Positions 1-64,000 are shown, counted from the first letter of the stretch. The stretch: DNA of 64,000 bases from an uncultured Myxococcales bacterium (GCA_903847405.1 CAINDP010000153.1:4121-68120), one strand, 5' to 3'. Notes: generated by a model from the sequence alone, not told the origin. Numbers and translations: made by a program.

Positions 1-745
1 GCACTGGGCCGCGATCAAGGGAACCATCGCGGACCTGCTGATGGGGCTGCGGGCGGGGAACGGGATGATCCGGCCGGACAGCAGCATCTGGGAGGTCCAC
101 TGGAACGGGCGGCAGAAGCAGTACACGTACACGTCGCTGGCGGCGGCGGCGGGCCTGTGCCAGGCGTCGCAGTTCGCCGCAACGCACGGGGCGGCCGCGG
201 ACGCGACAGCCTGGCGCGCGGCGGCCACCGAACTCGTCGGCAGCATCCGGGCGCACGCGGTGGACGGCGGCAACTTCCTGGCGCAGAGCGTCGAGGAACT
301 GGTCGGGGCCTCCGGCTACGTCGACGCGGCCGTCGTCGAGGCCTTCAACTGGGGCCTGCTGGACCCCGCCGGGGCGATCGCGGACGCGACGCTGGCCCGG
401 CTGTCCAGCGACCTCGCCGTGCCGAACGGGATGGGCCTGGCGCGCAACGACGACGGCGGCTGGTACGACCGGTCCGAGTGGGTGCTGATCGACCTGCGGA
501 CCGCGGACGCGTTGCGGCGATCGGGCCGAGCCGCGTCGATCGCCACCGCGGATCGGCGGCTGGACTGGATCACGGCGCAGGGCCTGGCGAACCTGGGCCT
601 GATCGCGGAGCTGCACGACCGCGACACGGCCGACTACGCCGGCGCGGTGCCGATGGTCGGGTTCGGGGCCGGGGCCTACGTGCTGGACCAGTGGCTCCGG
701 GCCGACCCGCCCGCGCCGCAGGCCGCATGCGGCATCAACTGGTAG
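1..745 (+). CDS. glycoside hydrolase family 15-like (glucoamylase/glucodextranase) protein, C-terminal portion; N-terminus outside window
   Basis: Open frame from window edge to stop at 745; GH15-like residues (SIWEVHWNGRQ, NWGLLDPAG, DGGWYDRSEW); heads an alpha-glucan locus. Confidence 0.5.
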   Translation, partial: HWAAIKGTIADLLMGLRAGNGMIRPDSSIWEVHWNGRQKQYTYTSLAAAAGLCQASQFAATHGAAADATAWRAAATELVGSIRAHAVDGGNFLAQSVEELVGASGYVDAAVVEAFNWGLLDPAGAIADATLARLSSDLAVPNGMGLARNDDGGWYDRSEWVLIDLRTADALRRSGRAASIATADRRLDWITAQGLANLGLIAELHDRDTADYAGAVPMVGFGAGAYVLDQWLRADPPAPQAACGINW

Positions 746-832
746 TGCCGGGGGGCGAACCGCTTGCGAAGCCCGGGGACACACACGGATCGGACGCGAC
801 GCCCCGGCCCGACCGCGGGGTGGGCGGGCCGC

Positions 833-2959
833 ATGGCGTGCCGTGTCGCCGTCCCGCTGCTGCTGGTGGCGTGCGGCGGCCAGGCGGCGCCCGGCCTGCC
901 CGTGCGCACCTGCAAGGTGGACTTCGCGGTGCATCCGGCGGCGACGGTCCGGGAGGTCGCGGTCGTAGGGGACTTCAACGACTGGGTCCCGGACGGGCAC
1001 CGGCTGGCCCGGGGGGACGACGGGACGTTCCGGGGCAGTTTCGTCGTGGGCCCGGGACGGCAGCCCTACCGCTTCCGGATCGACGGCGACGAGGTCCTGG
1101 ACGACGCCAATCCCCTGACGCTGTACGGGCGCGACGGGCGCGAGCACAGCGCGCTGGTCCAGCCCGACTGCACGCTGCCGGGCTGGGAGGTCGGGCGGTA
1201 CGAGGTTCGGGAAGGCCGGCTCCAGGCGCACCTGGACTGCCTGGCGGGCGCGGGCGGAAGTCCCTGCGACCCGGCATCCCTGGCGGTGCTGCTGGACGGG
1301 GCGCCGATCGCCGGCGGGGCGCTGCGGGACGGCGCGCTGGACCTGGACCTGGCCCCGCAGCCGTCCGGCAAGCACCGCGTCGAGGTCCGCATCGCCGACA
1401 CGACGGGCATCGCCGCCGAGCCACTGCTGCTCCCCTACTGGGTCCAGGCCGTTCCGTTCGCCTGGGAGGACGCCGTCATCTACCAGGTGATGGTGGACCG
1501 CTTCCGCCGGGGCGACGGCGCGCCGGACGCCGACGCGGGCATCACGATGCGCATGGGCGGCGACTGGGCGGGCGTGGCCGGGGCGATCGACGACGGCACC
1601 TTCGCCCGCCTGGGCGTGAACGTGCTGTGGATTTCGCCGGCGGTCCGCAACGCCGAGGGCACCTGGCCCGGCTTCGACGGGCGGCTGTACCAGTCCTACC
1701 ACGGCTACTGGCCGGTCGCGGCCCGGGAAGCCGAGCCCCGCTTCGGCGGCGCCGACGGCCTGGACGCGCTGGTCCGCACCGCCCACGACCACGGGATGCG
1801 CGTGATCCTGGACATCGTCCCGAACCACGTGCACCAGGACCACCCGTACTTCACGGACCACCGGCAGGAGTGGTTCAACCACCCCGACGGCGACTGCGTG
1901 TGCGGCCGGCAGTGCTCGTGGGCCACGGACATCGACGAGTGCTGGTTCATCGACTACCTGCCCGACCTGGACTGGCGCCGGCCCGAGGTCGTGGACACGA
2001 TGCTGGCGGACGTGTCCTGGTGGCTGACGCGGTTCGACGTGGACGGGCTGCGCGTCGACGCGGTCCCGATGATGCCGCGCCTGGTCACCCGCCACCTGCG
2101 CGACACGGTCACCCGCGCCTTCGCCCCGGGCGCGCCCCACGTGTACCTGGTGGGCGAGACCTTCACCGGGTCCCTGGGCCGCGACCAGATCCGCTGGTAC
2201 CTGGGCCCGTACGGGCTGACCGGGCAGTTCGACTTCCCGCTGATGTGGGCCCTGCGCACGGTGCTGGGCCAGGCGGGCGGCCGGATGACCGACCTCCTGG
2301 ACGAAATGGATCGCAGCCTGGACGCCTGGTCGGGTTCCGGCGCGGTGATGGGGCACATGATCGGGAACCACGACGTGCCCCGGTTCGCGTCGGTGGCCGC
2401 GGGCGATTCCCTGGACGTGCTGCTGCCGCCGCCCCAGCCGACCGCGCTGGAGCCGTATCGTCGCGCGGCGCTGGCGCTGGCCTTCGTGATGACCCAGCCC
2501 GGCGCGCCGGTCGTGTACCAGGGCGACGAACTGGGCCTGGCGGGCGCGGGCGATCCGGACAACCGGCGCCCGATGCCGGCCGAGGCCACCTGGACCGAAC
2601 CGCAGCGGTGGCTGTTCGGGCAGGCGGCCACGATGGGTCGCCTGCGCGGCACGGTGGCTGCGATGCGCGCCGGGGAACGGGTGGACCTGGTGCGGGCCCG
2701 GGACCACGTCGTGTACCGCATGCAGGGCGCCGCCGACGCCGCGCTGATCGGGCTGAACCGGGCCGCGGTCCCGGTCCGCGTCGAGGTGCCCGCCGGCGAC
2801 TGGCCGGAAGGGACCGGCCTGGTGGACTGCCTGGGGGCAGCCGTGAACCGCACCGGCGGATCGATCGAACTGGTGCTGCCCGCCCTGGGTGCGATGGTCG
2901 TGGTCCCCGCGGGCGGCTGCCCGCCCGGCGATCCGGCATCAACCGAACGAGGAGAGTGA
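833..2959 (+). CDS. alpha-amylase family lipoprotein (GH13) with N-terminal CBM48/isoamylase-N-like starch-binding module
   Basis: Lipobox MACRVAVPLLLVACGG at internal ATG 833 of ORF 764..2959; CBM48-like VAVVGDFNDWVPDGHRLARGDDGTFRGSF; GH13 catalytic regions (LWISP, GMRVILDIVPNHV, GLRVDAVPMM, YLVGETF, GNHDVPRF). Confidence 0.85.
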   Translation: MACRVAVPLLLVACGGQAAPGLPVRTCKVDFAVHPAATVREVAVVGDFNDWVPDGHRLARGDDGTFRGSFVVGPGRQPYRFRIDGDEVLDDANPLTLYGRDGREHSALVQPDCTLPGWEVGRYEVREGRLQAHLDCLAGAGGSPCDPASLAVLLDGAPIAGGALRDGALDLDLAPQPSGKHRVEVRIADTTGIAAEPLLLPYWVQAVPFAWEDAVIYQVMVDRFRRGDGAPDADAGITMRMGGDWAGVAGAIDDGTFARLGVNVLWISPAVRNAEGTWPGFDGRLYQSYHGYWPVAAREAEPRFGGADGLDALVRTAHDHGMRVILDIVPNHVHQDHPYFTDHRQEWFNHPDGDCVCGRQCSWATDIDECWFIDYLPDLDWRRPEVVDTMLADVSWWLTRFDVDGLRVDAVPMMPRLVTRHLRDTVTRAFAPGAPHVYLVGETFTGSLGRDQIRWYLGPYGLTGQFDFPLMWALRTVLGQAGGRMTDLLDEMDRSLDAWSGSGAVMGHMIGNHDVPRFASVAAGDSLDVLLPPPQPTALEPYRRAALALAFVMTQPGAPVVYQGDELGLAGAGDPDNRRPMPAEATWTEPQRWLFGQAATMGRLRGTVAAMRAGERVDLVRARDHVVYRMQGAADAALIGLNRAAVPVRVEVPAGDWPEGTGLVDCLGAAVNRTGGSIELVLPALGAMVVVPAGGCPPGDPASTERGE

Positions 2960-2963
2960 CCCG

Positions 2964-3479
2964 ATGCGAACCCGAATCGCCTTCCTGGTCGCCGCCTGTC
3001 TGGCGGGGGCCTCCTGCGCGGAGGACGGCACGAACACGGCTCTCCCGGACGACGGGGCGACCGATCCGGGGACCGGGCCGGACACCGCGGCGTGGGACCC
3101 CGGCAACCCGTCGGAAACCTGCGGAGGCTACGGGTACGGAACCGGGCCGGACTGCGTGCCGGACGGGGCGCTGGACTGCACCCAGGACCCGTGCATCTTC
3201 GGGACCTGTGAAACGGTCGACGGCCAGGGCGTCTGCCGCTGCGACGAAGGCTATGCGGGACGGATCTGCGGCGCGTGCGCGGACGGATGGGTCGAACGGG
3301 GCCTGCGGTGCGTGCGCCAGGAGGGCTGCGACACCTATCCGTGCGTGTTCGGGACCTGCCGCATCCTGAACCAGCAGCCCTATTGCGATTGCGACGCCGG
3401 GTACACCGGCGCAAACTGCGACGAATGCGCTGACGGATACCGGGCGCAGAACCTGCGCTGCGTGAAGGAGGGTGCATGA
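2964..3479 (+). CDS. small cysteine-rich lipoprotein with three EGF-like C-x-C-x-x-G-[YW] modules
   Basis: Internal ATG of ORF 2889..3479 gives signal/lipobox MRTRIAFLVAACLAGASC; repeated CRCDEGYAGRICGACADGW / CDCDAGYTGANCDECADGY motifs; stop overlaps maltoporin start (ATGA). Confidence 0.55.
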   Translation: MRTRIAFLVAACLAGASCAEDGTNTALPDDGATDPGTGPDTAAWDPGNPSETCGGYGYGTGPDCVPDGALDCTQDPCIFGTCETVDGQGVCRCDEGYAGRICGACADGWVERGLRCVRQEGCDTYPCVFGTCRILNQQPYCDCDAGYTGANCDECADGYRAQNLRCVKEGA

Positions 3480-4954
3480 CACCGGCCATGAGGGGGATCG
3501 TCTTGCTGTGCGCGCTGATGCTGGCGGGAATGCCGGTCGCCGCCACCGCCGAACCCGCCGCGGAACCCGCCGCCGTGCCCGCCGCCGCGCCCCTCGACGC
3601 GCCCCGGGCCGACGCGTCCTTCCCGACGGGCTTCCGCTTCGGAACGTACGGTCGCGTCGGGTTTTCCACCGATCTGAAGGGCGCACCCGGCCGCAGCACG
3701 AACCTGGTGACCCACGGCGCCCGCCTGATGGAGGGCTCGTACGCCGAAGTGGACCTGGGGTACGGGATCAAGCTGTCGGACGGGTTCAAGGTCCGCGTCC
3801 TGATGACCCTGGCGTTCTTCGACGAGTTCTTCCACTTCAGCGGCGAGGCGACCCAGGCCATCGCCCTGCGGAACCTCTATGCCGAGGCCTCCGGGTTCCT
3901 CAAGACCGACCTGAAGATCTGGGTCGGATCGCGCATGTACCGCGGCGACGACATCTACCTGCTGGACTGGTGGCCGATGGACGCCCTGAACACGCTGGGC
4001 GCGGGCCTGTCGTGGGACAGCAGCGACCAGGGCTGGCGCCTGCAGGCCCACGCGGGCGTCAACCGCCTGAAGGACACCAGTTCGCTGCGCCGCGTCAGCG
4101 TCCCGTCCACGTTCGGCGCCGACACCATCACGCTGATGGAGCGCCAGCGCGTGGTCGCGTCGGCCAAGGTGACGTGGTTCGGCCGGAAGCTGCTGGGCGA
4201 CCTGTCCCTGAAGGTGTCGCTGTACGGCGAATACCACCGGCTGCCCAAGGGGAACCTGCGCTACAGCGGCGAGTTCAAGGAATACTTCGAGGAATTCGCC
4301 ATCGCCCCGGACCCGAACCTGCTGGCCGAACTGCCCGCGGACGACGGCGGCGTGATCGGCGCGCAGGTGGGGCTGTGGGGCTTCGGGCCCGACTCGCACC
4401 TGAACCTGTTCGCCCGCTATGCCTGGGGCCTGGCCGCGTACGGCGAGTGGGGCGTGCCCTGGGGCGTCAGCCTGGGGCGCACGTCGTCGGGCGCGAAGGA
4501 ACTGGTCCTGGCCGCGTCGCTGAACTGGGAAAACCACGACGTCGGCGTGATGGCGGCGACCTATGGCCGGCTGTTCGTCGACGCCGATCGCAACCGCTAT
4601 GACCTGGACGACTACTGGGAAGGCATCACGGTGGTCCGCCCCGCCTGGTTCGCCACGGAACACTTCCACGTGGCGGCCGAGGTCAGCCACCAGTGGAAGG
4701 AGCCGCGCGGCATCGGGCCGAACGACAACCGGCACCATACGCCCCACGTCGTGCAGATGTCGGCGCTGCCGTCCTTGAGCCTGGGGCGCGGCATGTACCG
4801 GCGGCCGGAATTCCGGGTGGTCTACACGGCCAGTTGGCTGAACGCCGACGCCCGCAACCTGTTCCCGCAGTTCGACGAGCGGCGGGACCGGACGTGGCAG
4901 CACTACGTGGGCGTGCAGGTCGAATGGTGGCTGGACAGCTCCAGCTACCCATGA
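3476..4954 (+). CDS. maltoporin-like (LamB family) outer-membrane sugar porin
   Basis: Signal peptide MTPAMRGIVLLCALMLAGMPVAATA; LamB-like greasy-slide region IWVGSRMYRGDDIYLLDWWPMD (cf. E. coli [22 protein letters not shown]); C-terminal aromatic VQVEWW; positioned between amylases and MalK. Confidence 0.65.
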   Translation: MTPAMRGIVLLCALMLAGMPVAATAEPAAEPAAVPAAAPLDAPRADASFPTGFRFGTYGRVGFSTDLKGAPGRSTNLVTHGARLMEGSYAEVDLGYGIKLSDGFKVRVLMTLAFFDEFFHFSGEATQAIALRNLYAEASGFLKTDLKIWVGSRMYRGDDIYLLDWWPMDALNTLGAGLSWDSSDQGWRLQAHAGVNRLKDTSSLRRVSVPSTFGADTITLMERQRVVASAKVTWFGRKLLGDLSLKVSLYGEYHRLPKGNLRYSGEFKEYFEEFAIAPDPNLLAELPADDGGVIGAQVGLWGFGPDSHLNLFARYAWGLAAYGEWGVPWGVSLGRTSSGAKELVLAASLNWENHDVGVMAATYGRLFVDADRNRYDLDDYWEGITVVRPAWFATEHFHVAAEVSHQWKEPRGIGPNDNRHHTPHVVQMSALPSLSLGRGMYRRPEFRVVYTASWLNADARNLFPQFDERRDRTWQHYVGVQVEWWLDSSSYP

Positions 4955-4962
4955 GGTGCGTG

Positions 4963-6885
4963 ATGAACCGACACACGACGATCGCGCTGGCCACCCTGGC
5001 CCTGGGGGCGTGGGCAGGCTGCTTCGATGCGGGCAAGGAAGGACAACCTCCGAAGATCACCACGGTGGTCCAGGACTGGCGGGACGAGGTGGTCTACCAG
5101 GTCCTGATCGACCGCTTCGCGAACGGCGACGCCAACAACGACTTCAACGTGAAGCCCCTGGCGGCGGCGGCGTACCACGGCGGCGACTACCAGGGCCTGA
5201 TCGACCGCCTGGACTACCTGGCCGACCTGGGCGTCACGGCCCTGTGGATTTCGCCCGTCGTCAAGAACGTCGAGGAGGACGCCGGCGTCGGGGGGTACCA
5301 CGGGTACTGGGCGCAGGACTTCACCGAGGTCAACCCGCACTTCGGGGACATGCCCAAGCTGCGGGAACTGGTAGGAAAGGCACACGACCGCAACATGAAG
5401 GTCATCCTGGACATCGTGACCAACCACGTCGGGCAGTTGTTCTACTACGACATCAACCGCAACGGCGAGGCCGACGAGCAGGTGATGGGGTCGGGCACGT
5501 CGTCGCCCATCACGCGCACCACGGAATGGGACCCGGACTTCGACGAGCGCGGCGTCCAGTCGTTCACCTCCCTGGGGCCGTCGGGCCGGGCGCCGATCAA
5601 CTGGGTGTGGCAGCCCGAAATCAACCGCGTGCCGCCGTGGCCTGCGGAATTCGCGAATCCCGACTGGTACAACCGGATGGGTCGCGTCACGGTCTGGGGG
5701 CGCGAAAAGCAGGCGTGCTATGACGCAGGGCGGATCACGGCGGCGGAACGCGACTCCGGGACCGGGTGGGCCGGGCTGCCGGCGTGCCACGAATACGTGC
5801 GCATGCAGGAGGTCCTGGGCGACTTCCCCGGGGGGCTGAAGGACATCCGGACCGAACTGCCCGAGGTTCGGCAGGCGTTGATCAGCGCCTATGCGTACTG
5901 GGTTCAGCAGGCCGGGTTCGACGGGTTCCGCATCGACACGATCAAGCACGTCGAGGACGACTTCTGGCGCACCTTCTGCCCGGCAATCCGCCAGCAGGCC
6001 GCCGCGATGGGCAAGCACAACTTCCTGATGTTCGGCGAGGCGTTCGACGGCGACGACAAGCTGATCGGCGGCTATACCCGGGACGACATGCTGGATTCGG
6101 TGTTCTATTTTTCCCAGAAGTTCGTCATCGACGACGTGTTCAAGAACGGCGCGCCGACGCGACGCCTGGAGGACCTGTGGAAGGCCCGCATCCCGGGCCA
6201 GGGCGAGGGGCAGACCCTGAACTACGGCACGAACCCCCAGTCGGGAGGGGTCACGGACGCCGCCGGCACGCCGCTGCCGCCCTGGCGCCTGACGGTGAAC
6301 TTCCTGGACAACCACGATCTGCCCCGCTACCTGTACCAGAACCTGGACCGGCCCGGGCTGCACTCGGCGCTGGCGCTGCTGCTGACGATGGACGGGATCC
6401 CGTGCCTGTACTACGGGACCGAGCAGGACTTCGCGGGCGGCAACGATCCGGCGAACCGCGAGGATCTGTGGGCGTCGGGGTTCGCGACCGACGGCGACAC
6501 GTTCGCCTGGATCCGCCAACTGAGCGGGCTGCGGCGGCAACTGGCGCCGTTGCGCCGGGGGGACATGAAGGTCGTCTGGTCCAGCACGAACACCGGGACT
6601 GCCCAGGACGCAGGGATCCTGGCGTTCGAGCGGACGATCCCGGCGTCGGGCGGGTCGGCGGCGGACACCGTGCTGGTCGTCCTGAACACCAGCGCCACGA
6701 ACACGGCCGAAACCAGCGCGGGACTGTCGGGTGGCGGGGACATGATCACCTCGTTCGCGGCGGGAACGAAACTGGTCAACCTGCTGAATGAGCAGGACCC
6801 CACCGACGACGTCACGGTCGGGACGGACGGGGCGGTGCGGTTGAGGCTGCAGCCGCGGACGGCGAAGGTGTTCGTGGTGAGGTAG
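4963..6885 (+). CDS. alpha-amylase family lipoprotein (GH13)
   Basis: Internal ATG 4963 of ORF 4693..6885 gives lipobox MNRHTTIALATLALGAWAGC; GH13 motifs (YQVLIDRFANGD, LWISPV, GYHGYW, KVILDIVTNHVG, GFRIDTIKHV, MFGEAF, LDNHDLPR). Confidence 0.85.
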   Translation: MNRHTTIALATLALGAWAGCFDAGKEGQPPKITTVVQDWRDEVVYQVLIDRFANGDANNDFNVKPLAAAAYHGGDYQGLIDRLDYLADLGVTALWISPVVKNVEEDAGVGGYHGYWAQDFTEVNPHFGDMPKLRELVGKAHDRNMKVILDIVTNHVGQLFYYDINRNGEADEQVMGSGTSSPITRTTEWDPDFDERGVQSFTSLGPSGRAPINWVWQPEINRVPPWPAEFANPDWYNRMGRVTVWGREKQACYDAGRITAAERDSGTGWAGLPACHEYVRMQEVLGDFPGGLKDIRTELPEVRQALISAYAYWVQQAGFDGFRIDTIKHVEDDFWRTFCPAIRQQAAAMGKHNFLMFGEAFDGDDKLIGGYTRDDMLDSVFYFSQKFVIDDVFKNGAPTRRLEDLWKARIPGQGEGQTLNYGTNPQSGGVTDAAGTPLPPWRLTVNFLDNHDLPRYLYQNLDRPGLHSALALLLTMDGIPCLYYGTEQDFAGGNDPANREDLWASGFATDGDTFAWIRQLSGLRRQLAPLRRGDMKVVWSSTNTGTAQDAGILAFERTIPASGGSAADTVLVVLNTSATNTAETSAGLSGGGDMITSFAAGTKLVNLLNEQDPTDDVTVGTDGAVRLRLQPRTAKVFVVR

Positions 6886-6971
6886 GCGGGGGACGGGGCG
6901 GGGACAGGGCGGGGCGGGCACGGGTACGGGCTCGGGTACGGGTACGTGAGGCACTGGGAGCGGGGTGAGGA

Positions 6972-8060
6972 ATGGCGGGACTGAAGCTGCGTGGGATTGG
7001 AAAAGTCTATGACGGGGGCGTGCGGGTCCTGTCGGGGATCGACCTGGAAGTGGCCGACGGCGAATTCCTGGTGCTGGTCGGGCCCTCGGGGTGCGGCAAG
7101 TCCACGCTGCTGCGGATGATTGCGGGGCTGGAGGCGATCACGGAGGGCACGCTGTCGATCGACGGCCGCGTGGTCAACGACGTGCCGCCCAAGGACCGCG
7201 ACCTGGCGATGGTCTTCCAGTCCTACGCGCTGTACCCCCACATGACCGTGCGCGAAAACATGGGCTTTTCCCTGGGGATCCGGCGGGTGGCCCGGGACGT
7301 CATCGCGGCCAAGGTGGACGAGGCGGCGCGGATGCTGGAACTGACGGCCCTGCTGGACCGGCTGCCCAAGGAACTGTCGGGCGGGCAGCGCCAGCGCGTG
7401 GCGATCGGGCGCGCCATCGTGCGGCGGCCCCGCGTGTTCCTGTTCGACGAGCCCCTGTCGAACCTGGACGCGAACCTGCGCGGCCAGATGCGGGTGGAAC
7501 TGAAGACGCTGCACCGGGAACTGGGCACGACGATGGTCTACGTCACCCACGACCAGATCGAGGCGATGACGCTGGCCGACCGGATCTGCGTGCTGGAGGG
7601 CGGGCACGCCCGGCAGATCGACACGCCGACCGGTCTGTACGACGCGCCCGACTCGAAGTTCGTCGCGTCCTTCATCGGCTCGCCGCCCATGAACTTCCTG
7701 TCGCTGCGGCAGCACGAGGGCCGCCTGGCGGGCGACGGTGTGTCCCTGGCGATGCCCGGGACGCCGCAGGCACCGTCCCTGCCCGCGCAGATCGACGTCG
7801 GGCTGCGGCCCCACGAACTGGGCCTGGCGCCGACGGACGGCGGATCGATCGACGCGGTCGTGGACGTTGTGGAAACGGTCGGGTGGGACGTGCACATCCA
7901 CGCGCGTTGCGGCGAAACGCCGGTGCTGGCCCAGGTGGACGGGAAGCAGGCGCGGGGCCTGGACCACGGGGTTCCGGTTCGGTTGTGGGCGGCCACCGGG
8001 GCCGCGAAGCTGTTCGACCCGGCAACGGGAAAATCCCTCCGATTCGTGGGGGGCGTGTGA
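6972..8060 (+). CDS. malK: sugar ABC transporter ATP-binding protein (MalK/UgpC type) with C-terminal regulatory domain
   Basis: Walker A GPSGCGKST, Q-loop, signature LSGGQRQR, Walker B LFDEPLSNLD, H-loop; approx 360 aa with TOBE-like C-terminus. Confidence 0.9.
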   Translation: MAGLKLRGIGKVYDGGVRVLSGIDLEVADGEFLVLVGPSGCGKSTLLRMIAGLEAITEGTLSIDGRVVNDVPPKDRDLAMVFQSYALYPHMTVRENMGFSLGIRRVARDVIAAKVDEAARMLELTALLDRLPKELSGGQRQRVAIGRAIVRRPRVFLFDEPLSNLDANLRGQMRVELKTLHRELGTTMVYVTHDQIEAMTLADRICVLEGGHARQIDTPTGLYDAPDSKFVASFIGSPPMNFLSLRQHEGRLAGDGVSLAMPGTPQAPSLPAQIDVGLRPHELGLAPTDGGSIDAVVDVVETVGWDVHIHARCGETPVLAQVDGKQARGLDHGVPVRLWAATGAAKLFDPATGKSLRFVGGV

Positions 8061-10339
8061 AGGCGCCCGCAACGACATCCGCGTCCCGGACGCGTCCGGG
8101 CATCGCCTCCTGGCCGGGCCGCGCGGTCCTGCTGTGCTGCCTGATGCTGCCGGCGACGGCAATCGGCGAGGAGGGGGGACGCACCACCAGCGCCACCGAC
8201 GCCGCCCCCACCGCGTCCCCGGCCCAGCCCCCCCGCCCCCTGCGCCTGTGGCACGGCTACCGGGGCGCCGAGCGCGAAACGCTGGAGCGCCTGACCGCGG
8301 ACTTCACCCGCGACCACCCCCAGTGGCCCGTGGAACTGCTGGCCGTCCCCTACGAGGCCTATGCCAACAAGCTGACCTCCGCGATCCCGCGCGGCAACGG
8401 CCCGGACGTGTTCATCGCGGCCCACGAACGCCTGGGCGACTGGGCCGAAAGCGGCCTGATCGCGCCGCTGCCCGACGGCCCCGAATGGGACGCGTTCTTC
8501 CCGACGACCGTGGACGCCCTGACCTGGAGGGACCGCCGCTACGGACTTCCGCTGGCGTTCAAGTCGCTGGCCCTGTTCGTCCGCGACGACCTGCTGGCCG
8601 GCAATGTCGTCCCGGCGAACACCGACCAGTTGCTGGCCGCGTGCAAGAACCTGTCCGGCATGCGCAAGGACTCCTTCTGCCTGGCCTGGGAAGCCGGTTC
8701 CTTCTACCACCACGCGCCCTGGCTCTTCGGGTTCGGGGGGGGGATTTTTGATGCAAACCAGACCCCGCGCCTGGACCGCCCGGAAAACGCGGCGTCCATC
8801 GCCTTCGTCCGGGACCTGACCCGCGCCGGCTACCTGCCCGAGGAACCGACCGCGGCACTGGTCACGCAACTGTTCAACGAGGGCCGCGCCGTGATGGCGA
8901 TCAGCGGCCCCTGGTTCCTGGGGGAGATCGCGCCCGGCACCCCGTTTTCGGTTCACCCCCTGCCCCGCGTTTCCTCGACAGGGAAACTGGCGACGCCGTT
9001 CCTGACCGTGGAAGGCGCCCTGGTGTCGTCCCACGCCACGAACCCCGACGGCGCCCTGGCGCTGGCCCGTTTCCTGGCCGGCCCCGGTGCCCGCTCCCGC
9101 CTGGTGGATGGCCGCCAGGCGGTGGCCCTGGCCGCGGCCTACGAGGACCCGGCCCTGGAGGTCGATCCCGTCATCCGCCGCTTCCGTGAACTGGTGGGCT
9201 TCGCCATCCCCATGCCGAACCACCCCGTCATGCGCGCCGTCTGGGAACCCGCGTCCCAGGCCCTGCGCAAGGTGCTGCGCGGCGCCGCCGAACCCGCCGC
9301 CGCCCTGGAATCCGCCCAGCAGAGCATCCGCATCGCGACCCGTCCCCTGCCCCCGGCCTCCAGCCCCGTGTTCCTGCTGCTGGCCGTGGCCGCCGTGCTG
9401 ACCGCCGGCCTGTTCTATGCCCTGCGCCGCTTCCGTCGGGAGGACACGTGGGCACGGATGCGCGCGTCGTCCCACGCCTATGCGTTCCTGGGCCCGGCGG
9501 CCCTGGCCACCGGCATCCTGGTCTTCGTTCCGTTCACCGTCGGCACCGCCGTGTCGTTCTTTTCCCACCGCCAGGGCGACTTCACCTATGTCGGCCTGGC
9601 CAACTACGTCAGCATCCTGACCAGCGCCGACTATGCCGTCACCGACCCACTGTCGTTCTGGTTCACGCTGGTCGTCACCGTGATGTGGACCGCCGCCAAC
9701 ATCGTCCTGCACGTGTCGATCGGCGTGGCCCTGGCGCTGCTGCTGCGCGAGCCCTGGATGCGCCTGCGGGGCGTCTACCGGGTCCTGCTGATCATCCCGT
9801 GGGCGGTCCCGAACTACATCACGGCGCTGATCTGGAAGGGCATGTTCCACAAGCAGTTCGGCGCCATCAACGGCCTGCTGGTCTGGATGGGCCTGGAGCC
9901 CGTGTCCTGGTTCAGCCACTTCTGGACGTCCTTCGCCGCCAACGTCGCGACGAACACCTGGCTGGGCTTCCCGTTCATGATGGTCGTCACGCTGGGCGCG
10001 CTGCAGTCGATCCCCGCCGAGCTGGAGGAAGCCGCCGAGGTGGACGGCGCGACCCGCACGCAGCGCTTCTTCAACATCACCCTGCCCCTGCTGAAACCGG
10101 CCCTGCTGCCCGCCGTGGTCCTGGGCAGCGTCTGGACCTTCAACATGTTCAACATCATCTTCCTGGTCAGCGGCGGCGAGCCCGGCGGCTCCACGGAAAT
10201 CCTGATTTCCGAAGCCTACCGCTGGGCCTTCACCCGCCAGGAGCAGTACGGCTATGCGGCCGCCTATGCGACGCTGATCTTCCTGGTCCTGCTGGTCTGG
10301 GGCATGGGCGTGCGTCGCCTGGAACGGAGGCCCGCATGA
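8057..10339 (+). CDS. maltose/maltodextrin-binding periplasmic protein fused in-frame to MalF-type permease (no stop between the two modules)
   Basis: GTG 8057 overlaps malK stop (GTGA). SBP-like N-terminal half (signal/lipobox LLCCLMLPATAIG, WHGYRG, PYEAYANKLTSAIPRGNGPDVFIAAHERLGDWAESGLI, MalE-like C-terminal end ESAQQSI). This is followed without a stop by two TM helices and an ABC permease with EAA motif (IPAELEEAAEVDGATRTQRFFNITLP). Confidence 0.55.
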   Translation: MKAPATTSASRTRPGIASWPGRAVLLCCLMLPATAIGEEGGRTTSATDAAPTASPAQPPRPLRLWHGYRGAERETLERLTADFTRDHPQWPVELLAVPYEAYANKLTSAIPRGNGPDVFIAAHERLGDWAESGLIAPLPDGPEWDAFFPTTVDALTWRDRRYGLPLAFKSLALFVRDDLLAGNVVPANTDQLLAACKNLSGMRKDSFCLAWEAGSFYHHAPWLFGFGGGIFDANQTPRLDRPENAASIAFVRDLTRAGYLPEEPTAALVTQLFNEGRAVMAISGPWFLGEIAPGTPFSVHPLPRVSSTGKLATPFLTVEGALVSSHATNPDGALALARFLAGPGARSRLVDGRQAVALAAAYEDPALEVDPVIRRFRELVGFAIPMPNHPVMRAVWEPASQALRKVLRGAAEPAAALESAQQSIRIATRPLPPASSPVFLLLAVAAVLTAGLFYALRRFRREDTWARMRASSHAYAFLGPAALATGILVFVPFTVGTAVSFFSHRQGDFTYVGLANYVSILTSADYAVTDPLSFWFTLVVTVMWTAANIVLHVSIGVALALLLREPWMRLRGVYRVLLIIPWAVPNYITALIWKGMFHKQFGAINGLLVWMGLEPVSWFSHFWTSFAANVATNTWLGFPFMMVVTLGALQSIPAELEEAAEVDGATRTQRFFNITLPLLKPALLPAVVLGSVWTFNMFNIIFLVSGGEPGGSTEILISEAYRWAFTRQEQYGYAAAYATLIFLVLLVWGMGVRRLERRPA

Positions 10340-11187
10340 ACCGCCAACCCACGTGGCTGCGCGCGATGCTGCTGAACCTGGCCCTGATCGCCGCCTGCCT
10401 GGTCACGCTGTACCCGGTGCTGTGGGTCGTCAAGATGGCCCTGACCCCGTCCCAGGCGTTCTCGCTGTCCCCCAACCCCTTTCCCGACACCTTCAGCCTG
10501 TCCAACTTCCGGGACCTGGTCGGCGCCACCGACCTGGCCGGGCACTGGCTGTTCGGACGGTGGCTGCTGAACTCGGTCATCGTCGCCACCGCCACCACCG
10601 CCCTGGGCGTGGCCCTGGCGACCACCGCCGCCTATGCGTTCAGCCGTTTCGCCTTCCCCGGCAAGCGCCTGGGCATGACGCTGTTCCTGGTCACCCAGAT
10701 GTTCCCCGGCGTCGTGATGGCCATCCCGCTGTACCTGCTGCTGGACACGCTGGGCCTGCTGGACAGCATGGTGGGCCTGACGCTGGTCTATGCCACCACC
10801 GCGGTGCCCTTCTGCGTGTGGATGATGAAGGGCTACTTCGACACGATCCCGAAGGAGCTGGAGGAGGCCGCCCTGATGGACGGCGCCGGCCGCTGGACCC
10901 TGTTCACCCGCATCGTGCTGCCCCTGGCCCGGCCGGCGCTGGTCGTCACCGCGCTGTTTTCCTTCATGACGGCCTGGAACGAATTCATCCTGGCCGCCAC
11001 CTTCCTGTCCGACGAAACCTCCTTCACGCTGCCGGTCGCGCTGCAGCGCTATGTCGGCGACTACTCGACCGAGTGGGGCCGGTTCGCCGCGGGCGCCATC
11101 CTGGTCAGCACCCCCGTCATGGCCCTGTTCTTCGCGCTGCAGAAGCACCTGGTGGGCGGGTTGACGGCGGGCGGGGTCAAGGGGTAG
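10336..11187 (+). CDS. malG: maltose/maltodextrin ABC transporter permease
   Basis: ATG 10336 overlaps upstream stop (ATGA); 6-TM permease with EAA loop (IPKELEEAALMDGAGRWTLFTRIVLPLARPAL). Confidence 0.85.
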   Translation: MNRQPTWLRAMLLNLALIAACLVTLYPVLWVVKMALTPSQAFSLSPNPFPDTFSLSNFRDLVGATDLAGHWLFGRWLLNSVIVATATTALGVALATTAAYAFSRFAFPGKRLGMTLFLVTQMFPGVVMAIPLYLLLDTLGLLDSMVGLTLVYATTAVPFCVWMMKGYFDTIPKELEEAALMDGAGRWTLFTRIVLPLARPALVVTALFSFMTAWNEFILAATFLSDETSFTLPVALQRYVGDYSTEWGRFAAGAILVSTPVMALFFALQKHLVGGLTAGGVKG

Positions 11188-11201
11188 GTGCTCGGCGCAG
11201 G

Positions 11202-12296
11202 CTACCAGCCGTTCCCGATGTGGAACTTCCCGTGACAGGAACCGTTGCAGGTGTTCAGCACCATCGAGATCCCGGGCAGGGTGCGGTCCACGGCCCCGTT
11301 CACGTGAAGGTCCGGGTTCTGGATGGTCGTGCTGCCGGTCACGACGGCGCCGTGGCAGTCCCCGCACTCGAGGCCCTCGCCCAGGTGCTTCCTGTGGTCC
11401 CCGCTCATGCCTCCCCAACTGGCCTCGACGGCCTTGGACCCGTGGCAGCCGCCGCAGTCGGGCGCGGGATCCCGGTCGCCGATGGCGCCGTTGTCCCCCT
11501 GTCCGTTCCCGTGGCAATAGGCGGTCGCGCACCGGCCGGCCGCAGCATCCCGGACGGCCGCGTCGCTGATGTCGTGGAAGATCACTTCGCTGCGGCCGGG
11601 CGTGTCGTCCAGGATGTGCCCCGGGTCCAGCAGGGCCGCCGGCTTGACGTGGCATTCCTTGCAGTCGTAGGCCGGGTGGCGCGTGCGGGACACGTGGGCC
11701 GTGTGGGCCGGGTAGCGCAGTTCGGCGGCCGCGGTCGCGCCGGAAAGATCGCGTGGAGGCGCGCCGGTCGCGTTGTCCGTGCCGCCGTGACAGAAGGTGC
11801 AGTTCGTCCGCCACCCTTCCGAGTGGCAGTCGTCGCACCCCGGCGCGTTTCCCTTGCCCGACAGGGTGGTCCCGTGGCAGGTGCGACAGTCCTCCTGTCC
11901 GACCTTCAGGGCCGCTCCGTGGACGGCCGGGTCCGACCAGCCCTCCGGGTGATAGGCCGGTCCCGGGTCCGATGCGCCCGGGTCGGGAGTGCCCGGGTCG
12001 GAAGCGCCCGGGTCGTCCGGGGTTCCGGGGTCGGTGGACGCGTCGTCCGGGGCCGTCCCGGGGTCCACGACGGTCCCCGGATCCTCCCCGGGACCCGGGT
12101 CCTCGACGGCCGCATCCGGCGGCGGCGCGAGGTCGGTACGGTCGATGTCCGCGAATCCGGTGTCGCCCGGGTTCCCGGGATCCAGCCTCCCTTCATCCGT
12201 CACAGCGGGAGTGTCCGCCACGGTTCCGTCGCCGCCACCGCAGGCTCCGGCACCCAGCACACCAATCACCAGGATTCCCCATGCCGCCTGTCGCAT
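11202..12296 (-). CDS. multiheme c-type cytochrome lipoprotein (about six CxxCH motifs) with acidic Pro/Asp/Gly-rich linker
   Basis: Lipobox MRQAAWGILVIGVLGAGACGGG; heme-binding motifs CRTCH, CDDCH, CTFCH, CKECH, CGGCH, CGDCH (+ CNGSCH). Confidence 0.6.
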   Translation of the reverse strand: MRQAAWGILVIGVLGAGACGGGDGTVADTPAVTDEGRLDPGNPGDTGFADIDRTDLAPPPDAAVEDPGPGEDPGTVVDPGTAPDDASTDPGTPDDPGASDPGTPDPGASDPGPAYHPEGWSDPAVHGAALKVGQEDCRTCHGTTLSGKGNAPGCDDCHSEGWRTNCTFCHGGTDNATGAPPRDLSGATAAAELRYPAHTAHVSRTRHPAYDCKECHVKPAALLDPGHILDDTPGRSEVIFHDISDAAVRDAAAGRCATAYCHGNGQGDNGAIGDRDPAPDCGGCHGSKAVEASWGGMSGDHRKHLGEGLECGDCHGAVVTGSTTIQNPDLHVNGAVDRTLPGISMVLNTCNGSCHGKFHIGNGW

Positions 12297-12411
12297 CGCG
12301 CCTCCTCCTGCACCGGGCCGTCATGTCGGTCCGCCTGACGGGGATGGATCTTGTCCGATAACAGTCTGCGGCACAAGCCCCAGGCGCAGCAGGAGGAAAG
12401 GGTCCCGGGCG

Positions 12412-13062
12412 TCACGCCTTCGTGGCGTCCAACCCGGCCAGGATCACTTCGACGAAGCGGGCCAGGTCCCGTTCGGCGACGGGCCGGAACGACGCGAATT
12501 CGGGACGCGACAGGACCTCCACCGCGGCCTGCGAGGGGTGCGCGGCGGGCCACAGGCCGGCGACGTACAGCGCGATCGCCTGGACGGCCCAGGCGGCGTC
12601 CCCGGGGTCCAGCCAGGGCAGCACGCGCACCATCGCTGCGGCAGCCTGCCCGGTCAACGCGACGATGCGGATCTTCGATTCGGCGATGGCGTCCACGCTG
12701 AGGTTGTGCTCCAGGATCGACGTGACCATCCCCAGCAGTTGGCACAACAGGGGGCGTCCCAGCCAGGCCGCCACGAACCGCGCCGCCACGGTCGAACGCT
12801 TCAGGGGACGCCGACCCAGGCGCGCCTCCATGTCCTCCAGGAGTTCCTCCATTTCCGTCACCAGCAGGTGCAGCAGGATGTGCTCGCGGCTCTCGAAATA
12901 GCGGTAGATGTTCGGCTTGGACACACCGGAGCGCCGGCCGATCTCGTTCAACCCCAGTTCCATGGGGCCGACCTCGGATGCGATCTGACGGGCGGCCGCC
13001 AGGATGGCCTCACGGCGAACCTCCTTCTCCTCGGGTTTCCGGGCCCGCTGGAACGCCTTCAT
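12412..13062 (-). CDS. TetR/AcrR family transcriptional regulator
   Basis: N-terminal TetR HTH (EVGPMELGLNEIGRRSGVSKPNIYRYFESREHIL). Confidence 0.8.
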   Translation of the reverse strand: MKAFQRARKPEEKEVRREAILAAARQIASEVGPMELGLNEIGRRSGVSKPNIYRYFESREHILLHLLVTEMEELLEDMEARLGRRPLKRSTVAARFVAAWLGRPLLCQLLGMVTSILEHNLSVDAIAESKIRIVALTGQAAAAMVRVLPWLDPGDAAWAVQAIALYVAGLWPAAHPSQAAVEVLSRPEFASFRPVAERDLARFVEVILAGLDATKA

Positions 13063-13075
13063 GGTCCGCCCCCCG

Positions 13076-13909
13076 TCACTTCGCGTTCCGCAGCACGAAC
13101 CGCATCATCCTGTCGAAGCACCGATCCGGCAGCAGCCAGCGCAGGAACAGGCTGGTGGACGATGCCGCCCCGGCGTGGTACCGGGTTTTCGGCCGACGCG
13201 CCGTGATGCCCTTTTCGATGATTTTCGCGATGACCTCGGGAGGGGACGCCTGCTTTTCGCCCATGCCCAGCAGGTTCGCGCCGCGCTGCGCCTGGTCCCG
13301 ATACGCCGTGTTCCCCGAGACCTTCATCAGGTTTTCAGACGCGATCCCGCCCCACTCGGTGGCGATGCCGCCCGGCTCGATGATGACCACGGCGATCCCG
13401 AAACCCTCGACCTCCATGCGCAGACTGTCGCTCAGGCCTTCCAGCGCATGCTTCGTGGCGTGATACCAGCCGCCCAGGGGTTCGTAGATCTTTCCGGCGA
13501 TGGACGACACGTTCACGATTCGCCCGCAGCGCTGCTGCCTCATGGCCGGCAACACCAGTTGCGTCAGGCGCGCCAGTCCGAAGACGTTCACCTCGAACTG
13601 GTACCTGGCCTCGGACAGAGGCGTGTCCTCGAGGGCACCGAAGGACCCGTAGCCCGCGTTGTTCACCAGCGCGTCGATGCGCCCCTGCTCGGCCAGGATC
13701 TGCTGAACGACCGCCACCATCGAGGCCTCGTCCGTCACGTCCATCCTCAGCACGTGGATGCCCTTTTCGGCCAGCCCGGCCATGCGCTCCACCCGGCGCG
13801 CCGCCGCGTACACCACGTGGCCCGCGGCCTTCAACCGCAAGGCCGTCGCCTCGCCCATGCCCGACGAGGCACCCGTGATCAGCACCACACCCGCGTTCTT
13901 CCCGTTCAT
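13076..13909 (-). CDS. short-chain dehydrogenase/reductase (SDR) family oxidoreductase
   Basis: TGASSGMG Rossmann motif, NNAG, catalytic S-Y-K (SSIAGK..YHATKHA); internal ATG (MNGKNAGVVLITG) chosen. Confidence 0.85.
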   Translation of the reverse strand: MNGKNAGVVLITGASSGMGEATALRLKAAGHVVYAAARRVERMAGLAEKGIHVLRMDVTDEASMVAVVQQILAEQGRIDALVNNAGYGSFGALEDTPLSEARYQFEVNVFGLARLTQLVLPAMRQQRCGRIVNVSSIAGKIYEPLGGWYHATKHALEGLSDSLRMEVEGFGIAVVIIEPGGIATEWGGIASENLMKVSGNTAYRDQAQRGANLLGMGEKQASPPEVIAKIIEKGITARRPKTRYHAGAASSTSLFLRWLLPDRCFDRMMRFVLRNAK

Positions 13910-14067
13910 GTTCGTGAACCTCCAACCGCCTTTCCGGCGCAACAAGCAACCATCGGTCCGTTAAATAAGGAACCGATGGACGCTTGTCAAGGGGTGTGGC
14001 GCGTCACCGGTTGGAATCCACGATGTGGGTTGATATCGGCGGAAGGACCCGGCAGACGGGAACCGGC

Positions 14068-15693
14068 CTATCGCGCACCCGCGATTCCCGACAGCACCTC
14101 GATCAACGGCTGAAGGTCGCCGCAGACACCGACGGGAAGCCAGGCCGGGATCACGCCCCCGGGGCAGATCCGGTCGGACCAGTCGGCGATCTGGCACAGT
14201 TGCAGCGTCCCGGCGCAAGCGGCCCCTCCCAGGCACGGATGGGTGGCGTCGCAGGGGCACATCGGCGGAATCGGCGACGGCACCATCAGCGGCCAGCCCG
14301 GCTCGCCCTTCATCGCATCGGCCAGGGTGGCCACCAGGTCGGTGCAGGACTGCCCCGGGCCGCAGCACGCGGTCACGCCGTCGCACCGGCCCCGCGGGTC
14401 CAGGCAGACGCCGCCGGTCGCGTTGCTGCACACCAGGCTGCCGCCATCGGCGCCGGGCGGGCAGTCCGCGTCGGTCGAGCACATCGCGCCACAGTCGGGC
14501 GACCGGCAGGCGGTCCCGTCCGGGAACAGGCAGGTGTAGGTCGGGTCGCCGGTGCAGGTGCAGGTCGGATCGATCGCGGCACACCCCGCGTCGCTGAGGC
14601 AGCCATTGAACACGTCGCTCCAGCAACCGCTCCCGTCGGGCCGCCGGCACTCGAACGTCGGGGCGCCGGTACACGCGCAGGAGGGGTCGATGGAGGCGCA
14701 CTGGAGGTCGGTGTCGCACTGCACGCACTGGGGGACATGGTTGACGACCTTGAGCACAGGCAGCGGGAACACGCACTGGTTGCAGGATTCGCACGGTTCG
14801 TCGTAACTGCACGTGTGCGTATCGGGTCCGCAGGTCGGAGGGATGTCCGACGGCTCGGTGCAGTCCGCGTCCACGCAGCACTGGCCGCACCGGCCGTCCC
14901 CGCACTTCCTCAGGGCTCCGCAACTGCCCGGGAATTCGTTGCACACGTAGGGGACCACCGACAGGTCGCAGATCTTCGGCCAGGTGCAGTGGCTGTTGTT
15001 CAGGCACTCGTAGCAGGTCGTGCCCTCGGGCGACGGGAACGGTGTGGCGGCGTCGCACCCCCCGCACCGTTCGGGATCCAGCGGCTGGCAGAGTCGCGCC
15101 CCCTTGTCGGTGGTGACGCAGGTGAAATTCACGGAATCCGGGCACGGGGCCCAGTCCGAGCACGTGGCCACGCACGCTCCGGTCGCGGAGCCGCTGGTCT
15201 TGTAGCAGCGCGGGGCATCGGCCGTGCAATCGAAGTCGAAGGTGCACAGGTCACAGGCCGTGCGACCGTTCTTGCACGCACCGGTCACGAAGTCGCAGAC
15301 CATTCCGGCCTTGCACGGCGTCTCCGAGGCGCAGGCGACGCAGTTGTACGAAACCGGCAGGCAGGACTTGCTGGCCGACGAGGCGGCATAACAGACGTAC
15401 GACGGCGGGCAGTCCCCGTCATCGACGCAGTCCGCCAGGCAATACTTCGTCGCGCCTACCGGCAGGCACCGGGCGCCCGTCCCGCACTCCCCGTCCGCTT
15501 CGCACGGGGTGCAGTTCGTCACGGTCGTCGGCGGCGCCAGATCGGCAGGGACGTCCGCGATCGCGTCACCCGCGACGTCCTCGACCCCCGGGTCCGGAAC
15601 CTTCGACGCGTCGTCCGCGACCGGGGTTTCGAAGCACCCGGCCAGCAGCAGGATTCCCGCGGCGAGGACCGTCGTTCGATGCGTCATCAACAT
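14068..15693 (-). CDS. cysteine-rich secreted lipoprotein (disulfide-rich repeats, approx 90 Cys)
   Basis: Internal ATG gives lipobox MLMTHRTTVLAAGILLLAGC; dense CxxC/CxDxxC repeats throughout; acidic linker after signal. Confidence 0.5.
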   Translation of the reverse strand: MLMTHRTTVLAAGILLLAGCFETPVADDASKVPDPGVEDVAGDAIADVPADLAPPTTVTNCTPCEADGECGTGARCLPVGATKYCLADCVDDGDCPPSYVCYAASSASKSCLPVSYNCVACASETPCKAGMVCDFVTGACKNGRTACDLCTFDFDCTADAPRCYKTSGSATGACVATCSDWAPCPDSVNFTCVTTDKGARLCQPLDPERCGGCDAATPFPSPEGTTCYECLNNSHCTWPKICDLSVVPYVCNEFPGSCGALRKCGDGRCGQCCVDADCTEPSDIPPTCGPDTHTCSYDEPCESCNQCVFPLPVLKVVNHVPQCVQCDTDLQCASIDPSCACTGAPTFECRRPDGSGCWSDVFNGCLSDAGCAAIDPTCTCTGDPTYTCLFPDGTACRSPDCGAMCSTDADCPPGADGGSLVCSNATGGVCLDPRGRCDGVTACCGPGQSCTDLVATLADAMKGEPGWPLMVPSPIPPMCPCDATHPCLGGAACAGTLQLCQIADWSDRICPGGVIPAWLPVGVCGDLQPLIEVLSGIAGAR

Positions 15694-15742
15694 CCCCTTC
15701 CAGAACGTGTGAAGGCATCGTACGGAATTCGACCGGGGGGGA

Positions 15743-17431
15743 TCAAGGGGCCGGCCAGATCGTGTCCAGTGCCCGGACCTCCAGCGGCTCGAAGGTCGCG
15801 GCGGCTCCGATGGTGAACAGGCCCATCCGATCGGCGGCGGGATCGGGGAAGACCAGCGCGGTGATCGTGACGTCGCCGGAAAACACTTCGACGGACGAGC
15901 GGTCGGCGATGACCCGGAACGTGATGCCGCCATCGACATCGGCGGGTCGGGCCGCCGCGAAGCGCCCCCCGAACAGGGTGTCCACGCCCGTTCCCAGGGC
16001 TCCGCTGCGGTCCAGGAAGACCTCGCCCCGGTCGCGGTCGTATCCCACCAGGACGGCTCCGGCCTCGGGGTCCACCGGGAAGGCGTCGCCCGCAACCGCC
16101 CCCGCCCCACCGCCCACGAACAGGCGCAGGCCCGCCCGCGACCAGGTCCCCGGCGCCAGGCGGAACGTCACGTCCAGCGGGTAGCCGCCCACGGGACCCG
16201 ACAGGTCGGCCGCCCCGTCCACGTCGAAGCGCCCCGCCCGGGCCAGCACGCCCAGGTCCAGGGACGCCAGGTCCACCGGGGCCTGGACCAGCACGGGCAC
16301 GCCCCCCCGATCCACCAGGCGCAGGTCCCGCGGCAGGGTCAGTGCACCACGCCACGCCTCGGTCGGCGTGATCAGCGCATAGGACCAGTGATCCATCCAG
16401 GCGATCCAGGTCCGGCGCCCGGCCGGTGCGTCGGACCAGGACTGGGCGGCGTAGAAATCGGGGCCGTGATCGATGATCCGCGGCTGCGGGGCGGCCGGGG
16501 CGAACACCTTGCCGTCGAAGGTCCCCGTGAACGCCCAGGAATCGGGCCGGGCGGCGGCCAGGCCCCGGTTCGTGTCAATCTTGAACACCCACGCCGTCTT
16601 CAGCGGATCGCCGTCGATCGGCAGTTCGAACAGGTCCGGGCACTCCCAGGTTCCCTCCAGGCCCTCGACGGGCCCGAAGGTCCCCGAGGGCGTCCAGTCC
16701 AGGAGGTCCGGGCTGCTGTAGAAGCGCGCGCGATCCCCGGCCGCCGCGACCAGGACCCAGCCCTCCTCAACGCGGAACACCTTGGGATCCCGGAAATCCG
16801 TCAGGTCGGGCTGGCGCAGCACCGGGCTGCGGGGATGCAGGACCCAGGTCCGCCCCCGGTCGATGCTGACGGCCAGGCTCTGCTTTTCGGTGCCGTCGGA
16901 ACCGCCGTGGTGCGTGAACATGACGGCCAGGCAGGAATCGGGCGCCCCGGGTCCCGTCGCGCACGCCGCCCTGGCGGCCCCATCGACCACGAACCCGGAT
17001 CCCGAGAACGGCTGGCCCAGGTCCGCATCGGGGACCAGGGCCGGCGCCAGGGACGTCCAGCGCAGCAGGTCCGTTCCGACCTGGTGGCCCCACTGCAACT
17101 CGCCCCAGAACGGCACCTCGGGGTTGGCCTGCTGGAACAGGTGGTACTCGCCCTCTGCGTAGACCAGGCCGACCGGGTCGTTGATCCAGCCCGCCTCCGG
17201 GCTGTAATGCACCTGGGGACGCCAGGGCTCCGCGCGGGCGGTGGGCGGCCGGGGCACGTCGAAGGTCACCAGGCCGGGGTTGTCGGCCCCGTCGGCCCCG
17301 TCGGCGGCGTCCAGGGCGTCGCCCTCGGCGGAGTCCTCGACGACATCGACCGCAGGATCCCCCTTGGACCCGCACCCGGCCGCCAGCAGCACGATCACGA
17401 CAGGGACGCAGGAGGCAAATCGCGTTTTCAT
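15743..17431 (-). CDS. glycoside hydrolase family 32 (beta-fructofuranosidase/levanase-like) lipoprotein
   Basis: Lipobox MKTRFASCVPVVIVLLAAGC; GH32 motifs WINDPVGLVYAEGEYHLFQQ (catalytic nucleophile block), FRDPKVF (RDP), WECPDLF (EC). Confidence 0.8.
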   Translation of the reverse strand: MKTRFASCVPVVIVLLAAGCGSKGDPAVDVVEDSAEGDALDAADGADGADNPGLVTFDVPRPPTARAEPWRPQVHYSPEAGWINDPVGLVYAEGEYHLFQQANPEVPFWGELQWGHQVGTDLLRWTSLAPALVPDADLGQPFSGSGFVVDGAARAACATGPGAPDSCLAVMFTHHGGSDGTEKQSLAVSIDRGRTWVLHPRSPVLRQPDLTDFRDPKVFRVEEGWVLVAAAGDRARFYSSPDLLDWTPSGTFGPVEGLEGTWECPDLFELPIDGDPLKTAWVFKIDTNRGLAAARPDSWAFTGTFDGKVFAPAAPQPRIIDHGPDFYAAQSWSDAPAGRRTWIAWMDHWSYALITPTEAWRGALTLPRDLRLVDRGGVPVLVQAPVDLASLDLGVLARAGRFDVDGAADLSGPVGGYPLDVTFRLAPGTWSRAGLRLFVGGGAGAVAGDAFPVDPEAGAVLVGYDRDRGEVFLDRSGALGTGVDTLFGGRFAAARPADVDGGITFRVIADRSSVEVFSGDVTITALVFPDPAADRMGLFTIGAAATFEPLEVRALDTIWPAP

Positions 17432-17518
17432 GGCGCGATGGTAGCGCGCGCGGGCCGAATCAACCACTGTCTCGTTCGACACGGTAGAATCCCCCCGTCT
17501 CCCCAACGGAGCCTCCCC

Positions 17519-18481
17519 ATGGCCGGATTCCGCTTCGCGGTCCTCGCGTGCCTGGTCCCCCTGGCAGCCGCCCAGGCCTGCGACTCCGGATCGCCCGCCG
17601 TGAACGTGCTGTCGTGGGACACGCCCGACGCCGCCACCGGCGCCGACCAGGCAACCGACGGCCACGGGGGCGCCGATGTGAACCGCGACGTCCCGCCGTG
17701 GGATCCGGGCTTCGACGTTCCGCCCTTCGATGTCGCAAACGATCCGGCCGGCGACGAATCGCCGCCCGACGGCGTCGTCGAGGACGTTCCAGCGGATGCC
17801 CCGGCCGACCCGTCCCCGGTGGACGTCGCGCCCGACGTGCAGCCCGACACGCACCCCGACGTCGCGCAGGACACGATGCTGGACATGCCGGCCGACTACG
17901 GCCCCATCGAACTGTCCTGCAGCCAGATCCTGGACTGCGCCGTCACCTGCGACTACGCGATGGGGTGCGTGCAGCAGTGCATCGCCCGGGGCGGACCGTC
18001 GGCGCGGGCCGCGGCCCAGGCCCTCCTGTCATGCACGATGGACGCGTGCTCCCAGTTCCTGCAGGACGGCCAGGCCCTGCAGACCTGCGTCATCCAGTAT
18101 TGCCGTGACGAGGGGTTGAACTGCCTGAACGACGCCTGCCAGCCGTCCTGCGACGGGAAGGAATGCGGTCCCGACGGATGCGGCGCCGACTGCGGCACCT
18201 GCGGCCCCGGCATGACCTGCGACGGCGGCGGCACGTGCGTCGTGGGCCAGGGGCTGTCGTGCCTGGAGGTCGTCGATTGCGCCCTCACCTGCGGCCCCGG
18301 CGACTTCAACTGCATCCAGGCGTGCCAGGCCCAGGGCGCCCCGCCCGCCCGGACCGCCTTCCAGGCCCTCTTCGGGTGCATCGTGCAGAAGTGCGCGCAG
18401 TCCGCCCAGACCCCGGCGCAACTGGAGGCCTGCGCGCTGCAGCAGTGTCCCGTGGAGTACGCGGACTGCCAGGCGAACTGA
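17519..18481 (+). CDS. cysteine-rich secreted protein with acidic Pro/Asp linker
   Basis: Signal peptide MAGFRFAVLACLVPLAAAQA; C-terminal half densely Cys-rich (CGPDGCGADCGTCGPGMTCDGGGTC). Confidence 0.5.
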   Translation: MAGFRFAVLACLVPLAAAQACDSGSPAVNVLSWDTPDAATGADQATDGHGGADVNRDVPPWDPGFDVPPFDVANDPAGDESPPDGVVEDVPADAPADPSPVDVAPDVQPDTHPDVAQDTMLDMPADYGPIELSCSQILDCAVTCDYAMGCVQQCIARGGPSARAAAQALLSCTMDACSQFLQDGQALQTCVIQYCRDEGLNCLNDACQPSCDGKECGPDGCGADCGTCGPGMTCDGGGTCVVGQGLSCLEVVDCALTCGPGDFNCIQACQAQGAPPARTAFQALFGCIVQKCAQSAQTPAQLEACALQQCPVEYADCQAN

Positions 18482-18510
18482 CACACCCGCGCCGTACCGT
18501 CAGTCGGAAA

Positions 18511-19764
18511 TCATTCCCAGAAGGTCTTCAGCTTGCTGGTGTGGGAGGGGTTCCGCAGCTTGTGCAGGGCCTTGCCCTCGATCTGCCGGATGCGTTCGCG
18601 GGTGACCTTGAACTCCTGCCCGACTTCCTCCAGCGTGTGGTCCCGGTCCTCGCCGATGCCGAAACGCATCCGCAGGACCTTTTCCTCACGCGGCGGCAGC
18701 CTGCACAGGACCTTGCGGGTCTGCTCGGACAGGTCGGCGTTCGCCACCCACTCGGGCGGGCTGGGCGCCGTGTGGTCCTCGATGAAGTCCCCGAGGTGGC
18801 TGTCGCCCTCGTCGCCGATGGGAGTTTCCAGCGAAATCGGGGTCCGCGCGATCTTCTGGATCATGCGCACCCGCTCGACGCTGCACTCCATCCGCTTGGC
18901 GATCTCCTCGGGCGTCGGCTCCCGGCCCAGCACCTGCACCAGTTCCCGGCTGGTCCGGACCAGTTTGCTGAGGTGCTCGATCATGTGGACCGGAATGCGG
19001 ATCGTCCGGGCCTGATCCGCCACGGCACGCGTGATCGCCTGCCGGATCCACCAGGTTGCGTACGTGCTGAACTTGTAGCCGCGACGGTACTCGAACTTTT
19101 CCACGGCCCGGATGAGCCCGAGGTTGCCTTCCTGGATCAGGTCCAGGAACTGCAACCCCCGGTTCGCGTATTTCTTGGCGATGGACACGACCAGGCGAAG
19201 GTTCGCCTTGATCATTTCGCCACGGGCCCGTTCGGCTCGGCGCTCGGCGGCCGCGACACGCACCAGTCGTTCCCGCAGCGCGGTGACTTCCTTCGACGGG
19301 GTGTCCCCCGAGGCGTCGGCCTCGATCAGGCGCTTCTTCCACCCGGTGACCACCGTCTGCACCGCGGGACGGTTCAGGCGCATGGTCGAAACGCGGTCAC
19401 GAGGAAGGCCGTCCTCGGCCGGCGGGAGGTCCGGAAAGACCATCCCGGTGCCCAGGACGAGGTCGTAGACCTCCATCTCGCCGTCCTCGATTCGCCGGGC
19501 GATGTCCACCTCGGCGTCACGGGTCAGCAGGGGCACTTCGCTCATCTGCCGCAGGTAGAGATGGACGGGATCGACGGACGTGCTGCGTACTTCACTGGCC
19601 CCGTCCTTGGGGGATCCGGGCCGCGGAGGGCTGGAGTCTTCGCTGTCTTCGGACGCGACAGGAGCCGCATCCCGCATCAGCGCGTCATCAAGGTCCGAAA
19701 GCGAGAGGGATCCCTCACGCTTCCTTCCTGCATCCTCACGGCGCCCGATGTCCGAGGAGTCCAT
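18511..19764 (-). CDS. RNA polymerase sigma-70 family factor (RpoD/RpoS-like, group 1/2)
   Basis: Regions 1.2-4 recognisable: [69 protein letters not shown], region 4 [26 protein letters not shown]. Confidence 0.85.
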
Positions 19765-19945
19765 GCGTTCGCCCCGAGCAGGAGGCTTGGTGCGGGACTG
19801 CCGGGGACGTCGGCGACGCGGCCACTTTCGTGGTCACGCCGCGCGACGCCCCGGCATGCCGCCGATTCGAAAGCCCCGCGGGCCGGCCAACCGCCGATGC
19901 CCGAAGGACCTCACGCTAGAACGGATATCCTGAAGCCGGAGAGGC

Positions 19946-20251
19946 TCAGAAGCGGCGCGGGCCGCGGTCGTAACCGCCGCCACCACCGCCACCGCCACGC
20001 TCTTCGCGCTCACGGGGGTAATCGATCTTCACGGCGCGGCCGTCGATGATCTGACCGTCCATTTCGGTCTTGCACTTCGCGGCGGCCTCGTCGGTCGCAA
20101 ACGTCACGAAGCCGAACCCCTTCGACCGGCCGGTCTCGCGGTCCATGATCACCTTGACGTCCTCGATTTCACCGAAGCGCTCGCACGCCTCGCGAAGAGT
20201 CGATTCCGTCGTTCCCCAGGCCAGACCACCCATGAACAGCTTGTTCTTCAT
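19946..20251 (-). CDS. glycine-rich RNA-binding protein (single RRM domain)
   Basis: RNP2 KLFMGGL and RNP1 KGFGFVTF; Gly-rich RGGGGGGGGYDRG tail; internal ATG MKNK chosen. Confidence 0.8.
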   Translation of the reverse strand: MKNKLFMGGLAWGTTESTLREACERFGEIEDVKVIMDRETGRSKGFGFVTFATDEAAAKCKTEMDGQIIDGRAVKIDYPREREERGGGGGGGGYDRGPRRF

Positions 20252-20675
20252 TCCGAACTCCCGATACGCAGGCTTCACGCCCGCACTGGCACACGCCCGA
20301 TACCCGGGCACGAAGGACCGCCACCCTGCTGCGCGCGACCTTCACCGAATGTCTGGTGCGCGACCTCGCGCACCGTTGATTCATGCCGTGTCAGCGGGCT
20401 CTTGACGAATCCGGTAGACTCGGTGGCGAAACGACTCGCGGCAGGAGGACCCCCTCCGTTCATCGGGAAGGTAGGCCTTCTCAAGTCGAATTGCAAGGAA
20501 TTTTCAGGAACTTGAGTCCCCACGCAGGCCTGACGGCGCTTCGGGCCTGTGCGCGAGGGCGGGAATCCGGATTCGGAACGTGCTATCTTCGTCGACACGC
20601 TTCTCTCGAATCCATGGGTGTCCACAGAATGGCAGGGCCGGTCGTGCGCGATCCCCAGGCCACCCGAGGGCGGAC

Positions 20676-22805
20676 ATGACTGCGACGCAGACGGACCGCG
20701 GAATACCTCCCGAACTGCGCAGGGACTACGAGGCGGAACGGCGCCGGAAGACGTTCCGTGCCGTCTGGGGCGTCACGATCATCGCGTTGCTGATGTACCC
20801 GGCCACGACGCTGCTGGACTGGGTCATCGCGCGCGACCACTACCGGGAACTCTCCATCGCCCGGTTTTCGGAAACGGGCGCGCTGCTCCTGCTGCTGCTG
20901 GTCCTTCGCTGGATGGAGAAAAGCGGCCGCGCCGAGCGCCTGGCCCACGTCATGGCCTGGGTGCTGGCCGGGGTGATCGCCGTCAGCCTGGACGCGTTCG
21001 TCCTGATCCTCGGCGGACCGTCCTCACCTTACTACGGCGGACTGACCCTGCTGCTGACCGCCGTCCTCGTGGCGTACCCCTGGGAGATCGCGCGCACGGC
21101 CTGGCTGGTCCTGGCCATCGTGGCCCAGTTCAACCTGGTGATGGTGCTGGCGGATCCGGGGTGGCCCTGGATCGGGTACTTCATCGCGAACTACTTCTAC
21201 GTCGGGACGATCTTCATCGGCCTCGTCTGGAGGATCACCTCGGAAAAGCTCAACCGGGAGGAGTTCCTGCAGCGAAAGAGCGCGCAGGCCGAGCAGTCCA
21301 ACCTTGCGGCGACCCTCCTGGGCATCGCGGATGGGGTCATCACCACGGATACGATGGGCAATGTCGTCCTGATGAACCGCGTCGCCCAGGAACTGACGGG
21401 GTGGAGCCGGGACGAGGCCCTGGGACGGCCGCTGGAGGACGTCTTCCGGATCTCGGGTCGGGACGACGCGAACCCGGACGACCACCCGGTGGCGAGGGTC
21501 CTCGCAGCCGGCCAGATCTTCGCCAATCCCCGACCGGTGTCGCTGGTTTCGCGGCAGGGACGCGAGCGGTTCATCGAGGAAAGCGCCGGGCCCATCCAGG
21601 ACGGCGACGGGGGCGTCACCGGGGTGGTCCTGGTGTTCCGGGACGTCACTCTCCGGCGGCGCATGGAGGAAGAACTCCAGCGGGCGCACAAACTTGAGTC
21701 GGTGGGCCTCCTGGCCGGGGGCATCGCGCACGACTTCAACAACCTGCTGACCGGGATCTGGGGCAGCGTTTCCCTGGCCCGGTCCGACGTTCCTGCCGAC
21801 GGCGAGGCGAACACCTGGCTGGCGGAAGCCGAAAAGGGCGTCATGCGGGCGCGGGACCTGACCCAGCAACTCCTCACCTTCTCGAAGGGGGGCGCCCCGA
21901 TCCGCAGGACCGCCCGCATCGGCGACCTGATCGCCGACTCGGCCCGGTTCTCGCTGCGCGGTTCGAACGTGCGCTGCGAAGTGTCGATCCCGGACGACCT
22001 CTGGTCGGTCGAGGTCGACGAAAGCCAGATGAGCCAGGTCATCAGCAACCTCGTCATCAACGCGGACGAAGCCATGCCTGCCGGAGGCCGGATCCGGGTT
22101 TCCGCACGCAACCTCCCGAACGGCGCCGCCCTGCCCCCTTCGCTGCCCGCCGGACGGTACATCGAGGTCGCGGTCGAGGACGAGGGGATCGGCATCGCCC
22201 CGGAGCACCTGGCCCGGGTGTTCGACCCCTATTTCACGACGAAGAAGAAGGGAAGCGGGCTGGGCCTGGCGATCTGCTTCGGCATCCTCCAGAAGCACGA
22301 GGGCCTCATCACCGTGGATTCCGAACTCGGCAAGGGCTCCACCTTCCGGATCCATCTGCCCGCGTCCACGAAGGCGCCGACACCCAGGGTGGATGACGAA
22401 CCGCACCCCCTGTCGGGCCGGGGCCGCGCCCTCGTCATGGACGACGACCCCTCGATTCGCGACGTCAGCAGCATGATGCTCAGCCGGTTGGGATACGAAG
22501 TGCAGACCGCCGCCGACGGTGCGGAGGCCGTCGAGGCCTATCTGCGCGCGATGGAATCCGGCCGCCCCTTCACGTTCGCCATCATGGACCTGACGGTGCC
22601 CGGGGGCATGGGCGGCCTGGAGGCGGCACGGGCGGTCCTGGCAATCGACCCGGACGCCAGGCTCATCGTGTCCAGCGGCTATTCGAACGATCCCATCATG
22701 TCCGAGTACCGCGACCACGGGTTCCGCGGCGTGATTCCCAAACCCTACGAACCCGCCCTCCTGGGAAGAACCGTGCAGGACGCCCTCTCGAAGACCGATT
22801 GCTAG
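20676..22805 (+). CDS. hybrid sensor histidine kinase/response regulator with membrane N-terminus and PAS domain
   Basis: Multi-TM N-term, PAS, HisKA H-box (LAGGIAHDFNNLLTGI), HATPase (GSGLGLAI), C-terminal receiver (LVMDDDPSIRD...MDLTVPGGMGG). Confidence 0.8.
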   Translation: MTATQTDRGIPPELRRDYEAERRRKTFRAVWGVTIIALLMYPATTLLDWVIARDHYRELSIARFSETGALLLLLLVLRWMEKSGRAERLAHVMAWVLAGVIAVSLDAFVLILGGPSSPYYGGLTLLLTAVLVAYPWEIARTAWLVLAIVAQFNLVMVLADPGWPWIGYFIANYFYVGTIFIGLVWRITSEKLNREEFLQRKSAQAEQSNLAATLLGIADGVITTDTMGNVVLMNRVAQELTGWSRDEALGRPLEDVFRISGRDDANPDDHPVARVLAAGQIFANPRPVSLVSRQGRERFIEESAGPIQDGDGGVTGVVLVFRDVTLRRRMEEELQRAHKLESVGLLAGGIAHDFNNLLTGIWGSVSLARSDVPADGEANTWLAEAEKGVMRARDLTQQLLTFSKGGAPIRRTARIGDLIADSARFSLRGSNVRCEVSIPDDLWSVEVDESQMSQVISNLVINADEAMPAGGRIRVSARNLPNGAALPPSLPAGRYIEVAVEDEGIGIAPEHLARVFDPYFTTKKKGSGLGLAICFGILQKHEGLITVDSELGKGSTFRIHLPASTKAPTPRVDDEPHPLSGRGRALVMDDDPSIRDVSSMMLSRLGYEVQTAADGAEAVEAYLRAMESGRPFTFAIMDLTVPGGMGGLEAARAVLAIDPDARLIVSSGYSNDPIMSEYRDHGFRGVIPKPYEPALLGRTVQDALSKTDC

Positions 22806-22951
22806 CCTCGGGCCGCGGGGACCTGCATCCGGATACTCCGGGTCCGCTTGACTGGTTCCGGGGGCGGCCGGATACTGCCATAAGAGCGGATGTTTCCGTG
22901 AGGTTCCGACACATCCAGCATCGCAACCGGGGACTGAGGAGCGCCGTGGGA

Positions 22952-25095
<2,144 letters not shown>

Positions 25096-25099
<4 letters not shown>

Positions 25100-26901
25100 T
25101 CGCAGGTCACGTGGATGTCGAACCGGTTCCCGTACCAGATCTCCTCGGACACGATGTAGTACGGTCGTCCGGCCTCCGCCGTGAACGTCACCTCGGCATA
25201 CCAGCCATAGTCCCCGGCGATGCACGTCGCAGGGTTGCAGGCGCCCGACAGGACGTAGACCGACACAGGATCGCCACCGGAGTCCGAATAGTCGATCCGC
25301 GCCGTCACCTGCCGGGTCACCGGGCTGACGAACTTCCAGATCGTTTCGTCCCCGGACAGGTCGTCGTTGCCGCAGGCCGCGCCGGCCGTGCCCGTCAGGT
25401 TGTTGTCGTAGGCCACCAGCCAGTACTTCGTCATGCCGCAGGTCGCGTCCCCATCCACCTTGGTGCACGTGTCGGGCGTGCAGGGCGGAATGCCCTGGCA
25501 ATCCGTGTCCGCGCAGTCCGTGGCGCCGTCCAGGTCGTCGTCCCAGCCGTCGGCGCACAGGGTTTCGCGGGTCGGGCAGGCGCCGCCGCAATCGACCGGG
25601 CAGGTGGCGCAGGTTTCGGCGGGCCGTGCGCAGGTGCCATCGCCGCACCGCGGGCCGGGCACGCACGCCTCCAGCGCGCACCGGTCGCCCAGGGTCGCCG
25701 GGTCGCCGTCCTCGCAGGGCGCCGTGTTGGCCGCATGCGCGCAGGCGTTGGCCGGGCACGTGTCGTCCGTGCAGGGATTGCCGTCGCCGCACTCGGACGC
25801 GTCCACGCACTCGCAGACCCGCAACCCGGGGACGCAGGCCCCCGCGGTGCAGGCGTCCGGCGCGGTGCAGGGGTTCCCGTCGTCGCAGGACGTGCCGTCC
25901 ATCACGTCGCTGTAGTCGTCGGTCGCGATGTCGGGCGCGCAGACCCGGCAGGTGTTCCCGGGCGCGGTCGCGGTCGCCGGGACGCAGGCCCCGGCCACCA
26001 GGCAGGTCCCGGCATCCAGCACGTGGGTGCAGGTCCCGTCGACGCACCGGTCGGCCGTGCAGGCAATCCCGTCGTCGCACCGGGCGTCGCCGTCGCACTG
26101 GCAGACGCGCGGTCCCGGGACGCAGGCCCCGTCGGCGCAGGCGTCACCGGCGGTGCACCCGTCCCCGTCGGCGCAGGGCGCGGTGTTGAACGGGTGCTGG
26201 CAGTGCCCTTCCAGGCAGAAATCGTCGGTGCAGGGATCCGCGTCGGGGCATTCGGCGTCGGTCCGGCACTCGCAGTCCAGCGTGCCGCCGGTGCAATTCC
26301 CCTTGTGGCAGACTTCGCCGCTGGTGCAGAAGTCCCCGTCGTCGCATTCCTGGCCTTCCAGGAAACCCGAGTCCAGCACGCAGTGCCCGGTGGCCGGATT
26401 GCAGCGGTTGGGTCGGCAGGCCAGGCCGTAGATCGGGTCGCACTGCGTTTCGTCCGTGCACCAGCAGGTCAGCGAACCGGGTGCGCAGAGGGATGCGACG
26501 GCGTCCGTGCCGGAATCCGTGGCGCCCGGGTCGGCAGGCGTGTCGCCCGGTGCATCGGTCGGGGGGAGGTCGGTTGCCGTTGCGTCGGCAACATCCGGGG
26601 CCGGATCGGTCCCGTCGCCGGGATCGGCCAGGTCCCGCGGGACCGGCAGGTCGGTGGGTTCCCAGGCGTCGGCGCCGTCGTCCGTCGGGCCGGGATCGGT
26701 CGCGGCGTCCGCCGGCACGTCCCGCGCAGCCACGTCCCGGAGCGTCGCGTCCCCGTCATCCCGGGCGCCCGGGTCCTGGCCGGCGTCCCGCCCGTTGATG
26801 ATCACGATTTCCCCCAGAACGTCCGTGGACGTCCCGGCCCCGCCCGAACACCCTGCTGCCAGCAGCACCAGGACGATCGCTCCCGCCTGTCCCCTGCGCA
26901 T
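25096..26901 (-). CDS. lipoprotein with Myxococcus-type cysteine-rich repeats (TIGR02232-like) and C-terminal pre-peptidase-C-like domain
   Basis: Lipobox MRRGQAGAIVLVLLAAGCSG; roughly 40-aa modules repeated about five times, e.g. CDDGNPCTAPDACTAGACVPGLRVC and CGDGNPCTDDTC; acidic DPG linker. Confidence 0.6.
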
Positions 26902-26977
26902 CGAAACCCCCTCGCGGCGCGGGTAGCATAACCGAACCGCGCGTGTCCTTGTCATCCGGGTTTCGGGGGTCGAAAAC

Positions 26978-28072
26978 TCAGTACTGAAGGCCGACATTCA
27001 GGCCCACCAGGTGCGCCTGCGTGTCGTAGTCCGCGGCGTTGGACCATTGCCGGATGTAGGAGTAGGAGGCCGTCACGGTCAGTTCGATCGCCCCGAAGGC
27101 GTGCGTGTATCCCAGGGAGGCCATCGGGATCAATTTCCGGTCCTGGCGGCTGGACGCCACGACGGTTCCCCCCAGATCGGTCGCAGGCCAACCCGGGAAC
27201 TCCAGGGTCCGGAATTCCAGCCCGGCCGTGAGCGACCACCCCCGGGGCAGCATCTGCTTGTACTTCAGGTAGGCCCGATGGCCCCCGGCCAGGAAGTCCG
27301 ACGTCAGGAACGCGAACTGCGTCTGGGTCAGTTTCCGCGCCAGGGCCTGGCTGGACGACAGGAGGTATCGATACGAGTAGTCCGCCTGCAGCCCGCCCTG
27401 GGCCCACAGGCCCTGGCTGATGTGCAGACCGACGTCCATCTGGTGGTCGTCGCGATCGACCCGTCCCTGCCCCTGCCCCTTCAGACCCAGGTTGTACCGG
27501 AAGCCGTAGCCCACGCGCGGGGTCAGCGTGGTCCGGGACGGCAGCGTGAACCGGACCTCGGTGGTCGCCAGCGCGTCCAGGGCGTCCGACGCACGATCGT
27601 CGTAGAAGCCGCGGTACCGGATCGTCACGCCGGCCTGCCACGCGGCCCAGGTCGTGGGCTCCAGGCTGACCGCGGCGTTCAGCGTCCCTCCGACGAAGTT
27701 CAGGCCGTCGTAGGCCGCCTGGTTCCGCAGGGTCTCGACCGCCAGGGCCACCAGGAACTCGTTCCTCCCGTCGGGACCGAAGGCGGGGTTCACCTGCAGC
27801 CGCAAGGCGTGGTCGTGGGAGGTCAGGTCCGTGTGGGACGTGAAGATTTCGGCGGCCCCGTCATACTGCAGCGTCCAGGCGGTTCCGAAGTCCATGCCCG
27901 CCTTCAGGCTGGGCAGGATCGACACGTCCCATTCGGGGGTGTGCATCAGGAACACGTTGTCGGTCCAGACGCTGCCGACGGCGCCCGCCGCGCTGAATTC
28001 CTGCGCCCGGGCCGGGCCCGCAACCAGGCCGGTTGTCACAGCGCACAGCAGGGCCAGCGTCGCAACCTTCAT
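26978..28072 (-). CDS. putative outer-membrane beta-barrel protein
   Basis: Signal peptide MKVATLALLCAVTTGLVAGPARAQE; alternating amphipathic strands; C-terminal LNVGLQY aromatic end; start overlaps upstream small gene (ATGA). Confidence 0.5.
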   Translation of the reverse strand: MKVATLALLCAVTTGLVAGPARAQEFSAAGAVGSVWTDNVFLMHTPEWDVSILPSLKAGMDFGTAWTLQYDGAAEIFTSHTDLTSHDHALRLQVNPAFGPDGRNEFLVALAVETLRNQAAYDGLNFVGGTLNAAVSLEPTTWAAWQAGVTIRYRGFYDDRASDALDALATTEVRFTLPSRTTLTPRVGYGFRYNLGLKGQGQGRVDRDDHQMDVGLHISQGLWAQGGLQADYSYRYLLSSSQALARKLTQTQFAFLTSDFLAGGHRAYLKYKQMLPRGWSLTAGLEFRTLEFPGWPATDLGGTVVASSRQDRKLIPMASLGYTHAFGAIELTVTASYSYIRQWSNAADYDTQAHLVGLNVGLQY

Positions 28073-28455
28073 TTCCCGCCATCCTGGCACGAACCATTGC
28101 CGTCCGCGCCGCCTCGGAACCGCCGCATCGTGCCGGACCCGGTGCCCGCCCCTGCGGCCCCGTGGCCCATGACTCCCTTCCCGTGCTTCCGGAACCGGTG
28201 CTCCTGCCCGTCCTGGATGCCGTCGCCGTCGCGGTCCACGAACCCTGCACCCGCGTCCGACGCGGCGTTCGAGGCTGGAACCACCGCCGGCACAACCGCG
28301 GCAGGGGGCGTCACGACAGGTTCCGGAGTACCTGCCGCACCCGGTGCCGCCTGGACGGCCGCAGCCCTTGCGGGCTCGACCGCCGCCTGGGCCACCGCCA
28401 TCCGCGGCAGCACCGACGCACCGACCAGCACCAGCAACGTCATCCGGATGTTCAT
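28069..28455 (-). CDS. small secreted protein with DxDGDGxxD (TSP3/EF-hand-like) motif, Ala/Pro-rich
   Basis: Signal peptide MNIRMTLLVLVGASVLPRMAVAQA; GFVDRDGDGIQDGQEH motif; Gly/His-rich tail. Confidence 0.5.
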   Translation of the reverse strand: MNIRMTLLVLVGASVLPRMAVAQAAVEPARAAAVQAAPGAAGTPEPVVTPPAAVVPAVVPASNAASDAGAGFVDRDGDGIQDGQEHRFRKHGKGVMGHGAAGAGTGSGTMRRFRGGADGNGSCQDGGK

Positions 28456-28514
28456 GATGCCTCCGCGGCCCGGGGGGAGCGTGTCCCCCCGGGCCGTCCA
28501 GGTCGCACCCTGCC

Positions 28515-28919
28515 CTACTGGGCCTTTCCCTTGCCGCTCTTGGCGTTGTCGCACACGCCGTCGCCGTTCGCGTCGACGAAGCCGGCGCCGTGCACGCCCT
28601 TGCCCATGCCCTGGCCCTTGCCCTGGCCCTTGCCCTGGCCCTTGCCCTTGGACATGCCCTTGCCCTGGCCGCCGGTTCCCTTCTTGTCACAGATCCCGTC
28701 GCCGTCGGCGTCCACGAAAGCCGCGCCCGTGCCGTCCTTGGCCTGGATCTGGGTCTGGTCCTTGGCCTGGACCTGGGTCTGGTCCTGGGCCTGCGTCGCC
28801 TGGCCCGCCTGGGCTCCCTGGCCCTTCCCCTTCACCGGGTCCGCGTCGTCCGCGAACGCCACCGAGGGCAGGCCCGCCATCACCACCACCAGGAACAGGT
28901 TCTTCATGTTCGTCTTCAT
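28515..28919 (-). CDS. small secreted Lys/Gln/Gly-rich protein with two DxDGDGxCD putative Ca-binding motifs (paralog of 39670..40086)
   Basis: Signal peptide MKTNMKNLFLVVVMAGLPSVAFA; GFVDADGDGICDKKG and GFVDANGDGVCDN; (GKGQ)n repeats; sigma-54 promoter upstream. Confidence 0.6.
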   Translation of the reverse strand: MKTNMKNLFLVVVMAGLPSVAFADDADPVKGKGQGAQAGQATQAQDQTQVQAKDQTQIQAKDGTGAAFVDADGDGICDKKGTGGQGKGMSKGKGQGKGQGKGQGMGKGVHGAGFVDANGDGVCDNAKSGKGKAQ

Positions 28920-28976
28920 CACCGGACCTCCTGGGCTGCAAGTACCAGCCCCCCACGGGCCGGCAAGGATTGTTGA

Positions 28977-28994
28977 TTGCGAGCGCCGTGCCAC
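28977..28994 (-). promoter_or_regulatory. sigma-54 (-24/-12) promoter TGGCAC-N5-TCGCA reading toward 28919
   Basis: Minus-strand sequence TGGCACggcgcTCGCAA; GG and GC spaced as in consensus TGGCAC-N5-TTGCA; about 55 nt upstream of start codon; NtrC-type activator gene immediately upstream. Confidence 0.55.
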
Positions 28995-29078
28995 GGGGAA
29001 AAGTATTTCACAAACACCCGTAGTCCTTGCGGTATCGCGATTTTCAGCCCGGGATGTCTGCCCGGCGCCCCCGGAACC

Positions 29079-29117
29079 TCGACGTTTTCGTCGAAGCCTC
29101 TCGACGTCCCGGTCGAA
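29079..29117. promoter_or_regulatory. two adjacent inverted repeats (TCGACG-TTTT-CGTCGA and TCGAC-N6-GTCGA), candidate enhancer (UAS) for the sigma-54 promoter about 100-130 nt downstream on minus strand
   Basis: Perfect palindromes read directly; same pair conserved upstream of second promoter copy near 40247..40285. Confidence 0.4.
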
Positions 29118-29124
29118 CCGGCCG

Positions 29125-30492
29125 TCAGCCCAGGCCCAGTTTCTGCATCTTGTAGCGGATCGCCCGCTCGCCCAGGCCCAGGTCCCGGGCCGCGGCGCTC
29201 TGGTTCCCCCCGTGGCGCTCCAGCGCCCGGCGGATCAGGTCCCGCTCAAGGTCGGCCACCTGTTCCTCCAGGCCGCCCGTCGCCGGTTCCGAACGCGCGC
29301 CGGCCGGCGCCTGCCCCCCGGCCGGCGGGAAGTCCCCCGCCTCCAGGACCGGCCCGTCCGCCAGCACCAGGGCCCGCTCCACCATGTTTTCCAGTTCCCG
29401 GATGTTCCCCGGAAACGGCTGGCGGGCCAGTGCGTCCAGGGCCTCGTCCGACACGCCGGCGATCCCCGTCGTGGAAAGGTCCGCATGCTTCCCGACGAAG
29501 TGCGCCACCAGGGCGGGGATGTCCCCCGTCCGCTCCCGGAGGGCCGGCATCCGCAACGTCACGACGTTCAGGCGGTAGAACAGGTCCGCCCGGAACTCAC
29601 CCGTCCCGATCCGCGCCTCCAGGTCCCGGTGGGTGGCCGCGATCACCCGGGCGTCGGTTTCCAGCGGCTGGGTTCCCCCGACCCTCTCGAACCGCCCGGT
29701 CTGCAGCACGTTCAACAGTTTCACCTGGACCGACAGGGGGATGTCCCCGACCTCGTCCAGGAACAGGGTCCCGCCCTTGGCCAGTTCCAGACGCCCCTTC
29801 TTCTGCGCCGAGGCGCCCGTGAACGCCCCCTTCTCGTGTCCGAACAGTTCCGACTCGACCAGGGTTTCGCTGAGGACCGCGCAGTTCAGCGTCACGAAGG
29901 GCCCGTCCCGGCGGCTGGACAGGCGGTGCAGCGCCCGGGCCACCACCTCCTTCCCCGTCCCCGACTCGCCCAGGATCAGCACGGACGCACGGCTGGGCGC
30001 GACCTTGACCGCCAGTTCCTTGACCTGGCGCACGGCCGCACTGTCCCCCACCCAGTCCCCGAAGGCATCCGCCACCACGACCGCCTGGCGCAGCGACCGG
30101 TTCTCGCGGGACAGCCCCACCTTTTCCAGGGCCTTGGCCACCAGGGCCTCCAGGCGGGCCAGGTCCACCGGCTTGCCCAGGAAATCGTAGGCCCCGGCCC
30201 GCATGGACCGGACCGCATCCTCGACGGTTCCGTAGGCGGTCACCACGATGGCCTGCAGATCCGGATGGATCCGCCGCAGGTCGCCCAGCAGTTCGATGCC
30301 GTCGGGCCCGCCCAGCCGAAGGTCGGTGATCAGCAGGTCGATCGCCCGGTCCCGGGCCCGCTCCTGCGCCTCCGCTGCCGACCCGGCCTCCTCGACGTCA
30401 TAGCCCGCCTTCCGCAGGAAGCCCGCCAGCATCCGCCGCTGGGCCGCGTCGTCCTCGGCCACCAACAGGGTTCCCTTGTCACGTGCATTCAT
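29125..30492 (-). CDS. sigma-54-dependent response regulator (NtrC family: receiver + AAA+ + Fis-type HTH)
   Basis: Receiver (LLVAEDDAAQRRM...DLLITDLRLGG), Walker A GESGTGKE, GAFTGA motif, ESELFGHEKGAFTGA, C-terminal HTH; internal ATG MNARDKG overlaps HK stop (ATGA). Confidence 0.9.
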   Translation of the reverse strand: MNARDKGTLLVAEDDAAQRRMLAGFLRKAGYDVEEAGSAAEAQERARDRAIDLLITDLRLGGPDGIELLGDLRRIHPDLQAIVVTAYGTVEDAVRSMRAGAYDFLGKPVDLARLEALVAKALEKVGLSRENRSLRQAVVVADAFGDWVGDSAAVRQVKELAVKVAPSRASVLILGESGTGKEVVARALHRLSSRRDGPFVTLNCAVLSETLVESELFGHEKGAFTGASAQKKGRLELAKGGTLFLDEVGDIPLSVQVKLLNVLQTGRFERVGGTQPLETDARVIAATHRDLEARIGTGEFRADLFYRLNVVTLRMPALRERTGDIPALVAHFVGKHADLSTTGIAGVSDEALDALARQPFPGNIRELENMVERALVLADGPVLEAGDFPPAGGQAPAGARSEPATGGLEEQVADLERDLIRRALERHGGNQSAAARDLGLGERAIRYKMQKLGLG

Positions 30493-32297
30493 CGTTGCAT
30501 TCCTTCCGCCTGCCCCTGCGGGCCGCCCTGCGTCCCCGATACGGGCAGCGTCACCGTCGCCCGTGTACCGCTGCCCGGAATCGAGTCCAGGACCAGGGTT
30601 CCCCCGTGCGCCTCGGCCAGACGCCGGGCCAGGGGCAGGCCCAGGCCCGTCCCGTGGGCCTTCGTCGTCACGAAGGGCGCCTGCACGCGCTCCAGCGTCG
30701 CGGCGTCCATCCCCGGGCCGTCGTCGGACACCACCAGCCGGAACGCGCCCCGGTCGCAGTCCGCCGCGACCGTGACACGACCTGCCGGTCCCACCGCATC
30801 CAGGGCGTTCGCGACCAGGTTGGCCACGATCTGCCCGAACCGCTGCCTGTCCACCAGGACCTCGCCCGGGCAGTCGCACCGGACGTCCAGCCCCTTCCCC
30901 TCGGACGCGGCCCTCATCCCCAGCGACGCCAGGGCCTCGTGCACCAGTCCGGCGGCAGGATACGCGCGCCGGTCCAGTTCCAGCGGCTTGCCCAGCTCCA
31001 GGAACTCCGCCACGACCCGCTCGACCCGGTCCGAGGCGTCCGCCGACAGCATCAGCAGTTCGCGGAAGCCCTCCTCGTCAGCAGGGTCCACCCGGACCTC
31101 CCGGGACAGGCGCTGCAGGGCCATGCCGATGGTGTTCAGAGGGTTGCGCACCTCGTGGGCCACGGTGGCCGCCATCAGGCCCAGGGATCGCCAGTGGCGC
31201 CCCTCCTCCTCGCGATGGCGCATCGCGGCCAGGAACTCGGTCCGTCGGCGGGCGCCCCGGCCCAGCACCCAGGCCAGCGCCAGGCTCAACAGCACCGCCG
31301 CTGCCAGCACCCCGAACATGACCGCCTGCCGCAGGGCGATCCGCCGGCCGAAGCTGACCAGTTCCCCGGCATCCAGGGCCGTCCGCACCACCGCGCGGGT
31401 CCCGTCGGCCAGGTCCAGGGGCCCGATCACCTCGTACACCGACTGGCCGTCCCGCTCCAGCATCCGCCCCTGCAACCCGTCCGGCGCCCCGTCCCGGGCC
31501 TGGGCCAGCACCGGATCCTGCAGCCAGGTCGACATCTGCCCCGGCGCGGGCGAGGCCGCCAGGATCCCCCCGGGATCCTGGACCACGACGTATTCCAGGT
31601 CCTGGTCCTTCAGGTCGGCCAGAAGGGGTCCCAGGCCGACCTCCCGGCGCATCCCGTCCAGGTCGTCCCGATCCAGGCACACCACGGTCGCGACGCCGTC
31701 CCCCCGGGCCCAGGCACAGAAGACCCCCAGGTCGCGGGTTCGTTTGTCGTCCACGAAATCGCCCTCGGGCACGGCCAGGACCCCATCCACGAAGGCGACA
31801 CGCCCGGCGACAGGCACCCGATCCAGGCATCCCCGCACCCCGTCCGCATCGCGACGGGCCCAGATCGCCAGGTCCGGAACCCGCGCCTGCAGGGCGACGC
31901 AGTCCTCGCGGTCACCGGGCGGTCCCAGCAACTCCAGCAGCAGGGCCGCGGCTTCCGCCGACATCGAGTACACAAGGCCCGTGGACCACGTGGCTTCCTG
32001 GGCCGCTTCCCGAACCAGGTGGCCTGCGGAACGGGCATGGGATTCGTAGACCTGGCGCAACGCGTCGACCTGCCGGTCCTGCTCCACCCGGGTGGCGATC
32101 ACCAGGACGGCAGACAGGCCCGCCACGACCAGCGGGATCAGTCCGAATCGCAGATGGGGGTGATGCACCGTGTCCGCCCTCAAAATCGAACCATTGTAGC
32201 CTACGCGATATATTTCTTTCTTGCCATACTTGACACCTCCACCTCCGATTTCCACTCTTTGCCCGTCAGGCTCATGGCGGCATGCCGTGCAGCCCAA
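30489..32297 (-). CDS. sensor histidine kinase with large periplasmic sensor domain between two TM helices
   Basis: TM1 LIPLVVAGLSAVLVIAT, approx 270-aa periplasmic region, TM2, H-box HEVRNPLNTIGMALQRL, HATPase (GTGLGLPLARRLAEAHGG); true start probably internal (GTG near aa 44), 5' end uncertain. Confidence 0.75.
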   Translation of the reverse strand: MGCTACRHEPDGQRVEIGGGGVKYGKKEIYRVGYNGSILRADTVHHPHLRFGLIPLVVAGLSAVLVIATRVEQDRQVDALRQVYESHARSAGHLVREAAQEATWSTGLVYSMSAEAAALLLELLGPPGDREDCVALQARVPDLAIWARRDADGVRGCLDRVPVAGRVAFVDGVLAVPEGDFVDDKRTRDLGVFCAWARGDGVATVVCLDRDDLDGMRREVGLGPLLADLKDQDLEYVVVQDPGGILAASPAPGQMSTWLQDPVLAQARDGAPDGLQGRMLERDGQSVYEVIGPLDLADGTRAVVRTALDAGELVSFGRRIALRQAVMFGVLAAAVLLSLALAWVLGRGARRRTEFLAAMRHREEEGRHWRSLGLMAATVAHEVRNPLNTIGMALQRLSREVRVDPADEEGFRELLMLSADASDRVERVVAEFLELGKPLELDRRAYPAAGLVHEALASLGMRAASEGKGLDVRCDCPGEVLVDRQRFGQIVANLVANALDAVGPAGRVTVAADCDRGAFRLVVSDDGPGMDAATLERVQAPFVTTKAHGTGLGLPLARRLAEAHGGTLVLDSIPGSGTRATVTLPVSGTQGGPQGQAEGMQR

Positions 32298-32319
32298 GGG
32301 CTTTCAACAGGAGGTTCCC

Positions 32320-32721
32320 GTGAACAGTTCTTCCCGTGATACCCAGTCCCCGGCTGCAAGCGGCAGTCCCGTCATTGCCCTGACCGACGACACCTTCGAG
32401 GCCGAGGTCCTGCAGTCGACCCTGCCCGTCTTCGTTGACTTCTGGGCCCCCTGGTGCGGCCCCTGCCGCATGGTCGCGCCCATGGTCGAGGAACTGGCCC
32501 GCGAGTACGCGGGGCGCATCAAGTTCACCAAGCTGGACACCGACAAGAACCCGGGCGTGTCGTCCGCCCTGGGCATCCAGTCGATCCCCACGCTGGTCCT
32601 GTTCCAGGGCAACCAGGCGCTGGACTACCGCATCGGCGCGGTCCCGAAGGACGACCTCCGCCGCATGTTCGACGCCGCGCTGGCCAAGGGGGCCGCTGCG
32701 GCGACCGACGACCAGGCGTAG
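32320..32721 (+). CDS. trxA: thioredoxin
   Basis: GTG start preceded by AGGAGG SD; active site WAPWCGPC; thioredoxin fold length. Confidence 0.85.
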   Translation: MNSSSRDTQSPAASGSPVIALTDDTFEAEVLQSTLPVFVDFWAPWCGPCRMVAPMVEELAREYAGRIKFTKLDTDKNPGVSSALGIQSIPTLVLFQGNQALDYRIGAVPKDDLRRMFDAALAKGAAAATDDQA

Positions 32722-32793
32722 GCCGGGAACAGGAACGTGCCCGCCCCTCCGAGATCGCGGATCCGCACCCGTCAAGCCAGACAAGGAATCCCT

Positions 32794-34122
32794 TCAGGGA
32801 AAGCGGATCGCGAACCGCCGCATCTTCCGCATCAAGGTGGCCTTGTGGATTCCCAGGGCCTGGGCCGTCCGCACGCGGTGTCCGCCATTTTCCGCCAGCG
32901 CGGCACGGATGACCACCGCCTGGGCCTGGTCGAAGGCGTCGGAGGTCGCGGGCCCGGGAGGCAGGTCCGGAAGCGGCCCCCGGGCGATTTCCGGCGGAAG
33001 GCAGCACACGTCGATGTTCGGCCCGCGGCACAGCACGAACGCGTGCTCGATCGCGTGTTCCAGTTCGCGGATGTTCCCGGGAAAGTCGTATCGCAGCAGG
33101 GCGTCCAGCGCGTTCGGCGTCACCCCCCGGATCTCCCGGCCGGTCTGGGCAGCGAACAACTGAATGAAGTGGCGGACCAGCAGGGGGATGTCTTCCTTGC
33201 GGTCCCGCAACGCCGGCAGTTCGATCCGCACGACGTTCAGGCGATAGAACAGGTCGTCCCGGAACCGGCCCTCGGCCATCAACTGCCGCAGGTCCCGGTT
33301 CGTCGCGGTGACGACCCGTGCATCCGCCTTCACCGTTCGCGAGGACCCCAGGGGCTGGTATTCCTTCTCCTGCAGCACCCTCAGCAGTTTCACCTGCAGG
33401 GCCGTCGAGATATCCCCGATTTCGTCCAGGAACAGGGTCCCCCCCTGGGCCGCCGCGAACCGCCCGATCCGATCGTGCCGGGCGTCGGTGAAGGCACCGG
33501 CCTTGTGGCCGAACAGTTCGGATTCCAGCAGCGTGTCCGGCAGGGCGGCGCAGTTCAGGGCAACGAAAGGCCGATCCCGACGAGGGCTGCCGTCGTGGAT
33601 CGCCCGGGCGAACAGTTCCTTGCCCGAACCGCTGGGTCCCTGGATCAGCACCGTGCTGCCGGCCGCTGCGATATCCGGCAGGACGCGCAGGATTTCCTGG
33701 ATCCGGTGGCTCTTGCTGACGATGTCGCCCACCCGGAACCGTTCGCGCAACTGGCGCCGCAACAGTTCCAGTTCGGACAGGTCGCGAAAGGTTTCGACCC
33801 CGCCCACGGCCCGTCCCGAGGCGTCCTTCAACACCGCCGTCGAGATGCTGAGGGGCTTTTCCGTACCATCCCGCGCGCGCATCGTCACCCGAACGTCCAC
33901 GGCCTCACGCCCCGAACCCATCGTCGATCGAAGGGCGCAGCGCCGCGCGCAGGCGTCCGTCCGAAAGACCTCGCTGCACTGCCGCCCGAGGGCCTCGTCG
34001 CGCGTGAAGCCGGTGATGGCGTGGGCGGCCCGGTTCCAGGACGTGATCCGCCACTGGTCATCCACGGTGAAGACGCCGTCGGCGATGGAGTCCAGGATGG
34101 GATCGGTGCGGTCAGTCGGCAT
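32794..34122 (-). CDS. sigma-54-dependent transcriptional activator with N-terminal PAS domain
   Basis: PAS (ILDSIADGVFTVDDQWRITSWNRAAHAITGF), AAA+ Walker A GPSGSGKE, ESELFGHKAGAFTDA, GAFTGA-like, C-terminal Fis HTH; divergent from mrp paralog. Confidence 0.85.
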   Translation of the reverse strand: MPTDRTDPILDSIADGVFTVDDQWRITSWNRAAHAITGFTRDEALGRQCSEVFRTDACARRCALRSTMGSGREAVDVRVTMRARDGTEKPLSISTAVLKDASGRAVGGVETFRDLSELELLRRQLRERFRVGDIVSKSHRIQEILRVLPDIAAAGSTVLIQGPSGSGKELFARAIHDGSPRRDRPFVALNCAALPDTLLESELFGHKAGAFTDARHDRIGRFAAAQGGTLFLDEIGDISTALQVKLLRVLQEKEYQPLGSSRTVKADARVVTATNRDLRQLMAEGRFRDDLFYRLNVVRIELPALRDRKEDIPLLVRHFIQLFAAQTGREIRGVTPNALDALLRYDFPGNIRELEHAIEHAFVLCRGPNIDVCCLPPEIARGPLPDLPPGPATSDAFDQAQAVVIRAALAENGGHRVRTAQALGIHKATLMRKMRRFAIRFP

Positions 34123-34229
34123 CGGAACCTCCGGCCACGGGCATGGTCGCAAAATCGCGACCACGCTTCAAGGATTGCTTTGATGCACGGATGCGAATAA
34201 CTTGCAGCCGCGGATAGCGGAGGCCCCCC

Positions 34230-35168
34230 ATGGGATGCGGTTGCGGCGACGGGCAGGACACAGGCGGGTGCGGCGGACACGAGCACGGACAGACCTTCCA
34301 GCCCGATGACATGGCCCGCGCGGCGATGCGGCGGATCCCCCACAAGATCCTGGTGATGAGCGGCAAGGGAGGCGTCGGCAAGACCACCGTGGCCGTCAAC
34401 CTGGCCTACGCACTGGCGGCCGCCGGCCACAAGGTCGGGATCGTGGACGCGGACCTGCACGGGCCCGACGTCCCGCTGATGACCGGGGTCGAGGGACTGC
34501 GGGCCCAGGCCAGCGACGAGGGGCTGATCCCCATCGACGCGCCGGGCGGCGTCCGCATCCTCTCGGTGTCGTCGTTCCTGGCCTCCCCTGACGCCCCGGT
34601 GATCTGGCGCGGCCCGGCCAAGGCCGGCGTCATCGCCCAGTTCCTGGGCCTGGCCGACTGGAAGGGCACCGACGTCCTGATCGTGGACTGCCCCCCCGGA
34701 ACCGGGGACGAACCCCTGTCCGTGGCCCAGATGATCCCGGATGCCGACGGCGTCGTGATCGTCACGTCGCCCCAGGGCGTGTCGCTGCTGGACAGCCGCA
34801 AGTGCGTGGGCTTCGCGCGCCAGATGGACCTGCCGGTGCTGGGGATCGTCGAGAATTTCTCGGGGTTCGAATGCCCCGGTTGCGGGCGCCGCATCGACCT
34901 GTTCAAGCGGGGCGGAGGCCGTCAGGCGGCGACCGACCTGGGCGTCCGTTTCCTGGGCAGCATCCCGATCACCGAGGCGATGGTCGAAGCGGGCGATTCG
35001 GGTCGGCCCCTGGTGGTTTCGACCCCCGACGATCCGGCGTCCCTGGTACTGACCGCGATGGCACAGGAACTGGTCGCGGACTGGGTGTCCGGCAGCGTCG
35101 GCGCGCCGATCGGCGAAGGGTGTTGCGGCAGTTGCGCGTGCCACGAACCGGTTCCCGGTCAGGACTGA
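34230..35168 (+). CDS. Mrp/ApbC/NBP35 family Fe-S cluster carrier ATPase with Cys/His-rich N- and C-termini
   Basis: Deviant Walker A SGKGGVGKTT, CPxC-type motif CPGCGRR; N-term MGCGCGDGQDTGGCGGHEHG and C-term CCGSCACHEP; SD GGAGG upstream. Confidence 0.85.
   Translation: MGCGCGDGQDTGGCGGHEHGQTFQPDDMARAAMRRIPHKILVMSGKGGVGKTTVAVNLAYALAAAGHKVGIVDADLHGPDVPLMTGVEGLRAQASDEGLIPIDAPGGVRILSVSSFLASPDAPVIWRGPAKAGVIAQFLGLADWKGTDVLIVDCPPGTGDEPLSVAQMIPDADGVVIVTSPQGVSLLDSRKCVGFARQMDLPVLGIVENFSGFECPGCGRRIDLFKRGGGRQAATDLGVRFLGSIPITEAMVEAGDSGRPLVVSTPDDPASLVLTAMAQELVADWVSGSVGAPIGEGCCGSCACHEPVPGQD
34305..35040. repeat. approx 740-bp segment about 90% identical to 46655..47395 (mrp paralog core)
   Basis: Direct nucleotide comparison of both mrp genes. 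Confidence 0.8.
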
Positions 35169-35198
35169 TCGCGCATCCGCATGGACCCGGCTCGCGGC

Positions 35199-36362
35199 TC
35201 AGCCGGGCGCCCCCGACTGCAACCCCGGCACTTCCCGGTACGCGGGACATTCCTCGCCGCTCACCACCTCCGCTGCCTGCCGCAAGGCGTCCAGCGTCTG
35301 GTACCCGACCAGCCGCGCGACCTCCTTCCGGTCCCGATCCAGGTACACGAAGACCGGGATGCCGCCGATACCGAACGACCGCGCCAGAGGCTTGCCTTCA
35401 GGGCTGGTCACGTCCACCTGGCGGATTTCCAGGGGATGCCCGTCGCACTGGTTCCGAAGGACGTTCACGGCCGGCATCATCTGCCGGCAGATCGGACAGT
35501 TGGGGGAGTAGAACTCGTACAGCACCGGCAGCGGGTCCTGGGCTGCGCCGCATTGGATGTCGACAGCGTGTTCGTCCCCACCGCCGCACGTGGCGCCTTG
35601 TGCCGGGTTCGGCGTGGCCGCGGCAGACAAATCCGGGGGCTCCGCCGCCGACGCCGATACCGGCGCCTCGGGTGGCTGGGCCAGCGCGTAGTCCAGCAGC
35701 CCCAGGCGATCGGTGGCCAGAAGGAACCCGACCACCACCAGCAGCAACCCGGTGGACTTTTCGAATACCGGAATGAACCGCCGCACCTTGCGCAGCGCCG
35801 CCAGGGCCGGCCCCGCCACCAGGGCCACCAGGACCAGCGGCACCGCGAACCCCAGCGAGTACAGGGACAGGTAGCCCATGCCCACCAGGGGATCCGAGGT
35901 CTTCAGGGAGGTGTAGGTCAGGACCGCGCCCAGGACGGATCCGATGCAGGGGCTCCAGGCGAAGGCGAAGAACAGCCCCAGCACGAAGGAATTCAGGTGG
36001 TGGAACCGCGTCTTGAACCGGCCCGCATCCAGGCCGCCGCCACCGTCCAGGCCGGGCAGTTTCAGGTAGCCCATGAACCGCAGGCCCAGCAGCAGCACCA
36101 CGAATCCGCCCAACTGCTGGAACAGCACCTTGTGGTCGACCAGCGCCCGCCCCAGGACGGTTGCCGACAGGCCCAGCAACGAGAACACCAGCGTGAACCC
36201 GGCGGCGAAGGCCAGGCTGGACACGAAGCCCCTGAAGCGGCCGCCCCCCTCCCCGCCCCCGCCCGAAAGGATCGACAGATAGATTGGGATCAGGGGCAGG
36301 ACGCACGGGGAAACGAACGTCAGCAGCCCCGCCACGAACACCGCTGCAGCGGACATCACCAT
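35199..36362 (-). CDS. CcdA/DsbD-family thiol:disulfide interchange membrane protein fused to C-terminal thioredoxin-like domain
   Basis: DsbD-beta-like TM core with conserved Cys pairs (SPCVLPLIP; AWSPCIG) and C-terminal CPICR thioredoxin-fold domain. Confidence 0.8.
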   Translation of the reverse strand: MVMSAAAVFVAGLLTFVSPCVLPLIPIYLSILSGGGGEGGGRFRGFVSSLAFAAGFTLVFSLLGLSATVLGRALVDHKVLFQQLGGFVVLLLGLRFMGYLKLPGLDGGGGLDAGRFKTRFHHLNSFVLGLFFAFAWSPCIGSVLGAVLTYTSLKTSDPLVGMGYLSLYSLGFAVPLVLVALVAGPALAALRKVRRFIPVFEKSTGLLLVVVGFLLATDRLGLLDYALAQPPEAPVSASAAEPPDLSAAATPNPAQGATCGGGDEHAVDIQCGAAQDPLPVLYEFYSPNCPICRQMMPAVNVLRNQCDGHPLEIRQVDVTSPEGKPLARSFGIGGIPVFVYLDRDRKEVARLVGYQTLDALRQAAEVVSGEECPAYREVPGLQSGAPG

Positions 36363-36399
36363 ACCGTCCTCCCTGGGACAGGGCCGATGCACCCGGGCA

Positions 36400-36612
36400 T
36401 CAGGCTTCGTCCTTCACGGCGCAAGTCCCGGCCCCACAGAGGCGGGACAGGGGACAACTGCCGACCAGGCCCGTGACGATCGGGATGATCCCCAGGGCTC
36501 CCCAGGGCGTCTGGGGACCGACGAACACCAGGCTGATCATGCCCAGGCCAGCCAGGACGCGCACCACGCGCTCGACGTTGTGGACGTTGCGGGGAAGAAG
36601 TTTCCGGAACAT
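36400..36612 (-). CDS. DUF2892 (YgaP-C-terminal-like) small membrane protein
   Basis: 70-aa product MFRKLLPRNVHNVERVVRVLAGLGMISLVFVGPQTPWGALGIIPIVTGLVGSCP matches the small 2-TM proteins usually linked to rhodanese. Confidence 0.5.
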   Translation of the reverse strand: MFRKLLPRNVHNVERVVRVLAGLGMISLVFVGPQTPWGALGIIPIVTGLVGSCPLSRLCGAGTCAVKDEA

Positions 36613-36862
36613 CGGGACCTCCAGGTTGTTGGCCACCTGCGCAGGTTGCAACGGGGCAGGCACGACCCGCGCTTCGGGTCGCACCTCGGCAAGCCTCGCC
36701 GGGACCTGACCTCCAAACATTACCTCATGGATATATTTCGCGCAAGCGATATTTAGAAATTCTTTCCACCTTCCTTCATCGGAAGACCGCCTTGACATCC
36801 GCATCGCTCTCCTTACTTTCCATTCACGACATATGCCGCCCGTGGCATCATGGAGGTGCGGA

Positions 36863-37480
36863 ATGGTTCGGACAGTCGCGAACTTCGACGATCTGACGGC
36901 GGCGACCGGCGGACTGAAGGGCCCCTCGGTGGTGGCGTTCTTCGGCGACTTTTCGGAAAAGTCGCGCCGGGCCTGGCCGGTATTCGAGGCCTTCTGCAAG
37001 GCACACCCGGAACTGGATGTGCACCTCGTCGACCTTGACAGGGTCCGGGACGTGCACCGGCGCCTCGGCGTCACGCTGGCCCCGACGGTCCTGCTGATGC
37101 GCGACGGCGCCGTTCATCAGCAACTCGTGGGTGTGCAGACGGACGCGGACTACCAGGCGGCCCTGCTGCCTCACACCAGACCGGCGCCCGGGCCGCAGGC
37201 GGGCGCAACCGCACACCCGTCCCACCGGGTACTGGTGTACACGGGCCCGGGCTGCTCCTGGTGCACCCGCGTGAAGGCCTACCTGCGCCAGCGCAACGTG
37301 TCCTTCACCGAGATCGACGTGTCCCTGGAACCGGCCCAGGCCCAGGCCCTGGTGCGAAAGACCGGCCAGACCGGGGTTCCCCAGTTGGACATCGACGGCC
37401 GCTACGTCGTCGGCTTCGACAAGGCCCGGATCGACGCCCTGCTGGGACTGGCGCCGCAGGCTTCCGCAGGCACCCACTGA
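36863..37480 (+). CDS. thioredoxin-like domain fused to glutaredoxin-like (YruB-type) domain protein
   Basis: N-terminal Trx-like region then glutaredoxin fold with CSWC active site (VLVYTGPGCSWCTRVKAYL...GVPQLDIDGRYVVGFD). Confidence 0.65.
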   Translation: MVRTVANFDDLTAATGGLKGPSVVAFFGDFSEKSRRAWPVFEAFCKAHPELDVHLVDLDRVRDVHRRLGVTLAPTVLLMRDGAVHQQLVGVQTDADYQAALLPHTRPAPGPQAGATAHPSHRVLVYTGPGCSWCTRVKAYLRQRNVSFTEIDVSLEPAQAQALVRKTGQTGVPQLDIDGRYVVGFDKARIDALLGLAPQASAGTH

Positions 37481-37620
37481 CCTCCGAGGATGGAACGACC
37501 ATCGGGCGCTCGATTGGGAAATGCTGCCAGTTCACGTTTGTGAGCGATACCTGCGCTTGACCGAACCGGATGGATACGGGAATATGCCCACCATTCCACC
37601 CGGACGCAGGAGGTTCGGCC

Positions 37621-39081
37621 ATGCGCATCGCCTTCATCCAGGACTCCGGCATGAACGAGTCCGCGGCGCTGCTGATCCTGTCGGGCCTGCTGAAACTGGG
37701 GGGGCATTCGACCCGGCTGTTCATCGACCACGACGAACGGGATCTGTTCGGCGCGCTGCGCCGGTTCGACCCCTGCCTGATCCTGGTCGCGATCGACATC
37801 GGCGGCCACCACTGGGGCCTGGGCATGGCATCGCGGGTGGCCCATGAAATGCGCGCGCCCCTGGTGGTCGTGGGCACGTACCCGACCCTCGAACTGGAAA
37901 CCGTGCTGGGCCGCCCCGAGTTCCGGTACGTCATCCCGGGGGAATGCGACGTCGCGGTGCCGGCCCTGGTGGACGCCCTGACGTCGAAAACCCCCGATTT
38001 CGGCGCAGTCCCGGGCCTGCACTGGCGCGATATCGGCGGGGAATGGCGTCGGAACGCGCTGCCGCCGTACCTCCAGGACCTCGACACCCTTCCCGCGCCG
38101 GATGTGTCCCTCTTCGAACCCTACCCCTACCTCCTCCAATTCGGGGTTCGCCGGTTCGTTTCGGGACGGGGATGTGCCAATCGCTGCAGTTACTGCTACA
38201 ACAACGACCTCAGCCGGCGGACCCGATCCCAGGGCCGGTACGTCCGACGCAAGAGCGCGGCGCCGTTCGTGGCCGAAATCGCTGCATCCCTGTCGAAGTA
38301 CCCGGCCCACCACGTCCACATGGGCGACGACCTCTTCACGCATGATCCCGCCTGGCTGCGCGCATTCGCCCCCCTTTACCGCCGCACCGTCGGCGTGCCC
38401 TTCACCTGCAACGCCACGCCCATGAGCCTCACGTCCGAAACGGTGTCCCTGCTGGCCGAGGCGGGCTGTCACGGCGTGGCCGTCGGCGTCGAGTCGGGTG
38501 ACCAGGTCCTCCGCGAACGGATCCTGGAACGGCCCGCCCGCGACGAAGACCTCCGGGCCGGGTGCGAACGTGTCCGCAAGTCGGGCATCCTGCTGGCCGC
38601 TTTCAACATGATCGCCATGCCCGGGGAAACCGTGGACCAGGCCCTTGCGACGATCCGGTTGAACCGGGAACTGGGCGTGCAGGTCCCCCGCATCAATTTC
38701 ACGTTCCCACTGCGGGGCACCCGCCTGACGGATCGCGCCATCGAGGAAGGATTCCTGACGAAGGAGGAACAGGCCGAAATCGAGCGCGAGGTCACCGCGG
38801 GACGGTTCAAACTGCGCCCCTGCTTCCGGTCCCCGGACAACGCCCTCCTCGAACGCCTGTTCCGGGTTTTCCAGTTTTCGATCATGACAGGCCTTGGCGA
38901 GTTCCAGATTCGCCAGTTGATCCGCAGCGATCTGGCGACACGGGCAATCCCCTTCCGGATGCTGATGCTGTACATGGAACGTTCCTTCTTCCGGGTACAG
39001 TGGCTGCCGGGCCTGCAGATGTACCTGCACGCGGGCCATCCGCTGGGGCGCACCAAGAACTTCAACAACTTCATCCCGTGA
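37621..39081 (+). CDS. B12-binding domain-containing radical SAM protein
   Basis: AGGAGG SD before ATG 37621; N-terminal cobalamin-binding-like domain; radical SAM CANRCSYC (CxxxCxxC). Confidence 0.8.
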   Translation: MRIAFIQDSGMNESAALLILSGLLKLGGHSTRLFIDHDERDLFGALRRFDPCLILVAIDIGGHHWGLGMASRVAHEMRAPLVVVGTYPTLELETVLGRPEFRYVIPGECDVAVPALVDALTSKTPDFGAVPGLHWRDIGGEWRRNALPPYLQDLDTLPAPDVSLFEPYPYLLQFGVRRFVSGRGCANRCSYCYNNDLSRRTRSQGRYVRRKSAAPFVAEIAASLSKYPAHHVHMGDDLFTHDPAWLRAFAPLYRRTVGVPFTCNATPMSLTSETVSLLAEAGCHGVAVGVESGDQVLRERILERPARDEDLRAGCERVRKSGILLAAFNMIAMPGETVDQALATIRLNRELGVQVPRINFTFPLRGTRLTDRAIEEGFLTKEEQAEIEREVTAGRFKLRPCFRSPDNALLERLFRVFQFSIMTGLGEFQIRQLIRSDLATRAIPFRMLMLYMERSFFRVQWLPGLQMYLHAGHPLGRTKNFNNFIP

Positions 39082-39136
39082 GGAATGGACGTCCGGATGG
39101 CGCGACACCCGCCCGGCCGGTTATGATGCCGCCTGC

Positions 39137-39379
39137 GTGAACGCGAGGAGCCCCATGAGCGAGTGCGCTGCGATCGAGTTCCTGGTGGAGCAGTTGCCCG
39201 GCGGCAGGTACGTCGCCCGATCCGTCGGCGCCTGCGTGACCACCGAAGCCGACACTCTGGACGAACTCCGCGTCGCCGTCCGGGAAGCCGTGTGCTGCCA
39301 CTTCGACGAAGGCTGCCAGCCTGGCGCGATCCGACTCCGGTTCATCACCGTGGTTCGCGAGGAAGTGGTCCCCGTATGA
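39137..39379 (+). CDS. hicB: HicB-family antitoxin-like protein
   Basis: Small protein with HicB_lk-type N-terminus (AIEFLVEQLPGGRYVARSVGACVTTEADTLDELRVAVREAV); immediately upstream of and overlapping hicA. Confidence 0.5.
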   Translation: MNARSPMSECAAIEFLVEQLPGGRYVARSVGACVTTEADTLDELRVAVREAVCCHFDEGCQPGAIRLRFITVVREEVVPV

Positions 39380-39618
39380 AACATCCGCGGGATCTGTCCG
39401 CCGACGAACTGGTGCACCGGCTGAAACCCCTGGGCTATCGCGTGACCCGACAGGTCGGAAGTCATATGCGACTGACCACCGAGCAAGGCGGGCAGCACCA
39501 CATCACGATCCCGGCCCACAAGCAGGTGACTATCGGCAAGATCAACGCGTTGCTGTGGGATCTGGTGCAGCACTTCGGGATGGACCGGAAGGAACTGATG
39601 GTGCTGCTTTTCGGTTGA
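39376..39618 (+). CDS. hicA: HicA-family mRNA interferase toxin
   Basis: 80 aa; YcfA/HicA pattern LKPLGYRVTRQVGSHMRLTTEQGGQHHITIPAHKQVTIGKIN. Confidence 0.65.
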   Translation: MKHPRDLSADELVHRLKPLGYRVTRQVGSHMRLTTEQGGQHHITIPAHKQVTIGKINALLWDLVQHFGMDRKELMVLLFG

Positions 39619-39669
39619 CGGTGGCCCGGGGGAAGCGGGTTCCCCCGGGCCATCCAGGTCGGCCCCCGC

Positions 39670-40086
39670 CTACTGGGCCTTCCCCTTGCGGATCTGGGCG
39701 TTGTCGCACACCCCGTCGCCGTCCGCGTCGACGAAGCCGGCGCCGTGCAGCCCCTTGCCCTTGCCTGCCGCCTGGCCGGCGCCCTTGCCCTGGCCCTTGC
39801 CCTTGGACATGCCCTTGCCCTGGCCGCCGGTACCCTTCTTGTCGCAGATCCCGTCGCCATCGGCGTCCACGAAGCCCGCGCCCGAGCCGTCCTTGAGCTG
39901 GACCTGGGCCTGGTCCTTGGCCTGGACCTGGGTCTGGTCCTTGGCCTGATCCTGGGCCTGGGTCGCCGTGCCCGACTGGACGCCCTGCCCCTTCCCCTTC
40001 ACCGCGTCCGCGTCATCCGCGAGCGCCACCGCGGGCAGGCCCGCCATTGCCACCACCAGGAACAGGCTCTTCAAGTTCGTCTTCAT
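39670..40086 (-). CDS. small secreted Lys/Gln/Gly-rich protein with two DxDGDGxCD motifs (paralog of 28515..28919)
   Basis: Signal MMKTNLKSLFLVVAMAGLPAVALA; GFVDADGDGICDKKG and GFVDADGDGVCDN. Confidence 0.6.
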   Translation of the reverse strand: MKTNLKSLFLVVAMAGLPAVALADDADAVKGKGQGVQSGTATQAQDQAKDQTQVQAKDQAQVQLKDGSGAGFVDADGDGICDKKGTGGQGKGMSKGKGQGKGAGQAAGKGKGLHGAGFVDADGDGVCDNAQIRKGKAQ

Positions 40087-40143
40087 CACCGGACCTCCTG
40101 GGTTTCAAGCACCAGCCCCCCACGGGCCGGCAAGGAATGTCCA

Positions 40144-40161
40144 TTGCGAGCGCCGTGCCAA
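40144..40161 (-). promoter_or_regulatory. sigma-54 promoter TGGCACggcgcTCGCAA (second copy)
   Basis: Identical -24/-12 elements to copy at 28977; UAS palindromes at approx 40247..40285. Confidence 0.55.
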
Positions 40162-40341
40162 CTGGATGCATATTTCGTAAGCGTTGGTTATGTCTGCTGT
40201 ATGCGCCCTTGCGACCACCGGCTGTCGTCCGGTCGCCTCCGGGTTCCCGACGTTTTCGTCGAAGACCCTCGACGTCCCGGTCGACCCGACGATCACCCAA
40301 GGCCCGGCTTCCGGATCTGGTCGGAAACTTCAGGCCGCGCG

Positions 40342-41670
40342 CTATCCGCATCCGCCCTTGGTCACGGTCTTCTTCTGCAACCTGACCCGCTTCGTGTAGG
40401 TCGGGGCGGCGCCGTGGCCTGCCTCGTGTACCGGGTCATAGCCAGTACCCGTGGCGTCCGTCGCAAGCGCGCAGGCCGGCACGTATTCCTTTCGGGCCCG
40501 GTCGGGGTGAGCCGACGGGTTCCTGTCACCGACTGCGGCAACGAAGCGCCAGGCCAGGCGCTCCCCTCCCGTTTCCCCGGACAGTTTCTGCGCCACGCAC
40601 GGACTCGGCTGGTAGCGGTCCAGCCAGCCGTCGATCCCGCCCTCGATGACGTACAGGTTCAGGACCCCCTGGGCCCTCAGGTCCTTCCAGGCCTGCGTCG
40701 CAACCGCCTCGCCGTTGGACACGACGAACACGATGGTGTTTTCGCTGGCGCCCAGCAGCGTCCTGACGAACGCCGGGTCCCGCGCATCGCCCGGTTCGAT
40801 CCGTCGCGCACCGGACAGGTGGAACTGGTTGAAGTCCGCCTCCCCGCGCACGTCCAGCACATCCACCTTCAGCGTGAAGTCCTTCTTCAGGTCGACGACC
40901 TCGGCGGGGTCCACGAAGATTTCGCGCTCGCCCAGTTGCCGGTCCCCCTCCGACGCCACCCAGCCCCACCGGTCCTCGACCGTGGGCTGCCCCAGGACGG
41001 CCGTGGCGACCGCCAGGGCGACCAGGGTCCCTCCCCCCGCGATCCGCGCCCGGCTGCGCGGGACCAGCGGGATGTCCTTCCAGGATGTGCCCGCGCCGAA
41101 GTAGGCTTCCGCGATTTCCGCACCCCAGAACATCACCAGCGCCATCAGGACCAGCAGGACCACGACCACGCCGTAAGGGAGGCCCAGCCAGTCCGGCACG
41201 GTGAACCGACCCAGGAACGTGGACTGGAAGAACGGCTCGAAGGACTGCACGGTTTCGCCGAACGCATAGACGCCGCCGAACACGCCCAGGACGAAGAACA
41301 CCCCGTCCAGCTTCAGCGTCGAGGCCGCCACCAGGGAGGTTCCCGGGCAGAACCCGCCGACGATGAACCCGACGCCCATGATCAGCCCGCCGACGATCCC
41401 CGGCACAAGGTACGTCGGGTTGACCCACACGTGGCTGAAGTCCAGCAGGCCCAGCGCCGAGGACAGGAAAATCAGGACGGCCGCGACCACGATGCCGGTG
41501 AACATGACCTTCAGCACGGTCATTTCGCGCAGGTAGAACTGCGCCGCCAATTTGCGGGAGTCGCCGAAGCCCGACACCTCGAGGGCCGCGCCGAAGCCCA
41601 CGCCGATCAGCAGAAAGACGAGGTCGTATGCAAGGGTGCCGGCCAGCGGCGCCAGGTTGAACGGAGCCAT
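40342..41670 (-). CDS. YeeE/YedE family sulfur-compound transporter half fused to C-terminal rhodanese-like domain
   Basis: Internal ATG MAPFNLAPLAG; multi-TM PF04143-like region with GxxxGxCPG-type motif (GGFCPGTSL); C-terminal rhodanese-like fold (active-site Cys position appears to be Ser). Confidence 0.7.
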   Translation of the reverse strand: MAPFNLAPLAGTLAYDLVFLLIGVGFGAALEVSGFGDSRKLAAQFYLREMTVLKVMFTGIVVAAVLIFLSSALGLLDFSHVWVNPTYLVPGIVGGLIMGVGFIVGGFCPGTSLVAASTLKLDGVFFVLGVFGGVYAFGETVQSFEPFFQSTFLGRFTVPDWLGLPYGVVVVLLVLMALVMFWGAEIAEAYFGAGTSWKDIPLVPRSRARIAGGGTLVALAVATAVLGQPTVEDRWGWVASEGDRQLGEREIFVDPAEVVDLKKDFTLKVDVLDVRGEADFNQFHLSGARRIEPGDARDPAFVRTLLGASENTIVFVVSNGEAVATQAWKDLRAQGVLNLYVIEGGIDGWLDRYQPSPCVAQKLSGETGGERLAWRFVAAVGDRNPSAHPDRARKEYVPACALATDATGTGYDPVHEAGHGAAPTYTKRVRLQKKTVTKGGCG

Positions 41671-41681
41671 GTCGCCACCTC

Positions 41682-42203
41682 CTAGTTCCACAACCGGCGC
41701 ACGAAGTACGCCAGGGCATACCCGCCACCGAAGACCGCGAACATGAACGCGAAACTGCCGACCGACAGCACGGCGCCGCCGCTGAGGGCCTGGCCGGACG
41801 TGCAGCCGCGGGCCAGGCGGGCGCCGTACCCCATGACTGCGCCGCCCAGGAGGGCGTAGGCCCAACGCGCACGATTCGTGATGTGGGGCCCGCGACGGGT
41901 TTCCACCCGGAACCGTCGGTTCGCGATCCCGGAAATCATCCCGCCCAGGAAGGTCCCCAGCAGCATGAACACACCCGCGTTGTCCAGCGCGTTGCGGCTG
42001 CCGCCGCCGACCTCGGCGAAGTAGGCCACGCGGTCGACGTGCTCCGGGACGAACAGGTTCAGGATCGCGACCTGCACGTGGCCGATGGCCCCGGAAGCGC
42101 CCAGCCCGTTGCCGGTGATGTAGAAGGACAGGAACAGCACGACGCCCAGCAGGGCGCCGCCCACGTAGGGGTTGACGTAGGGACGCGGGGGCTTGCTAGT
42201 CAT
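41682..42203 (-). CDS. YeeE/YedE family sulfur-compound transporter half
   Basis: 4-TM protein with conserved ARLARGCTSG motif typical of YedE/YeeE (TsuA-like) repeats. Confidence 0.75.
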   Translation of the reverse strand: MTSKPPRPYVNPYVGGALLGVVLFLSFYITGNGLGASGAIGHVQVAILNLFVPEHVDRVAYFAEVGGGSRNALDNAGVFMLLGTFLGGMISGIANRRFRVETRRGPHITNRARWAYALLGGAVMGYGARLARGCTSGQALSGGAVLSVGSFAFMFAVFGGGYALAYFVRRLWN

Positions 42204-44460
42204 GGGACCCTCCCTCGGCGGACGGGACGTCGATGTCCTCCCACCCGTCGATCATCGCGCTGACATTCGAGAACACGGTCCGTCCGGTCGTCGTCAGGTA
42301 CAGGTGCAGCACGAAGAAGGACAGGAACAGCCAGGAACCCAGGTTGTGCAGGGGCGCGACCACGGTCAGCCCGCCGATGGAAGACGCAAAGTCGGGCCAG
42401 CGCGAGGCCCCCCAGATCAGCACGCCGGTGACCACCTGGAAGGGGAACAGCACGTTCAGCAGCCCCAGGTACGTGATCTGCTGCAGCGGGTTCATCTTGC
42501 GGTCGGCGGTCTTCGCGGGGTGCGGCTGGCCCACGAAGATGCCCTGCAGGTAGTACTGGGCCTGCGCCGCCACCCGCCCGGGCAGGTCGTGACGCCCGGG
42601 GACGAACTGCCGGATCGCATCGCTGGCCAGGTGGTAGAACAGCGACAGGAAGGCGTTGACGATCATCACGACGGCAACGATGTTGTGAAGCTTCACCGCC
42701 AGCGGCAGGCCCACCAGCGTCCAGTTGCCGCCGAAATGGACCTCGACCCCCGTGACCATCAGCACCAGGATGCTGGAGGCCATCAGCCAGTGCCAGACGC
42801 GCTCATAGGCGGTGTACAGGTAGGCCTTGCGCGTCGGACGATGGCCATGGGCAAAGCGGCCGCGCGCCCGGAGCCGCAGCCCGCCGTGCACCGCGACCCC
42901 GGCCAGGACGCCAGCGAACGCCAGGAAGCCGAGGCGGTCGGTCCAGGTGCCTTGCGAGTGGCCGAAGACGTGGAAGGACGCTCCCGAATCCCGCTGCAGG
43001 ACCAGGCCATGGCCGTCCGGCGACGCCACGACGCCTCCGAAGGCCAGGCCGCCTCCCTCGGGAACCGTCGGGACGACGCCGCCGGGATAGGGAGCGGAGG
43101 CCAGGGGAATCGCCGCGTTCAGACGGGAATCCTCGGCGTGACAACCGGTGCAGTCCCTCTGCACCGCGGGACCGGACACGACGTCGTGGTTCACGGGCCG
43201 CGGAACGATCGCGGTCCGGATTTGCGGATCCGCGACGCCTCCAGCCGCCAGGCGTGACCGGAGAACCGCGACCTTTGCCGGTGTGTCCAGGCGCACCTCC
43301 GCGACGTCCAGGCGGCCATCGCCGTTGCCATCCAACGCGCGCACCACCTCGTTCGCGTAGGTGTCACCCTCGAACCATGCCGCCCGGACGGCGGCAAACG
43401 GAATCTCGTCACCGGCAGGACCCGACGCCCAGAACCACCGGGTGACCAGGTTGAAGGGTGCGATGCGCATCCCCTCGGCAGGGTCCGTGCGGGCCAAAAG
43501 GAACGGCGCGTACCCCGTGGCGAAGGCCGTGTTCAGCGACTGGTCGTCGGCGCGGTCCAGGCCGCGGTACTCCACGCGCGGACCGCCACCGGGCAGCATC
43601 ACCGTGGCGTCCACCGAGCGCGCCGCCGGGCCCGCGAGGGTCGGCACGTGGCAGGCACGGCAGTCCAGCGTGTCCATGTGGCGTTTCGTGTAGGGCAGGA
43701 ACGCGTGGACCTTCAGGGGGTCGTGGCAGGACCGGCAGGTCGCGGCGACGAGTTCATGGTCCGGCCGACGCAGGAACTGGGACAGGGCAATCTTGCGCGG
43801 ATCGTTCAGCAGGAAGTCCAGCGCCGTGTGCTTCACGTCGGCCTTCGCCGGGTTGTTCCGGGCGAAGTGGCAGTCCGTGCACGCGACCAGGCGTCGCGAA
43901 TGGACGTCCCAAGGATTGGTCCGCGCCGCCTTGTCCTTCAGATTCAGCCACGAATCGCCGACGGCCTGGGGCGACAGGATTTCGCCGGTGTCGCGGGTCA
44001 GGGCGTAGGTGTGCCCACCGGACGCACCCGGGACCGCCGACTCGAAGTCGTCAGGAATCGTCAGGGGCTCCGTCCCGCCGTGGACGATCCCGTGGCAGAA
44101 GGCGCAGTTTTCGTCCCGCGGGGCCCGGATGCGGATCGCCTCCCGGCGCAGCAGGCCCGTTTCGTCGAAGACCGTCGGGTCGGTCGGCAGGCGACTGCCC
44201 TCGAAGTGGCACTCGGCGCACGTCGCCTGCCGCCCGTCCCGGGAGTGCGGGTTGTGGGCGTCGATGTAGGCGGCGTCATGGCAGGCGCCACAGGTCTTTC
44301 CCGACGACGGGGCGCCGCCGGACACCGCGATTCGCTGCCCCGCCTCGTCCAGGATCGGGAACGCCGGGTGCATCGGGTTCGCGGGCCCCTGGGCACGGGC
44401 CTCCGGCGCGAAGATGGTACCGACCACTGCCGCAAGAATGACCGCAGGAATCCGTCTCAT
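42196..44460 (-). CDS. heptaheme c-type cytochrome fused to C-terminal membrane di-heme cytochrome b-like domain
   Basis: Signal MRRIPAVILAAVVGTIFAPEARAQG; CGACH, CAECH, CAFCH, CTDCH, CRSCH, CRACH, CTGCH; C-terminal approx 230 aa with 5-6 TM helices and conserved His (cytochrome b561/NrfH-partner-like). Confidence 0.7.
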   Translation of the reverse strand: MRRIPAVILAAVVGTIFAPEARAQGPANPMHPAFPILDEAGQRIAVSGGAPSSGKTCGACHDAAYIDAHNPHSRDGRQATCAECHFEGSRLPTDPTVFDETGLLRREAIRIRAPRDENCAFCHGIVHGGTEPLTIPDDFESAVPGASGGHTYALTRDTGEILSPQAVGDSWLNLKDKAARTNPWDVHSRRLVACTDCHFARNNPAKADVKHTALDFLLNDPRKIALSQFLRRPDHELVAATCRSCHDPLKVHAFLPYTKRHMDTLDCRACHVPTLAGPAARSVDATVMLPGGGPRVEYRGLDRADDQSLNTAFATGYAPFLLARTDPAEGMRIAPFNLVTRWFWASGPAGDEIPFAAVRAAWFEGDTYANEVVRALDGNGDGRLDVAEVRLDTPAKVAVLRSRLAAGGVADPQIRTAIVPRPVNHDVVSGPAVQRDCTGCHAEDSRLNAAIPLASAPYPGGVVPTVPEGGGLAFGGVVASPDGHGLVLQRDSGASFHVFGHSQGTWTDRLGFLAFAGVLAGVAVHGGLRLRARGRFAHGHRPTRKAYLYTAYERVWHWLMASSILVLMVTGVEVHFGGNWTLVGLPLAVKLHNIVAVVMIVNAFLSLFYHLASDAIRQFVPGRHDLPGRVAAQAQYYLQGIFVGQPHPAKTADRKMNPLQQITYLGLLNVLFPFQVVTGVLIWGASRWPDFASSIGGLTVVAPLHNLGSWLFLSFFVLHLYLTTTGRTVFSNVSAMIDGWEDIDVPSAEGGSHD

Positions 44461-45929
44461 CGGCGACCTCCCGTCGTCAGCGGGTCGCCGTCGTAGCCCA
44501 GGGCCTTCCAGTCCATTCGTGTCGTCCTTTCATCGAGGTTGCCCGAGGCGGCTGCGCCTGTGCGCTCGGGCAGGCCGTGGCAATCGGTGCACTGCAGCGC
44601 GGCTTCCTTCGGCGCGACCATGTGTGACAGCGGCCAGTGCATCGCCGTCTGCGCGAAGCCATACTCGCCGCTGTACTGGATCCCCGAAGCATCCGCGCCC
44701 AGCCGCAACGCCTTCTCCCAGTCGAAGTCGTGCCAGAAGCCGCCCGCACCGCTGGTCACGGGGGGCAACAGGATGTCCCGTTTCCGGTCGTAGGGTTGCA
44801 GGGCCCGGTGGACCTTGAACGGCCAGATTTTCGCCGTGCGATCGTGGATGTTCCCGCGGGGCCGATTGATGGTTGTCGTCGTCGCCGGATCCATCGGGTC
44901 GCCCAGCAGGTATCGGTCCACGGTGCCGTTGAACCAGTCGTACTCGGGCACGATGTCGTGGTCGTACACGAACTCGCCCTTGATCTTCAGGTAGGTGTGC
45001 GGGTCGTCGGGACGGTTCGGGTCGCCGCCCTTGCTCCAGTCCCAGAACGTCTTGGTGGGCAGGCGGCGGGCGTAGGTCGGGACATGGCAGGTGGTGCAGG
45101 CGACGCTGTCAAGGTGCGTGTTGATCCGCGCATCCTGGTGCGGAGGCGCCTTGTGGCAGTCGACGCAGCCGATGCCGCCCTCGTCCGTGACGCTGACCGA
45201 AAACGCGCGGCCACGAATGAGGTGCTTTTCCGTCCGATGGCAGTCGATGCAAAGGAACCCGCTCTGCCCCATGTGGACGTCGTCGTCCCGGGTCGGGTTT
45301 TCCAGGCTGCTGTCCAGATCGCCGTGCTTCACCCCCTGGCCACCGCCGCCGTAACTGTGGCACACCGAGCAGTTTTCCCGTTTCGGGAAGCCCACCGATT
45401 TCGCCACGGCCAGCAGGTCCACACCCTTGGCCGGGAGGCCCTCGTCACCCTTCACGTAGGAACCCGAACGCTCGTGGCAGACCAGGCAGTCGACCGACTC
45501 GGCGCGGTTGAAGTCGAACTTCTCGTCCTTCCAGCCGTACCCCGCGTGGCACTTCGTGCACGAGGCCCAGTTGCCGGTGATGTTGATGCAGAAGTTGTTC
45601 AGCAGGTTCTTCTTGCCGATTCGCATCGTCCCGTCGTGTCCCGGGACCGTGACAGGATCGCCCAGCCACTGCCAGTGCGCCGTCTGCATCAGGTCCGAGG
45701 CGGCCTGGGGGTGGCAGTTCAGGCAGGCCTTCGTGACTTCCTGCGGCGTCCCGAAGGCCTCCGTGAAGAAGGGCGCGTGGTCCAGATGGGTGCGGACCCG
45801 CTTCCGGAAATCCGCCCGCGCGGCCGCGTCGGCCGGGGGATGGACGGGCGACGCGACGACCCAGGCGACGACTCCCGCAATCACCAGTGCCAGGACCACG
45901 ACCCACATCTGCTTGAACCGGCCAGTCAT
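44457..45929 (-). CDS. octaheme c-type cytochrome, tetrathionate reductase (OTR) family-like
   Basis: Signal anchor MTGRFKQMWVVVLALVIAGVVAWVVA; eight CxxCH (CLNCH, CTKCH, CLVCH, CSVCH, CIDCH, CVDCH, CTTCH, CTDCH); size about 490 aa as in Shewanella Otr. Confidence 0.65.
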   Translation of the reverse strand: MTGRFKQMWVVVLALVIAGVVAWVVASPVHPPADAAARADFRKRVRTHLDHAPFFTEAFGTPQEVTKACLNCHPQAASDLMQTAHWQWLGDPVTVPGHDGTMRIGKKNLLNNFCINITGNWASCTKCHAGYGWKDEKFDFNRAESVDCLVCHERSGSYVKGDEGLPAKGVDLLAVAKSVGFPKRENCSVCHSYGGGGQGVKHGDLDSSLENPTRDDDVHMGQSGFLCIDCHRTEKHLIRGRAFSVSVTDEGGIGCVDCHKAPPHQDARINTHLDSVACTTCHVPTYARRLPTKTFWDWSKGGDPNRPDDPHTYLKIKGEFVYDHDIVPEYDWFNGTVDRYLLGDPMDPATTTTINRPRGNIHDRTAKIWPFKVHRALQPYDRKRDILLPPVTSGAGGFWHDFDWEKALRLGADASGIQYSGEYGFAQTAMHWPLSHMVAPKEAALQCTDCHGLPERTGAAASGNLDERTTRMDWKALGYDGDPLTTGGRR

Positions 45930-46255
45930 CACGACGCCTCCTGTATGCGAATCTCGGCGGTGATCGCATCGCCCGACAGGCATTTCAGGACTTCGCCGAG
46001 TCGTTCGAGGTTCAACCTGTACCAGGCGAAGCCGCTGGCCCGCCGCACCTCGACCAGGCCGTTCATCCGCAGAATGGCCAGTTGGCCGGAAACGACGGCC
46101 TGGGGGGTTTTCAGGACCTCGGTCAACTGGCTGACGTTGGCCTCGCCTTCCCGCAGCACGGCCAGCAGTTCCAGCCGTATCGGGTGCGCCACGGCGCGCA
46201 GCAGGGTCGCCATCCGAACCGCCTTCGTCGGGTCCAGGGCCAGGGATCCCGTCAT
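45929..46255 (-). CDS. ArsR/SmtB family transcriptional regulator
   Basis: Winged HTH (LLRAVAHPIRLELLAVLREGEANVSQLTEVLKTPQAVVSGQLAILRMNGLVEV); stop overlaps cytochrome start. Confidence 0.8.
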   Translation of the reverse strand: MTGSLALDPTKAVRMATLLRAVAHPIRLELLAVLREGEANVSQLTEVLKTPQAVVSGQLAILRMNGLVEVRRASGFAWYRLNLERLGEVLKCLSGDAITAEIRIQEAS

Positions 46256-46393
46256 GGTCCACCTCCTTGCTCACCCAGCCGAGCGCAAAGCCGCCTCGGG
46301 TGCTTCCGACAGCCCCGAGCGCATCGCACGGGGTCCGGGACGGCACGGGGGTGAAGCAGGAGACGTGCCATGGACCGGCGATGTATCGAGATA

Positions 46394-46405
46394 TTGATAT
46401 ATCAG
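46394..46405. promoter_or_regulatory. perfect AT-rich palindrome TGATATATCA in arsR/mrp divergent intergenic region (candidate ArsR operator/-10)
   Basis: 10-bp perfect palindrome inside a 25-nt AT-rich island in 70% GC DNA, about 130-150 nt upstream of arsR start. Confidence 0.35.
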
Positions 46406-46579
46406 CGACTTGCGCAGAGCAGCGTCCGACAGGGGCGCTCGCCAGAGGTCGCACCGATGCCTCCTCAGGTTGCAGTTCTGCGACCTTGATGGGAGTAAAC
46501 GCTGCGTTCCCGGTTGAAGGCTTGCGTTAGTGGGCAGATGCTAATAACTTCCCCTGGGTCAAACGGTGGAGGCTACCCC

Positions 46580-47938
46580 ATGGGCTGCGGTTTTCGAAAC
46601 GATCAAGGCGCGGACGGCATTGACGGAAACGGGCCCGAGGCGTTGGCCAAGCCCGACGACCTGGCCCGCGCTGCGATGCGTCTGATTCCCCATAAGGTGC
46701 TGGTGATGAGCGGGAAAGGGGGCGTCGGCAAGACGACGGTCGCCGTCAACCTCGCGTACGCCCTGGCTGCCGCCGGCCACAAGGTCGGGATCGTGGACGC
46801 GGACATGCACGGTCCCGATGTACCGCTGATGACCGGGATCGAGGGACTGCGGGCCGAGGCCAGCGACGAGGGGTTGATCCCCATCGAGGCTCCCGGCGGG
46901 GTCCGCGTCCTGTCGGTGTCCTCGTTCCTGACCTCCCCCGACGCCCCGGTGATCTGGCGCGGTCCGGCCAAGACCGGCGTCATCGCCCAGTTCCTGGGCC
47001 TGGCCGACTGGGAAGGCACCGAGGTGCTGATCGTGGACTGCCCCCCCGGAACCGGGGACGAACCCCTGTCCGTGGCCCAGATGATCCCGGACGCCGACGG
47101 CGTCGTGATCGTGACCTCCCCGCAAGGCGTGTCGCTGCTGGACAGCCGGAAGTGCGTCGGCTTCGCCCGCCAACTGGACCTGCCTGTGCTGGGCATCGTC
47201 GAAAACTTCTCGGGGTTCGCATGCCCGGGTTGCGGCCGCCGCATCGACCTGTTCAAGCGGGGCGGGGGCCAGCGCGCGGCGGCGGAACTGGGCATCCGCT
47301 TCCTGGGCAGCATTCCCATCACCGAGGCGATGGTCGAGGCAGGCGATTCGGGGCACCCCCTGGTGGCTTCGACCCCTGACGACCCCGCATCCCAGGCCTT
47401 GGCGGCCATCGCCCTGGCGATAACGGCCGACTGGGCGACCTCGGACGCCGTCGCGGCGGACTCCGATGCGGACCGGGCTCTTCCGCCGAAAGCCCTGGGC
47501 ACCCTGCGCCTCGGCGTGACGGCCGAGGACGACGCGGGCCTCGACGCCGTGATTTCCGGCCACTTCGGCCACGCTCCGGTCGTGATGGTGGTCGAGGTCC
47601 AGGACGGGAAGGTCCTGTCGGTGAAGCCGGTGGTCAACCCCGGCGCGACCAACCACCAGCCGGGCCAGATGCCCCGATTCCTGAAGAGCCTGGACGTGGA
47701 CGTGGTGCTGACGGGAACGATGGGCGAGCACGCGAAGTCCATGTTCGACGCCTTCGGGATCAAGGTCGTAGGCGGAGCGGACGGCACGGTGGGCCAGGCC
47801 CTGAACGCCTGGATACGTGGGGATCTGGCTGTGTGGGTCCCCTGCGGAGCCCACGGACACCACGGCGGCGGGTGCGGCGGCCACGGGCATGATCACGCTG
47901 GCGGCGGTTGCGGAGGCCACACCTCCGGACAGGACTGA
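46580..47938 (+). CDS. Mrp/NBP35 family ATPase fused to C-terminal NifX/NifB-type (FeMo-cofactor-binding-like) domain and His/Gly/Cys-rich tail
   Basis: SGKGGVGKTT, CPGCGRR; C-terminal domain GHFGHAPVVMVVEVQDGKV...VDVVLTGTMGEHA; tail CGAHGHHGGGCGGHGHDHAGGGCGGH. Confidence 0.85.
   Translation: MGCGFRNDQGADGIDGNGPEALAKPDDLARAAMRLIPHKVLVMSGKGGVGKTTVAVNLAYALAAAGHKVGIVDADMHGPDVPLMTGIEGLRAEASDEGLIPIEAPGGVRVLSVSSFLTSPDAPVIWRGPAKTGVIAQFLGLADWEGTEVLIVDCPPGTGDEPLSVAQMIPDADGVVIVTSPQGVSLLDSRKCVGFARQLDLPVLGIVENFSGFACPGCGRRIDLFKRGGGQRAAAELGIRFLGSIPITEAMVEAGDSGHPLVASTPDDPASQALAAIALAITADWATSDAVAADSDADRALPPKALGTLRLGVTAEDDAGLDAVISGHFGHAPVVMVVEVQDGKVLSVKPVVNPGATNHQPGQMPRFLKSLDVDVVLTGTMGEHAKSMFDAFGIKVVGGADGTVGQALNAWIRGDLAVWVPCGAHGHHGGGCGGHGHDHAGGGCGGHTSGQD
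46655..47395. repeat. approx 740-bp segment about 90% identical to 34305..35040
   Basis: Direct nucleotide comparison. Confidence 0.8.
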
Positions 47939-47982
47939 AGCGGGCGACTCGCCCGCCGGACCTGCCCGCCAGGCCCCTCCCT

Positions 47983-48012
47983 CTTGACGCGCCATCATGG
48001 ACCATTCATATT
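47983..48012 (+). promoter_or_regulatory. candidate sigma-70-type promoter TTGACG-N17-CATATT upstream of SQR-like gene, embedded in direct repeat CATATTTC(x2)
   Basis: -35/-10-like hexamers with 17-nt spacer about 60 nt before ATG 48077; AT-rich island. Confidence 0.35.
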
Positions 48013-48076
48013 TCGCATGTGGCATATTTCTAGCGCGCCACGTGTCCAACGGTTCCATCGGGCCAAGGGGGGGTTC

Positions 48077-49246
48077 ATGAAAGCGCTGATCCTGGGAGGC
48101 GGCATCGGGGGCATCGAGGCGGCGATCGCGTTCCGCAAGGAGGGTTTCGAGGTCGAACTGGTGTCGGACCGGGAGTACCTTTTCGTCTACCCGATCGCCA
48201 TCTGGATCCCGGTCGGCACGGCGCGATTCGAGGATGTGGCCGTACCGCTGGACGATCTGGCACGCCGGCACGGTTTTTCCTGGACCCTGGACCGCGTCAC
48301 GGCCATCACCCCCGACACGGGAAGCATCACCCTGGAAAAGGCGGGGGAGCGCAGGGACTTCGACATCCTGGTCCTGGCCCTGGGTGCGGGCAAGATGAAG
48401 CACGAGGGGATGCAGAACACGCTGTCGATCTGCGGCGCACCCCAGCAGTCCCTGGCGCTGAAGGCGCGCATCGACGCGTTGATCCTGCAGGGCGGCGGCC
48501 GCATCGCCGTGGGTTTCGGCGGCAACCCGAAGGACCCCAGCGCGGTTCGCGGCGGGCCGGGCTTCGAGTTCGTCTTCAACCTGCACCACGTCCTGAAGAA
48601 GCGTGGTATCCGGGACCGCTTCACCCTGACGTTCTTCGCACCCATGGCCGAACCGGGCGCCCGGATGGGGCCGAAGGCGCTGGGGATGCTGGGGAAGATG
48701 TTCACCCGGTGCGGCATCCAGACACATTTCGGCAGCAAGATCCTAGGGTTCGACCCGGACGGCGTGCGCTTCGAGGATGGCAGCAAGGTCGACAGCGACC
48801 TGACGATGTTCATCGCGGCCGGCGACGGGCACCCCGTGATCAAGGCCTCGACGCTGCCCGTCAACGACGCCGGGTTCGTCCGGACCAACGACTTCCTGGA
48901 GGTGGAGGGCCGGCCGGGCTGGTACGCCGTGGGCGACACGGCTGCCCTGGAGGGCCCCGACTGGAAGGCGAAGCAGGGGCACGTGGCCGAGGTCATGGCA
49001 CGTCAGGCCGCCCACAACGCAGCCGTCACGCACCTGGGCCGAAGCGGCACCCGGCGCGGCTACCAGGCGCACCTCAGCATCCTGTGCGTGATGGACATGG
49101 GCAACGGCGCGGGCTTCGTGCACCGGGACGACCGGAAGGCCCGCCTGTGGTCGCTGCCGTTCGTGGGCCACTGGATGAAGAAGGGCTGGGGCTGGTACTA
49201 CCGGAACAGCAAGATGCGCTATTTCCCCCGACTGCCCGGAATGTGA
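48077..49246 (+). CDS. FAD-dependent pyridine nucleotide-disulfide oxidoreductase, sulfide:quinone oxidoreductase (SQR)/NDH-2-like
   Basis: N-terminal dinucleotide fold MKALILGGGIGGIEAA; second Rossmann; size and architecture of SQR/FCSD flavoproteins. Confidence 0.7.
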   Translation: MKALILGGGIGGIEAAIAFRKEGFEVELVSDREYLFVYPIAIWIPVGTARFEDVAVPLDDLARRHGFSWTLDRVTAITPDTGSITLEKAGERRDFDILVLALGAGKMKHEGMQNTLSICGAPQQSLALKARIDALILQGGGRIAVGFGGNPKDPSAVRGGPGFEFVFNLHHVLKKRGIRDRFTLTFFAPMAEPGARMGPKALGMLGKMFTRCGIQTHFGSKILGFDPDGVRFEDGSKVDSDLTMFIAAGDGHPVIKASTLPVNDAGFVRTNDFLEVEGRPGWYAVGDTAALEGPDWKAKQGHVAEVMARQAAHNAAVTHLGRSGTRRGYQAHLSILCVMDMGNGAGFVHRDDRKARLWSLPFVGHWMKKGWGWYYRNSKMRYFPRLPGM

Positions 49247-49389
49247 TCCCCCCCAGGCCGGCGAACCTGCGATCCACGATCCCGTGCGATTCGATGTTCC
49301 GCTTGGCGGACGTCCGCGCTAGCATGCCGCAGCGGCAACCTGGGAACGGCTGACCGCCAGGCCGTCAGCAGCAGGGACTTCAACGGGGC

Positions 49390-51099
49390 ATGACCGTGGG
49401 TGGAACGGGGGGCGGTACCGCCGCGAAACTGGCGGCCTGCGGCCTGGTGCTGCTGCTGCTGCCGGTGGGTGGATGCATCCGCGAGCGGTGCTACCGGGAC
49501 CTGGATTGCCCGGCGCCGAAGGTATGCGGGGCTCAGGGAACCTGCGCCTGGCGGTGCGTCACGGCGGAGGATTGCGGATCCGGCTTCGACTGCGTCGCCC
49601 ACGCCTGCGAACCGCTGTCGGTGATCCCGGATTCGGGCCGGGAGGTCGGTGACGACGTCCCGGTGTCCGAACCCGAGTGCCCTGATGACATGGTGCTGGT
49701 ATCGAAGTCCTATTGCCTGGACCGCTACGAGGCGTCGCGAACGGACGCAACGGCGACCGGGCCCGGGGCCGATGGTTCCCGGGCCACGTCCCGGATGGGG
49801 GTGCTGCCCTGGCAGGTGGTGGACAACGCGACGGCCGCGGCGGCCTGCGTTGCGGCGGGCAAACGATTGTGCTCGCCGGCCGAGTGGGAGTACGCCTGCC
49901 ACGGTCCCGACGGGACCGAGTACGCCTATGGCAACGCCTACGCATCGACTGCCTGCAACGGGATCGACGCCTTTGGCGAGGGGGGCTTCCACCTGGCGCC
50001 CACCGGCTCGTTCCCGGGGTGCACGAATGGGTACGGCGCCTTCGACCTCAGCGGCAACCTGTGGGAGCACGTGGGGGAAGGCAGCGACATGACGGTCCGG
50101 GGCGGGGCCTTCAACTGCCGGGACTCGGCAGCATTGCACCGTTGCGGCTACGTGCCCGGCACCTGGACCCCTTCGGCGCGCGGATTCCGGTGCTGTGCTG
50201 CGCCCACCTTCCCGGCGGGCCCGCCCGAGGTCCCCGACGAGCCCCTCCTGCAGGACCTGCCGGTCCCGGTTGACGCCGCCGACATCCCGGACGTGCCGTC
50301 GCCGATCGATGCGGGGCCGGACGGTGACGGCGGAGGCTGCCTGGATCCCGACACGCCCCCGGATGCCCCCCGCGACGTGGACGCCGGGCCGTCCGATCCG
50401 GGCGCCGTCGATCCCGGCCCCACGGACTCCGGCGCGACGGACCCCGGTTCCGTGCCCCGTTGCCCCGCAGACATGGTCCCGGTGTCACCCGCCGGTGTCG
50501 CGGCCTGGTGCCTGGATCGATACGAAGCCAGTCGGGACGACGCGACGGGTTCCTCGACCGGAACCTCCTCCCGCCCGGCCAGCCGTCCCGGGGTCCTCCC
50601 CTGGCAATCCGTCACGCTGGACGCCGCGCGGACGGCCTGCGCGTCGGCGGGCAAGCGCCTGTGCACGCCGGCCGAGTGGATCAGTTCCTGCGCCGGGCCG
50701 GCCGCGACCGCCTACAGCTACGGCAACACGTATGTGGCCGACACCTGCAACGGCATCGATGCCTTCTGCGATTGTGCGGGAGCCTGCGCCGCCGTGGCCG
50801 CCTGCCCCTACCCGCACTGCCGTGTCCAGGCGTCGCCTGCCCTGGACGGGGGCCCCTGCGGGGCGTCCTTCCACGTGGTCCCCACCGGCGCCTTCCCGGC
50901 CTGCACCAACGAATGGGGCGCCTTCGACCTGAACGGGAACGTGTGGGAGATCGTGGAGCACGGGGACGGCGTCGAACACTTCCACGGCGGGGCGTACAAC
51001 TGCTCGGACTCCGAGGCTCTGCACCGCTGCGACTACGACGCCACGTGGGGACCATCCGCAAGGGGATTCCGCTGCTGCGCCGACACGGAGCCGCCGTGA
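49390..51099 (+). CDS. lipoprotein with two tandem formylglycine-generating-enzyme (FGE/SUMF1)-family domains
   Basis: Lipobox LVLLLLPVGGC; repeated FGE-like blocks CLDRYEASR...GVLPWQ...GKRLC(S/T)PAEWE...GNLWEHV/GNVWEIV...GGAFNC/GGAYNC...RGFRCC twice. Confidence 0.75.
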   Translation: MTVGGTGGGTAAKLAACGLVLLLLPVGGCIRERCYRDLDCPAPKVCGAQGTCAWRCVTAEDCGSGFDCVAHACEPLSVIPDSGREVGDDVPVSEPECPDDMVLVSKSYCLDRYEASRTDATATGPGADGSRATSRMGVLPWQVVDNATAAAACVAAGKRLCSPAEWEYACHGPDGTEYAYGNAYASTACNGIDAFGEGGFHLAPTGSFPGCTNGYGAFDLSGNLWEHVGEGSDMTVRGGAFNCRDSAALHRCGYVPGTWTPSARGFRCCAAPTFPAGPPEVPDEPLLQDLPVPVDAADIPDVPSPIDAGPDGDGGGCLDPDTPPDAPRDVDAGPSDPGAVDPGPTDSGATDPGSVPRCPADMVPVSPAGVAAWCLDRYEASRDDATGSSTGTSSRPASRPGVLPWQSVTLDAARTACASAGKRLCTPAEWISSCAGPAATAYSYGNTYVADTCNGIDAFCDCAGACAAVAACPYPHCRVQASPALDGGPCGASFHVVPTGAFPACTNEWGAFDLNGNVWEIVEHGDGVEHFHGGAYNCSDSEALHRCDYDATWGPSARGFRCCADTEPP

Positions 51100-51113
51100 A
51101 CGCCATCGGGAAA

Positions 51114-52691
51114 GCGATGGTCGCGGCCCTCCTCGGGGGTCTGCTGCTGGGGCCGACGGGACCCGTGCTGGCCGGGGAGGCGCCCCTCCCCTGTCCGGAT
51201 GCCGCCTGCGCAACCACCCGGGCCGCCGACCTCCTGGACGCCGGGCAGGCCGCGGAGGCCCTGGCGTACCTGAAGGCAACGCGGCAAGCCTGGCACGAAG
51301 ACACGGGTCTGCGACGCCTGCTGGGCATCGCCTACCTGCGCGTCGGCAACGGCATCTGGGCCCTTCGGACCCTGGAGGCCGTGGTGGTCGATCATCCCGA
51401 CGACTGTGAGTCCCGTGCCTGGCTGGCCCGGGCGCACCTGGAGCGCGCCTCCCTTCCGGGCCTGGACGCGGCCCTGGACGCCCCCGCATGCAGCATGCGG
51501 GGCCCCGCCGCCACCCGGATGGACCTGCTGCGAACCCTGGCCGAGGGAACTCGAGGCGGGGACGCCGGGGCCGCCCTGGACGCCGCACGACGGCGCCTGG
51601 TCGCCTGGCCGGAGGACCGGGACGCGTTCGCCCCCGTCGCCCACCGGGCGGCTCCCGATGCCCTCCCGGACCTGGCCTGGCGCGTGGAGGTGTCCGGCGG
51701 CTGGACCTCCAATGCCTGGATGGCGTCGGCAACCGAGGACCCCGCCATCGCGGGCCGGGACGGCCGAAGCCCCTTCGTCGCCACGGACCTGCTGCTGCGG
51801 ACCACGCCCTTCACCGGCGCGATTGTCAGGCCCCTGGTGGAGGCACAGGTCCGGGGAATCCTCTTCACCGATGGCGACGTCCGGAACCAGTCCTGGCTGG
51901 ATTTGTCGGGACGCGCCGGCCTGGTCTTCCGGGACGCCCTCCCGCGCGTGACGGTGGCCTACCGGCCCGACGCGCTGCTGCTGGGCCGCGGTGACCGCTA
52001 CGACCCCGCGCCCGTGTGGTACCTGGTGGCACACCGGGGCGAGGTGGAAGTCGAGGTCCGCCCCTGGATGACCGTTTTCGCAGGTGCCGGGCGCCGGGGC
52101 TTCCGGGAGGAGGCCCGCTCGCGCGTCGAGGCCGACCTGGGCATGGCCGGGCGGGCCGGCACCGGACGGTGGATCACCGTGATGTGGGCCGCCTCGGGAA
52201 GGTCCTTTCACGCAGTGCGCCCGGCCTGGAACCTCTGGGGAGGCAGTGCCCTGCTGGGGATCCATGCCCGCCTGCCGAAGGGCTTTTCGGCCCGGGTGAC
52301 CGCCTCGGGAGGCCTGGATGCCTACCCTGACTCCGGCGGCGACCCGGGGGGCGGTGTCTTCGGGACGTCCAGGGACCGTCGTGATCTCTTCGGACGGGTC
52401 GCGGCCGCGGTCTGGAGCCCCGCCTTGTCCGGAGTCCGTGTGGGTCTTTCGTACGAGTTCGCGGGGCGCGACAGTACGGCTCCGCTTTTCGGCTACACGG
52501 ACCACCGGGTGGCTCTGCGGCTGGCCTGGTCCGGCGAAGCCCTCCTGATCCGCCCCGCGGCCACGACGACGAATCCTCGGCCGGCCTGGGGCTGGGGAGC
52601 GGACGGCGCGACCGGGGCCGCGGACGATCGGGTTCAGGACCTTCTGCGGCAGGACGAGCAGTCCCAGCGCTCGTCGTCGTGCGTGCAGTGA
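51114..52691 (+). CDS. hypothetical secreted protein (TPR-like N-terminal region)
   Basis: Signal MVAALLGGLLLGPTGPVLAG; Ala/Leu-rich helical repeats; no confident family assignment; start could be GTG 51096. Confidence 0.35.
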   Translation, partial: AMVAALLGGLLLGPTGPVLAGEAPLPCPDAACATTRAADLLDAGQAAEALAYLKATRQAWHEDTGLRRLLGIAYLRVGNGIWALRTLEAVVVDHPDDCESRAWLARAHLERASLPGLDAALDAPACSMRGPAATRMDLLRTLAEGTRGGDAGAALDAARRRLVAWPEDRDAFAPVAHRAAPDALPDLAWRVEVSGGWTSNAWMASATEDPAIAGRDGRSPFVATDLLLRTTPFTGAIVRPLVEAQVRGILFTDGDVRNQSWLDLSGRAGLVFRDALPRVTVAYRPDALLLGRGDRYDPAPVWYLVAHRGEVEVEVRPWMTVFAGAGRRGFREEARSRVEADLGMAGRAGTGRWITVMWAASGRSFHAVRPAWNLWGGSALLGIHARLPKGFSARVTASGGLDAYPDSGGDPGGGVFGTSRDRRDLFGRVAAAVWSPALSGVRVGLSYEFAGRDSTAPLFGYTDHRVALRLAWSGEALLIRPAATTTNPRPAWGWGADGATGAADDRVQDLLRQDEQSQRSSSCVQ

Positions 52692-52734
52692 CCGGCGCGG
52701 TGGGAGGCGGACGACAGCCTCCCGGGAGGACGGC

Positions 52735-53241
52735 ATGACCCTGCGGGACCTCCTCGTCGCGACCCGGGACGCCACCCTGGTCGCCGTCCTCGCGGTTGCA
52801 GCCGCGGCTGCGACAAACGCGCTCCGGGACGCCCCCTTCCCCTGGATTGCCGTCGCTGCCTACGACCTTTTCGTGCCCTGCCCTGAACCTCTGGGGGACG
52901 CGAAGGCCGTTTCCCCGATGGAGCCCATCGTACGCGCGGAGCGGACGCTGGTCGTCGATGCCCGGGACAGGGCGGCACACTCCGACTGGCACCTCTCTGG
53001 AGCAATGCACGTCCCCTTCGACTGGATCGACGCGGTCCCCGACGAGGCGGTGCGCCGGGTGGCGGCCTCGGGCGCAGCCGCGGTGGTCGTCTACGGCGAC
53101 GGAGGCGACCCCGACAGCGGCCGCGAACTGGCACGGGAACTGTCGGGACGCGGGGTCCGGAACGTCCACTACGTGGAGGGCGGCGCCCCTGCCCTGCGCG
53201 GCGACGGGCACCCCCCGGGCGCCGGGGAGGTTGCGCCATGA
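52735..53241 (+). CDS. rhodanese-like domain protein (no obvious active-site Cys)
   Basis: Rhodanese fold signatures (LVVDARDRAAHSDWHLSGAMHVP...VVVYGDGGD); signal/TM N-terminus. Confidence 0.55.
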   Translation: MTLRDLLVATRDATLVAVLAVAAAAATNALRDAPFPWIAVAAYDLFVPCPEPLGDAKAVSPMEPIVRAERTLVVDARDRAAHSDWHLSGAMHVPFDWIDAVPDEAVRRVAASGAAAVVVYGDGGDPDSGRELARELSGRGVRNVHYVEGGAPALRGDGHPPGAGEVAP

Positions 53242-53726
53242 CGTCCTTTTCGCGCTGCGCCGCCTGGCGCGGTCACGCGTACCTGGCGCTGGCGGCCCGC
53301 CTGTACCTGGCATGGGTCTTTCTGGCCGCCTGCGCGCACAAGATCGCGGACCCGGCGGCCTTCGCCGTGGACGTGGCCACCTACGGCATCCTGCCCCTCT
53401 GGGGCGTCAACGCCGTTGCCCACGTGCTGCCCTGGATCGAGGCCTTCGCCGCGGCGATGCTGATCCTGGGCCTGCGGGTCCGCGCCGCGGCCCTGCTGGT
53501 GGCTGGCATGATGGCGACGTTCCTGGTGGCGCTGTCCGTCGCGCTGGCCAAGGGGCTGGACATGTCCTGCGGATGCTTCGCGTCCACCGGGGCCGCCGAG
53601 GATCCCATCTCGTCCCTGACCCTGCTCCGGGACGGCGCCTGGATGGCCCTGGCACTGTACGTGTTGATCCTGGACCGGCGGCCCCTGGGACTGGACCGGA
53701 TCCTGGACCGAAGGAGGATTCCATGA
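53238..53726 (+). CDS. MauE/DoxX family membrane protein
   Basis: 4-TM protein YLAWVFLAACAHKIADPAAFAVDVATYGILP... typical of MauE/DoxX clan; ATGA overlap with upstream gene. Confidence 0.65.
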   Translation: MTSFSRCAAWRGHAYLALAARLYLAWVFLAACAHKIADPAAFAVDVATYGILPLWGVNAVAHVLPWIEAFAAAMLILGLRVRAAALLVAGMMATFLVALSVALAKGLDMSCGCFASTGAAEDPISSLTLLRDGAWMALALYVLILDRRPLGLDRILDRRRIP

Positions 53727-54562
53727 ACGCCCGTGCCGCCTTCGCCGCAGCCGTGGCATCCCTGCTGGTGGCCTTGCCGGCCCGCGCCCAGACGCCGGCC
53801 TGCGACGCCCTGTCCGCCCAGGCCGGGGAGGTGGCACGCCAGGTCCTGGAAAGCCAACCCCCCTACGAGGGGTGTGACCAGCCGATCGCGACGTGCCTGA
53901 AGAACAACCCCTCCGACCGACTGGCCCTGCGCCTGGCGGATTTCGTTTGCCGCCGGGCCGCATCCAGGCAGGATCGCGCCACGATCGAACGGTCCCTGGA
54001 ACGCCGGGCCCTTTCGATGATGCGCCCGGGCCGCCGCTACACCATCGAGGACGCCGCCTGGCCCATCGCGGGCTGCACCGCCGCGAAGGTGAAGGTTGTC
54101 GCCTACGTCTGTGCCCGGTGTCCCTTCTGCTCGAAACTGCTGCCCGATCTGCACCGGGAAATCACGGCCGGCCGCCTGGCGGGCCGGGTGGCCCTGACCG
54201 TGCGCCCCTTTCCCATCAAGTCCCACGCCAACTCCACAGAAGCCAACCTGGCCGTTGCAGCCGCCGCCGGCCTCGGCAAGGCCTGGGAGTACCTGCTGCA
54301 CGCCTACCGCCACTTCGACCGGTTCACGCCGGACGCCCCCGCGCGCTGGGCCGCAGACCTGGGCCTGGACGCAGCGGCCTTCGCCGCCGCCGCCGCCGGC
54401 CCCGCCGCCCGGGATTTCGTGGTGGCTGCCAAGAAGGAGGGGCTGAGGAACGGCGTTGAGGCGACCCCGACCCTGTTCATCAACGGGCGACGCTACGTAG
54501 GCGACCTGGACGTCGAAACCCTTGTCGATGTGCTGGAAGAGGAAGCCGAGGCCGCCCGCTGA
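53723..54562 (+). CDS. DsbA-family thiol:disulfide oxidoreductase (periplasmic)
   Basis: Signal MNARAAFAAAVASLLVALPARA; active site CARCPFC; AGGAGG SD; overlaps upstream stop. Confidence 0.75.
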   Translation: MNARAAFAAAVASLLVALPARAQTPACDALSAQAGEVARQVLESQPPYEGCDQPIATCLKNNPSDRLALRLADFVCRRAASRQDRATIERSLERRALSMMRPGRRYTIEDAAWPIAGCTAAKVKVVAYVCARCPFCSKLLPDLHREITAGRLAGRVALTVRPFPIKSHANSTEANLAVAAAAGLGKAWEYLLHAYRHFDRFTPDAPARWAADLGLDAAAFAAAAAGPAARDFVVAAKKEGLRNGVEATPTLFINGRRYVGDLDVETLVDVLEEEAEAAR

Positions 54563-54600
54563 AGTACACCACCGGTCCCATCGACGGATCGGAATGCCCG

Positions 54601-55011
54601 TCAACCGACCGCCGGATCTTCCTCGGATTCGCCTTCGCACTTCGGGCAGGCCTCCGGCGCCTCGCCCGGAGTCGCGTGGATCCAGACGTCCCGACATCGT
54701 GGGCAATGGTAGTTGCGGCCGTCTGCGTTCGGGTCCAATCCCTCGATCCGCAACGCCTTGCCGTGGACCAGCGCGTCGGCCACCTTCCTGCGGGCGATCT
54801 CGACAACACGGGCGAACGTCTGGCGGGACACACCCATGATCTCGGACGCCTGCTGCTGGTACATCCCCTCCAGGTCCGCCAGGCGGATCGCCTCGAACTC
54901 ATCCAGTTCCAGCACCACTTCGTCGAGGGCCGACATCGGGATTCCGCGAGGCTTGTAGTACGTCGCGACGGGGGCGGCTCCCACGCGTCGGGGACACTTG
55001 GGTCTGGCCAT
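54601..55011 (-). CDS. DUF134 (UPF0251) DNA-binding protein with C-terminal CxxC...CxxC zinc ribbon
   Basis: MARPKCPRRV...YYKPRGIP...EAIRLADLEGMYQQQASEIMGVSRQTFARVVEIARRKVADAL matches DUF134; CPRCRD...CPKCEG ribbon. Confidence 0.7.
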   Translation of the reverse strand: MARPKCPRRVGAAPVATYYKPRGIPMSALDEVVLELDEFEAIRLADLEGMYQQQASEIMGVSRQTFARVVEIARRKVADALVHGKALRIEGLDPNADGRNYHCPRCRDVWIHATPGEAPEACPKCEGESEEDPAVG

Positions 55012-55016
55012 CGTAT

Positions 55017-55508
55017 TCACGCTCCTGGCGGACCGGCATCCGCGTCGCCGGCATTCTCGCCAGTCGCCGATGCGGTGTCCAGTTCGCTCCTGCACTGCCC
55101 TTCCCGATCCACGAAAACTCCCCGTCCCGTCGCCATGATCCGCTGGCCCTGCCGGGCCTCGGAACGCAGGCGATACAGCGGCGGGGCAGACTCCACGATC
55201 CACGCCTGCACCTGCGTCGGAACCTCCAGCGCCACCGGATGCCGGAACCGGACCTGCAGATCGCCCGTCACCGCGGCAATCCCGCGCGCCATCAGGCACT
55301 GCGCCATGGCGGAATCCAGGAGGGTCGCAACCACTCCACCCTGGGCCATTCCCGGGTAGCCCTCGAAGCGTGAATCCAGGTTCGCCCGTCCTGCCACCGT
55401 TCCATCCGGCCGAACGCCGCACAGGAATCCCAGGCCGTCCGCCCGGTCCGGCGAGCAGGCAAAGCAGTGGGGATGCAATGTCTCCCGCTTCCGGACGATG
55501 TTCTCCAA
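55017..55508 (-). CDS. PaaI/hotdog-fold thioesterase family protein
   Basis: LHPHCFACSP...GYPGMAQGGVVATLLDSAMAQC hotdog thioesterase pattern; start tentatively TTG 55506-55508. Confidence 0.5.
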   Translation of the reverse strand: MENIVRKRETLHPHCFACSPDRADGLGFLCGVRPDGTVAGRANLDSRFEGYPGMAQGGVVATLLDSAMAQCLMARGIAAVTGDLQVRFRHPVALEVPTQVQAWIVESAPPLYRLRSEARQGQRIMATGRGVFVDREGQCRSELDTASATGENAGDADAGPPGA

Positions 55509-55539
55509 CGGCGCCCTCCTTGAACACGCCCTGAAATTA

Positions 55540-55553
55540 TGGGCAAATGCCCC
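55540..55553. promoter_or_regulatory. palindromic motif GGGCA-AA-TGCCC (instance 1 of 3)
   Basis: Read directly; about 90 nt upstream of DUF1847 ATG 55644 and just upstream of divergent thioesterase start. Confidence 0.4.
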
Positions 55554-55643
55554 GCATTGTGCAACGATCAGGCACCGGGGCGCCCGTCGCCGGAGGAGGT
55601 TTTCTTCCGCCGGATGCCGGCCCCATCGCCGCACGGAGGTTCC

Positions 55644-56255
55644 ATGGCCCCGGATCCCATCGACCCGGTCCCGTTCGGTTGCCGCCACTGCGTGACGCGA
55701 GGCAGTTTCGTCGGCGGGAACGCCCGGACTCCCAGGGATTGCCCCACCACCACGCACCCGGAAACGTCGAAAGACGTGTCGGCATATCTGTCCCCGGAGC
55801 GCCAGGCCTTGATGCGGGTGGCGAACGACGCTCCCTTCGCCCCCGACGGCCGCCTGCGGAACCGGGTGGAGGAACTGGTCTTCTTCGCCCGGTCGCAGGG
55901 GATGCGACGCATCGGCGTGGCCTTCTGCGTTTCCCTTCTGAAGGAGGCCCAGGAACTGGGCCGGATCCTGGTCGCCGAGGGACTGGAGGTGGAACTGGTC
56001 TGCTGCCGCGTCGGGGCGGTGGACCATGACGAAATCGGCCTGCCCAAGGCGAACCCCGAAAAGTTCGCTGCCATCTGCAATCCCGTGGCCCAGGCACGCC
56101 TGCTGGACGAACGCGGGGTGGATCTGATCGTCCAGATGGGGCTGTGCATCGGCCACGACTTGATCCTGCAGCAGGAGGCCCGGGCGCCGGTCACGACCCT
56201 GGTGGTCAAGGACCGGGTGCTGGATCACCACACGATCCGGGCGTTGCGCCCATGA
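55644..56255 (+). CDS. DUF1847 family metal-binding protein
   Basis: Cys-containing N-terminus (FGCRHCV...), conserved DUF1847-like core; internal ATG (MAPDPIDP) preferred because GGGCAAATGCCC palindrome overlaps the longer ORF start at 55539. Confidence 0.5.
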   Translation: MAPDPIDPVPFGCRHCVTRGSFVGGNARTPRDCPTTTHPETSKDVSAYLSPERQALMRVANDAPFAPDGRLRNRVEELVFFARSQGMRRIGVAFCVSLLKEAQELGRILVAEGLEVELVCCRVGAVDHDEIGLPKANPEKFAAICNPVAQARLLDERGVDLIVQMGLCIGHDLILQQEARAPVTTLVVKDRVLDHHTIRALRP

Positions 56256-56284
56256 CGAGGCCCCACCCAACGGAGGATGATTCC

Positions 56285-57274
56285 ATGCGATTCCGAATCC
56301 ATCCCGCCTGGTGGCCGGTCCTGGCCCTGGCCAGCCCGGCATTGGTCCCCTGGCTGGCCATTCAGACAGGCCGCTTCGCCACGGGCAGAACTCGCGCGTT
56401 GCAGGTCAACAAGGACCGGGTGTCATCGGCCCTCCCCCTGGCGCTGCCCGTCCTGGACGACCTTCGGCTGACCGTGCTGGTCGATCACGCGCACGAAACG
56501 GGGTTCCTGGGTGACGCAGGCGTCTCGTACGTGATGGCCACTCCGTCCGGCACGACCTTGATGGACGTGGGTTTCGGTCCCGGAACCCCCAGCCTTGCAC
56601 ACAACGCGTCCAGGCTGGGGTTCCAGGCTGCAGGCATCGACAGTGTCGTCATCACGCACCTGCACCTGGATCACATGGGCGGGCTGCGTGCCGCGCGGGC
56701 GCATCGGGTCGAGTGGCCGGAGGGCTTCGTTCCAAGGCCCGGGACCCCCTGCTTCCTGCCGGCTCCGGCGGACGCGCCTGGGCTGGACGCGACGCTGGTC
56801 GAAGGTCCCCGCCTGCTGCCGGGTGGCCTGGCAACCACGGGTCCCCTGGCGCGCATGCTCTGTCTGACGGGGTGGATCGAGGAGCAGGCGCTGGTCGCGA
56901 AGCGGAGGGATGGCGGTCTGGTCGTGGTCACGGGATGCGGTCACCCCACGCTCGAAACCATCCTGGCCATGGTGCGCCGAATGGATCCGGCGAAAGTCCA
57001 CACGGTGGTGGGCGGGCTGCATTTCCCGATCACCGGGTCCCGGATCAAGCGGCTGGGAATCCAGTTCCAGCAGGTCATCGGGACCGGAAAGTGCTGGTGG
57101 GCGGGTGTCACCGACGCGGACCTGACCGCCACGATCGCGACCCTGAACGCCGCCGGCGTGCAACGGCTGCTCCTGTCGGCGCACGACACGTGCGACCACG
57201 CCATCGAACGCCTGCGACGCGAGACACATGCCGAGGTCGAGGTGGTGCAAGCGGGTGCCAGTTATATCCTCTGA
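56285..57274 (+). CDS. MBL-fold metallo-hydrolase
   Basis: Signal-like N-terminus; metallo-beta-lactamase HxHxDH motif ITHLHLDHMGG. Confidence 0.75.
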   Translation: MRFRIHPAWWPVLALASPALVPWLAIQTGRFATGRTRALQVNKDRVSSALPLALPVLDDLRLTVLVDHAHETGFLGDAGVSYVMATPSGTTLMDVGFGPGTPSLAHNASRLGFQAAGIDSVVITHLHLDHMGGLRAARAHRVEWPEGFVPRPGTPCFLPAPADAPGLDATLVEGPRLLPGGLATTGPLARMLCLTGWIEEQALVAKRRDGGLVVVTGCGHPTLETILAMVRRMDPAKVHTVVGGLHFPITGSRIKRLGIQFQQVIGTGKCWWAGVTDADLTATIATLNAAGVQRLLLSAHDTCDHAIERLRRETHAEVEVVQAGASYIL

Positions 57275-57335
57275 CGTGAGTTCCCCAGGGACCGTGGGCG
57301 ACTTCACGGAACCATCCAGCCGTTGACTTCTTTTT

Positions 57336-57348
57336 GGGCAAATGCCAA
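57336..57348. promoter_or_regulatory. palindromic motif GGGCA-AA-TGCCA (instance 2 of 3)
   Basis: TTTTGGGCAAATGCCAATATCC about 200 nt upstream of nifX-like operon start. Confidence 0.35.
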
Positions 57349-57538
57349 TATCCATCCCCGAGACCGGAGCCTGGGCAACGGCGTTACGAGGGCCCGGTCG
57401 ATCGAGGGTTCCGGATAGAGGGAGGCAGACATGCCAGGTCATGATGGAACAGGTCCCCTGGGGCAGGGACCGGGCGCAGGGCGCGGCAGGTGGCGTCACG
57501 GGCAGGCAAGGCCGGCCGTTGAAGATGGAGAAATCCCG

Positions 57539-57958
57539 ATGAGCAATCGAACGATCATCGCGCTCCCGGTCGAGGACGACGCCGGCCTGGAATCCGACGT
57601 CTGCCAGCATTTCGGCCATGCGGCGGGGTTCGCCCTCGTCGAAGTCGATGGTGCGCAGATTGCCTCCTGCCGCGTGGTCAGGAACCCAATGGCGGAAGAC
57701 CACCAACCGGGGATGCTGCCGGGGTTCGTCCATTCCACCGGCGCGAACGTCCTGCTGGCGGGCGGCATGGGCCCGCGGGCCGTTGACCTGCTGCATGGAT
57801 TCGGGATCGACGTGGCCACCGGCGCCCAGGGGCGCGTGCGCGACGTCGTCACCGCGTACCTGGCCGGGAACCTCACCGGCATCACGCCCTGCGACCACAG
57901 CCACGACCATGGCGGCGGATGCGGCGATCACACGCGCCATCACGGAGGTCCGACATGA
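57539..57958 (+). CDS. NifX/NifB-C-terminal-type dinitrogenase FeMo-cofactor-binding family protein (COG1433-like) with His/Cys-rich tail
   Basis: MSNRTIIALPVEDDAGLESDVCQHFGHAAGFALVEV...VLLAGGMGPRAVDLL; tail CDHSHDHGGGCGDH. Confidence 0.7.
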   Translation: MSNRTIIALPVEDDAGLESDVCQHFGHAAGFALVEVDGAQIASCRVVRNPMAEDHQPGMLPGFVHSTGANVLLAGGMGPRAVDLLHGFGIDVATGAQGRVRDVVTAYLAGNLTGITPCDHSHDHGGGCGDHTRHHGGPT

Positions 57959-58299
57959 AGGTGGCCGTTTCGATCGAGGAAGGAAAGGGCATGACCGCCC
58001 CGGTGTGCCAGACCTTTGGCCGTGCCCCGTGGTTCGTCGTGGTCGATGACACGACCGGCGGAATGACCTTCGTGGCCAATACGGCCGCATCAGGGGCCCA
58101 CGGCGCCGGTACAGGCGCCGCGTCCTTGATGGCCCGGCACGGCGTCGACGCGGTCATCTCCGGCCGCTTCGGACCCAACGCCTTCGAAGCCCTCCACCTT
58201 GCCCAGATCCGGATGTTCGTCTGCCTTACCGACCCGACGGCCCAGGAGGCCCTGGAACAGTTCCGTGCAGGCGCGCTGCAGGAAGTCGCTGCAACCTGA
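57955..58299 (+). CDS. NifX/NifB-C-terminal-type family protein (second copy)
   Basis: MKVAVSIEEGKGMTAPVCQTFGRAPWFVVVD...VDAVISGRFGPNAFEAL; ATGA overlap with upstream gene. Confidence 0.7.
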   Translation: MKVAVSIEEGKGMTAPVCQTFGRAPWFVVVDDTTGGMTFVANTAASGAHGAGTGAASLMARHGVDAVISGRFGPNAFEALHLAQIRMFVCLTDPTAQEALEQFRAGALQEVAAT

Positions 58300-58316
58300 C
58301 GGCGTGAAGGAGTCCC

Positions 58317-59165
58317 ATGCGGATCGTGGTCGCCAGCGGAAAGGGAGGCACCGGGAAGACGCTGGTTTCGACGTCGCTGGCACTGCACTGGGCCAGGCAG
58401 GGCCAGGAATCCTGCTACATCGATGCCGACGTCGAGGAGCCGAACGGCCACCTGTTCCTGCAACCCGCAATTGATGCAACGCGCCGCTTCACCATGCCGG
58501 TGCCCCGCCTGGAGGGGACGTGCGAGGCGTGCGGGCGCTGCCAGGAACTCTGCGCCTTCCACGCGATCCTGGCGATCAAGGGACGCGTACTGGTCTTCCC
58601 CGAACTGTGCCATTCCTGCGGCGCATGCGTCCTGGCCTGCCTTCCGGGGGTGCTGCACCTGGCACCCCGCGAGATCGGCACGATCCGCGAAGGCCGCGTC
58701 GGAAGCCTGCGCTTCATCGACGGCACCCTGGACGTGGGCGAGGCCCGCGCCGCGCGCCTGACGGAAGGCGTGGCCTCCACGCCTTGCGGGGGACGGGTCA
58801 TCGTGGATGCACCGCCGGGGACCTCCTGTCCCGCAGTGGCGACACTCCGCGGCGCGGACATCGCCGTACTGGTCACCGAACCGACGCCGTTCGGCTTGCA
58901 TGACCTGGGCCTTGCGATCCGCATGTGCCGTTCCCTGGGAGTCCCCCCCGTCGTCGTGGTCAACCGGTCCGACCTCGGAGGCGACGTGGAAGCCGCCCTG
59001 GCCGAGTTCGGCGCCCCGGTGGTCGGGCGGATTCCCTTCGACCCCAGGATTGCCGTGGCGACCGCGAAAGGGGAAATCGCGATCGATGTCGTCCCGCGAT
59101 TCGCGGAAACCGTGGCCGGGATTGCCCTGGCCGTGGAGCGCGCCGCCCTGGAGGCCCGCTCATGA
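58317..59165 (+). CDS. MinD/ParA-superfamily P-loop ATPase with inserted double 4Fe-4S ferredoxin domain (COG1149-like)
   Basis: ASGKGGTGKT deviant Walker A; ferredoxin cysteines CEACGRCQELCAFHAI and CHSCGACVLACLPGV. Confidence 0.8.
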   Translation: MRIVVASGKGGTGKTLVSTSLALHWARQGQESCYIDADVEEPNGHLFLQPAIDATRRFTMPVPRLEGTCEACGRCQELCAFHAILAIKGRVLVFPELCHSCGACVLACLPGVLHLAPREIGTIREGRVGSLRFIDGTLDVGEARAARLTEGVASTPCGGRVIVDAPPGTSCPAVATLRGADIAVLVTEPTPFGLHDLGLAIRMCRSLGVPPVVVVNRSDLGGDVEAALAEFGAPVVGRIPFDPRIAVATAKGEIAIDVVPRFAETVAGIALAVERAALEARS

Positions 59166-60073
59166 AACAGGTCGTCGTACTGAGTGGCAAGGGGGGCACG
59201 GGAAAGACGTCGCTGACGGCGGCACTGGTTCGCCTGGCCGGCCGATGCGTGGCGGTGGATGCCGACGTCGATGCGGCGAACCTTGCCCTGCTGATGCCCG
59301 GCCAGGACGACCCGTGGAGGACGTTCACGGCGGGGCGCCGGGCCCGGATCGACCCGGACCTTTGTGTCGGGTGCATGCGCTGCTCCGAGGAATGTCCGTT
59401 CAAGGCCATTCGCATGGGAGCGGCCTGGATTCCGGTTGTCGACCCGTTGGCCTGCGAGGGCTGTGGCATCTGCAAGCAGTGGTGCACACCGGGTGCCATC
59501 CGGTTCGAGGGCCATGAAGCCGGGGTCTGGACCGTGCGCAGGACCGTCTGGGGCCCGTTGGTGCACGCGGCCCTCCATGTCGGCGAGGACAACTCGGGGA
59601 AACTGGTGGCCCAGGTCCGGAAGGAAGGCGCCCGCCTGGGGTCCGCCGAGAACATCGACCTCGTTCTCGTCGACGGCCCCCCCGGAATCGGCTGCCCCGT
59701 CCATGCGGCGATCGGCGGCGCGGACCTGGTCGTGGCGATCACGGAACCCGGCGTTGCGGCGGCCCACGACCTGGAACGCCTGCTGGACCTGGCGCGCTGG
59801 TTCCACGTACCGGCGGCCATCGTGCTGAACAAGGCGGACCTGCATCCAGCGGCCTCTGCGGACCTGCGGTTCATGGCGGCCGCCCGGGGCGTCCCGGTCC
59901 TGGTGGATCTGCCGTTCCTGCCCGCGGTTCCACGCGCCCTGGCCCGGGGACGGTGTCTTCTGGAGGTGGAGGGCCTGCAGGAACCCCTGGACGCCTGCTG
60001 GGCCGGCATCCAGCGAATGCTGGCCGGGGCGCCGGCCCCAGCGGAAGAGTGCAGACCCGCGGAGCCGACATGA
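59162..60073 (+). CDS. MinD/ParA-superfamily P-loop ATPase with inserted 4Fe-4S ferredoxin domain (second copy)
   Basis: LSGKGGTGKT; CVGCMRCSEECPFKAI and CEGCGICKQWCTPGAI; ATGA overlap with upstream gene. Confidence 0.8.
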   Translation: MKQVVVLSGKGGTGKTSLTAALVRLAGRCVAVDADVDAANLALLMPGQDDPWRTFTAGRRARIDPDLCVGCMRCSEECPFKAIRMGAAWIPVVDPLACEGCGICKQWCTPGAIRFEGHEAGVWTVRRTVWGPLVHAALHVGEDNSGKLVAQVRKEGARLGSAENIDLVLVDGPPGIGCPVHAAIGGADLVVAITEPGVAAAHDLERLLDLARWFHVPAAIVLNKADLHPAASADLRFMAAARGVPVLVDLPFLPAVPRALARGRCLLEVEGLQEPLDACWAGIQRMLAGAPAPAEECRPAEPT

Positions 60074-60250
60074 GTCGTCATGTCTTCGGTCCCGTACCCT
60101 CCCGCCGCCGGGGTCGGCCACGACGCCCGTCCTGGACATTGCGGCTCCTTCCCCAAGGGTCGTGTGGCGTAACGAGCATATGCTACCCTGTGTACCGGTC
60201 GGGCCCCAGGGTGCCTGCAGTGGGTCATGGACGGCGCAGGGAGGTACGGG

Positions 60251-60727
60251 ATGAGTGACAAGGCGTTCCAGGATTTCTACCCGGACGATGTGGCCTGGTG
60301 CTACGGCTGCGGGCGCCTGAACCCGCCCGGCCTGCACGTGCGCAGTTTCTGGGACGGGGACGAAGCCGTATGCCGGTACACGCCGGGTCCGCAGCATATC
60401 GCGATCCCCGGGTACGTGTATGGCGGGCTGATCGCATCGCTGATCGACTGCCACGGCACCGGGACTGCCGCCGCCGCCGCGTACCGTGCCCAGGGGCGGC
60501 CCATGGACAGCGAGCCGCCGCTGCGCTTCGTGACGGCTTCGCTGCATGTCGACTACCTGCGCCCGACGCCCATGGGAGTGACGCTGGAAATCCGGGCACG
60601 GGTCAAGGAGATCAAGGGCCGCAAGGTGGTCGTCGAGGAGCGGCTCCTGGCCGATGGCGAGGTCTGCGCCCGGGGCGAGGTCGTCGCCGTCCAGGCTCCG
60701 AAGGAACTCTTCGCAGCGAAAGCGTGA
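60251..60727 (+). CDS. hotdog-fold thioesterase-like protein
   Basis: GYVYGGLIASLIDCHGTGTAAAAAY...ASLHVDYLRPTPMG pattern of PaaI/4HBT-like proteins; start MSDKAF preferred (ORF from 60227). Confidence 0.55.
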   Translation: MSDKAFQDFYPDDVAWCYGCGRLNPPGLHVRSFWDGDEAVCRYTPGPQHIAIPGYVYGGLIASLIDCHGTGTAAAAAYRAQGRPMDSEPPLRFVTASLHVDYLRPTPMGVTLEIRARVKEIKGRKVVVEERLLADGEVCARGEVVAVQAPKELFAAKA

Positions 60728-60748
60728 GGACCTGAACCCGGAGCATCG

Positions 60749-61291
60749 TCAGGGCACCGGATCCTGCAGCAGCGCCAGGGCCTCGTCCGGGATTGCCTTC
60801 TCGAACAGGCGTCCTCCGATCCGGAAGGTTGGAGTGACCCGGATGCCCAGTTCCCGGGCCTCCGTGGTATCCCGTGCCAGGATCTCGTGCACGCCGGGGT
60901 CCTCCATGCAGCAATGGAACGCATCCTCGTCCAGGTCCAGCGCCCGGGCCACTGCAACCGCACACCGGCGTGCCGCGCATACCGCATCGGCGTTCAGCAG
61001 AAGGTAGTCGTGGGCCTCCCAGAAGCGGCCTTGCCTGGCGGCGCAGACGGAGACGCGCGCGAGTTCGCATGCCCGCGCATGGAACGGCTGCATCGCATCG
61101 GGATTGCAGGACGGGTCCATGGGGAGGTTCCTGTACACGACCTTGATCCGCCCCGGGAACAGGGACAGCAGGCGGCGCACCTTGAGGTGTGCGCGGCGAC
61201 AGTCGGGGCACCGATAGTCCGTGAACTCCTGGACTTCGAGGACGGTGGTCGGGGAGCCCATCCAGGGCTGGCCGTCGGTGGTCATTCCCAC
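60749..61291 (-). CDS. DsbA-like thioredoxin-fold protein lacking a recognisable signal peptide
   Basis: CPDC active site in EFTDYRCPDCRRAH; DsbA-like C-terminal helices; N-terminus abrupt (MGMTTDGQPW). Confidence 0.55.
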   Translation of the reverse strand: MGMTTDGQPWMGSPTTVLEVQEFTDYRCPDCRRAHLKVRRLLSLFPGRIKVVYRNLPMDPSCNPDAMQPFHARACELARVSVCAARQGRFWEAHDYLLLNADAVCAARRCAVAVARALDLDEDAFHCCMEDPGVHEILARDTTEARELGIRVTPTFRIGGRLFEKAIPDEALALLQDPVP

Positions 61292-61496
61292 GGGATGGTT
61301 CTTCCTGTCTGCGGCCCGCGATGCCGGTCCCTACCTTCTGTCCGTGGCTGCGGCCGGTTTCCTATACGTGGCGCTGGCCGACCTGGTGCCGTCGCTGCGG
61401 GGCCGGATGACATGGAAGGGCGCGCTTCTCGACCTGTTGTTGATGGCACTCGGCCTTGCCACCGCGTGGCTGGCCACCCACAGCCACGGGGAGTAG
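61221..61496 (+). pseudogene. possible remnant of a ZIP (ZupT-like) metal transporter C-terminus
   Basis: 91-aa ORF with two TM helices resembling ZIP C-terminal TMs (LLSVAAAGFLYVALADLVPSL); too short for intact gene; overlaps dsbA-like 5' end on opposite strand. Confidence 0.25.
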
Positions 61497-61516
61497 CCTT
61501 CCGACCCCGGCAACGG

Positions 61517-62305
61517 TCAGGCACGCGCCGCAGCACGAACGCGCGACCGTGACGCCAGCAGCGCTGCCAACAGCAGCAGCAACCCCAGCGCGACCTGCGC
61601 TGCGGCGACCAGGTGCGCATCCCGGAGGCCGAACAGACGATCCGGCCGCTCATCGGGGCGACGGATGTACTCAATCAGGAAGCGAAGCACCCCCGAACCC
61701 ACCAGGTACAGGGCGAACAGGACCCCTGGCGCGACGCGTGCACGGAGCCGCCACAGTACGCCGAACAGCAGGAAGTTCACCGCCGCCTCGTACAGCGGCG
61801 TAGGGTGAACCGCCAGTTCCGTCGGGACGATCCCCTGGGGGAACGGCATGCACAGGGCCTCGTCCAGGTCGCCCGGTTTGCAGGGCAACCCATAGCAACC
61901 GTCGCCCGACAGGAAGCACCCCAGCCGGCCGAATGCGTACCCCGACGCCAGCATGGGAGCAACGGCGTCGGTCATGGCGCGCAGCGGAAGTCGTTTCCAC
62001 AGGAAGAACCCGATGTTCAGGGCCGCCGCCAGAATCAGGCCCCCGTGCCACGTCAACCCGGAACCGGAAAAAAAGTCCGACCAGGAAAATGACGGCGTCT
62101 CGGTGAGAACGTAGGCCAGTTTCGCACCCAGAAAGCCACCCAGCACGCTCAACAGGACGATCGTATCGGCGTGGCGACGATCGAAGCCGCGCCGGCCCAG
62201 TTCCCTGGCAAGCAGCCATTGTGCTGTGAAGAACCCGAGGGCCGCCATGAGGCCGTAGGTCCCGATCGGGAAGGGTTCACGCATCAAGTAAGGCCACATC
62301 GCCAT
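61517..62305 (-). CDS. lgt: prolipoprotein diacylglyceryl transferase
   Basis: Lgt signature regions (GxxxYGLMxxLGF, HGGL, GRLGCF, RxxxYEA); start uncertain (alternative ATG 62299 or TTG 62335). Confidence 0.8.
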   Translation of the reverse strand: MAMWPYLMREPFPIGTYGLMAALGFFTAQWLLARELGRRGFDRRHADTIVLLSVLGGFLGAKLAYVLTETPSFSWSDFFSGSGLTWHGGLILAAALNIGFFLWKRLPLRAMTDAVAPMLASGYAFGRLGCFLSGDGCYGLPCKPGDLDEALCMPFPQGIVPTELAVHPTPLYEAAVNFLLFGVLWRLRARVAPGVLFALYLVGSGVLRFLIEYIRRPDERPDRLFGLRDAHLVAAAQVALGLLLLLAALLASRSRVRAAARA

Positions 62306-62369
62306 CTCCCAACCGGTGAAGAAACGGTCAACCAACCGGCAACAGACCGCGGCGACGATAGCAGTTTAC

Positions 62370-62383
62370 AGGGCATATGCCCA
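62370..62383. promoter_or_regulatory. perfect palindrome GGGCATATGCCC (instance 3 of 3 of GGGCA-N2-TGCCC motif)
   Basis: Read directly; 40-70 nt upstream of lgt start. Confidence 0.4.
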
Positions 62384-62450
62384 TTACAAATTGATCATGC
62401 CGATTTGCCGCGGCCGACACGAAAGCCCGTGCCGGCGGGCACGCCCCCCG

Positions 62451-63476
62451 TCATCCCATCCACACGCCGTTGCGGATCCTCCACAACAGCGCGGGACCGG
62501 CCCCGAGGACAAGGAAGACCAGGACGGCCAATGCCACGCGCAAGGCCGCGCCGCGCACCCGGTCTGCCACGGGCCGGGCCAGTTGCGGGAACCGTCGGCC
62601 GATCGTCCCCGCCAGCGCGGCCCCACCGGCGTCCAGGGCCACCACGGCCAGGGCGCCGAACAGCGGGTAGCCGACGGCGCCGTGCCTGCCCGCAAACAGG
62701 CACCAGGGGCAGTGATGGGCCAGGACGCCGTAGTGGTAGGACGATAGATCGCGAACCAGGACAACGGCCGCTGCGGGGATCCATCCGGCCGCCAGGATCG
62801 CCAGCGCCTGCGCCGTGAAGGGCCGGCGTGCGACGCGTGGGACCGCCGCCATCGCCCCTCCCAGAGCGACCAGGATCGCCGCACCGACCAGTACCGCAGG
62901 CAGCAGCCAGGTCCCGTCCGGCTCGGCGCTCGTCCCGGCGTTCCGGACACCGTCGTACACGACGGAGCAGCAGTCCACCGGGCCCTGCCCTTCCAGGCCC
63001 CTCAGCGCATCCAGGGTGCGCCAGACCGCCATGGTCACCAGGGGAATCGCCAGCAGAATCGCCCGGCCGGACACCGTGATCAGCGGCGCCTCCGGCCGGG
63101 TCCGATCCAGCCGATCCAGGAGGTGCCACGCGCCCAGCACGCCGACCGAAGCCATCCGCAACGCGAATGCCTGCGGGCCGTCCCCCCCCATGGCCTGGAG
63201 GACCCCCGTTCCGCACATGGCGCCCGGCACGATTCCCGGAAGAACCGAGGCCACGGCCAGGACAAAGGCCAGGGTCGACGCCAGGAACAGGAACGTCGCG
63301 ACCCGGGCCCGCAGGGCCGCGGATTCGGCCCGGCGCTCCAGGCGGACCTGCCGGGCGGTGGGGGAGGCGGGCGCCCACGACAGGACGACGGCCAGCGCAT
63401 CCAGGCCCGCCGCCAGGATCAGCAGGACCGACAGGCTGTCCAGGACCACCACGGCCAGCACGATCGGATGCGGCAT
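62451..63476 (-). CDS. hypothetical polytopic membrane protein, possibly permease partner of downstream ABC ATPase
   Basis: Approx 8 predicted TM helices; no confident family; start ATG (MPHPIVLAVV) overlaps ABC ATPase stop. Confidence 0.35.
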   Translation of the reverse strand: MPHPIVLAVVVLDSLSVLLILAAGLDALAVVLSWAPASPTARQVRLERRAESAALRARVATFLFLASTLAFVLAVASVLPGIVPGAMCGTGVLQAMGGDGPQAFALRMASVGVLGAWHLLDRLDRTRPEAPLITVSGRAILLAIPLVTMAVWRTLDALRGLEGQGPVDCCSVVYDGVRNAGTSAEPDGTWLLPAVLVGAAILVALGGAMAAVPRVARRPFTAQALAILAAGWIPAAAVVLVRDLSSYHYGVLAHHCPWCLFAGRHGAVGYPLFGALAVVALDAGGAALAGTIGRRFPQLARPVADRVRGAALRVALAVLVFLVLGAGPALLWRIRNGVWMG

Positions 63477-64000
63477 CAGCGCGCCTCCGCCAACCGGCCG
63501 TCGTCCAGGCGCCACCCCAGGTCCGTCGCGCCGGAAAGGCGAGCGTCATGCGTGGCCACAACGACGACGGCCCCCCTGCGCGCCGCAGCCTGGACCGCGT
63601 CCACGACGCGCATCACCCCCGCGTCGTCCTGGTGCGCAGTCGGCTCGTCCAGCAGCAGGTACCTCGGCGCCCCGACCAGCGCCCGGGCAAGGCCGACACG
63701 CTGGCGCTCGCCGCCGGAAATCGACGACGGGTGCCGGTCGGCGACATGCGCCGCCCCGGCGGCCTCCAGGGCCGCGTGCGCCTGTTCCACCGCCGCACGG
63801 ATGTCGCGTTCCAGGGGGATGCGCGGGGCCATGACGTTTTCCAGAACCGTCAGGCCCTCCAGGAACACCGGCACCTGGAGCCCCAGGCCGACCTGCCGGC
63901 GCCAGCGATCGCGATGCGCCGCGATCCACGACGACACCGGCTGGCCCTCCGCGAGGACCCGTCCCTCGTCCGGCCGCAGCAGCGACGCCAGCACGTGGAG
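63476..64000 (-). CDS. ABC transporter ATP-binding protein, C-terminal part (N-terminus beyond window end)
   Basis: ABC signature ISGGERQRVGLARAL, Walker B LLLDEPTAHQD, H-loop VVVATHD. Confidence 0.75.
   Translation of the reverse strand, partial: LHVLASLLRPDEGRVLAEGQPVSSWIAAHRDRWRRQVGLGLQVPVFLEGLTVLENVMAPRIPLERDIRAAVEQAHAALEAAGAAHVADRHPSSISGGERQRVGLARALVGAPRYLLLDEPTAHQDDAGVMRVVDAVQAAARRGAVVVVATHDARLSGATDLGWRLDDGRLAEAR

Follow-up and report, generated by a model that had tools for sequence, protein, structure and literature searches.

A run of genes in an uncultured Myxococcales bacterium (57431-60073) is, judged by sequence and gene order, orthologous to the Orange Protein (ORP) operon found in Desulfovibrio, and it probably handles a metal-sulfur cofactor and would be read from a sigma-70-type promoter that a DUF134 protein is proposed to repress. 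The run lies in a stretch of 64,000 nucleotides (GCA_903847405.1, CAINDP010000153.1:4121-68120; hereafter the window) and comprises a NifX-like protein A (NifX#1) fused to the remnant of a DUF5320-like gene, an ORP-type NifX-fold protein (NifX#2) and a pair of MinD-type ATPases that carry 2x[4Fe-4S] inserts (Table 1).

Table 1. Features of the ORP-type locus and associated genes (positions counted from the first nucleotide of the window)
Feature	Position	Strand	Characteristics
OrpR-like sigma-54 activator (PAS-AAA+-HTH)	32794-34122	-	C48-x8-C57-x3-C61, E50, GAFTDA
Second Mrp/NBP35 paralogue, without NifX domain	34230-35168	+	NF041136 positions 1-249, 325 bits; Cys-rich tail
MrpORP-like protein	46580-47938	+	NF041136 positions 2-364 of 365, 388 bits, below the curated equivalog cut-off of 450 bits
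DUF134/UPF0251 HTH protein, 136 aa	54601-55011	-	PF02001, 83 bits (cut-off 27 bits); C-terminal CPRC...CPKC ribbon
Hotdog-fold (4HBT, THEM4-like) protein, 163 aa	55017-55508	-	PF03061, 29.7 bits; public gene calls agree
Hotdog-DUF134 promoter, sigma-70-like	55536-55563	-	TGCACA, 16-nt spacer, CATAAT (promoter scan)
DUF1847 Cys-rich protein, 203 aa	55644-56255	+	PF08901, 141 bits
Metallo-beta-lactamase (MBL)-fold protein, 329 aa	56285-57274	+	PF00753, 44 bits; N-terminal hydrophobic segment, HLHLDH
Operon promoter	57323-57351	+	-35 TTGACT (57323-57328), 17-nt spacer, -10 CAATAT (57346-57351)
Putative DUF134-type operator	57333-57350	+	TTTGGGCAAATGCCAATA; overlaps spacer and -10
NifX-like protein A (NifX#1)	57431-57958	+	PF02579, 68 bits; NifX domain from 57539
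ORP-type NifX-fold protein (NifX#2), 114 aa	57955-58299	+	PF02579, 72 bits; Orange Protein (Orp8) orthologue
MinD/ParA-type ATPase 1, 282 aa	58317-59165	+	Orp3/Orp4-type; CbiA/ParA and Fer4 (Pfam)
MinD/ParA-type ATPase 2, 303 aa	59162-60073	+	Inserted 2x[4Fe-4S] domain (Pfam)
Second hotdog-fold (4HBT) protein, 158 aa	60251-60727	+	PF03061, 43.7 bits; downstream of operon

The preliminary description of this DNA had listed seven consecutive genes between 54601 and 60073. The domains attributed to them are all present according to Pfam, the family assignments hold, and public annotations of identical metagenome contigs list the same genes. The genes are not consecutive, however: an eighth, overlooked gene, that of the 163-aa hotdog protein, sits between those for DUF134 and DUF1847. 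It starts with TTG behind an AAGGAGG Shine-Dalgarno sequence, abuts the DUF134 gene and is co-operonic with it, and these two genes are divergent from the remaining ones. The last four genes had been described as translationally coupled. Direct reading of the sequence confirms both ATGA overlaps (57955-57958 and 59162-59165), each preceded by GGAGG, but the junction between NifX#2 and ATPase 1 is a 17-nt gap with AAGGAG. The block is more than one operon, because the 264-bp gap between the MBL gene and NifX#1 bears a promoter.

Among the proteins of the core run, (i) NifX#2 matches the Megalodesulfovibrio (Desulfovibrio) gigas ORP (2WFB; E 5.8e-15) and MTH1175 (5e-15); the match to 2WFB spans the whole domain (114 versus 120 aa, same fold family) at only about 39% identity, and Mo-Cu-S binding is a feature of the D. 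gigas protein, to which NifX#2 is related here by sequence, (ii) NifX-like protein A is of the PH0822/TM1816 type, with a His/Cys-rich tail (PDB matches 2yx6 and 1o13, E 1e-24), and its codons 57431-57538 are the in-frame fused vestige of a DUF5320-like gene, weakly matched in Pfam and carrying an internal deletion relative to loci L005 and L003 in a DNA alignment, (iii) ATPase 1 combines a deviant Walker A motif (GKGGTGKT) with an inserted 2x[4Fe-4S] ferredoxin domain (invariant cysteines C69, C75, C79, C98, C101, C104, C108 and C171), and (iv) ATPase 2 is its paralogous partner. Each ATPase has two CxxCxxCxxxC motifs, and the Walker A and all eight ferredoxin cysteines are intact.

The neighbourhood had previously been called conserved in anaerobes and functionally unassigned. 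Its conservation is confirmed in at least 548 GTDB species representatives, with Myxococcota, Planctomycetota, Desulfobacterota, Bacillota, NC10, Chloroflexota and others among the matches listed. The second part overlooked the published Desulfovibrio ORP complex (Orp3/4/5/8/9, MrpORP, OrpR; PMC6345978, PMC8359166), to which the locus is orthologous. This complex consists of Orp3 and Orp4, with two [4Fe-4S] motifs each, Orp5, Orp8 and MrpORP, which passes clusters to the Orp proteins (PMC6345978); the literature on it goes no further than 'putatively involved in cell division' and in vitro binding of Fe-S or Mo-Cu. In Desulfovibrio sp. X2, an ORP (73%-identical) precedes two MinD-Fer4 genes and a NifX gene, and the best BLASTP matches are ordered: ORP 39%, ATPase a 44%, ATPase b 42% and NifX-A 36%. 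ATPases 1 and 2 pair with the first and the second ATPase of that locus, and its other NifX matches NifX#2 less well than its ORP does. Gene order is conserved: NifXO is found in 38 and NifXA in 34 of 39 loci, and the two ATPase genes are adjacent in nearly all 39, the exceptions being a contig end or intervening DNA. On the contig of the closest relative, the NifX-ATPase operon is missing at the corresponding position.

As in D. vulgaris Hildenborough (Orp3, Orp4, Orp5, Orp8, Orp9; operons orp3-5 and orp7-9), the gene of an ORP-type protein immediately precedes those of two paralogous MinD-type ATPases with two [4Fe-4S] motifs each, an extra NifX-fold protein and a nearby Mrp-NifX fusion are encoded, and the genes have ordered orthologues (36-44% identity) in a Desulfovibrio ORP locus. 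The organisation differs: the window, whose host is labelled Myxococcota-like rather than Desulfovibrionales, has one co-directional operon and dispersed mrp genes instead of two divergent operons flanking orpR, a sigma-70-type promoter with a putative DUF134 operator instead of sigma-54/OrpR/IHF control, additional DUF1847, MBL and hotdog genes, and a DUF5320-like gene reduced to a fused vestige.

The two Mrp/NBP35 genes reported earlier were both recovered, including the one with a fused NifX domain. The fusion, encoded 11 kb upstream of the operon and not adjacent to it, consists of a Mrp/NBP35 P-loop domain with CPGC, a NifX (Di-Nase) domain and a His/Cys-rich tail, and its best NCBIfam match is MrpORP over the full model length. 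It shares with MrpORP (Orp9/DVU2109, Dde_3202; NF041136) the two-domain layout, the deviant Walker A and the CXXC (CPGC) motif in an end-to-end alignment, but differs in its N-terminal extension, in its His/Cys/Gly-rich C-terminal tail, and in the presence in the window of a paralogue nearly identical to the P-loop domain that lacks the NifX domain and adjoins an OrpR-like gene. OrpR (DVU2106) is the [4Fe-4S]-PAS sigma-54 activator of the orp operons, and its defining features were taken from PMC8359166 and PMC4641369. The activator of the window, 58% identical to the OrpR-like enhancer-binding protein (EBP) of Desulfovibrio sp. X2, shares the C-x8-C-x3-C triad of the PAS domain, the Glu at C+2, the unusual GAFTDA and an adjoining palindrome with GC arms and an A-T centre (TGGTCGC-N6-GCGACCA, 34144-34163). 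Unlike OrpR, it is encoded 23 kb from the ORP-type operon, without a sigma-54 promoter there or at the adjacent mrp gene; no well-scoring GG-N10-GC site was found upstream of the operon, the DUF1847 gene, the hotdog gene or the mrp genes.

Comparative genomics points instead to DUF134. The TTGACT-N17-CAATAT promoter and its palindrome (consensus TATGAGCATATGCTCATA) are conserved in register in loci L005, L003 and L006, and the palindrome is found upstream of such operons across phyla. A weight matrix (PWM) built on 21 sites, all from other loci, has its best match in the whole 64 kb at 57333 (18.9 bits; shuffle maxima at most 13.6), although the window operator is degenerate, with 5 mismatches to the 18-mer consensus. 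An operator-like site upstream of the MrpORP-like gene (46529-46546) is the third-best match (11.3 bits). The DUF134 proteins of 21 related loci align with that of the window, and many also have the Cys4 ribbon. With up to 4 mismatches, the 18-mer occurs in 13 of 21 loci with DUF134 versus 8 of 65 loci without it (Fisher p=2e-5), and in 0-3 loci when DUF134-positive loci are shuffled; where DUF134 is present, almost every site falls between genes, ahead of the operon's first gene or of DUF134 itself. The pairing is a statistical one, because eight loci have the operator without DUF134 in the fetched stretch and 8 of the 21 DUF134-positive loci have no site. A 12-mer in the hotdog-DUF134 promoter (TGGGCAAATGCC, 55540-55551), identical to that at 57335, is a partial operator copy, and its low score (only 4.9 bits) is consistent with a half-site. 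Near the operons, DUF134 and sigma-54 EBPs are almost mutually exclusive (DUF134 only in 11 loci, EBP only in 14, both in 1), and in four lineages (L061, L068, L083, L084) a single ORF joins DUF134 to an ORP domain. On this comparative evidence, DUF134 is inferred to be a cluster-sensing repressor of the operon; it may, however, be an activator instead.

The seven genes had also been read as a single module, which the relatives contradict: the DUF1847 and MBL genes are absent from those with 69% and 71% identity and are differently arranged in the closest one. The DUF1847, MBL-fold and two hotdog proteins are recurrent yet optional, modular accessories. Close homologues of the 163-aa hotdog protein (E 1e-24 to 1e-32), whose nearest solved structures are THEM4/5, are encoded beside Mrp/NifX genes in about 10 other loci, and a hotdog gene also occupies the position of the downstream one in relatives. 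DUF1847 (conserved C13, C16, C33, C95, C121, C145, C168, H171 and D172) belongs to a small family (884 representatives), one member of which is a Nitro_FeMo-Co/DUF1847 fusion (P0378), and is found beside the cluster at 4 of 80 loci. At 14 of 39 loci, an MBL gene occurs no more than 6 kb from the cluster; that of the window is named by JGI after the MJ0301/K06897 family, and its nearest solved structures (7dck, TM1679, 2p4z) are uncharacterised MBLs.

The ATPases could alternatively form a spatial or cell-division positioning system to which the NifX-fold proteins are accessory. Such a role was originally suggested for the Desulfovibrio complex, MrpORP has a polar localisation (PMC6345978), the regulon table of PMC4641369 carries a 'cell division' label, and the window ATPases have the deviant Walker A of MinD/ParA. 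This reading is nevertheless unlikely: scores with the MinD equivalog models (37-64 bits) fall far below the cut-offs of more than 200, neither MinC nor MinE is among the annotated window ORFs, and the eight invariant ferredoxin cysteines, with the obligatory pairing with NifX-fold and Mrp Fe-S carriers, point to metallocluster chemistry. Sequestration or detoxification of thiometallates or metal(loid) sulfides (e.g. thiomolybdate-Cu) in sulfidic habitats, with functional ties to the surrounding island of sulfur and thiol-redox genes and not to cofactor biosynthesis, would fit the non-covalent binding of [S2MoS2CuS2MoS2]3- by D. gigas ORP, as cited in PMC6345978. The earlier description had the cluster possibly serving the neighbouring radical SAM protein or cytochrome/sulfur enzymes; of such links, only the co-location with sulfur and thiol-redox genes recurs. 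Beside the cluster in the window and its relatives lie YeeE/TsuA-like transporters, rhodaneses, an SQR-like flavoprotein, an octahaem tetrathionate-reductase-family cytochrome, an ArsR regulator and DsbA/DsbD genes, and DUF1847 relatives are fused to or beside SAM methyltransferases and an SBF-family (PF01758) transporter. Yet this co-location is seen in a few related genomes only, the core operon occurs in many differing contexts across an 80-locus survey, and two ATPases with four [4Fe-4S] clusters exceed the needs of simple sequestration, which makes this role rather doubtful.

A function in nitrogenase FeMo-cofactor biosynthesis, like that of classical NifX/NafY, is extremely improbable despite the Pfam Nitro_FeMo-Co domain of both NifX-like proteins: no nifHDK, nifEN or nifB is found among the window ORFs, the best structural relatives are ORP, MTH1175, PH0822 and TM1816 and not NifX or NafY, and the same operon occurs in organisms not known as diazotrophs, e.g. 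Planctomycetota and Omnitrophota. The cofactor carriers (NifX, NafY, NifB C-terminal domain) with their NifH-type SIMIBI ATPases are still a useful analogy for how the system might work. There too, a Nitro_FeMo-Co fold with a non-covalently bound metal-sulfur cluster has as its partner a dimeric P-loop ATPase of the MinD/NifH/Mrp class that bears Fe-S, whereas the window has neither nitrogenase context nor NifEN-like scaffold, and its ATPases have inserted 2x[4Fe-4S] ferredoxin domains where NifH-type ATPases have one bridging cluster. As to origin, recent horizontal acquisition of the seven-gene block from a strict anaerobe, as earlier suggested, finds no support and is improbable. The cluster has a patchy, cross-phylum distribution, module order varies among close relatives, and its GC3 is slightly below that of other window genes (0.826 versus about 0.87, p=0.006), but the lower GC3 is shared by the flanking dsbA and lgt, and overall GC (0.683 versus 0.691) and codon-usage likelihood (-0.917 versus -0.914) are like those of the rest of the window. 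Moreover, relatives of 69-71% identity and other Myxococcales- or Myxococcota-labelled MAGs share the operon together with its promoter and operator, and no integrase, transposase or tRNA was seen among the ORFs flanking the block.

In summary, of the Fe-S or other metallocofactor maturation system proposed earlier, metallocofactor or Fe-S handling stands as a reasonable reading. By orthology with the ORP complex, the two paralogous deviant-Walker-A ATPases would form an ATP-dependent heterodimer with four [4Fe-4S] clusters, loaded by the MrpORP-like carrier, and would join the two NifX-fold proteins in a complex, the NifX-fold pair holding a metal-sulfide cluster (Mo-Cu-S in D. gigas ORP); this complex could assemble, hold or hand over a metal-sulfur cofactor under reducing conditions. 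From the comparison of genomes, the operon would not depend on sigma-54/OrpR, in contrast to Desulfovibrio, but would be driven by the sigma-70-type promoter, with the palindromic operator lying across its spacer and -10. The divergently encoded DUF134 would repress it by binding this operator, and would also bind the partial copy in its own promoter, its release perhaps governed by the state either of the cluster on ORP or of the Cys4 ribbon of DUF134.

In D. vulgaris, Orp3 and Orp4 are MinD-like proteins carrying two [4Fe-4S] motifs apiece, Orp8 is the orange protein (ORP), which binds a Mo-Cu-S cluster, MrpORP (Orp9) is an Fe-S carrier, and orp transcription involves sigma-54 promoters and the redox-sensing activator OrpR (PMC6345978; PMC4641369; PMC8359166). 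The operon at 57431-60073 resembles this system: a small NifX-fold protein of ORP type (NifX#2, a homologue of Orp8) is encoded, followed by two paralogous 2x[4Fe-4S] MinD-type ATPases (compared with Orp3/Orp4), whose ferredoxin-motif cysteines are invariant. The ORP locus of Desulfovibrio sp. X2, whose ORP shares 73% identity with its D. gigas counterpart, was taken as reference; its order is EBP (sigma-54 activator), two small Gly/Arg/Cys-rich genes, ORP, ATPase, ATPase and NifX. By BLASTP, NifX#2 shares 39% identity with the ORP of this locus, ATPase 1 44% with its first ATPase, ATPase 2 42% with its second ATPase and NifX#1 36% with its 126-aa NifX, and NifX#2 is closer to ORP than to the other NifX. 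The two NifX-like proteins are of different subtypes: the nearest matches of NifX#2 are MTH1175 and 2WFB, the Orange Protein of D. gigas (E 5.8e-15), whereas those of NifX#1 are PH0822/TM1816 (E 1e-24), the subtype of NifX#1 being that of the C-terminal domain of MrpORP (NF041136). On the basis of this ordered orthology, and of the MrpORP-like fusion, the Mrp paralogue and the OrpR-like EBP also encoded in the window, the system is assigned by homology to the ORP type, with its parts scattered over 27 kb. The neighbourhood, previously considered functionally unassigned, is placed by its ordered orthology to Desulfovibrio in a known system.

Features of the locus, operator matches and DUF134-ORP fusion ORFs of other loci (L061, L068, L083, L084)
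Feature	Position	Strand	Evidence or remark
OrpR-like EBP	32794-34122		divergent from Mrp paralogue
Mrp paralogue without NifX domain	34230-35168		near-identical to Mrp domain of fusion
ArsR-type gene	45932-46270	minus	arsR/cytochrome operon
Octahaem tetrathionate-reductase-family cytochrome		minus	same operon; TIGR04315, 541 bits
MrpORP-like Mrp-NifX fusion	46580-47938		NF041136 positions 2-364 of 365, 388.3 bits (cut-off 450); CPGC present
DUF134/UPF0251	54601-55011	minus	PF02001, 83.2 bits (Pfam gathering cut-off 27)
Hotdog-fold gene, 163 aa	55017-55508	minus	abuts DUF134
DUF1847	55644-56255		PF08901, 141 bits (cut-off 25)
MBL-fold protein	56285-57274		HLHLDH motif; PF00753, 44 bits
NifX#1 (NifX-A)	57431/57539-57958		Nitro_FeMo-Co (Pfam)
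NifX#2 (NifX-O)	57955-58299		Nitro_FeMo-Co (Pfam)
ATPase 1 (MinD1)	58317-59165		P-loop; CbiA/ParA + Fer4 (Pfam); two CxxCxxCxxxC motifs
ATPase 2 (MinD2)	59162-60073		P-loop; CbiA/ParA + Fer4 (Pfam); two CxxCxxCxxxC motifs
Second hotdog gene	60251-60727
Operator PWM match	46529		11.3 bits; upstream of MrpORP
Operator PWM match	57333		18.9 bits; operon promoter
Operator PWM match	62368		13.5 bits; upstream of lgt
DUF134 HTH-ORP-type NifX fusion ORF	L061 662-1459
DUF134 HTH-ORP-type NifX fusion ORF	L068 8881-9678
DUF134 HTH-ORP-type NifX fusion ORF	L083 8936-9694
DUF134 HTH-ORP-type NifX fusion ORF	L084 8875-9711

All the domains listed in the preliminary description were recovered by Pfam and NCBIfam scans, and the gene calls were the same on identical public metagenome contigs; the GC content of the window is about 69% throughout. 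That description was partly supported overall, its observation being confirmed with one gene missed, the hotdog-fold gene abutting DUF134. Since this gene and a second hotdog gene were found, the supposed seven consecutive genes are eight or nine, in at least three transcription units. Translational coupling, claimed for the last four genes, was found at two junctions (ATGA at 57955-57958 and 59162-59165, each preceded by GGAGG), but NifX#2 and ATPase 1 are separated by a 17-nt gap with AAGGAG. The MBL protein matches the generic MBL fold only; a subclass B3 metallo-beta-lactamase identity was rejected (39 bits against an NCBIfam equivalog cut-off of 240).

Both Mrp/NBP35 genes reported earlier, one of them fused to a NifX domain, are present, and the MrpORP-like gene lies 11 kb from the ORP operon. 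Their P-loop domains are nearly identical and their upstream regions (34175-34230 and 46522-46580) are homologous, which points to a recent duplication. The fusion retains the NifX domain and a His/Cys/Gly tail, and the other Mrp terminates in GEGCCGSCACHEP. Small secreted proteins are also encoded as a paralogous pair (39673-40083 and within 28515-29234, both on the minus strand), with Lys/Gly/Gln-rich repeats and a FVDADGDG(I/V)CD motif repeated twice; the one copy scanned had no Pfam match.

At least 8,000 homologues of the MinD-Fer4 ATPases were obtained at E<=1e-10, and at least 548 GTDB species representatives were matched, from Myxococcota, Planctomycetota, Desulfobacterota, Bacillota, NC10, Chloroflexota, Acidobacteriota, Zixibacteria and other phyla, in agreement with the earlier statement that the neighbourhood is conserved in anaerobes; the gene content of the locus is ordinary for an anaerobe. 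Eighty species loci were annotated with locally built HMMs, and genes near the ATPase pair were counted in the 39 whose anchor gene has 4 kb or more of sequence on either side: an ORP-type NifX is present in 38 and an A-type NifX in 34, followed by DUF5320 (25), Mrp (16), sigma-54 EBP (15), MBL (14), DUF134 (12), the Mrp-NifX fusion (6) and the specific hotdog subfamily (5). DUF1847 adjoins the cluster in four of all 80 surveyed loci. Among near relatives, modules shift position. Locus L003 (69% identical) reads MrpORP | DUF134, hotdog | DUF5320-like, NifX, NifX, ATPase, ATPase, without DUF1847 or MBL, locus L005 (71%) is similarly arranged, and the closest contig (DUF1847 86% identical) carries MrpORP | DUF134, hotdog | a PLP enzyme, DUF1847, MBL, the NifX-ATPase operon not being found at that place. 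Given these arrangements, DUF1847 and MBL are recurrent accessories and not core members. A private insertion of DUF1847 and MBL seems less likely, as other phyla repeatedly have MBL, hotdog and DUF1847 near the operon and a NifX-DUF1847 fusion exists. In relatives, the minus-strand block at 62451-64000 (a 341-aa membrane protein without Pfam match, then an ABC ATPase) is followed by FtsX and NosL and remains in linkage with DUF1847/hotdog genes.

The DUF1847 family is small (884 representatives among 1.84 billion clusters) and is characterized by eight conserved cysteines and a His-Asp pair. The window protein has C13, C16, C33, C95, C121, C145 and C168, and the near-invariant C21 is a serine in it and throughout its close subfamily. 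Its AF2 model is confident (pLDDT 87); a Foldseek search of the PDB with this model gave only generic Rossmann-like matches (TM <=0.37), and a profile search of PDB sequences gave no match. Fusions of representative relatives (P0378, P0256, P0266, P0278) to Nitro_FeMo-Co, SAM methyltransferase, DUF4405 and TrmO_N domains occur, one representative being a NifX-DUF1847 fusion, as do tandem duplications; elsewhere, DUF1847 genes adjoin methyltransferase, DsbD/thioredoxin, rhodanese and SBF-transporter genes. Furthermore, the first ~33 codons of a DUF5320-like gene (MPGHDGTGPLGQGPGAGRGR...) persist at 57431-57538, fused in frame to NifX-A, where an entire Gly/Arg-rich gene stands in L005 and L003; the window has an internal deletion of ~130-190 bp, and the conserved cysteine of the GRGRC motif is lost. 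These recurrent accessories (hotdog, COG1237-type MBL, DUF1847, DUF5320) bound the extra activities that the system may need.

Desulfovibrio orp operons have a sigma-54 promoter and OrpR sites, whereas the window operon is preceded by a sigma-70-type promoter (57323-57351; TTGACT, 17-nt spacer, CAATAT). A near-palindrome, TGGGCAAATGCC, lies within its spacer and overlaps the -10. Promoter, palindrome, Shine-Dalgarno and DUF5320-like gene start are kept in register in L005 and L003, and the same element precedes the DUF134 gene in the related locus L006. A 12-mer of the palindrome is repeated at 55540-55551, inside the minus-strand hotdog-DUF134 promoter (TGCACA, 16-nt spacer, CATAAT). In the comparison across phyla the motif is longer, TATGAGCATATGCTCATA, and with up to four mismatches it occurs in 13 of 21 DUF134-positive loci versus 8 of 65 DUF134-negative loci (Fisher p=2e-5) and in 0-3 shuffled loci. 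Nearly all sites in DUF134-positive loci are intergenic, directly 5' of DUF134 or of the gene that opens the operon, as are most, not all, of those in DUF134-negative loci; several loci have tandem pairs. A weak-threshold HMM search of the operator-positive, DUF134-negative loci recovered no overlooked DUF134 gene. The whole 64 kb was scored with a PWM built from 21 sites of other loci, none from the window, the maxima in 20 shuffled windows being at most 13.6 bits. Its second-best match is a perfect palindrome, GGGCATATGCCC (62368-62385), intergenic and upstream of lgt (61517-62299, minus strand), which suggests that the putative DUF134 regulon may reach beyond ORP genes.

DUF134 and sigma-54 EBP genes are almost mutually exclusive near the operons (DUF134 only in 11 loci, EBP only in 14, both in one). 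A DUF134 and an ORP-type domain share a single ORF in four loci, labelled Desulfobacterales, Syntrophorhabdus and uncultured delta proteobacterium, and a CxxC...CxxC ribbon ends many DUF134 proteins, that of the window included. We infer that DUF134 is an operator-binding regulator of the ORP-type operon, most likely a repressor since the palindrome covers the -10, with its signal likely tied to the ORP-bound cluster. The fuller proposal, for which we see about an even chance, is that DUF134 would be a dedicated metal-cluster-sensing repressor binding an 18-20 bp palindrome (TTATGAGCATATGCTCATAA) over the -10, in a sigma-70 regime replacing OrpR/sigma-54 in many phyla, and that, as the natural DUF134-ORP fusions suggest, the ORP fold itself would be the cluster sensor. 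No functional paper and no characterised member of DUF134/UPF0251 were found in the searchable literature, and a search for DUF5320 likewise returned nothing functional.

An OrpR-like EBP is encoded in the window, with PAS cysteines C48, C57 and C61 (C-x8-C-x3-C), E50 at C+2 and GAFTDA; OrpR of DvH has C52, C61 and C65, an acidic residue at C+2 and GAFTDA (PMC8359166; PMC4641369). Upstream of the operon, neither TGGC-N8-TGC nor a GG-N10-GC site scoring >7/12 was detected, and a sigma-54 promoter was also not found upstream of DUF1847, the hotdog gene and both mrp genes. The search for the OrpR palindrome GGGCGYRTTTTGCGCCC gave no convincing match, and none upstream of the operon. The sole related element, alike in architecture, is a 20-bp palindrome (TGGTCGC-AAAATC-GCGACCA, 34144-34163) between the EBP gene and mrp, with no sigma-54 promoter after it. 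The only strong sigma-54 site found, a near-consensus promoter (TGGCACGTCTCCTGCT, 46355-46370, minus strand, 11/12 positions), precedes the minus-strand arsR/cytochrome operon, at which the EBP might act. This operon also encodes a multihaem-cytochrome b fusion and YeeE/TsuA-like transporters with a rhodanese domain, and an inverted repeat (AGGTCGCA...TGCGACCT, ~46445-46485) lies upstream.

By orthology, the two deviant-Walker-A ATPases would dimerise in an ATP-dependent manner, gathering four [4Fe-4S] clusters supplied by MrpORP, the NifX-fold proteins would hold labile metal-sulfide species, and the assembly would build, store or deliver such species under reducing conditions. A role in thiometallate or metal(loid) handling, linked to the surrounding sulfur island, seems unlikely. 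MinD-type ATPases could also belong to a cell-division positioning system, which is rather improbable here, as they score 37-64 bits against septum-site MinD models TIGR01968/TIGR01969 (cut-offs 202-213). The Nitro_FeMo-Co domain would fit a nitrogenase role for the NifX-like proteins; however, no nif genes (nifB/EN/HDK) were found among the window ORFs examined and the nearest structures are ORP, MTH1175 and PH0822, so that this role is hardly credible. NifH with NifX/NafY would resemble the ORP-type system in mechanism only.

Horizontal acquisition of the block had also been suggested; as a recent event it is very unlikely, and no indication of it was seen. GC content (0.683 in the cluster versus 0.691 in other genes) and codon-usage likelihood (-0.917 versus -0.914) show no clear anomaly, a few mis-framed control genes widening the spread of the control group; GC3 is mildly lower in the cluster (0.826), and the same holds for flanking dsbA and lgt. 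Close homologues are present in Myxococcales/Myxococcota- and Anaeromyxobacteraceae-labelled MAGs. An ancient, patchy transfer among anaerobes is plausible.

In summary, the locus is, as judged from its sequence, an additional member of the known ORP system, in a predicted DUF134/sigma-70-regulated form undescribed in the literature searched. Many anaerobes carry the ORP complex, and for 20 years work on it has centred on one genus. Placement in this system gives a concrete experimental framework for the locus, and the predicted DUF134 operator is a testable handle on the role of DUF134/UPF0251 and on the signal for ORP expression outside Desulfovibrio.
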